A DNA stretch of 29,829 bases, from the NCBI GenBank assembly GCA_031425655.1, contig JANPJS010000075.1, positions 1 through 29,829 of the forward strand. Reading direction: 5' to 3'. Position numbers and translations under genes: made by a program. Source of the stretch: Abditibacteriaceae bacterium. Its GTDB lineage: Bacteria > Armatimonadota > Abditibacteriia > Abditibacteriales > Abditibacteriaceae. Shown here piece after piece: positions 1 to 29,829 of the stretch. Each line of letters starts with the position of its first letter. Position 1 is the stretch's first letter. Below the pieces are notes generated by a model. That model saw nothing but the letters and a program-made list of their open reading frames with translations. It was not told the DNA's origin and ran no database searches.

Positions 1-1622
1 GCGCGGCCCGAACCCCAGAGCGCGCCGTAGCTGCAATTGAGGAAAACATTGTCGGCGATCAGCACATTGTGGATGGTGGCTCCTTGCCACCACCACGAGT
101 CGGTGACGACATCCAGCCCTCCGGCGAGTCGCACGAAGTGATTATTGGTCAGTTCCAGCCGCTTGCCGCTTTGAATCATCACGCGCACGCCCGCATCGGA
201 CCAAAGGCAGTTGCGCATCACGAGTTCCATTTGGCGGTCGGCCACGTCTTCGACGAGCGTGCCGCGTTCCAAATCAAGGTCTTGGTCGAAAGTCAGTCGC
301 CAGAACGCTCGATAGCCAGTTTGGTCTTTGAACTTCATGGTGGTGCGGATGAACTCCGCTGCCGGTTCGATCCAGGGCTTGGCCTCGGCGTCGGGCACGC
401 GCTGAGCCGACACCAGTTTGGCGCTGGCAAGCGGCGTGAAATCTCTTTGGTAAAACGCGAAGCGGCTTGCGGGTTCGTCGTCCTGGTAGCGGTGCCAGAT
501 GTTGCTCCACACCACCAACTCGCGCGACCCTGTCTTTTGCCACACCATGTCCATGTTGCTGGAGGACATATCGAGCAGGTCGTCTTGCGAAGTCCGAAAT
601 TCGCAACTGTCCAGCGTCACGCGGCATTGGCGCGTTGACGCCTGCCATCCGCCGCCGCCACAGAGGCGGTTGGTGCCGGGACGTCTGCGCCCTCGCACGC
701 GGGTTAACGTGCAGGTCTCCGTGGCGTTGCGATAGCAAAAGCCGCCTCCGTAGAAATCGAGGTCGCGCACCGTCAGATTGCCGACTTCTTCCAGCACAAA
801 AAGCCAGTCTGGCCCCGACGGCCCAATGGTCGTGAGATTGCCGGGGCTGTAAAGCCGATCCCAGTAGTCGCGTTGCAGGTCTTTGCCTGCCGAAAACGTC
901 ACGCTGCGCCCGTTTGCGCTGAGCGTGGCGTTGTTCCAGGCGAACTGAGACCAGGAAATGTTGGGCAGCCAGATGCCGGCGGGACTGTAGGCGTAGAACA
1001 ACTCGTCTTTGTCCGCTTTAGCCACCAACGCGCGAAAGCCCGGCGCAACTTCCACCGTCACGCGGCGCTTTTCGTAGTCGCTGGCAACGATGCGCCCTTG
1101 CGAATACGGCAACGGATCGAAATCCACCTCCACCGGCCCCACGATCTCGAAGGATTTAACCCGCCAGAGCGAAAACAAAGGCCGCTCGATGGATTCCATG
1201 ATGAGCTGGCAATGCGGCAGGTGCAACGTGAAAGCGTCGAATGTGCCAACTCCAAAATCGCTGCCCTTGGGCAGGCGATAGACGCCGGGCGCAGCATGAA
1301 ACTCGGTTTTCCTGGCAGCGAGGGCCTCGCGGAATTCCTTGATTAACCTTATTCCGGCCCGGCGTTGCTCCGCCACTTGTTCTGCCGAATACACCTGCGG
1401 ATAAACCGGGGCATTTGCATCGTAAGGCTCAGCGGGATCGTAGAGCGTGGAGCCTTGCCGTGGCGTGGCCGGCACTTTGCCCGGCAACGAGCCAACAGCG
1501 GAGTTTTGCGCGACAGCGCGCCCGCTCAGCGATTCCAGCAGCGGCAAAGCCATGCTCACTCCGACGCCGTGCAGGAAAAAGCGGCGGTTCATCAAATTGG
1601 GGGAAGGGTTAGAAGTGTTCAT
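1..1622 (-). CDS. Right-handed beta-helix glycosidase, GH110 (alpha-galactosidase)-like, with Tat-type leader; 3' end runs off the window
   Basis: Not in the ORF track because it has no stop in the window. Hand translation from ATG 1622 is open for 540 codons: MNTSNPSPNLMNRRFFLHGVGVSMALPLLESL...DFDPLPYSQGRI...RRPGTNRL...CEFRTSQDDLLDM...WWWQGATIHNVLIADNVF. These motifs resemble GH110-type beta-helices. Confidence 0.75.
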   Translation of the reverse strand, partial: MNTSNPSPNLMNRRFFLHGVGVSMALPLLESLSGRAVAQNSAVGSLPGKVPATPRQGSTLYDPAEPYDANAPVYPQVYSAEQVAEQRRAGIRLIKEFREALAARKTEFHAAPGVYRLPKGSDFGVGTFDAFTLHLPHCQLIMESIERPLFSLWRVKSFEIVGPVEVDFDPLPYSQGRIVASDYEKRRVTVEVAPGFRALVAKADKDELFYAYSPAGIWLPNISWSQFAWNNATLSANGRSVTFSAGKDLQRDYWDRLYSPGNLTTIGPSGPDWLFVLEEVGNLTVRDLDFYGGGFCYRNATETCTLTRVRGRRRPGTNRLCGGGGWQASTRQCRVTLDSCEFRTSQDDLLDMSSSNMDMVWQKTGSRELVVWSNIWHRYQDDEPASRFAFYQRDFTPLASAKLVSAQRVPDAEAKPWIEPAAEFIRTTMKFKDQTGYRAFWRLTFDQDLDLERGTLVEDVADRQMELVMRNCLWSDAGVRVMIQSGKRLELTNNHFVRLAGGLDVVTDSWWWQGATIHNVLIADNVFLNCSYGALWGSGR

Positions 1623-1706
1623 GGTCGGGACGAGGTTTAGACGCCGTAAATCATGGCTATGAGCAAATAGGGCTTAGAAGTGTTCATGGTCGGGACGAGG
1701 TTAGAC
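1609..1706. repeat. Two-copy direct repeat (period 65 bp) of the gene start region
   Basis: TTAGAAGTGTTCATGGTCGGGACGAGGTT is identical at 1609-1637 and 1674-1702. It extends to 1642/1706 with a one-T indel. Confidence 0.95.
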
Positions 1707-1736
1707 AAGCGGCTCAGTGTTTAGGCATCGCATGGC

Positions 1737-3212
1737 TTACTGCGGGCGGGTGACAGCGTTTTTTTGCGCTTTAATAAGTAGATCGGCGAGGCGCTTCGCT
1801 TGGGCGGCTTGCTCTTGGAACAGGTTCTTGGTTTCGCCGGGGTCTTGGGCAAGATTATAGAGGCCGGGCCGGGCGGGCGCGTCCGCGTTCTTTTTCCATG
1901 TGCCATACCAGCCATCGGCAACAGCGAGGTCGGGCATATATTTCCAAGGACCGCTGCGCAGGGCAAGGTGGCCGTTGCCGCTCTGGACGACGAGGTGGTC
2001 GCGTTTGGGTGCGTCCTTTTCGCCGAGCATCGCGGGCAGAAGGTTGTAGCTATCGGGCAACGCTGCTTTGGGCGGCGTGATGCCGGCGGCGGCGCAGATG
2101 GTGGCGGGCACATCGAGCGTGGATGCGAGGTCGGGCGAAACGCCGGGCTGAATGCGGGCGGGCCAGCGGACGATGAAAGGCACACGGTGGCCGCCTTCCC
2201 AGAGCTGCGATTTCTTGCCGCGAAAGGGGCCAGTGGGGCGGTGCCCTTTTTCGTCGTTCAGATAAGCGCCGTTGTCGCTGCTGTAGACGATGAGGGTGTC
2301 TTTGGCGAGGCCAAGGCGATCGAGCGTTTGAAGTAGCTCGCCGATGGAGGCGTCGAGTTCTTGGAGCGTATCGGCGCGGTTGCCCAGGCCGCTGCTGCCG
2401 GCAAAGCGCGGATTGGGAATGGTGGGCGCGTGAACGTTGTGCGGGGCGAAGAGCAAAAAAAACTTCGCGGCCTTGTTGCGCTCGATGAACTGCACGCACT
2501 CGCGCGTGTGAACATCAGCCAGTTCGGTGTCTTTCCACCACGCAGACTTGCCGCCCTTGGCCCAGCCGATGCGGTTGCGTCCTGCCGCCCATGCGCTTAG
2601 CCCCAGTTGCTTGGCCTCGGCGGCGTCGTAGCTGTAGGTAATCGGGTCTGCGGGGTCGAGTCCCTGCACGCGATAGTCACGCACCAGCACAGTGGGGACG
2701 CGATCATTGGTGGCGGGAATGCCAAAATACTCGTGAAACCCCACTTCCAGCGGGCCAGGGCGAAGTTCTTCGTTAAAATCGGGTTTTTTCAGGCCGAATC
2801 CGAGATGCCATTTGCCGATCAGCGCGGTGCGATAGCCCGCCTGTTTGAGCAAACCGGGCGCGGTGGTCATCGTGGTGGGAATGAGCAGCGGTGATTCCGC
2901 GTTGGCGACACCTTTGTTCAAACCGGCCCCCGTTTGGCGCCAGGAATACTGCCCTGTGAGCAGGGAGTAGCGCGTGGGCGTGCAAACAGCGGCGGACGCG
3001 TGGCCATTTTCAAAGCGCTGCCCTTCCGCTGCCAAACGATCTATGTGCGGTGTCTTCACCTGAGTGGCCCCGTAGCAACCCGCATCGCCCCAACCTACGT
3101 CATCGGCCAGAATCACGATGATATTGGGCTGTTTCGGCGGAGCAGCGGCAGCGTGCCGCGCGGCCAGCGGCGCGAGCAGCAGGGCGGCGAAGAGTGTGAG
3201 GGTGGGGTTCAT
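1737..3212 (-). CDS. Exported Cys-type (S1 family) sulfatase
   Basis: PNIIVILADDVGWGD, CTPTRYSLLTG (CxPxR), GKWHLG, SSDNG, GKKSQLWEGGHRVP, LYNLAQDPGE; N-terminal signal peptide. Confidence 0.95.
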   Translation of the reverse strand: MNPTLTLFAALLLAPLAARHAAAAPPKQPNIIVILADDVGWGDAGCYGATQVKTPHIDRLAAEGQRFENGHASAAVCTPTRYSLLTGQYSWRQTGAGLNKGVANAESPLLIPTTMTTAPGLLKQAGYRTALIGKWHLGFGLKKPDFNEELRPGPLEVGFHEYFGIPATNDRVPTVLVRDYRVQGLDPADPITYSYDAAEAKQLGLSAWAAGRNRIGWAKGGKSAWWKDTELADVHTRECVQFIERNKAAKFFLLFAPHNVHAPTIPNPRFAGSSGLGNRADTLQELDASIGELLQTLDRLGLAKDTLIVYSSDNGAYLNDEKGHRPTGPFRGKKSQLWEGGHRVPFIVRWPARIQPGVSPDLASTLDVPATICAAAGITPPKAALPDSYNLLPAMLGEKDAPKRDHLVVQSGNGHLALRSGPWKYMPDLAVADGWYGTWKKNADAPARPGLYNLAQDPGETKNLFQEQAAQAKRLADLLIKAQKNAVTRPQ

Positions 3213-3218
3213 AGTGAG

Positions 3219-4430
3219 TTATTTCCGTTCTTGGTAATCCGAACTTGCCGTGAGTCCGCCGCTGCGGGCATTCACAAACCACGCGGTGGTTCCGGCGGGC
3301 AGCGGGGCGGTGACGAGCCAACCATGGTCACGCTTTTCAACGGTGGCAGATGACTCGGTCCACTTACGCTTGCCGGTAAAGCCGGTGTCCGTGGTGCTCA
3401 TCAACAGCGCACGGTCGAGCGGTTTCGTGGCGGCGAACTCAACGCGAACGGCGCCGCTTTCGATTTTCGCGCTGGTCTGCACGCACCACGGCTGGCCATC
3501 GCGCACGATGCTCTCGGCGAAGGCATAGCTGTCCGGTGGGTTGTAGGCGGGAGGGTGTCCGTGTCCCATGTCGGGAATGAGCGCGACCATGTGCTTGCCG
3601 GGTGCGCTGCGGTAGCACGCCGCTTGGCAATCGAGCGGAAAATGCTGGTCCTGCGGCCACGAGAACCACAGCACTGGCATCTTCACCCGTGCCATGCGCA
3701 CCAGCGGGTCCCATGCTTCGCGGTAGAGCATGTTGCTCCCCAAGGCCCGGCCATATTGATTATCGGCGTCGAACAGATGTCCGCAGCCATAGGTGGGGAT
3801 GGCAAAGGCGAACCGTGAGTCAATGCCGATGACGGTGCTGGTGATGACCCCGCCCCACGAGACGCCCATGATGCCGACTTTGCCCGCGTCCACCTCCGGC
3901 AGCGAGCGCAGGAGCGAATTGGCCAGCACGGTGTCGGCCACGGCGTGATACATCCACTGTTCGGTCAGCGGCAGGGCCGAATCGCCATAAATCCCGATGC
4001 GCGTCGGACCGGCCCATGCGTGCTGCTTCCATGCTTTGGGATTAGCCGCGTCGCGCTCGTCGGTCTGGCCTTCGACCGCGATGCTGATGGCCGCGAAACC
4101 ATGCTCGTTCCACTTCTTCACCCAATCCTTGAACGCCGTGCCACCCCCGCCGTGCACAAGAACGACCGCTGGCACCTTGCCCGTGCGCATTTTTGGCAAT
4201 CCGAGCCACGCGAAGACCTTCGTCGGCTTTCCTTTCCACGGCAGCGCCTCGAAGAAGACCGCCTTCAGGCCATCCTCGCTGGTCAAGCCCTCCGCCGGTT
4301 GCATCGCGGGCGGCGTGGTGAGCGCGGCGAGTGCAAGGATTTGTTCGCGCGACGCAGCGGTATCGCCGGCATGCAGCGCAGCCAGCGGCGCCAGCAGCAG
4401 GGCGATGAGGAGTGTGAGGGTGTGTTTCAT
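3219..4430 (-). CDS. Exported alpha/beta hydrolase (acetylxylan-esterase/dienelactone-hydrolase-like)
   Basis: VVLVHGGGG oxyanion motif, GVSWGG nucleophile elbow, D in QDQHF and H in GHGH. Start placed at ATG 4430 (ATGA overlap with the upstream stop). Confidence 0.88.
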   Translation of the reverse strand: MKHTLTLLIALLLAPLAALHAGDTAASREQILALAALTTPPAMQPAEGLTSEDGLKAVFFEALPWKGKPTKVFAWLGLPKMRTGKVPAVVLVHGGGGTAFKDWVKKWNEHGFAAISIAVEGQTDERDAANPKAWKQHAWAGPTRIGIYGDSALPLTEQWMYHAVADTVLANSLLRSLPEVDAGKVGIMGVSWGGVITSTVIGIDSRFAFAIPTYGCGHLFDADNQYGRALGSNMLYREAWDPLVRMARVKMPVLWFSWPQDQHFPLDCQAACYRSAPGKHMVALIPDMGHGHPPAYNPPDSYAFAESIVRDGQPWCVQTSAKIESGAVRVEFAATKPLDRALLMSTTDTGFTGKRKWTESSATVEKRDHGWLVTAPLPAGTTAWFVNARSGGLTASSDYQERK

Positions 4431-5551
4431 GGTTTCCAATCTATTCGGGCTTTCTTCGTTTCGAGATTAACGAACACCGAGGCATGGGCAAATTCCCTTT
4501 GGTAACTCCAGCCGGTTTGCTTGGCTTCACCCAAGGGCGCTCCCAACGGTCGCTCCAATTCCGGGTAGGATTCGAGCGTCCCGTGGCGGTCGGTGTAGCC
4601 CCACGAGTAACAAAACAACGACCCCGGACGAGCCGCGACGAGAAAACACGCCAGCGGAAACGTGATCTGTTCGCGGGCGAGCTTCAGCAACTCCGCCTCA
4701 GGCCGCTTCATCATTTCATTATCCATCCAGTTGAAGCCCGGCCAGCCCTTGACCACGACAAACTTGCCCTTGGCTGCCGCCAGCGCGATGGTTTCGATAT
4801 CGGCCCGGATGGCCGCCGCTAGGTTGCTCCTGAACGCCGCGAAATGCTCAATCATCACGCCGTCCAAGCCCTCCCAATCGAGAATTCCCCGAAACTCGGT
4901 AGCGCGTGTTCCGTTGGCCAACACGATCTTGTCCGCGCCCATTTTCCGTTTGGTGAGAGCGATCATTTCACGCAAGCCCGCGACCACCGCCTTGGCCTTT
5001 TCGCTGCCAACCGCCTTCGTCAAAGCCGGAGTGAGCGCCTGCGGCAGTGCGTCCACAAATACCCCGTCAATCGGGCCGCGCTTCATTTCGTTTGCGATCA
5101 CGTCCGACCACCACTCGCGGAACGCCGCGTTCGACGGGTCGGGCCGGGGCGTGCCCGAAGTATGTTTGACGATTTCGCCGCCCGCCGTGCGCAGCGTCCA
5201 CTCCGGCCGATAGGTCTTGAACGCCTCGTAACCACCCCAGTTGATGAAGGCATTGAAATAGAAGAGCACCTTGACCGTCGGATTACGCTGCTTGAGCCGC
5301 CGCGCCGTGTCCGCCACGCCCGCCTCCGTGCTGCCGTGTGCGCTGGCACCGTGCCCCTTTTCCAACGTGACCATAACGCTGTGCTTCGCGAGGAAATCAA
5401 TCTCCGCATCCGTCATGTTGCCACTGCGCTTGCCAAAATGAATGTTCAGCGGCACGCGATCCCAATGGGCCGATGGCGGCGCATCGGCGGCGTGCAACAT
5501 GGCCAACGGCGTGAGCAGCAGAGCGGCGAGCAGGGTGAGGGTGGGTTGCAT
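4427..5551 (-). CDS. Putative glycoside hydrolase, GHL15/GH168 (endo-1,3-fucanase)-like TIM barrel
   Basis: WDRVPLNIHFGK, VTLEKGHG, GSTEAG, NPTVKVLFYFN, DGVFVDA, DGVMIEHF, ACFLVAA, PLGAPLG, REFAHASVFVN match the recalled GHL15/GH168 pattern. GAAAGGA RBS lies before ATG 5551. Confidence 0.75.
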   Translation of the reverse strand: MQPTLTLLAALLLTPLAMLHAADAPPSAHWDRVPLNIHFGKRSGNMTDAEIDFLAKHSVMVTLEKGHGASAHGSTEAGVADTARRLKQRNPTVKVLFYFNAFINWGGYEAFKTYRPEWTLRTAGGEIVKHTSGTPRPDPSNAAFREWWSDVIANEMKRGPIDGVFVDALPQALTPALTKAVGSEKAKAVVAGLREMIALTKRKMGADKIVLANGTRATEFRGILDWEGLDGVMIEHFAAFRSNLAAAIRADIETIALAAAKGKFVVVKGWPGFNWMDNEMMKRPEAELLKLAREQITFPLACFLVAARPGSLFCYSWGYTDRHGTLESYPELERPLGAPLGEAKQTGWSYQREFAHASVFVNLETKKARIDWKP

Positions 5552-5573
5552 GGTGGTTCCTTTCATCTGATGG

Positions 5574-7151
5574 CTACTTTCCAACTGGGCCGACGAACTC
5601 CTCGCGGCTTACTTTGCTGTCGTTATTTTTATCAAAGCGCTTGAAACGTTCTTCGATCTCAGGGCCGTCTTTCTGGCTGTTTTTATATTCTTCAAGCGCG
5701 AGGGAGCCGTCCTTGTTCGTGTCCCAGCGATTGAAAGGCACGTTGCGATCTTTCACGGGCGCTTTCGTCGTTGGGGCCGGACTTCCGATTTCCGGGGAGC
5801 GCTTCTCGGATTCGGTGCCCCGGTCTTTGCTCACGCAGGCGGGATCTGCTTTGGTGGGCAGCGTCGCATTCCAATCACGGACGAGTTTGCTCAGGCGCAG
5901 GGTGATTTCCGGGTGCGCTTGGGCGGCATCCTTGCCGGCGTCTTCGGCGCGATTCGCCTTGAGATTGTGGAGTTCGACCCGCTGGCCATCGAAGGTCGTC
6001 ACCAGTTTCCAATCCCCGTCTCGCACCGCCAGATCAGGCCAGAAGTCGGGGTCCTTCTTGTTGCCGTTGATCCGCCAGAAAATGGGCCGAGTGCGCAGAA
6101 CGGATTCGCCCTTGAGAGCCGGGAGCAGGTTTTCGCCGTCGCCATTGGCGTCGGTCGGCGGGGTGACTCCGGCGGCGGCGCAGAAGGTGGGGAGTAAATC
6201 CACCGCCGTCAGAACCGTGGCGTCGTTTTTCAAGCCGGCCGGAGCATGGCCCGGCCACCGCACGATGAACGGCACGCGCACACCGCCTTCAAAGAGACTG
6301 GTCTTTTGTCCCCGCAGGCCGCCGCTTTCACCGATGCTGTAGTGGCTGCGATATTTTCCGGGAACGCCTTTGTCGTTTTCCTTGGACTTCGCCGGGCCGT
6401 TATCGCTGGAAAAAACCACAAGGGTGTTCTGCGCGATTCCGCAACGCTCCAGCGCATCGAGGATCATGCCGACTTTGTTGTCGCCGTCGGTGATGACCGC
6501 CGCGTAAACCTGTTGCCGCGGGTCGAGATGTTTCCACCGCGCCATGGCTTCGTCCGACGGGCTGTGGGCCAGATGGCTCTCGTGCAGCCATACGTTCACG
6601 TAGAACGGACGGCCTTTGTTTGCCTCGATGAACTTCACCGCCTGGTTGGGAATATCGTTCCCCGATGGTCCGACTTTCGGCCCTGGTCCGTGATAGACCG
6701 CCGACTCGTCAATGCCGTAGTCCGCCATGGTCGGTTTCCCTTCCCCCAGATGCCATTTGCCAAAGTGCCCCGTGCGATAGCCTGCTGCTTTGAGCAAGCG
6801 TGGTGTCGTGGGTGCCTTGGGGTCCAACCAGTCCGGCATCTCCGGCGGCTTGCCGACACCGAAAACCTTATTTATTCCGAAGCGACCCGGAAAACGTCCC
6901 GTCAGGGCCGCCGCACGACTGGGCGAGCAGATCGGACTGAGCACATTGAACTGCTGGAAATCAATGCCCTCACTCGCGAGTTTGTCGAGGCGCGGAGTTT
7001 TCAACCACGTGTTGCCGTGACAGGATAGATCGCCCCAGCCCCAGTCATCGGCGTAGATAAATACGATGTTGGGTTTGGGCGCATCCGCGGCTTGCAGCGC
7101 AGCCAGCGGCGCGAGCAGCAGCGTGGCGAGGAGTGTGAGGGCGATTTTCAT
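5574..7151 (-). CDS. Exported Cys-type sulfatase with C-terminal EF-hand pair
   Basis: PNIVFIYADDWGWGD, CSPSRAAALTG, GKWHLG, SSDNGP, FEGGVRVP; tail DTNKDGSLALEE and DKNNDSKVSREE. AAAGGA RBS lies before ATG 7151. Confidence 0.95.
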   Translation of the reverse strand: MKIALTLLATLLLAPLAALQAADAPKPNIVFIYADDWGWGDLSCHGNTWLKTPRLDKLASEGIDFQQFNVLSPICSPSRAAALTGRFPGRFGINKVFGVGKPPEMPDWLDPKAPTTPRLLKAAGYRTGHFGKWHLGEGKPTMADYGIDESAVYHGPGPKVGPSGNDIPNQAVKFIEANKGRPFYVNVWLHESHLAHSPSDEAMARWKHLDPRQQVYAAVITDGDNKVGMILDALERCGIAQNTLVVFSSDNGPAKSKENDKGVPGKYRSHYSIGESGGLRGQKTSLFEGGVRVPFIVRWPGHAPAGLKNDATVLTAVDLLPTFCAAAGVTPPTDANGDGENLLPALKGESVLRTRPIFWRINGNKKDPDFWPDLAVRDGDWKLVTTFDGQRVELHNLKANRAEDAGKDAAQAHPEITLRLSKLVRDWNATLPTKADPACVSKDRGTESEKRSPEIGSPAPTTKAPVKDRNVPFNRWDTNKDGSLALEEYKNSQKDGPEIEERFKRFDKNNDSKVSREEFVGPVGK

Positions 7152-7348
7152 TGCGGTTCCTTTTTGGCGGTTTGCCATTCACTCAAGCCGCTGCATATTT
7201 CGGTCGTGAATTTTATGTTTTCCGCGTCATAATGTTTGTCTGCGCGGCAAAGCGAACGCGCTGCGAAAAAAACAATTCTGCGCCCAGCAAAAAGGAGTCG
7301 CCTTCGTCGTTGGAATTCAGCATTTCGACGAGCTGAAAACTGGTCTGC

Positions 7349-8707
7349 TTATGGGACTTTCGCGCCCGTTTTAATCGCCTCGCCATATTGCGGGAAGAGG
7401 AACAGCGCGGGAAATTCGTCTTTGGCGGTGCTGTCGGGGCTGCCGTAATGCCAGTGCAGCACGCCGGCGAAGGCGTGCGCACCGAGGGCTTGATGAAATT
7501 CGCGCAGCAAGTTCACGCCAACGTCGTGGGGGATATTCTGCCAGTCGGGGCCGCGACGCATGTGATGCGCGGCGACACCGCTTTCGCCGACGAGGATGGG
7601 CTTGCCAAGGCGTTTGGCCTGCGCGGCGAGCAAGGTCAATTCAGCGGAGTCGAGATCGCGCTGAAGGTGTTGGGCGATGGTTTCGGTCTTGGATTTTGCG
7701 GCGTAGAGGTGAATATCCACAAAGTCGAGGCTCGAATCCAGCAGCGCCAGCGGGCGGGCGGGCACGCGCATATCTTTGGTTTGATCCTTCGACCAAGTGC
7801 CCGGCCCTTGCCTGCCGACGGCGGCGAAGGTGAAGACGCTGGCGCTCACCAAAGCCTGCTTGTCGGCGGCGTGAATGGCATCGGCGCAGGCGGTCGCCCA
7901 GGCGCGGGTCGCGGCGTCCATCAACGCCTGTGCGCCGCTGTCGGTTGTGAGGTCGAACTCACGCCCGCCAAAGGCAAACGCCGCCGGACGCGAGAGGAAC
8001 GGCTCCTGATCGAAATAGAAATGCACCTCGTTTTCCAGCTCCCAAGCGAGCACGACGGGCAACAGTTCCGGCGCGCTGTTACGAAGTGCTTCAATGAGCG
8101 CGCGGATGGCGTTGGCCTTGGCGCGGATGGGTTTTGGCGTGAGGCGGAAGCCGTTGACCTTGAGTTGTTGTTTGGAATCCGTCACCCAGCCGTGTCGGGC
8201 TTCGTCAGCGAGCGGCATCTCCGCCCAGGCGCGCGAATCCGGCGTCCACATATCCCAACAAAGAATGACGCGGATGCCCTGGGTTTGCGCGGCGCGCAGA
8301 AAATGGACGAGATTGCGGAGGTAGGCGGGGTTTACCTCGCCCAATTGAGCCTGCGTGACGATGCCGTTGGCCCCGCTGTGGTTGCTCAAAAACGAGCGAA
8401 CGGTGTTGAAGCCATCGCGCGACAGGCTTTCCATCATGCGCGTGATGAACGTCTCGTCGTAGCTGCCGGGACTGAAGGCCGCGTGGCCTTGTTTCTTCTC
8501 ATCAACCGGGCCAAGGCGATAATAATTCACTCCGAGCGGGCGAAAGGGCTTGCCGGTGCCCGTATCCACGAAACGCCCGTCGCGCATGGCGATGCGGCTC
8601 GTCTGGGTTTTGTTTTTCACTGGATTTGGTTTGGTTGGCTCCGCCGCCGGCGCGACAGCCAGAGGCGCGAGCAGCAGGGCGGCGAAAAGTGCAAAGGCGC
8701 GTTTCAT
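7349..8707 (-). CDS. Clan GH-A (GH5/cellulase-like) glycoside hydrolase
   Basis: PLGVNYY, GFNTVRSF, AWELENE (acid/base), DFVDIHLY, KPILVGESG (nucleophile). The real start is MKRAFALF at 8707 (ATGA overlap). Confidence 0.82.
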   Translation of the reverse strand: MKRAFALFAALLLAPLAVAPAAEPTKPNPVKNKTQTSRIAMRDGRFVDTGTGKPFRPLGVNYYRLGPVDEKKQGHAAFSPGSYDETFITRMMESLSRDGFNTVRSFLSNHSGANGIVTQAQLGEVNPAYLRNLVHFLRAAQTQGIRVILCWDMWTPDSRAWAEMPLADEARHGWVTDSKQQLKVNGFRLTPKPIRAKANAIRALIEALRNSAPELLPVVLAWELENEVHFYFDQEPFLSRPAAFAFGGREFDLTTDSGAQALMDAATRAWATACADAIHAADKQALVSASVFTFAAVGRQGPGTWSKDQTKDMRVPARPLALLDSSLDFVDIHLYAAKSKTETIAQHLQRDLDSAELTLLAAQAKRLGKPILVGESGVAAHHMRRGPDWQNIPHDVGVNLLREFHQALGAHAFAGVLHWHYGSPDSTAKDEFPALFLFPQYGEAIKTGAKVP

Positions 8708-9495
8708 GGTTTGCAGTGCGCTTTGACAAAGGCAACGAGTTCTTCGCATTGGAAAAAGCCCGGCCACATGTTGTGGCCCTGGCCCAGAGGAATAATCAGT
8801 TGCATCGCGCCGCCCAACGCCGCGTAGCGCGTTTTCATCAGACCGGAATTGGCTTCCAGCGGCACTACTTTGTCTACGTCGCCGTGGATGGCAAAAAGCG
8901 GCACCCCGGCTTTGGCCAGCAGTGCTAGGCGCTCCACCGGGTTGAACTCGGCCAGTCGCGTTTGCAACTCCTCCGGCGTCATCTTGAAGGCGGGCGCGGC
9001 TTTCGCAAGGCCGGGATAGCTGCTGAGGTTGCACACCGGATAGATGCCGGCGAAACCGCCGACTTTGTCGGGGTTGGCGGCGGCCCACGACAGCGTCATC
9101 AAACCGCCCCGGCTGCGGCCTAACATCACCGGCTTGCGCGAGAAGCCGCGTTTTTCGGTCAGTTCGGCGTAGAGCGCGGAAAACAGCGCATTTCCCGCCG
9201 GGCTGCCGTAAGATTCGCCCGCGTCAATGCCCGCGATGGCGATGCCCGCGTCGGTGAACTTTTCAAACATCCACTTTTCCGCTTCGCCGGGCAGGTTCGG
9301 CAAAGTGGGCGCATACCACACCCACGGCTTGGCCTTGCCATCGGCGGCGCCTTTGGCCGGGATAACAAAAGCCGTGCTGCCTTGCACCGCGAAAACTTCG
9401 CCCGGCAGCGGCAGTTTTTTGGTCGGTGGTTCAGCAGCGTGGGCGGTGCCAAACGGCGCCAACAGCAGGGCGGCGAGGGTGAAAATTGGTTTCAT
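8704..9495 (-). CDS. Exported alpha/beta hydrolase (S9-like esterase)
   Basis: GRSRGG elbow, IHGDVDKVVP, GQGH; signal peptide from ATG 9495. Confidence 0.88.
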   Translation of the reverse strand: MKPIFTLAALLLAPFGTAHAAEPPTKKLPLPGEVFAVQGSTAFVIPAKGAADGKAKPWVWYAPTLPNLPGEAEKWMFEKFTDAGIAIAGIDAGESYGSPAGNALFSALYAELTEKRGFSRKPVMLGRSRGGLMTLSWAAANPDKVGGFAGIYPVCNLSSYPGLAKAAPAFKMTPEELQTRLAEFNPVERLALLAKAGVPLFAIHGDVDKVVPLEANSGLMKTRYAALGGAMQLIIPLGQGHNMWPGFFQCEELVAFVKAHCKP

Positions 9496-9556
9496 GGTGA
9501 TAAGTGTGGAGCCAGGGTGGTTCAAAAGTCACGGGCACAGGGCGTGGCAGCCCGTT

Positions 9557-9581
9557 GTAGGGGCGAACCTTGTGTTCGCCC
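9557..9581 (+). repeat. GTAG-family REP element
   Basis: GTAG followed by a perfect 8-bp hairpin GGGCGAAC-CTTGT-GTTCGCCC. Confidence 0.75.
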
Positions 9582-9604
9582 ACTCCTATTCGGATAGGTT
9601 CTAA

Positions 9605-9763
9605 GAAACAGTCTAAAAAGTGGCGGCGACTCCCTTCCCCTTTGCCGTTTCAAGGGGAAGGGCCGGGGATGGGGTTCTGAAAAACAGCAGAACCCCACCC
9701 TAACCCTCCCTCCTGCCCAGAGGGCACCCGACGGCAAGGGGAGGGGACTTTTCAGACTATCTC
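9605..9763. mobile_element. 159-bp MITE-like element with IS5/IS1182-style terminal inverted repeats and an internal palindromic repeat
   Basis: GAAACAGTCTAAAAAGT (9605-9621) versus the reverse complement of 9747-9763 (GAGATAGTCTGAAAAGT) match 14/17. TAA lies on both sides (9602-9604, 9764-9766). Internal stems are 9632-9642/9652-9662 and 9670-9679/9688-9697. Confidence 0.65.
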
Positions 9764-12696
9764 TAAGGCGCATCGAACACATCGAGTTCCTGAAAAGCGG
9801 TGTTTTCCTGTAAATCCGTAACAGGTGAAACGACCCACAAGAGCCAGCGAAATGAGCCGAGGCCACCCTCGCGCGCAATACTCGTTGCCGTGAACAGCGC
9901 GGTTTTTTCGGCAGTGGTGTCCACAAGTGCAATGAGTGTGAATTGTGGGGCGGCGTCCACGTCGAAACCGGGGGCGGTGGTAGCGGCGCTGCCGTAGAGA
10001 GCGAACTTTTGAGCGCCGCGATTACCGCCCTGATTAAAGGAAAAGGTGTTGACCCGCGCGATGGTTTTGGCTTCGCCCAAATCAAGCTTATAAACGCCGC
10101 TGCTCACGTCGTTTCCGAAAACCGGGCCGTAGTTTTTGCCAAGATTGCCGTTGGTCAGCGAAGTTAGGGGTTCGTTGTTGGTGGGCAGATTAGCGATGAG
10201 GGCTTTGCCCGTTGCCAGATCATTGCCTACTGCCGGAGTTACCGTTTTAAACGCGCCGTCGTTGCTGCTTTCCACGGTCACTTTCACACCGGCCAGCGCA
10301 GCAGGAGGCGCGGGGGCAGTGATTTTCAGCGTTTGCGATTTTTGTTCGCGCCAGATTTCCAGCATCACCTGGCCCTTGGCGGCGCGCCATTCGCGCCTAA
10401 AATCGGCCAGAGAGTGCGTGTTTTTGCCGGCGATTTTCAGGATGATGTCGCCACTGCGCAATCCAGCCTGTGCAGCAAGACTGCCCGCCGGAACATCTTC
10501 CATACGCACGCCGATTTCGCCGGGCAAACCGGCAGCGGAGATTTCGCCGAGACCGACGACATTTTTGATTTTTGCGCCCATCCACGACGCGGTTTTCGGG
10601 TCGCGCGCCGATTTTGGATCCGTGGAAACCGCCTTGCCCGGCACCGGTAACTGTGGCGTGCGGGCGATGGCGCGCAGCTTCGGCACGCGCACGCCGAATT
10701 TATCCATTGCGAAGTTCACAAAACCGAGATTGAGCGCAGGCGAACCATTTTTCACGCGGTAATCGCCTTTGGCGGCGTCCACGAATTGCGCCTCGCCCAC
10801 GATGGATTTTTCGTCGCGTCCGCTTTGCTTTTGCAATTCGTCGGCGGGTCGCACAAGCGCAGCGTTTTGATGCAGAAAATTGGCATCTATTTCTTTGCCC
10901 CACGGCGCTTTCATGCCAATAGGCCGATAAGGCGTAAACACGATATTGCGCCGAAAAATATCTTCGCTGTTTCCATACCAAACGTGCGGGTGAAACGAAT
11001 TGTTGACGATTATGTTGTTTTGCACCACACGATAAAAACCTTCGCGGTTTTTCAAGCCGCCGTTCAGGCACAAATTATTTTCGACAATGTAGTTGGACGA
11101 ACCATCATCGAGATCAATATCCCAGCCGTGATCGCAGCGCCATCGGTTACCGCGCAAAGTAATTGGCTCAACCACATCCAGCAGCGGCAGGTTTTTATTT
11201 TCGCCCAGCGTAACAGTGTTGAGGTCAATGTCTTTTAAGCCCCAAAAGCGGTCGCGGCCCCACGAGTTAAAGCTGCCATGATCGCCGGTTTCGAGAACCG
11301 TATCGAATACGTCGCATCCTTCGATAAGGTGACCGCCCCACGCGCCGTCGCCGATGTTGATGCCCGCACGCGGCACATCGTAGATGCTGCAATGGCGCAC
11401 TGTAATGCGCGACGCCATTTCGATTTGCACGCCCGCCGTTTGCTTTTCCACACGGCCAGAGGCTTCGATTAAACAATCTTCCACAAAGCAATCGGCAGGA
11501 TAGTTTTTGCCTTGCGGGCCGGGCGTTTTATCAATGTCGTTGAAGCTCTGGCGCTGACTGTATTCAAAAAGCGGATTGCGCACGGCTTTGGGATCGCCGA
11601 CGAATGCCACGCCGTTGCCTCCCGCTTTAAAAATGTGGCAGCCGCGAATGGCGATGCGGCGATTGTAATTGTTGACGAAAACGGCGTTGCCGCCGACCTG
11701 ATCGAAAATCGCATCTTCCACGGCGCAATCTTCAGCGCCATCGAAAAACACCGCGCCGCCGCGATAAGTCGTCCAATCGCTTCGCAGCATCGGTTCTTTG
11801 TTGTCCATGAACGTGCGCGCGGCATGGCGAAACGTCAGGCCGCGCAACGACACGAACTGCACCGGCGCCGCTTCGCCGCCGCGAAATTCCACCAGATGGC
11901 GCAGGCGCACCGCTTCGATGGGCGCCGTTTTTAAATCGGTGCCGGCGGGCGGATAAAAATAGAGCGTTTGGTTTTGCACATCGTGAAACCATTCGCCGGG
12001 CGCATCCAGTTCCTCGAAGATGTTTTCCACCATACGAAACTGCGGGTGCATGCCCATCTGGCGGTTGTTCTGCCAGCCACCTTCATAAGTTACTTCGCTT
12101 TTGTCGTTTTTGCCTGTCATGCGATAGTGATAGCCGCCCCACTCGGCGCGGTGCATGGCATGAATATAACCGCCCGCCGGGTTGGCCCAGCGCGCCGCAC
12201 GCTGCGGACTGAAGGCGTCCGCCGCATAACCGTTAAAATGGCGCACCTTCGCGTCGAAATTCGGATAGCGCGCCATGTGCTGACGTTCACCGTTGACGAA
12301 CAACTGGTCACTGGAAAAGCCAGCGGGCACCTTCGCCTGCAAGATGCCGTCGCGGAAAGGCTGCCACTGCAAACTTAACTTTGCGCCGCCGCTGAGAACT
12401 GGAATTTCGTTCTCATAAGCGCGGTAAACCACCGGCGTATTGGCGCGGCCCGAATCGGCGGAAGTGAATACCATCGGCTCCGCTAAATAATAAATGCCGC
12501 CGCGCAAATAGATATTGACGGCGGCGCCTTTGGCCGAAACAAGGCGCGCCGCGCTCTGCGCTTTCTGCAATGTAGCGAAGGGCTTTTGCTTTGTGCCGTT
12601 GTTGGTGTCGGCGCCATTCGGGGCAACATAAAACTCGGCGGCACCAAGCGGCCCGCCGAGTAAAGACGCAATTAAAAGTGGCATCAGGATTCGCAT
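9763..12696 (-). CDS. GH141-like right-handed beta-helix protein with PDZ domain and C-terminal beta-sandwich (discoidin-like) module
   Basis: FYVAPNGADTNNGTKQKPFATL, ENIFEELDAPGEW, ETGDHGSFNSWGRD, RCDHGWDIDLDDGSSNY; PDZ signature VPAGSLAAQAGLRSGDIILKI; tail YKLDLGEAKTIARVNTFS...FQELDVF. Confidence 0.85.
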   Translation of the reverse strand: MRILMPLLIASLLGGPLGAAEFYVAPNGADTNNGTKQKPFATLQKAQSAARLVSAKGAAVNIYLRGGIYYLAEPMVFTSADSGRANTPVVYRAYENEIPVLSGGAKLSLQWQPFRDGILQAKVPAGFSSDQLFVNGERQHMARYPNFDAKVRHFNGYAADAFSPQRAARWANPAGGYIHAMHRAEWGGYHYRMTGKNDKSEVTYEGGWQNNRQMGMHPQFRMVENIFEELDAPGEWFHDVQNQTLYFYPPAGTDLKTAPIEAVRLRHLVEFRGGEAAPVQFVSLRGLTFRHAARTFMDNKEPMLRSDWTTYRGGAVFFDGAEDCAVEDAIFDQVGGNAVFVNNYNRRIAIRGCHIFKAGGNGVAFVGDPKAVRNPLFEYSQRQSFNDIDKTPGPQGKNYPADCFVEDCLIEASGRVEKQTAGVQIEMASRITVRHCSIYDVPRAGINIGDGAWGGHLIEGCDVFDTVLETGDHGSFNSWGRDRFWGLKDIDLNTVTLGENKNLPLLDVVEPITLRGNRWRCDHGWDIDLDDGSSNYIVENNLCLNGGLKNREGFYRVVQNNIIVNNSFHPHVWYGNSEDIFRRNIVFTPYRPIGMKAPWGKEIDANFLHQNAALVRPADELQKQSGRDEKSIVGEAQFVDAAKGDYRVKNGSPALNLGFVNFAMDKFGVRVPKLRAIARTPQLPVPGKAVSTDPKSARDPKTASWMGAKIKNVVGLGEISAAGLPGEIGVRMEDVPAGSLAAQAGLRSGDIILKIAGKNTHSLADFRREWRAAKGQVMLEIWREQKSQTLKITAPAPPAALAGVKVTVESSNDGAFKTVTPAVGNDLATGKALIANLPTNNEPLTSLTNGNLGKNYGPVFGNDVSSGVYKLDLGEAKTIARVNTFSFNQGGNRGAQKFALYGSAATTAPGFDVDAAPQFTLIALVDTTAEKTALFTATSIAREGGLGSFRWLLWVVSPVTDLQENTAFQELDVFDAP

Positions 12697-12705
12697 AATA
12701 TTCTC

Positions 12706-12892
12706 TCAATTTCGCACGCGCTGATCGGTGTTTTTTACATCGGTTTCCGAATCGAACGCAGCACCAACGGGGGCTGTCAAACCGCGCGGCACGTTGGGTA
12801 AGGCGCGGCGGTATTCATCCGGAAACAAGCCGACTTTTTCGAGCGGCACGCGCGGGAAATCGGGCAGTTTTTTCCAGAGCGGCACATCGGCG
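12706..12892 (-). pseudogene. Orphan 3' tail of a beta-helix gene (second copy of 14254-14436) ending in its own TGA
   Basis: 12710-12892 matches 14254-14436 at 175/183 nt. It encodes ADVPLWKK...NTDQRVRN-stop. Confidence 0.9.
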
Positions 12893-13154
12893 ATAACCAG
12901 ACGATTTTGCTGGCGTCCAATGATATTTTTGCTCGGCTTCATCCCAGTCGCGGCTAAACCACAGCGGTGCTTTTGCCACCCGCATTCGGGCCATAAAGCG
13001 CTACTCCCTTGAACCACGTTTGCCCTTTGAGGCCGGGCAATTCAGGGGAGATGCAGTTCTGTTCCAAATTTTTGTCGTAGTTGCTGGCCGCGAAATTCAG
13101 CGTTTGCACATCTCGAAAGGCACAGAAGTTCGATACCACGAATTGCAGAATCAT
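12893..13154 (-). pseudogene. Truncated AAA ATPase of the AAA_21/AbiEii/RloA-like type
   Basis: MILQFVVSNFCAFRDVQTLNF...VALYGPNAGGKST (Walker A), then TAG four codons after the Walker A GKS. Confidence 0.82.
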
Positions 13155-13159
13155 GAGCT

Positions 13160-13216
13160 TCAGTATCGCAACGTGCTAATCTCAAGTGCATTTTTTGCAG
13201 AAAAATTGCAAAAAAT
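13160..13216 (-). promoter_or_regulatory. Putative promoter/operator of the ATPase remnant
   Basis: Perfect 10-bp inverted repeat ATTTTTTGCA-N7-TGCAAAAAAT (13190-13216). An extended -10-like TGcGATACT ends 7 nt before ATG 13154. Confidence 0.4.
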
Positions 13217-13217
13217 C

Positions 13218-16200
13218 TCACTTTTGCAGCGCGGGTGGCCCCAGTGGCTGATCGAAAGTTATGCCTTTCCAATCGGCGAGGATTTTCAGGTATTGATACG
13301 GATCGGGCCAAGTGCGCGCGGGTTCGACAATTGTGGTTTCGGGCCATTCGTTCCAACTGGTGACGAGAATCGCGTCGGCTCCGGCTTCGGTGGCGGCGCG
13401 CAGGTATTCGCGCAAGGTTTCGCCATCGCGGCGCGGCATTTCGTAGGTTTGTTCGCTGTAGCGCGAGTTATCGTGGCCGGGATGCACCGGCAGCAGCATC
13501 TTCTTTCCGGCGCGGTGCGCGCTTTCCGCAAGATAACGATATTGGCCAACTAATTCTTCGTAGCGGTGCGCGCGAAAGTGCGAAAACGTGCTGTAAAACG
13601 CGAAGCAGTCTATGCCCGCCACGCCCAGCCAATCCGGCGGGATGTGTTTGGTTTGTTCGGGTGTCTTGGCCTTGTGGTTGTGCGCTAATTTATCCACGAT
13701 CCAATAGACCGGCCCCACTTCGCGCTCGACGTGGGCGCGCACTTTGGCAAAGGATTCGGGCGAAAGTCCCGGTTTGGCCGCCACTTGATAGAGATACACC
13801 ACCGGGCGGCCATCAATTTTGAGATACGCCGGGCTGTCTTTGAACTTTTTCAGCGCGCTCGCCAAACCGGCCTGATACACCGCGTCGTCGCTGTGAAACT
13901 GCGCCAGTTCGTCGAGCAGCGCCACTTTGAAGCCGGTTTTTTCGGCGGCGGGCAGCGTGGCTTTTTCAAAAGCGGCGTCGGTGCCGTTGTTGCGGCCCCA
14001 CCAACTCACGAGAAACGCATCAATCCCCGCCGCTTTGGCGAGGTTCATGTGCCACGCAGCGAGGTTTTGGTCTTGGCTGGAGTAAAGTCCAGCCAAAGGA
14101 TAGGCCGACGAACTCAGCGGCGGGTCGCCGGGTTGCGCCAGCGGGTTGCTATCGCCGTGCCGTTTTTTCACCGCGTCATAAGTCCAGTGACTCCACGGTT
14201 TGGCGGCTTCGGCGGTGGAATACCAAATGTAATACGCGGCCAAAGTCAGCGGTTTTCGCACGCGCTGATCGGTGTTTTTTACATCGGTTTCCGAATCGAA
14301 TGCGGCACCAACGGGTGCTGTCAAACCGCGCGGCACGTTGGGTAAGGCGCGGCGGTATTCATCCGTGAACAAGCCGATTTTTTCGAGCGGCACGCGCGGG
14401 AAATCGGGCACTTTTTTCCAGAGCGGCGCATCGGCGCGCAACAAATCTTCAAGGCGCGCGTTATCGCTCCAGCCCGCTTCTGCAAGCGGAATATCCACAT
14501 TATCGCGCACCAGTGAAAACCGCAATTCGTCCGGCGTGCCGGAAATATTCAGCGGCTTTTTGCAGGCGATAGTTAAGTTGCGTTCCATGACGTTGCCGGT
14601 GGGCAGCGCCGAATGGTTTTCGGGCAGTTTTGTCAGCGCCGGATAACGCTCGCTCCACGGCGGCTGGCGATAATTGACCGCAGCGAGACCCTTCAAAAGA
14701 TTCGCGTCTTTGTCATAACCACGCGCCACGCCGCGCGCGTCGAGATGCAGGCCGCGCTCGGCAGCGATCACAATGTTGTAGCGCACCAGGTTATCATGCC
14801 CGCCGCCGATAAAGGGGCCATAGGAAGTTCGCAAAACGACATTGCTTTCTACGGTGTCGCCGCTGTCGCTATCGTCCATATAAAACGCATTGGCGTTGGG
14901 GCTGTCGCGCACGATATTGAAGCGCAAAATATTGCCGCGACTCGTCCAATCGTGCCATGTATAAAACGCCCCCACGTCGCCCGAATCGAGTGCCACGCGC
15001 AGCACCTCGTTGTATTCAAAAATGTTGTCGTTGCCGCCGTAAAGCACTGCCGCGTGCGGCGCGTCGTGAATGAAGTTATTCGTCACGCGGCAGCCCACCG
15101 CAGCGCCTGCATCATAGGCACCAACCGCGATGCCCGGCGCATAGGTTTTCTTGCGCGCCCCGAAATAATAAATGTGGTTATTTTCGGCAAAGTGACCGGC
15201 AGGCGTCAGCGTCTTTCGGTCGCCGCCGCTCAGATAAATGCCGCCTTCGCCGAGTTCGTAAAGGTCGCAGCTTCGCACGCCATGACGAGCGCCGCCTTTG
15301 ACGACTACGCCGCTGCGCCCCAAGCGGCGCAAGGTGCAACCGACCACCGCGATATTTTCTCCGCCGCCAATTTCGATGCCGTTGCCGAGACCGTTTTCCA
15401 GAGTGAGGCCGCGCAGAGAAAGGTGCGAAACATTTTGCAGTTTCACTAATGGCGCGTCCAAATCGGAGATCGCAATTCGCGTTTTATCGAGCGGCGCAGG
15501 TGGCCATAAATACAGCGTTTTGCTCCCAAAATCTACGCACCATTCGCCGGGTTGGTCTATTTCCTCAAGAGCATTGATAACTTGCCACGGCTCTTTGCCG
15601 GAGCCTTCTGCGCCCGCATACTTCGAGCCGATGCCACCGCTCACCGGCGCGGCCATCGTGATGCTGCGCTTGGCCGGATCAATCGCTGCCACGCGCACCG
15701 CTTCGGGCTGCCACGGCACGCGCCAAAAGCCATTGACCCACAAATTGCCGTCGGCTTTCCAGCGGGCTGCGCGCTCATCGCGGAATACGAAAACGCCGCC
15801 ACGTTTTGGGGCGCCGCTGTTCCACTCGCCTTTGTCCAGCACTCGCTCCATCGTGCTGTAGCCATGGTTGGGCCAGCGCGAAAGAGGCAATCTCACGCCA
15901 TCGCCGAAGAGTTCAAATAAGCCGCCGCCATCGCGGAACACATCGGGAAACGGCCCGCTGGTTTTCAACTTCAATGGCGCTAAATCGAGCTGAAATACTT
16001 GGCCGCGCGCTGCGGGGTCGAGCCGCGCGGTTATGCTTTCGGGCACCGGGCGAAAACTCGCATTATTTATAAGGCGACCGCCGGAAAGCACGACGTTTTC
16101 ATCCCCAAACGCGCGATAAATGATGGGCGCTTGCGCCGTGCCGGAATCGGCGGCGGCGAGTTCAAAACTCGCGGTGCGATAGTAAATTCCACCGCGCAGC

Positions 16201-16382
16201 CAGATCGTGGAGCCGTCGGGCGCCTTCGCGTCACGCACGGCGTCACGCGCCCTTTCCAACGTGGCAAACGGCTGGTTTTTCGTGCCGTCATTCGCATCAT
16301 TCCCCGCGGGCGCGACGTAAAAATCGGCGGCGAAAAGTGGCGCGGAAAACAGCGACACCAACAGCAAAAGATGGATTTTCAT
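13218..16382 (-). CDS. Fusion protein: GH141-like beta-helix plus C-terminal GH99/GH71-like TIM barrel
   Basis: N part: FYVAPAGNDANDGT, NALEEIDQPGEW, DSGDVGAFY, FYMDDSDSG. C part (13218-14253): AAYYIWY, YPLAGLYSSQD, AGIDAFLVSWWG, IDGRPVVYLY, TSWNEWPETTIVEP. Confidence 0.85.
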   Translation of the reverse strand: MKIHLLLLVSLFSAPLFAADFYVAPAGNDANDGTKNQPFATLERARDAVRDAKAPDGSTIWLRGGIYYRTASFELAAADSGTAQAPIIYRAFGDENVVLSGGRLINNASFRPVPESITARLDPAARGQVFQLDLAPLKLKTSGPFPDVFRDGGGLFELFGDGVRLPLSRWPNHGYSTMERVLDKGEWNSGAPKRGGVFVFRDERAARWKADGNLWVNGFWRVPWQPEAVRVAAIDPAKRSITMAAPVSGGIGSKYAGAEGSGKEPWQVINALEEIDQPGEWCVDFGSKTLYLWPPAPLDKTRIAISDLDAPLVKLQNVSHLSLRGLTLENGLGNGIEIGGGENIAVVGCTLRRLGRSGVVVKGGARHGVRSCDLYELGEGGIYLSGGDRKTLTPAGHFAENNHIYYFGARKKTYAPGIAVGAYDAGAAVGCRVTNNFIHDAPHAAVLYGGNDNIFEYNEVLRVALDSGDVGAFYTWHDWTSRGNILRFNIVRDSPNANAFYMDDSDSGDTVESNVVLRTSYGPFIGGGHDNLVRYNIVIAAERGLHLDARGVARGYDKDANLLKGLAAVNYRQPPWSERYPALTKLPENHSALPTGNVMERNLTIACKKPLNISGTPDELRFSLVRDNVDIPLAEAGWSDNARLEDLLRADAPLWKKVPDFPRVPLEKIGLFTDEYRRALPNVPRGLTAPVGAAFDSETDVKNTDQRVRKPLTLAAYYIWYSTAEAAKPWSHWTYDAVKKRHGDSNPLAQPGDPPLSSSAYPLAGLYSSQDQNLAAWHMNLAKAAGIDAFLVSWWGRNNGTDAAFEKATLPAAEKTGFKVALLDELAQFHSDDAVYQAGLASALKKFKDSPAYLKIDGRPVVYLYQVAAKPGLSPESFAKVRAHVEREVGPVYWIVDKLAHNHKAKTPEQTKHIPPDWLGVAGIDCFAFYSTFSHFRAHRYEELVGQYRYLAESAHRAGKKMLLPVHPGHDNSRYSEQTYEMPRRDGETLREYLRAATEAGADAILVTSWNEWPETTIVEPARTWPDPYQYLKILADWKGITFDQPLGPPALQK
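14254..14436. repeat. In-gene copy of the 183-bp direct repeat (partner 12710-12892)
   Basis: Offset 1544 bp, 8 substitutions and no indels by hand alignment. Confidence 0.95.
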
Positions 16383-18601
16383 GGTTCAAACTTCAACGGA
16401 ATTTGCAAGTTCACCGTGCTGCCAGTGCCTTCGTCGGCGGCGCAATACAGCGCGATGGGCACGCCGTTTTCAATCAGCAGTTGCGGGCGTTCGAGCAGAT
16501 TCATTTTCTGCGTGCGCCCGTCTTGCCATTTCACTTCAAGATTGCTGACTAAGGCGTGCGGGGCCACGTCCCACTTTAGGCCATCGGCGGATTCAAAAAG
16601 CGCCAGCGACTTGCCCGCATTGGTGAAATGTCCCGCAAAATCTTTCACAATGGCGAAGTAGCGCCCGTTTTGCACCCAAACGTAAGGGTCTTCGGCGGCG
16701 AAATGCACGCCCTCTTTCACAAACACGGGTTTCACTTCTTTTTTAAACGGCCCGATTGGATTGTCGGAAGTTGCCACGCAGTGCAAAACCGGGCCGCCAA
16801 AGGGCAGCGGTTTTTTGTCGGCGACGGCTTTGTAAACCATCAAATAACCGCCGCCGGGCCGCGCCACCACGCTGGGATTCGCCAGACAAAGCGCGTCGTA
16901 AAAACCGGGCGTCGGCGCGATAACGGGCTTGTCGAAACGCGTCCACGGGCCTTCGGGTTTATCGGCCACCGCCACGCCGACGCGCTGATTATTGCGGTGC
17001 GTCCAGTTCAGGCCTTTGGTGTTCTCGCCGTCGCCGGTGTTGCCCATGTAATACAAATAATACTTGCCGCCGAACTTTTGCACTGTCGGATTGTGCGTGC
17101 AAAGCCCATCCCAAAACTCTTTGCCGCGCGGCGAAAGCGTCACATCGGCGTGTTTATACGGCCCAAACGGGCTGTCGCTGACGGCGCGGGCCACTTCGGA
17201 GTGCGTCACCCACGCCTGAAAGCCGAATTTCTTCGGCCAGCGCGAATAAAACAGGTGATATTTGCCGTCGTCGCCTTTAATTGGGCTGCCGCACCAGATG
17301 AAATAGTCTGGGTCGGCAAAGCGTGCCGTTGTTGGCAAAGGTTGAATCGCCTTTTGAAAATTCATGTCTGTGGCCGCACTTTTTGGCGCTTCGTTGAGTT
17401 GATAAACGCGCACATAATCCACATCCATCGAAGTGCCGTCTATTTTATCGGTGACTTCGCCCGCCCATGTCATGATGGCGCTGCTCAGCCACACCGGCGC
17501 GGCGCGGTGGCACCATTCGTTGGGTTCGCGGCGAATCTCCTGGCCGTCGAAATACCAAATCAATTCTTTTTCGTTCCACAGCAAACTGTAGGTGTGAAAT
17601 TCGCGGCTTAAATCCATGCCGCGCCCGCTGGCTTTGGCGATGTCGGCCCACTGCGCGCCGTCCCAATATTGCAACGTAAAATCGCCGACCACGCCGACGC
17701 GCTTGCTTCCATCTTGCCAGCCGCTCAGCAGTTGGATACAGCCGATATTTTGCTTTTGCGGCCATTCCAGCGTCAGCGTTTGCGGGCCGGGCTTGTTTTC
17801 GGCGACCCAGCGCGAATCATTGCCGGTTACACCATCTACCGCATTGGCCACACCATATTTTTCTTCGAGTGCCGCCGAGACGCTGGCCTTAGACCGCAAC
17901 GCCAGGTTCGGCACTCCGGCAAGTTCAGCCGCCGGTTTATCGTTTTGGGGCGCGGGAGGAAAACCGGCGGCGCTGGGCGCAAAAACGCGCAAATCGGCCA
18001 CGCTAAAGCGACCTTTATCGCGCACCACGAGGCGCAATTTATCGGTGTTTAGCGGCGTTTCTAACGTGAAATTGTGCGAAGGCTGCGTTCCCATGCGAAA
18101 AGCGCGGCTTTTGGCAATGTGCTCGCCGCTCCAACGATGAATATTGGTGCTGACTTCGCCCGGAAAATGGCCCTCGTTGATGTCAATTTCAAACTGCCCC
18201 GGCGTGCCTTTGGCTTCTTGCGTCATCAGCCAAAACGAGTTGTTCAGGCCGGTCGCGGCGCCGAATTTATAGCGCGCTTCAAAGTAGCCATATTGAAACT
18301 TGCGTTTTGTCCAAATATTGCCCGAAGTCCACTCCTGGCCGCCGCGTTTTTCTTTTTTGTTGAGCAAACGCAGCAGTCCATTTGCCACCACGGCGTTTTC
18401 GCGCCAACGGCTGCACAAAATATGACCGCTCGGCCCGTTTTGCGAAATCCACTCGGTATCGAGATCGGCGTTTACTCCGTCGAATTCGTCGCTGAACGTC
18501 AGTCTCCAGTCGCCGACAAGCGGCACGCGCGGGGCCGGATTCGGCGCGGCGAAAGCGGGCGCGTTCAGCAGCACAGCAAAAGTCAAAGTCAGTGGTTTCA
18601 T
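16379..18601 (-). CDS. Multidomain glycosidase: GH16 with inserted discoidin/CBM32-like module, plus GH43/GH117-like five-bladed beta-propeller
   Basis: WRLTFSDEFDG, FQYGYFEAR, FEIDINE (ExDxxE), FHTYSLLW, MDVDYVRVYQ; then DYFIWCGS, YHLFYSRWP, HNPTV, AEDPYVW, LERPQLL. Confidence 0.88.
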   Translation of the reverse strand: MKPLTLTFAVLLNAPAFAAPNPAPRVPLVGDWRLTFSDEFDGVNADLDTEWISQNGPSGHILCSRWRENAVVANGLLRLLNKKEKRGGQEWTSGNIWTKRKFQYGYFEARYKFGAATGLNNSFWLMTQEAKGTPGQFEIDINEGHFPGEVSTNIHRWSGEHIAKSRAFRMGTQPSHNFTLETPLNTDKLRLVVRDKGRFSVADLRVFAPSAAGFPPAPQNDKPAAELAGVPNLALRSKASVSAALEEKYGVANAVDGVTGNDSRWVAENKPGPQTLTLEWPQKQNIGCIQLLSGWQDGSKRVGVVGDFTLQYWDGAQWADIAKASGRGMDLSREFHTYSLLWNEKELIWYFDGQEIRREPNEWCHRAAPVWLSSAIMTWAGEVTDKIDGTSMDVDYVRVYQLNEAPKSAATDMNFQKAIQPLPTTARFADPDYFIWCGSPIKGDDGKYHLFYSRWPKKFGFQAWVTHSEVARAVSDSPFGPYKHADVTLSPRGKEFWDGLCTHNPTVQKFGGKYYLYYMGNTGDGENTKGLNWTHRNNQRVGVAVADKPEGPWTRFDKPVIAPTPGFYDALCLANPSVVARPGGGYLMVYKAVADKKPLPFGGPVLHCVATSDNPIGPFKKEVKPVFVKEGVHFAAEDPYVWVQNGRYFAIVKDFAGHFTNAGKSLALFESADGLKWDVAPHALVSNLEVKWQDGRTQKMNLLERPQLLIENGVPIALYCAADEGTGSTVNLQIPLKFEP

Positions 18602-18639
18602 GGTTTCGGGCGCGGCGAAAAAGCAAAATTCTCATCGGT

Positions 18640-19581
18640 TCAAGGCTGATTTAAGTTCAATTGGGCTTGCATTTTTTCGTCGCTGAGTTCGGCTACAGCG
18701 TTGCCGTCCCAGCTTTGGCGCGCAGCGGCGCCCACGAAAAGCCGCCAAGTTGCGCCCGAAGGCACCAAATGCGGCGTGACGTGCCCAAAATGGTCGAAAG
18801 AAGTGCCCGAAAGCGAAGTTAGCAGGCCGCCATCCTGCCACGCGAGGCCGTCGGTGCTGCGCGCGAAACGGGTGCCTTTGTGACCTTCGTATAGCAGCAC
18901 ATAACCGCCGCCAATGCGCGCCACATCCACCGCGCCCGCGCCTTTTTGAAACACCGGATTGGCCGCATGGCGCGTCCAGCGCACGCCATCCGTTGAAGTG
19001 GCATAACCCACGGCGCGGCCACCTTCCAGCCTGGCGGCGGGCGTGTCCTGCTCGGTTGGTTTGCCGTCGAACCACATTTTGAAAACGCCGTTTTCGTGAA
19101 TCACCGAGGGGCGGCCTACCCAGCGCGAATCCCACTGGCCCGCCGCGCCCGGCGCCAAAACCACGCCGCGCGACTGCCATTGGCGACCATCCGGCGAAAC
19201 CGCCAGCGCAATCGCGTCTTCGATGCCCTGCTGCGCCACCGTGTAAAACATGAAAAAGCGGTCGCCCACTTTCACCACCGACGGGTCGTTGACGTGGTTG
19301 GCCGTGCCGCAATCCAGAGCCACACCGAGTTTCGTCCACGTCGCGCCCGCATCAACTGATTCGGCATAGTGAATGCGGTCGTGCCCGTCCTGACCTTGCG
19401 CGCCATACCACAGGCGCCATTTGTCCTTTTCGACAACGATGCACGGCGCGTAACAGTTGCCCTCGCCGTGCGGCGCCAATTCGGTTTTTTGCTCGCCGCG
19501 CAACACCACGCGCAGTTCAGGCGCGGCCAAACACGGCGTAGCCGCCAAAAGCAAAATAAACGCGCTATGCAGATTTTTCAT
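18640..19581 (-). CDS. Exported five-bladed beta-propeller glycosidase (GH32/43/130-like)
   Basis: Repeated blades CYAPCIV..WRLWY, VNDPSVV..FFMFY, VGRPSVI..FKMWF, with Asp-box-like SxDGxxW motifs. Confidence 0.8.
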   Translation of the reverse strand: MKNLHSAFILLLAATPCLAAPELRVVLRGEQKTELAPHGEGNCYAPCIVVEKDKWRLWYGAQGQDGHDRIHYAESVDAGATWTKLGVALDCGTANHVNDPSVVKVGDRFFMFYTVAQQGIEDAIALAVSPDGRQWQSRGVVLAPGAAGQWDSRWVGRPSVIHENGVFKMWFDGKPTEQDTPAARLEGGRAVGYATSTDGVRWTRHAANPVFQKGAGAVDVARIGGGYVLLYEGHKGTRFARSTDGLAWQDGGLLTSLSGTSFDHFGHVTPHLVPSGATWRLFVGAAARQSWDGNAVAELSDEKMQAQLNLNQP

Positions 19582-20756
19582 GGTTTTTTCAGCGAAAACG
19601 CGACGTTAAACGAAATTCGCCCCTGCGGCTGATAGCCGTCGGTGGCGCCGAAAAACGCGACGGGCACTTGGTTTTCAATCAGCAGCGCCGGGCGTTCGAT
19701 ATTTTTCGGGCTTTGCGCGCCGTCTTGCCACGCGAATGTGCCGCCCAGCACCTTCGGATTTTTCGCCGCTTCCCAACGCAAACCGTCCGCCGATTGAAAC
19801 AGCGCGATGCCCGCTTTGGCGCCGGTAAACAGCCCGACTACGTCGCGCGCAACTGCGTAGTAGCGGTTGCCGTATTTTTTGCTGAACCAAATAAACGGGT
19901 CTTCGGCCAGCATCCAGTGTTTGCTGGTGTCGCCTTCGGCCTCGAAGATGCGGCCCGGCATTTTGACATACGGCCCTTCGGGACGCTCGGCGATAGCGGC
20001 GCCGTAGCGCACTTTGCCGCCCATTTCTTTGCCCTCTGCGTATTCCACCGCTTTGTAAATCAGCAGAATCTTGCCGTCGGGCCGCACGCACGCCGCCGGG
20101 TTGGTGGTGCAAAGCGAATCGAACGCCGTTTTATCGGGCGAAACATCCACAATCGGCTTGTCGAAGCGCGTCCACGGCCCTTCAGGTTTTTCGGACACCG
20201 CCATGCCCACACGCTGATGGTTGCGATGCACCGCATAGCGCCCGTTGCCGTAGTTGCCGGTGTAAATCAAGTAATACTGGCCGTCTTTTTGAAACACGTT
20301 CGGGTTGTGCGTCACCGAGCCGTCCCAAAACTTGCGTCCGCGCGCGGACAGCGCCACGTTGACGTGCCGAAACGGGCCAAACGGCGAATCGGAAACGGCG
20401 TAAGCGATTTCCGAATGAATGGCCCAGCCCGGCGCGAAGCCGACTTTCACCGGCCAGCGCGAGTAAAACAGGTGATATTTGTCGTCCGCGCCTTTGGTCG
20501 GCGCGCCGCACCACACGAAGTAATCGTCCACCGCAAATTTCTGCTGCGGCGTCGGCGCCTGAATCATCGCGCCAAGGTTCAATTCGTTGTCCATCGTTTC
20601 CGCCGCGTGCGCCGCGTCGAACTGCCCGTCGCCAATCGGTGCTTTTTCGGGCCAGAGCGTCAGTTTTTCCGGCGCGGCGGCGATCATTGAGGCGCAGGTG
20701 CCCAGTGCGAGCAGGGCGGTGGTTACGGCTGAGGTTTTTCTCGTCGTGGATTTCAC
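19578..20756 (-). CDS. GH43/GH117-like five-bladed beta-propeller glycosidase
   Basis: DYFVWCGA, YHLFYSRWP, HSEIAYAVS, THNPNV, TNPA, AEDPFIW, IERPALL; GTG start overlapping the upstream TGA. Confidence 0.85.
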   Translation of the reverse strand: MKSTTRKTSAVTTALLALGTCASMIAAAPEKLTLWPEKAPIGDGQFDAAHAAETMDNELNLGAMIQAPTPQQKFAVDDYFVWCGAPTKGADDKYHLFYSRWPVKVGFAPGWAIHSEIAYAVSDSPFGPFRHVNVALSARGRKFWDGSVTHNPNVFQKDGQYYLIYTGNYGNGRYAVHRNHQRVGMAVSEKPEGPWTRFDKPIVDVSPDKTAFDSLCTTNPAACVRPDGKILLIYKAVEYAEGKEMGGKVRYGAAIAERPEGPYVKMPGRIFEAEGDTSKHWMLAEDPFIWFSKKYGNRYYAVARDVVGLFTGAKAGIALFQSADGLRWEAAKNPKVLGGTFAWQDGAQSPKNIERPALLIENQVPVAFFGATDGYQPQGRISFNVAFSLKKP

Positions 20757-22534
20757 TTTGCCTTCAGTTCAAACCAGCGCAGCGCAATGCCGCGTTTGTG
20801 GTTTTCGGCGTTGATGCTGATTGGGGTTTGCACGCGGATGGTTTGCTTGCCTTGTTCGAGTTGCAGCTCCACAGGCGCGGTTTCCTGCCACAAGCCAAAG
20901 GCCAGCGGAATCGGCACGGTGGCGATGACTTTGCCGCCCGCGCACACCTCCAGAAGCTGCTCGTCGTTGACGCATGCCGCTTGCATAACTATTCGATAGG
21001 TGCCCGCTTTGGGCACTTCGATGCTGTAATCGGCCCATTGCTCCTTCATCTGCTGCTGAAAATACACCTGCTGGCCTCCGCCGACGGAGTCATGCACCAG
21101 CACGTTGGGAATCTGGCCGCCCCACGAAATCTTGCCGCCGGTTTTGACGAAGGCGGCGGCTTCGACGTGAATCACGCCGCTTTTGGCTTTAATTACGTCG
21201 GCAGCTTTGCTTTTGGCAATTGTCGTCGCGCTGCCCTGCCCGATTTGCGCCGTTTTCACGCCGGGATCGGCTTCGGCTTCGTCGGCTTTGTGCGAAGCGG
21301 TGAGGTCGGTTTTAACTGCGACGATGGAATCGTTAATTTTTCGGGCTACGGTCAGCACGGCGGCGGATTTTTCGGGCGTCAGTGCGCCACTCAGCCAGCG
21401 CAAATGCTCGACCTGCGAAAACTTTGCGGCGTCGGCGCGTTTTTCAAGGCCCGCCATAAAATCGGGGCCTTTGAGGGTTTCGCCGAGCGTTTCCTGAATC
21501 GTGGACTTGTCCCAACCGGCACCGTAGGCCACTTTCCACGCGCTGCCGGGCTGCGGCTGCGACATCGGGTTCGCGGCCTTGTAGGCCACGCAGGCGTGCG
21601 CCGGTTGCCCGACGCCGATGGCGGGAATGCCGAACGCATGATTCACCATCACCGACCACGACGAACGCGGGCCGCACTTGCCACCGCCCGCCAGCACGTT
21701 TTTGAAGTTTTGGTAGCCGCCGTTGGGGTAAAAAATCGCGGGCGCGCTGCGTCGCCACACAAAGCTGGTGGAATTGACCACCGCTTCGTCGGCGCGCAAA
21801 TCGGGCCGGAAGCTGTTGACCATGCTACGAGCCCAGGTTAAATCAGCGTCCGAGGCGCCCGAACAAAGAATCTTGCTGTATTCCCACACCGTGAGCTTGT
21901 CGAAGCTGGGAAAAAGCTCCTTGTTTTGGTGCGCTGTCTTGTAATACAAATAGCGCGTCACCGGCTCGGCGGGCGTGGCCGCCGAACCTGCGCCTATGTT
22001 CACGCTACCGGGCGGGCGCAGCGCCGTGGCGATAGCCATTTTTTGATAAATGCCGCTTTTGGCATCCGGGTCGGCCTTGAGAATCTTGTTCCAAATCTCC
22101 AGCGAAGCCGTGTTCAGTGTGTAGCTGTTCTTTTCGCGCGCCGCGAGGCCCAGCGGCACCGCACCTTCGAGATAAAGCTCCATCGCGGCGGTGTCGCGCA
22201 ATAGCCACGTCAAAAACGTGCGATTGCTTTCTCCCGCGTTGGCAAACACGCCCAGCGGCTCTGCGCCGGTTTTGGCGATAAGCTGGCGCTGATTCAGCGT
22301 GTTGCGAAAAACCGGATCGCTTATCAATTTAGCCAGCACGGCTTCGTTGGCCTTGCCCGCTTGTGGCGACGGTGTTTTGGCATCGAGCCACACGCTGGCG
22401 CTCGCCAAATAGCCTTTGAAATCGCCATTTTTAATGGCGCTGTCCAATTCGGTGCCGCTCGGTTCCCACGCGCGGGCCGCCAAGCTCAGGTTCAGCAATG
22501 CGCCGAGGACGAACAATTTGCAAAAAGTTTTCAT
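20753..22534 (-). CDS. Exported hypothetical protein with Cys/His motif and C-terminal CBM6/35-like module
   Basis: Signal peptide MKTFCKLFVLGALL..ARA; GGKCGPR...AFGIPAIGVGQPAHA; tail IHVEAAAF...WADYSIEVPKAGTYRI...LEQGKQTIRV...LRWFELK. An alternative GTG start lies at 22552. Confidence 0.72.
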   Translation of the reverse strand: MKTFCKLFVLGALLNLSLAARAWEPSGTELDSAIKNGDFKGYLASASVWLDAKTPSPQAGKANEAVLAKLISDPVFRNTLNQRQLIAKTGAEPLGVFANAGESNRTFLTWLLRDTAAMELYLEGAVPLGLAAREKNSYTLNTASLEIWNKILKADPDAKSGIYQKMAIATALRPPGSVNIGAGSAATPAEPVTRYLYYKTAHQNKELFPSFDKLTVWEYSKILCSGASDADLTWARSMVNSFRPDLRADEAVVNSTSFVWRRSAPAIFYPNGGYQNFKNVLAGGGKCGPRSSWSVMVNHAFGIPAIGVGQPAHACVAYKAANPMSQPQPGSAWKVAYGAGWDKSTIQETLGETLKGPDFMAGLEKRADAAKFSQVEHLRWLSGALTPEKSAAVLTVARKINDSIVAVKTDLTASHKADEAEADPGVKTAQIGQGSATTIAKSKAADVIKAKSGVIHVEAAAFVKTGGKISWGGQIPNVLVHDSVGGGQQVYFQQQMKEQWADYSIEVPKAGTYRIVMQAACVNDEQLLEVCAGGKVIATVPIPLAFGLWQETAPVELQLEQGKQTIRVQTPISINAENHKRGIALRWFELKAK

Positions 22535-22548
22535 GGTTGCGTTTAACC

Positions 22549-23607
22549 TCACCGTTTGTTGCCCAGCAAGTCCAGCATGGTTTCCGCGAAGGCTTTGCCC
22601 AGCAAAATAAAAAACCGGCCCTCGCCGTAGTAGTGATAGCCCTGACTGGACGTGGCGCGTTTGAGCATAGTGTCCTCGTCGGGCGTGAGCGGCTGCTTTT
22701 TTAAGTCGCGCTCGGTGTTGAGCCAGCCAACGGTTTTGAGTGCCACGATGTCGGGATGGAGCAGCGGCGCGCTTTCGATGGCTTTGACGTTGCCCGCAAA
22801 CTCCGCGACGGTGTTGACCGAGCGCTGCGCGTCGCGAATCTCCTTTTGCTTGCCGACTTCGTTTTTCACGCCGTTGACGCCCATCACGCCGACCACGACT
22901 TTCATCTGCGGCGCTTTGAATTCGGCGCGCAAATCCTTGATGAGATGCACCAAGTTTTGCCCGTATTCCTTGCGCGCGTTTTCATCGAACTGATCGTTGT
23001 AGCCCTGAAACCACACGAAGCCCGCCACCTCGTAGCCGTCCTTTTCGTTGTAGGCCGGAAAATGCTTTTTGAGGTTGTCCAGCGTCTGGTGGGCATAGCC
23101 GGTCAGCACGCGATATTGCGCGCCGATGTCTTCGGGCTTCATGCCCTTGATTTCCGGCTTCCCGGAGCTGGGCGGGCGAAAATTGGCATACAAACTCTGG
23201 CCGCCGGGGCCGTATTTGATGAGCAAAACCTGCTCGTCCAGCGCTTCGCCCATGTAATAGCCAAAGGCATATTCCGGGCCGATGCAACTTCCCAGTTTGT
23301 CGTAGTTTTTGCGCCCGCCAAAGCCCGGTTGCAGCTTGTCGTAGACACCGGCGTTGGCCACCCAAACGTCGTCGCGTGTTACCAACTTGCCATCGAGCTT
23401 AAAGGTTTTCAGCAGCGCGGCACGGGCCGGGTCTTTGTCCTCGCCGAGAAAATCAATCGTCGAAACATTCGCCTGCCCGTCCATGTTCGACTGCCCGGCG
23501 AGAATGAAAACTTTTAGTGGTTTGGCGTGCGCGGACGTGGTGAGGCAGAGCGCCAGCAGTCCGGCGGCGGCGGCGGAAATTTTGAGGGGCATGATTTTGT
23601 CTTTCAT
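22549..23607 (-). CDS. SGNH sialate O-acetylesterase (SASA/CE6)-like carbohydrate esterase
   Basis: KVFILAGQSNM, GPEYAFG, GFVWFQGYND, GYHY. Confidence 0.9.
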   Translation of the reverse strand: MKDKIMPLKISAAAAGLLALCLTTSAHAKPLKVFILAGQSNMDGQANVSTIDFLGEDKDPARAALLKTFKLDGKLVTRDDVWVANAGVYDKLQPGFGGRKNYDKLGSCIGPEYAFGYYMGEALDEQVLLIKYGPGGQSLYANFRPPSSGKPEIKGMKPEDIGAQYRVLTGYAHQTLDNLKKHFPAYNEKDGYEVAGFVWFQGYNDQFDENARKEYGQNLVHLIKDLRAEFKAPQMKVVVGVMGVNGVKNEVGKQKEIRDAQRSVNTVAEFAGNVKAIESAPLLHPDIVALKTVGWLNTERDLKKQPLTPDEDTMLKRATSSQGYHYYGEGRFFILLGKAFAETMLDLLGNKR

Positions 23608-26090
23608 TTTTTTGCCGTCGAAGACGTTGGCACCTCTGGCTTCACTTTTCGATAGAGAAACGCATCGGAAGTGAGCAGGGACGTCAACAACGCCTTCATG
23701 CTGCCGTTGTTGTCGCGGTAGGCTTGGTAAGCATCTTGTAAAATCGGCGCGTCGTTGATGGTTTCATTGCGTCCCATCCAGAAACGAAAAGCATGGCGCA
23801 CAAAAACCTGATTCACCCGTTCACTGGCCGCAAGTTTCCTGATCATTTCTGCGGGGTCCTTAACCGGCCCATCCAATGCCGGATCGCCGCTGAGAATAAT
23901 TTCGCCAGTGGTATCAACCGGGTGGCCCCAGTTATTTGAGGGGTTCGTATCGAGAAGAATTCCCAACTGATTATATTTTTCAAAGGGCAGGCCGAGCGGA
24001 TCCATTTTCTGATGACAGCGCCAGCATTCTGGCGCACGGGTGACGCGCATCCGTTGGCGCATGGTTGACCGGGGTTCATCCGGCAGCTTGGCATCCACGG
24101 TTATCGGAATATCCGGCACGGCATCACCCAGCAGGCGTTCCCGAATCCAGCGTCCGCGTGAAATGGCGTGGTTGTCCATCGCATCCGAGTGAGCGACCAG
24201 CCAAACGGGATGGGTGAGAATGCCGAGGCGCTCGCGTGTGTCCACGGTGGTTATGGCCTTTAATGCGTTTATGGCAGGCGGGAATCGGCCTTGGTCGAAT
24301 GGGGACTGACGCACATAAATTGGCTGGGCGGGATTCGGAAATATATGATGAAGCATGTTCTGGTCATAAACTTCCCTTTGCGCCCTTTCGATTACTAATT
24401 TATTGTCTTTTGTAGGTGCTATTGCCTCATATTTCTTGAACTCGACAAACCGTTTGCCCCGGTTCATGAAGTAAGCGATGTCGGTTTTAAACAAGATGCC
24501 GTCCCTGAAATTCGCGCCCGACGTGTAGGGTTGATAGATCACGCGGTCAGTGGTCAATATTTCCTGCAAAACGTTTTTATCATCCCGCAAAATCAATTCG
24601 ATCAGGCCATCCGTGTTGGCGACCATGCTGTTCATGGATGCATAAATCGTATCGAAATGGCCCCCGTCGCGTTCGAGGGTTTTTCTATCCTTGCAAATGC
24701 CGGGGGCGCGGTCGTAGTCGAAATATTCCCTGAAGAACTGCAGCACGCGGGGTTTTCGGATGTTTTCGTCACTCAGAATGCGAGCGACTTCCCGCTTGAC
24801 GTCTTCGCGTGTCTTGAGTTTTCCCTCGGATAGTGCCGTCCACAGATGGTCGTTTTTCGGACGGATATAGGAAAAAGCCGCGTTGATGGCCAGCACAAGT
24901 TCCTGTCCTTGCAGCATCACGCGGCCATACTTGTCCGGCTTTCCGTTTTCACAAAGCTCCGGGCGAAAGAGCGCGTCGCGGTCGAGGAAGATCGGTAGCA
25001 GACCCACAAAAACCCCGTCTTCCTTGCCGAGTTCCTTGATGGACTTGCTCGCAATGTCCAGATAAGTGGCGGTTTCTGCCTTGCTGGGTGGGCGCAGCGT
25101 CAGAGATTCAAACAGAAAATTAATGACGGTTTTCAGACGCTCGTCGCTAACGCCCGGCGTATTCATCAGGTCATATACGGGCGTCAGTGGCCGGTAAATT
25201 CCCTTTTTGTAGAAAATGATATTCAGATTTCTATATTGTCCGGGGATTTTGTTGATATCATCGGCAAACTGGTAAGGCTCCGCAGCGGGGCCGTAGGCCA
25301 TGAAACGCAGCACCTTTTCGGCGGTGCCGGCAATCTGCAGAGCCTCGGAGCTGTTCACAGAGTAAAGGAACGGGTAGTTGCGTAGCCCGTGATCTCGGAC
25401 CAGCGACAAGTTGGACTGAAAACCGCCGACGCCAAAGTTATAGGCATCGTTGAAACTTCCCAGATAGCCATCCAAACCGAAATAGACTTTGGTTTCCCCT
25501 TCCAGATTCGAGGGTATCTGATCGCCGTGCGTCCACAATCCTGGGCGCTCCGGATCATATTTCCGTTTAAGGCTAATGAGGTCATTCAGGCGCACCAGTT
25601 GTTCCTGTGGATGAATGCGCCAGATGCGTGCCGGGGTGGATGAGGGTTCAAGGCCTTTGAACGCAGCGCCAAAAAGCAGATCGTGATCGAGATGATTCGC
25701 CTTGCTGGGGCGCAAGTGTTCACTGAACCCGCCCTTGTCCTTCATGGCCCTGGTCATTCCATCGGTGATCCAATTGGATAGTTCCAAGCGCTCCATCAAT
25801 TTCGGCTGGTTTGCCTTTTTCCTCGGCGGCATTTCCTTCAAGGCCACCTGTTCCCAGACGCGTTTCCACATGCTGGCATTATCCGCCGAGACATCAGCCA
25901 GACCCTCCAGGGAAACGTCTCCTTTCTTGGTCTCATCGTCATGGCAATCCATGCAGTATTTTGCAAAAAAAGGCCTGGCCGTTTTCTGAAAATCCGCTGC
26001 TCCCACGTTCGACGCCCCGGCTTGAGCCGCATGAGCCAGCGCCGAAAAGGTCAACAAAGCCACGCAATAAATGAGTCGGGAAATTTGCAT
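23604..26090 (-). CDS. DUF1588/DUF1592/DUF1585-type planctomycete cytochrome c domain protein
   Basis: CMDCH near the N-terminus, RLGILTHPVWL, RGRWIRERLLG, CWRCHQKMDPLGLPFE, terminal LLTSDAFLYR. Confidence 0.9.
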   Translation of the reverse strand: MQISRLIYCVALLTFSALAHAAQAGASNVGAADFQKTARPFFAKYCMDCHDDETKKGDVSLEGLADVSADNASMWKRVWEQVALKEMPPRKKANQPKLMERLELSNWITDGMTRAMKDKGGFSEHLRPSKANHLDHDLLFGAAFKGLEPSSTPARIWRIHPQEQLVRLNDLISLKRKYDPERPGLWTHGDQIPSNLEGETKVYFGLDGYLGSFNDAYNFGVGGFQSNLSLVRDHGLRNYPFLYSVNSSEALQIAGTAEKVLRFMAYGPAAEPYQFADDINKIPGQYRNLNIIFYKKGIYRPLTPVYDLMNTPGVSDERLKTVINFLFESLTLRPPSKAETATYLDIASKSIKELGKEDGVFVGLLPIFLDRDALFRPELCENGKPDKYGRVMLQGQELVLAINAAFSYIRPKNDHLWTALSEGKLKTREDVKREVARILSDENIRKPRVLQFFREYFDYDRAPGICKDRKTLERDGGHFDTIYASMNSMVANTDGLIELILRDDKNVLQEILTTDRVIYQPYTSGANFRDGILFKTDIAYFMNRGKRFVEFKKYEAIAPTKDNKLVIERAQREVYDQNMLHHIFPNPAQPIYVRQSPFDQGRFPPAINALKAITTVDTRERLGILTHPVWLVAHSDAMDNHAISRGRWIRERLLGDAVPDIPITVDAKLPDEPRSTMRQRMRVTRAPECWRCHQKMDPLGLPFEKYNQLGILLDTNPSNNWGHPVDTTGEIILSGDPALDGPVKDPAEMIRKLAASERVNQVFVRHAFRFWMGRNETINDAPILQDAYQAYRDNNGSMKALLTSLLTSDAFLYRKVKPEVPTSSTAKK

Positions 26091-26091
26091 G

Positions 26092-27432
26092 TCAAGCCAA
26101 CAATTCCTCGATGGGGCCGAGCTTGCTGTGATTGATGTTGGCCAGTGTTTTGTCTATGTTGAAGCGGTCAACCGGCGTGCCGACCCCGTGAAGAAAGGTG
26201 GTGTAGAGGTCGTTGATCGGGCGTTCTTTGATGTTGGTGTATTGACCCGTCTTGAAGCGTCCGCCGCCGTTGCCAAGCAGCACAAATGGCCAGGTCGCGC
26301 CTTCGGAATGCTGTTTCTCGGCATTGTTGCTGGAATACACGATCAATGTGTTGTCCATCATGGAACCGGTGCCTTCGGGAGTGGCCTCCAAAGCTTTCAT
26401 GAGCTTGATCAGCATTTCGCAGTTATAGTGGCGGATTTTTGTCCAGATCAGATTGCCGGGTTGGTCAATATGACCCAGCCCATGGCCAGAGTCGCTGATG
26501 CCCAAGCCTTTCCATGAGCCGAAATACTCACCGCATCCGGAGGCAATTGTCAAAACATTGGTCAGGTTTGCTTGCAGCGCCGCGATGCCGATTTCCAACA
26601 GGGCGTCGTGCCAGTCGGTTTCAAATTTCGGATTGCTGTAGCGGTCGTCGAGTTTCGGGGCGAATTTCTTGAGTTGTGCCGAAATCCCGGACAGCTTTTC
26701 ATTCAACCCGTTAATGTCCCGAAAGCCGGTGACATATCTTGCGTAGCGTTCGCCTTCGCTCGGCGGCAGACCTTTGGTTTTAAGCTGGGCCACACGCTCC
26801 ACTTCGAGCATGACATTGGAGCGAGCCTCGTAGTGCTGCTTGACAGCGCCTTCGGCGATGCTGCCAAAGAGCATCTGGTAGAGCATATTGGGGTCGCAAT
26901 GCATGAAAATCGGCTGATTCGGCCCCGAAGCGGACAGCGTGGCGAGGGTCGGACGTGCCCTCATGCTGTCCAGTGATTCCATGCCAATGCACAGCGGCGG
27001 AAGAATCGTCTGCGGAAGCGACCGGCTCAGCACATAGTCAATGGTGGCGGCAGACGGAGGCACACCGGTTCCGCCACGATAGGCACCAAGAGCGCCGAAA
27101 TAGGCGCTGTGCCCCGGATTCGTATGGCGGCCATGCAAACCTGTGATGATGTGCATCCGGTTTTTGTAAGGCTCCAAAGCCTGCATCGGCTTTTCGAGCG
27201 GCAAGCCGTCGAGAGCGCAGCTTTCCCTGTTGAGATCCTTGGGGATACAGGTTAGGGGGTCGAACCCATGGTTTTGCAGAAAGAAAATAACGCGCTTCGG
27301 ACCGCCAGCCGTTTGAACGACAGGTTTGTCTGCGGCCTGAGCCATTTTTGGCAACAAGCTCGTGCCAAGCAGCGCACCGACACCGACAGCCGTTTCACGC
27401 AGCATTTCCCGGCGACTAATTCTTCTTTGCAT
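26092..27432 (-). CDS. DUF1552 (HXXSHH) family protein with Tat-like leader
   Basis: ISRREML, PKRVIFFLQNHG, GLHGRHTNPGH, TIDY, GHGLGH, TPEGTGSMMDNTLIVY, WPFVLLG. GGAGGAG RBS lies before ATG 27432. Confidence 0.9.
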   Translation of the reverse strand: MQRRISRREMLRETAVGVGALLGTSLLPKMAQAADKPVVQTAGGPKRVIFFLQNHGFDPLTCIPKDLNRESCALDGLPLEKPMQALEPYKNRMHIITGLHGRHTNPGHSAYFGALGAYRGGTGVPPSAATIDYVLSRSLPQTILPPLCIGMESLDSMRARPTLATLSASGPNQPIFMHCDPNMLYQMLFGSIAEGAVKQHYEARSNVMLEVERVAQLKTKGLPPSEGERYARYVTGFRDINGLNEKLSGISAQLKKFAPKLDDRYSNPKFETDWHDALLEIGIAALQANLTNVLTIASGCGEYFGSWKGLGISDSGHGLGHIDQPGNLIWTKIRHYNCEMLIKLMKALEATPEGTGSMMDNTLIVYSSNNAEKQHSEGATWPFVLLGNGGGRFKTGQYTNIKERPINDLYTTFLHGVGTPVDRFNIDKTLANINHSKLGPIEELLA

Positions 27433-27495
27433 TTTTTGACTCCTCCAACGTGATTTTTGGATTCGGTGCATTGCATCCAGACAAGCGCGGGCACC

Positions 27496-29829
27496 TCACG
27501 GCTTGACCGCCAGCGGCACTTCGCAAAAGGTCAGCGCGGCGATGCCGTTTTTGCCCAGCAGCAGCGTGTCTTGGTTCCAGTTCGCTTCTTTGAGATAGGT
27601 AATTGTTTTGGCCGCGCTCGGCGTCGCAAGTTTGAGCGTCAGCACGTTGCCTGCCACGCTGCCGGATACGACTTTGCCCGCTTCACCATCCAGATAAAAC
27701 TGCGAAGCTAATTTGTCATCCCACGCCACCGGCTGATCGAATTCCAGCGCGATGCTATCGCGCGCGGCGCTCCATTTGGCGCTGCGCAGGTTCGGCGCGG
27801 TAACCGGCGCAGCGGGTGTTTTGCCGTAAAAATCGCGCTCCATGACCGGCTGAATGAGACGCGCGAATTCGGCCCAGCCGACCAGCGGAAAATGGCAGCC
27901 GCCGGGCGGGCGCACGCCAAGCGTGGACATGATGCTCATGTTGGAATACAAAAACGGCAGCGTGCGCTGTTTTTCGCGCAAGCGGTCGCCGTTGCCTTGG
28001 CTGCCGCCCATCGCGCAGGAGTTGGGCCAAATCTGGAAAACGTAAAGCTTCTGCACGTTCGGAAAATCCTGTTTCCACGCCGCCGACATTTCCAAGAACA
28101 GCTTCTGGTAGCTTTCCCAGCCGTAGCCGCCCGTCGGGCCATCGGAACCTTGATCGTTTTCGCCTTGATGCCACAAAATGCCGCGAATGCCGTGCGTCAA
28201 CTTCGCCCCTTCAACTCGCGTCAATAAACTGCCGTAGAGCTTATATGGATTAGTCCATGGATTATCACCGCTGGTATCACGACGATTACGCGGGTTAGGC
28301 AAGTGCTGATCAATGCGTGTTCCACCCGCTGCGGCATTGATGATGAAAATAGGCACCTTTTGACTATCAACCAAACGCTTGGCCAGCTCCATGCCCCACC
28401 AGCCGAGTTCGGCTTTTTCGCCTTTTTGCGCCTTCCAGACCGGGTTGCACCACAGGTTGCCTTGCCCGTCTTTGTTGGTGCCGTTCGGGCGACCGTAGCT
28501 GCGAATCCATTCGTTGGTGTCGGGCGGCGATTTTTCGCCGGTGTCGGTGGCCAGCGCGTTCGATTGGCCGTCTATGATGAACGCATCGCCGCAGACGATG
28601 TTGCTCGCGCTGTGCAGCACGGTTTCGACAGTGCCGACCACGCTGCCGAACTCGACTTTGTATTTAATCAGGCCCGGTTTGAGCTTCGCCGCGAAGGCGT
28701 AGCTCTTGTCGGCTTTCAATTTCAGGCGTTGCTGCTCCACCAATTTGTCATCGGCGAAAACGCGCAAAAACACCGCGTCGGCGGGCGTTTCGAGCGTGCC
28801 GTTGCAAAATAGCGTGCCCACGTTTTTGTCGTCGCGCGCGTAGAACTGGCCTTCTTGCGGTTTTTCGTTGGCGTCCGGCACGCGCACGGCCCACGCGTCG
28901 CGTTTTGGCTCAGTCACGTTGATAACGGCGCTCTGCGTGGTCGCCGCGCCGCCGTTGCTAATGCGCGCCGTCACGGTCATTTTGCCGCTGTTTAACGCGC
29001 GCAGCAGGCGCAGCTTTGCGGGCGTGGCTTCTTTAATCGTCGCAAATGGTGCCACTTCCCAATCGACTTTAATTTCGCCCGCGCCTTTGGCTTTCATCGC
29101 CGCGAGGTTGGTGATTTGCGGCGTGATTTCGATGGCGCTGCGCCCGTCCCACTTGGCAGGCGCTTTCAGGGCGAACTGCGGTTCGGGAATGCTTTCTTTG
29201 ACGGAAAGCGCGACTTCTTGCGTTTTTACGCCGTCCGCGAAGACCGCTTTCAGTTGTAGCGTGGCGTTTTGGTCGCCGACCACGCGGCCCGGCTCGAAGC
29301 TGTAGCGCAAGCGGTCGGTGGCAACGATTTTTTCGGTGTTGCCACGCTTGAGAATCCAATAAAGCTTCTGCGCGCCGCCCGCTTGCGCCGTAACGGTGGC
29401 GCTCTGGCCTTCGGGCACGGTTAAATTTTTCGCCGATAGGCTAAACGCCGTGCCGCTTTGCACCAGCGGGCCGACGAGCGTTTGCCCCGGCTTTTGGTTT
29501 TCGTATTGCAGCTTTATCCAATCGGCAGAGCGCGCCACACGCGAGAGACGCACTTCGTCCATGTCGCCGACGAAGTTGAAGTTGCCATACCAGCCGCCGA
29601 TATAAAGGCGCGCGGGCGTTTTAATCGCCATCTTTCCGTTTTTGGAACTCGCGCTTCCATCGAGTGCGCCGTTGACATACACCTTAGCCTCGCCCTCTTT
29701 GTAGGTGTGAACCACGTGCAGCCATTCATCGGTTTGCAAGCGGCTTTTGCTTTCCACGTTGCCGGGCGAAAAATAGGCGTCCACCCGAATATGCGGCGGG
29801 CTGGCGAAGCTCATCACCACTTTGCTTTG
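27496..29829 (-). CDS. Large modular protein (LamG/ConA-like domain, Ig-like spacers, SGNH/SASA esterase); 5' end outside the window
   Basis: EWLHVVHTY..VYVNG..LYIGGWY..FVGDMDEVRLS (LamG-like); IDGQSNA, AAAGGTRID, LWHQGEND, GGCHF (SGNH blocks). The frame stays open to the window edge. Confidence 0.85.
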   Translation of the reverse strand, partial: QSKVVMSFASPPHIRVDAYFSPGNVESKSRLQTDEWLHVVHTYKEGEAKVYVNGALDGSASSKNGKMAIKTPARLYIGGWYGNFNFVGDMDEVRLSRVARSADWIKLQYENQKPGQTLVGPLVQSGTAFSLSAKNLTVPEGQSATVTAQAGGAQKLYWILKRGNTEKIVATDRLRYSFEPGRVVGDQNATLQLKAVFADGVKTQEVALSVKESIPEPQFALKAPAKWDGRSAIEITPQITNLAAMKAKGAGEIKVDWEVAPFATIKEATPAKLRLLRALNSGKMTVTARISNGGAATTQSAVINVTEPKRDAWAVRVPDANEKPQEGQFYARDDKNVGTLFCNGTLETPADAVFLRVFADDKLVEQQRLKLKADKSYAFAAKLKPGLIKYKVEFGSVVGTVETVLHSASNIVCGDAFIIDGQSNALATDTGEKSPPDTNEWIRSYGRPNGTNKDGQGNLWCNPVWKAQKGEKAELGWWGMELAKRLVDSQKVPIFIINAAAGGTRIDQHLPNPRNRRDTSGDNPWTNPYKLYGSLLTRVEGAKLTHGIRGILWHQGENDQGSDGPTGGYGWESYQKLFLEMSAAWKQDFPNVQKLYVFQIWPNSCAMGGSQGNGDRLREKQRTLPFLYSNMSIMSTLGVRPPGGCHFPLVGWAEFARLIQPVMERDFYGKTPAAPVTAPNLRSAKWSAARDSIALEFDQPVAWDDKLASQFYLDGEAGKVVSGSVAGNVLTLKLATPSAAKTITYLKEANWNQDTLLLGKNGIAALTFCEVPLAVKP

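Follow-up and report, generated by a model that had tools for sequence, protein, structure and literature searches.

Why do six consecutive genes for mostly unrelated enzymes open with nearly the same DNA? The window, by which we mean the whole 29,829-nucleotide stretch analysed (positions 1 to 29,829 of contig JANPJS010000075.1, from an Abditibacteriaceae bacterium), carries an array of six consecutive minus-strand genes for secreted-type enzymes predicted to cleave sugars or sulfate, each with a copy of a signal-peptide-coding leader at its 5′ end (Table 1). Stop-to-start spacers along the array measure 6, −4, 22, 197, and −4 nt. Sigma-70-like sites at the array numbered 4, compared with 2.0 ± 1.3 in shuffles, and the coding strand upstream of 9495 held none. 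The GH168-like protein matched endo-1,3-fucanase 8ya6 with an E value of 3e-40.

Table 1. Genes, leader copies, and the leader-to-leader cassette of the window.
Feature	Position	Strand	Basis or remark
Beta-helix gene, downstream of array	3..1622	-	profile match and genome comparison
Sulfatase gene (PF00884)	1737..3212	-	profile match
AXE1-like alpha/beta hydrolase gene	3219..4430	-	profile match
GH168-like glycoside hydrolase gene (GHL15, PF14885)	4427..5551	-	profile match and fucanase homology
Sulfatase gene with C-terminal EF-hand-like domain	5574..7151	-	profile match
GH5-like gene (PF00150)	7349..8707	-	profile match
S9-like alpha/beta hydrolase gene	8704..9495	-	profile match
Leader copy 1 (signal-peptide-coding repeat)	3147..3212	-	1 mismatch to 36-nt core pattern
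Leader copy 2	4365..4430	-	switch point
Leader copy 3	5486..5551	-	switch point
Leader copy 4	7086..7151	-	cargo with other upstream DNA in L022, L025
Leader copy 5	8642..8707	-	degenerate, 5 mismatches
Leader copy 6	9433..9495	-	degenerate, one codon short; heads the array's first gene
Leader-to-leader cassette (GH168-like cargo, stop, next leader start)	4381..5554	-	93% identical in L191, L095

The first-pass annotation had described three leaders as 83–86% identical with common CTC ACA CTC codons, an upstream sequence common to two copies, and a similarity that fades past the cleavage site. These observations held on re-measurement. Over 63 nt, the leaders at 3212, 4430, and 7151 share 84.1, 82.5, and 85.7% pairwise identity, with CTC ACA CTC at codons 5–7 in each; AAAGGAACC lies upstream of both 5551 and 7151; and identity past the leader (nt 70–120) falls to 24–45% in all 15 pairs of the six copies. 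The consensus leader drawn for all six genes stood in part: every gene has a copy, but the fit is rough, the copies at 8707 and 9495 being degenerate and the latter matching two other copies at only 60–70% once a 3-nt gap is allowed. A Shine-Dalgarno-like motif, AAAGGAAC, occurs at 22 of 439 leader sites, outside the conserved module.

The same annotation had proposed comparing the leaders with a codon-usage null and with the divergence of their catalytic domains. We ran a null of 20,000 simulations that kept the amino acids fixed and sampled codons from the mature portions of the six genes. The trio at 3212, 4430, and 7151 scored 0.841 against 0.674 ± 0.025, and the five in-register copies 0.770 against 0.648 ± 0.015; no simulation reached either value, which places leader identity beyond composition and codon bias. 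Synonymous codons were also checked in a set that included 112 copies with 4–8 mismatches, beyond selection by any DNA pattern. In these divergent copies, Leu5, Leu7, and Leu8 are CTC at 82–88% (context null, 24–45%), Leu16 is CTG at 82% (32%), and Ala10 is GCC at 89% (28%). At non-leader gene starts, ACA stands at 25% and AAA at 73%, so these two codons partly reflect ordinary N-terminal bias and the position-fixed CTC/CTG/GCC pattern is the stronger homology signal. The leader core (nt 19–48) is near-invariant across classes of Verrucomicrobiota. Core identity is 0.84 between leaders of non-homologous cargo and 0.85–0.88 between those of homologous cargo, so leaders fail to track their catalytic domains, and leaders next to one another show no greater likeness than random pairs do (0.745 versus 0.775). 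The leader is thus a DNA-homologous repeat of about 66 nt. Codon bias, codon context, and N-terminal bias are rejected as its cause, since synonymous fixation exceeds all nulls; leader–cargo co-divergence and local concerted evolution are rejected by the two identity comparisons. Neither of the conditions that the first-pass annotation had set for its own refutation was therefore borne out.

By inspection, the encoded peptide has a basic n-region, a hydrophobic h-region, a helix-breaking Pro, and an A-x-A cleavage site, and it lacks both a lipobox Cys and a twin Arg; a Cys falls within residues 17–26 at 22 of the 439 sites. We therefore predict a signal peptide of the Sec/signal peptidase I type that would direct export and be cleaved. 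Leaders head ORFs of at least 150 aa at 328 of 439 sites, the others heading shorter ORFs (57) or ORFs that run off the locus (54). Conservation is highest at second codon positions, reaching 93–99% at the core leucines, and every indel seen keeps the frame. Together, these three features argue that the peptide is under selection.

Leaders head genes of 169 protein clusters, within array loci that hold 533 clusters in total. One Verrucomicrobiota family has them in 50 of its 145 genomes searched; in the host's phylum the figure is 3 of 301. Adjacent leader pairs are co-oriented in 261 of 262 cases, at a median spacing of 1637 nt. Arrays also repeat a mini-cassette of about 190 bp that contains three short palindromes; 17 copies were found, none of them in the arrays of G000. 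There were no exact leader matches in viral contigs and no match in phage and plasmid collections, on which grounds a phage or plasmid carrier was rejected. NCBIfam gave nothing above cut-off for the leader, the ESM Atlas no usable match for it, and Rfam no match in the window or in three mini-cassette loci. A literature search that included leader peptide fragments, and covered main texts with few subscription papers, returned no description of the leader.

Tetranucleotide use of window positions 1–9000 is nearer to Verrucomicrobiota arrays than to the host, and beyond 10 kb the contig is host-like. Its left end is shared at 93–96% with G002, a genome of the host's genus. There, the counterpart of the beta-helix gene is 96% identical and begins with a degenerate leader; in the window, the gene instead has the 5′ end of a DUF1552-like gene. 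Of two continuations of the window, one, the C91 array, ends beside dciA-recF-dnaN-dnaA. A misbinned contig is unlikely given the host-like sequence beyond 10 kb, the left end shared with G002, and a possible continuation that reaches dnaA. RpoB of the Luteolibacter-titled genome that shares the GH168-like cassette at 93% DNA identity matches that of G000 only piecewise, the longest piece at 60%. As judged by comparative genomics, cassettes have been transferred between phyla, probably from Verrucomicrobiota to the host.

Related arrays place other genes on either side of these leaders. L191 and L095 both contain the GH168-like cassette, together with ~50 nt from the start of the next leader, among other neighbours. 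The former locus is Luteolibacter-titled and the latter is a metagenome contig. At leader copy 2, the same upstream GH168-like end leads through this leader into other cargo in L022, L191, and L095. At copy 3, L191 and L095 have the same cargo behind an unrelated gene, and in L025 it is a sulfatase that comes after a related upstream sulfatase end. The cargo of copy 4 recurs behind other upstream DNA in L022 (94%) and L025 (89%). At copy 5, locus L040 of G027 has a homologue of the upstream gene, then a leader, then different cargo; at the S9-like gene, positions 8664–9413 of the window are 74% identical to a leader-bounded unit in the same locus. A truncated piece of the GH5-like gene, 92% identical, sits behind another leader on C91 of G000, and the 5′ part of the AXE1-like gene is 88% identical to L132, where the upstream sequence is different.

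Counts across loci follow the same pattern. Flanks were complete at 347 sites; of the pairs among these at ≥85% identity, 18 shared the upstream flank only, 22 the downstream flank only, and 4 both. In a one-family set (48 loci from 17 genomes, 40 loci new), the next gene differed in 57 of 66 leader–leader junction pairs compared with 13 of 28 non-leader pairs. Counted by connected groups, the ratios were 19:7 and 9:13 (Fisher p 0.04, upstream-anchored), and the downstream-anchored contrast gave p 0.01. Both flanks were shared in 9 of 122 pairs of this set. Because non-leader junctions also switch, the array regions are fluid in general. Of 54 ends of alignments at ≥90%, 23 lay in leaders on both sides, 11 on one side, and 2 at non-leader starts, against a background of 390 leaders, 505 non-leader starts, and a 2.4% random expectation, a count inflated by loci having been fetched around leaders and by the shared leader lengthening alignments. 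We set aside an initial pair count (139/258/5), which the mini-cassette and short flanks had inflated, and an earlier control (24:1 versus 7:7), dominated by one G000–G002 block. The reads captured no exchange directly: in X1, the best-matching of four read runs, one contig passes unbroken through two leaders (4586–8411), and the contigs of this run, which drop rare variants, showed no leader-to-leader deletion. Run X10 has a head-to-tail-type joint from 5496 to 4389 (depth 3.5, 88% likeness) that may be a repeat artefact, and run X3 a leader–leader joint from 8682 to 4404 (depth 3.2, 88% likeness); neither joint is taken as evidence of exchange.

Within the leader, linkage to the upstream flank falls from nt −20 to 36 (0.78, 0.62, 0.47, 0.29, 0.06), and linkage to the cargo climbs from nt 28 to 66 (0.14, 0.34, 0.39, 0.61). 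In the family set, the 20 nt before the ATG show linkage to the upstream gene (0.61) but none to the cargo (−0.01); upstream linkage there decays faster, to 0.26 at nt 1–9 and 0.12 at nt 10–18, and the switch falls within the first 17 nt after the ATG in 4 of 16 inspected mixed pairs. Crossover brackets from nine triples, a small number blurred by later mutations, include non-overlapping ones (nt 8–29, 41–52, and 45–49). Homology runs continuously from the upstream gene through the spacer and ends inside the leader, and codon indels are frequent in leaders at switch points. Cargo at 85–92% identity occurs both with the leader and with ordinary, unrelated signal peptides, and a leader-headed cargo is in one case a domain internal to a protein elsewhere. 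Comparative genomics places the changes of gene order within the leader. The ribosome-binding site and the 5′ end of the leader go with the upstream gene, the leader 3′ end goes with the cargo, and leaders have been grafted onto new cargo. The earlier suggestion that the leader is a recombination anchor is thus well supported. The accompanying idea of a mobile leader holds only in part: leaders do not simply hop in front of genes, and the moving unit runs from mid-leader to mid-leader.

We consider it likely that the locus is an integrase-free cassette array, shuffled by homology at the signal-peptide-coding repeat and imported from Verrucomicrobiota. The leader would double as a Sec/signal-peptidase-I-type export signal and as the crossover site for cassettes of secreted enzymes that degrade glycans. 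Each cassette would comprise the 3′ half of a leader, the mature enzyme, its stop, a short spacer bearing the ribosome-binding site, and the opening of the next leader (its ATG and 5′ half). A crossover between two leaders, within roughly nt 10–55, would insert, delete, or reorder cassettes. Because every crossover would rebuild an in-frame signal peptide with its start codon and translation signal, any cargo would become an exportable gene in a co-directional row. Exchange would presumably proceed by the host's homology-dependent recombination (RecA), probably often with a long shared cassette as a one-sided anchor, resolution in the leader, and DNA from the environment. A circular intermediate may be involved, the array genes would be co-transcribed and their proteins exported, and repeated exchange may keep synonymous sites uniform across lineages.

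Perfect runs shared by adjacent leaders have a median of 13 nt and reach at least 20 nt in 24% of 231 pairs. For RecA-mediated transformation, 25–35 bp is quoted in the passages cited here (PMC6382021), so most leader pairs would be poor two-sided substrates. The same passages describe homology-facilitated illegitimate recombination, in which a long RecA anchor and a short match integrate foreign DNA, at low frequency and at incidental microhomologies (PMC6382021). Such a process would account for exchange between leaders whose perfect runs are short; going by that description, the leader differs in being a standing repeat that organizes arrays. All five array-bearing genomes have recA and four have comEC, which says little because 10 of 14 control genomes have both.

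A site-specific recombinase or HUH nuclease encoded elsewhere could instead use the leader core as an integron-like att site, a reading we regard as unlikely. It would account for the very high switching rate at leaders despite the short perfect runs and for the near-invariant core; the recurrent palindromic mini-cassette also speaks for it, and unlinked tyrosine recombinases and Y1 transposases occur in all five genomes tested. Against this, seven folds of the window leaders gave no attC-like hairpin (z −0.72 to +2.34), the mini-cassette is missing from G000's arrays, and the gradual linkage gradients, non-overlapping brackets, and frequent codon indels do not suit a fixed site. PF00589 had no match on G000's array contigs, which are short enough that such a gene may lie past a contig end, and across five genomes only 2 of 50 matches share a contig with a listed leader match, ~33 and ~92 kb away. 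No integrase, resolvase, or transposase family appeared among 120 proteins of G000's array contigs, and no recombinase among the 45 largest of the array-locus clusters, as judged from N-terminal sequences. A tRNA-targeted genomic island was rejected as well, with 0 tRNA or tmRNA genes in the 48 loci (many borders lie beyond the fetched DNA) and no bordering integrase found. Separately, one Y1-transposase match (C37:30312, E 2.5e-4) was seen on a G000 array contig.

Less probable again is a spread of the leader by gene conversion, or by being grafted onto resident 5′ ends, with gene order changing for unrelated causes. Grafting is real, given close cargo with and without the leader, and non-leader junctions shuffle too. 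Both flanks should then persist, yet they are shared in only 4 of 44 and 9 of 122 pairs; the continuous homology ending in the leader and the lack of homogenisation between neighbours also weigh against it. We give little credence to a dedicated tag for a special export route, as the first-pass annotation had entertained, with DNA likeness arising from descent or translation-level selection. Selection on the peptide favours a tag but leaves synonymous sites free, and their fixation exceeds the context and N-terminal nulls. Close cargo homologues carry ordinary signal peptides, the leader persists in a host from a different phylum in which 298 of 301 genomes have none, and switching inside the leader is left unexplained. 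Chance convergence from amino-acid composition and codon bias is refuted: signal peptides are Leu/Ala-rich and AAA and ACA are enriched at all N-termini here, yet no null simulation matched the observed identity, the reversed-pattern control gave 0 matches in every genome searched, and 294 of 301 sampled Verrucomicrobiota genomes have no match.

Integrons comprise the tyrosine recombinase gene intI, attI, palindromic attC sites, and the Pc promoter. Leader arrays resemble them in their co-oriented, tightly packed single-gene units with unrelated functions, variable order, and distant hosts. They differ in having no linked integrase or palindromic attC, in crossovers spread over more than one fixed position, and in a boundary within coding sequence, such that the gene start within a cassette is that of the following gene and not its own. 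PeSLs of T4-like phages are non-coding promoter/stem-loop elements for which mini-circles have been shown, and their authors, in the passages cited, themselves compare PeSL cassettes with integrons (Arbiol et al. 2010, PMC2839356; Comeau et al. 2014, PMC4122927). As described there, both systems place short dispersed direct repeats between variable genes as homologous-recombination sites for insertion, deletion, and replacement, with a dedicated recombinase identified in neither. The leader repeat, by contrast, is protein-coding, unstructured, and an in-frame signal peptide, and its arrays lie in bacterial chromosomes of two phyla with enzyme genes of 1–2.5 kb and circles that are hypothetical.

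Two further systems share single features with the leader. The phytoplasma SVM signal (PF12113), named after sequence-variable mosaic regions, is a presumed signal peptide on SAP11 and SAP54 according to the cited portion of PMC8026896, which refers to Jomantiene et al. 2007. On that account, both are one presumed signal-peptide motif on different secreted proteins; the sequences differ, and so does the cargo, which consists of small effectors in the wall-less parasites and of large enzymes for glycan degradation in the leader arrays. None of the six array proteins matched PF12113 at E ≤ 0.01. In relapsing-fever Borrelia, the portion of PMC4534519 cited here describes an upstream homology sequence at the start of vmp genes and silent paralogues copied into one expression site. 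The likeness, so far as this portion goes, is a conserved 5′ stretch at the gene start that serves as a recombination entry point. Leader cargo falls into 169 clusters, and most leader copies open a full-length ORF where they stand, on which basis expression-site antigenic variation of the vmp/vls type was rejected.

Verrucomicrobiota and Lentisphaeria carry sulfatases and glycosidases for sulfated polysaccharides in very large repertoires that vary between strains. The leader offers a concrete joint, a ~66-nt coding repeat, for the exchange of whole enzyme genes, including across phyla. As a DNA probe, it leads to secreted enzymes, many without a known family. It also carries a warning, in that being neighbours in a leader array is no evidence for membership of one pathway. 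A bolder reading, which we hold tentatively and at somewhat less than an even chance, is an integron analogue without an integrase: hundreds of sulfatase, glycosidase, and esterase cassettes might be excised as leader-bounded circles and plug into any array. The pool, on the same tentative footing, might be common to Verrucomicrobiota classes and another phylum. If this were true, a standard signal-peptide joint would make each new combination translatable and exportable, and new domains could be recruited into the shared pool of cassettes.

The six enzyme genes form a head-to-tail row on the minus strand (see table), and the leader that the first-pass annotation had them share, a DNA repeat of about 66 nt coding a signal peptide, is real. 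The claim held fully for three copies, which are 82.5–85.7% identical in pairs over 63 nt, and less well for those at 8707 and 9495, which are degenerate. As had also been proposed, similarity fades past the leader, with only 24–45% identity over nt 70–120. The codon-usage null suggested as a check, run by keeping the amino acids and sampling codons from the mature portions of these six genes, predicts a trio identity of 0.674 ± 0.025; 0 of 20,000 simulations reached the observed 0.841.

Leader-bearing genes of the array (window positions)
Product	Start	Strand	Remarks
S9-like hydrolase	9495	-	leader degenerate
GH5	8707	-	leader degenerate
Sulfatase with EF-hand tail	7151	-	
GHL15/GH168-like glycosidase	5551	-	E 3e-40 to endo-1,3-fucanase 8ya6
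AXE1-like esterase	4430	-	
Sulfatase	3212	-	

To guard against circularity, leaders were gathered by an amino-acid profile (489 unique sites, 240 loci), and codon use was read at the 112 sites with 4–8 mismatches, beyond selection by any DNA pattern used. At these sites, Leu 5, 7, and 8 are CTC in 82–88% (context null 24–45%, other N-termini 34%), Leu 11, 12, and 16 are CTG in 75–82% (null 32–51%), and Ala 10 is GCC in 89% (null 28%); ACA at codon 6, at 41%, partly reflects a bias common to N-termini (25%). Over the 328 leader genes compared, the core (nt 19–48) is 0.84 identical between non-homologous cargo, the mature enzyme part behind the leader, and 0.85–0.88 identical between homologous cargo of up to 97% protein identity. 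The leaders therefore do not track their enzymes, and the co-divergence named beforehand as a refuting outcome is absent. The leaders are alike by DNA homology and not by convergence.

The proposed scan of the genome and of PVC genomes recovered the leader in both. A profile scan of the host genome found more copies, the strong ones on five contigs (C91, C140, C37, C111, and C243) rich in sulfatase and glycosidase genes. An exact pattern of 34 fixed bases matched 25 loci in the species-genome collection, all titled Verrucomicrobiota or Lentisphaerae, and the proteins behind it are mostly unrelated to each other. A similar pattern occurs in at least 134 metagenome stretches and had 0 matches in viral contigs. 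With up to 3 mismatches, the core is present in 3 of the 301 host-phylum genomes (host counted), in 7 of 301 in the phylum of a Prosthecobacter-titled genome (that genome counted), and in 50 of 145 in the latter's family; the reversed-pattern control gave 0 in all genome sets searched. Positive genomes carry up to 40 clustered copies. Of the 997 called ORFs, 317 begin with a leader, and these form 169 clusters; adjacent leaders point the same way in 261 of 262 cases.

Units between leaders, here called cassettes, run from the 3′ half of one leader through the enzyme, stop, and a spacer with the ribosome-binding site to the ATG and 5′ half of the next. Window 4381–5554 spans the GH168-like gene and ~50 nt at the start of the next leader, and recurs at 93% identity in a Luteolibacter-titled locus (L191) and a metagenome contig (L095). 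Downstream, different genes follow in each of the three; upstream, the window is unlike both, and the gene's own leader is visibly more diverged than its cargo. This unit is the clearest case of gene order changing inside the leader. Another locus (L022) shares the same gene end at 94–97%, yet has another continuation; in genome G027, a leader with other cargo comes after the 9495 gene's homologue; and a genome of the host's genus (G002) shares 93% with the host upstream of one leader, with different sulfatases after it. Separately, L025 holds two related cassettes in tandem: a sulfatase end akin to that of the 7151 gene, then a leader with a sulfatase that matches the start of the 7151 gene at 89% identity.

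Of 439 sites with ≤8 mismatches, 347 had full flanks; at ≥85% identity, pairs of these had only the upstream flank in common in 18 cases, only the downstream flank in 22, and both in 4. Within a single family (17 genomes and 48 loci, 8 of them reused), the following gene differed in 57 of 66 leader–leader pairs versus 13 of 28 pairs at non-leader junctions (counted as connected groups, 19:7 versus 9:13, p 0.04; downstream-anchored, 22:8 versus 5:11, p 0.01). Since non-leader pairs also switch, these regions are fluid in general, with an added contribution from leaders. Of 38 mixed pairs, 16 were inspected individually: in 9 the filter had missed a variant leader, altered by a codon indel or at many positions, whereas the switch lay no more than 17 nt from the ATG in 4, just past the stop in 2, and inside the cargo in 1; variant leaders also occurred in 1 of 9 non-leader pairs inspected (of 13). 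Alignments of ≥90% gave 54 informative ends, of which 23 were placed in a leader on each side and 11 on one side only, a share inflated because loci were fetched around leaders; non-leader starts supplied 2, against 505 such starts present. The leader is very likely a preferred exchange point, whatever the enzyme. Elsewhere, homology with G002 (L038, 93%) over window 1671–2189 begins mid-gene in the 3212 sulfatase, which suggests a possible chimera or an exchange inside the gene.

Linkage of variable leader positions to the upstream flank falls from 0.78 (nt −20 to −1) through 0.62, 0.47, and 0.29 to 0.06 (nt 28–36), while linkage to cargo rises (0.14, 0.34, 0.39, and 0.61 at nt 55–66). In the family set, upstream linkage decays faster (0.61, 0.26, 0.12) and the 20 nt before the ATG are unlinked to cargo (−0.01); the ribosome-binding site and start codon therefore belong to the end of the preceding cassette. 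Comparison of loci shows the coding repeat to be the site of cassette exchange, where every joint restores an in-frame signal peptide.

An integron array looks alike in its co-oriented single-gene cassettes of variable order, yet tests for a linked integrase, attC hairpins, and one fixed crossover position were negative. A single cut site fits less well than spread-out homologous crossovers: brackets from nine triples include nt 8–29, 41–52, and 45–49, some non-overlapping, with 2 of 9 uninformative or at the ATG. The leaders form no hairpin. The host's array contigs hold no tyrosine recombinase, and the nearest matches to one in four other genomes lie about 33 and 92 kb away from a leader. 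Pfam scans (first 500 residues of 120 host island-contig proteins and 102 flank proteins in the four genomes) returned sulfatases, glycosidases, planctomycete-type cytochrome/DUF1501/DUF1552, restriction-modification, and housekeeping genes, with one weak integrase match; the 48 loci hold no tRNA genes. We consider it probable that exchange proceeds by host homology-dependent recombination. recA is present in 5 of 5 genomes and comEC in 4 of 5, both common genes anyway. The short shared runs are a difficulty, because the perfect match between adjacent leaders has a median length of 13 nt, below the 25–35 bp quoted for RecA-mediated transformation (PMC6382021). Likely routes would be recombination between the best-matching quarter of leader pairs, or a one-sided event for which a long shared cassette serves as anchor and the leader as the point of resolution. 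In read runs, covered as assembled contigs only, no exchange event was seen, and one contig runs unbroken through two leaders.

In the host, the array is an import, because tetranucleotide use of window 1–9000 is nearer Verrucomicrobiota arrays than the host, while the remainder is host-like. Host RpoB is 86% identical to that of G002 and 63% to that of G027, and matches three Verrucomicrobiota/Lentisphaerae genomes in pieces only (51–60% over the longest). The contig start overlaps host contigs C90 and C91 by 141 nt each, and thus has a duplicated or alternative continuation; beyond the overlap, C91 carries more leader genes, then dciA, recF, dnaN, and dnaA. At the end of its array, adjoining dciA-recF-dnaN-dnaA, a truncated GH5-like gene behind a degenerate leader (C91:19089–19420, L235) is 92% identical to window 8350–8601. 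The host, itself of a different phylum, also has Planctomycete/Verrucomicrobia-type cytochrome c-DUF1588/DUF1592 and DUF1552/DUF1501 gene pairs (window 23604–27471, C140, C243, C111), further imports that lack the leader. Scattered among the imported enzyme genes on C140, C37, C181, and C243 are restriction-modification genes: AccI-like and BsoBI-like ones, pieces of type I S and R, and Eco57I-like methylases.

Some cargo pairs of 85–92% identity begin differently, one locus having the leader and the other an ordinary signal peptide (L078/L046, L194/L205, L099/L049), and in L086/L065 the leader heads a domain that elsewhere lies within a longer reading frame; the pool can thus grow by grafting at the leader's 3′ end. 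Many arrays also hold a 187–197 bp mini-cassette between leaders (17 found, including L014, L015, L017, L068, L078, L089, L111, L119, and L196), comprising a leader, three short TTCCAA-n3-TTGGAA-type palindromes, stop, and ribosome-binding site, and coding for a ~54-aa peptide. It has no Rfam match, is absent from the host's arrays, and is possibly a REP-like passenger of the system. In window 3–1698, a beta-helix gene begins with the 5′ end of a DUF1552-like gene, where G002 has a leader (L036:16913), and a 73-nt duplication lies at 1624–1698. Palindromic REP-like sequences immediately upstream of the array (9540–9760) are a high-copy repeat, given a depth of 568 in one sequencing run against about 13–30 over most of the array. 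A 183-nt internal piece of the 13218–16382 gene recurs downstream of that gene at 96% identity (12710–12892/14254–14436).

Shared signal motifs are known in phytoplasma SVM proteins (PMC8026896) and conserved 5′ recombination sequences in antigenic-variation systems (PMC4534519). Shuffling at PeSL, the promoter/stem-loop repeat of T4-like phages, works alike (PMC2839356; PMC4122927), whereas the leader is protein-coding, chromosomal, and cross-phylum. A literature search, with subscription journals mostly outside its coverage, found no paper on the leader. Within the literature searched, the leader arrays represent a variant of repeat-mediated cassette shuffling not described before.
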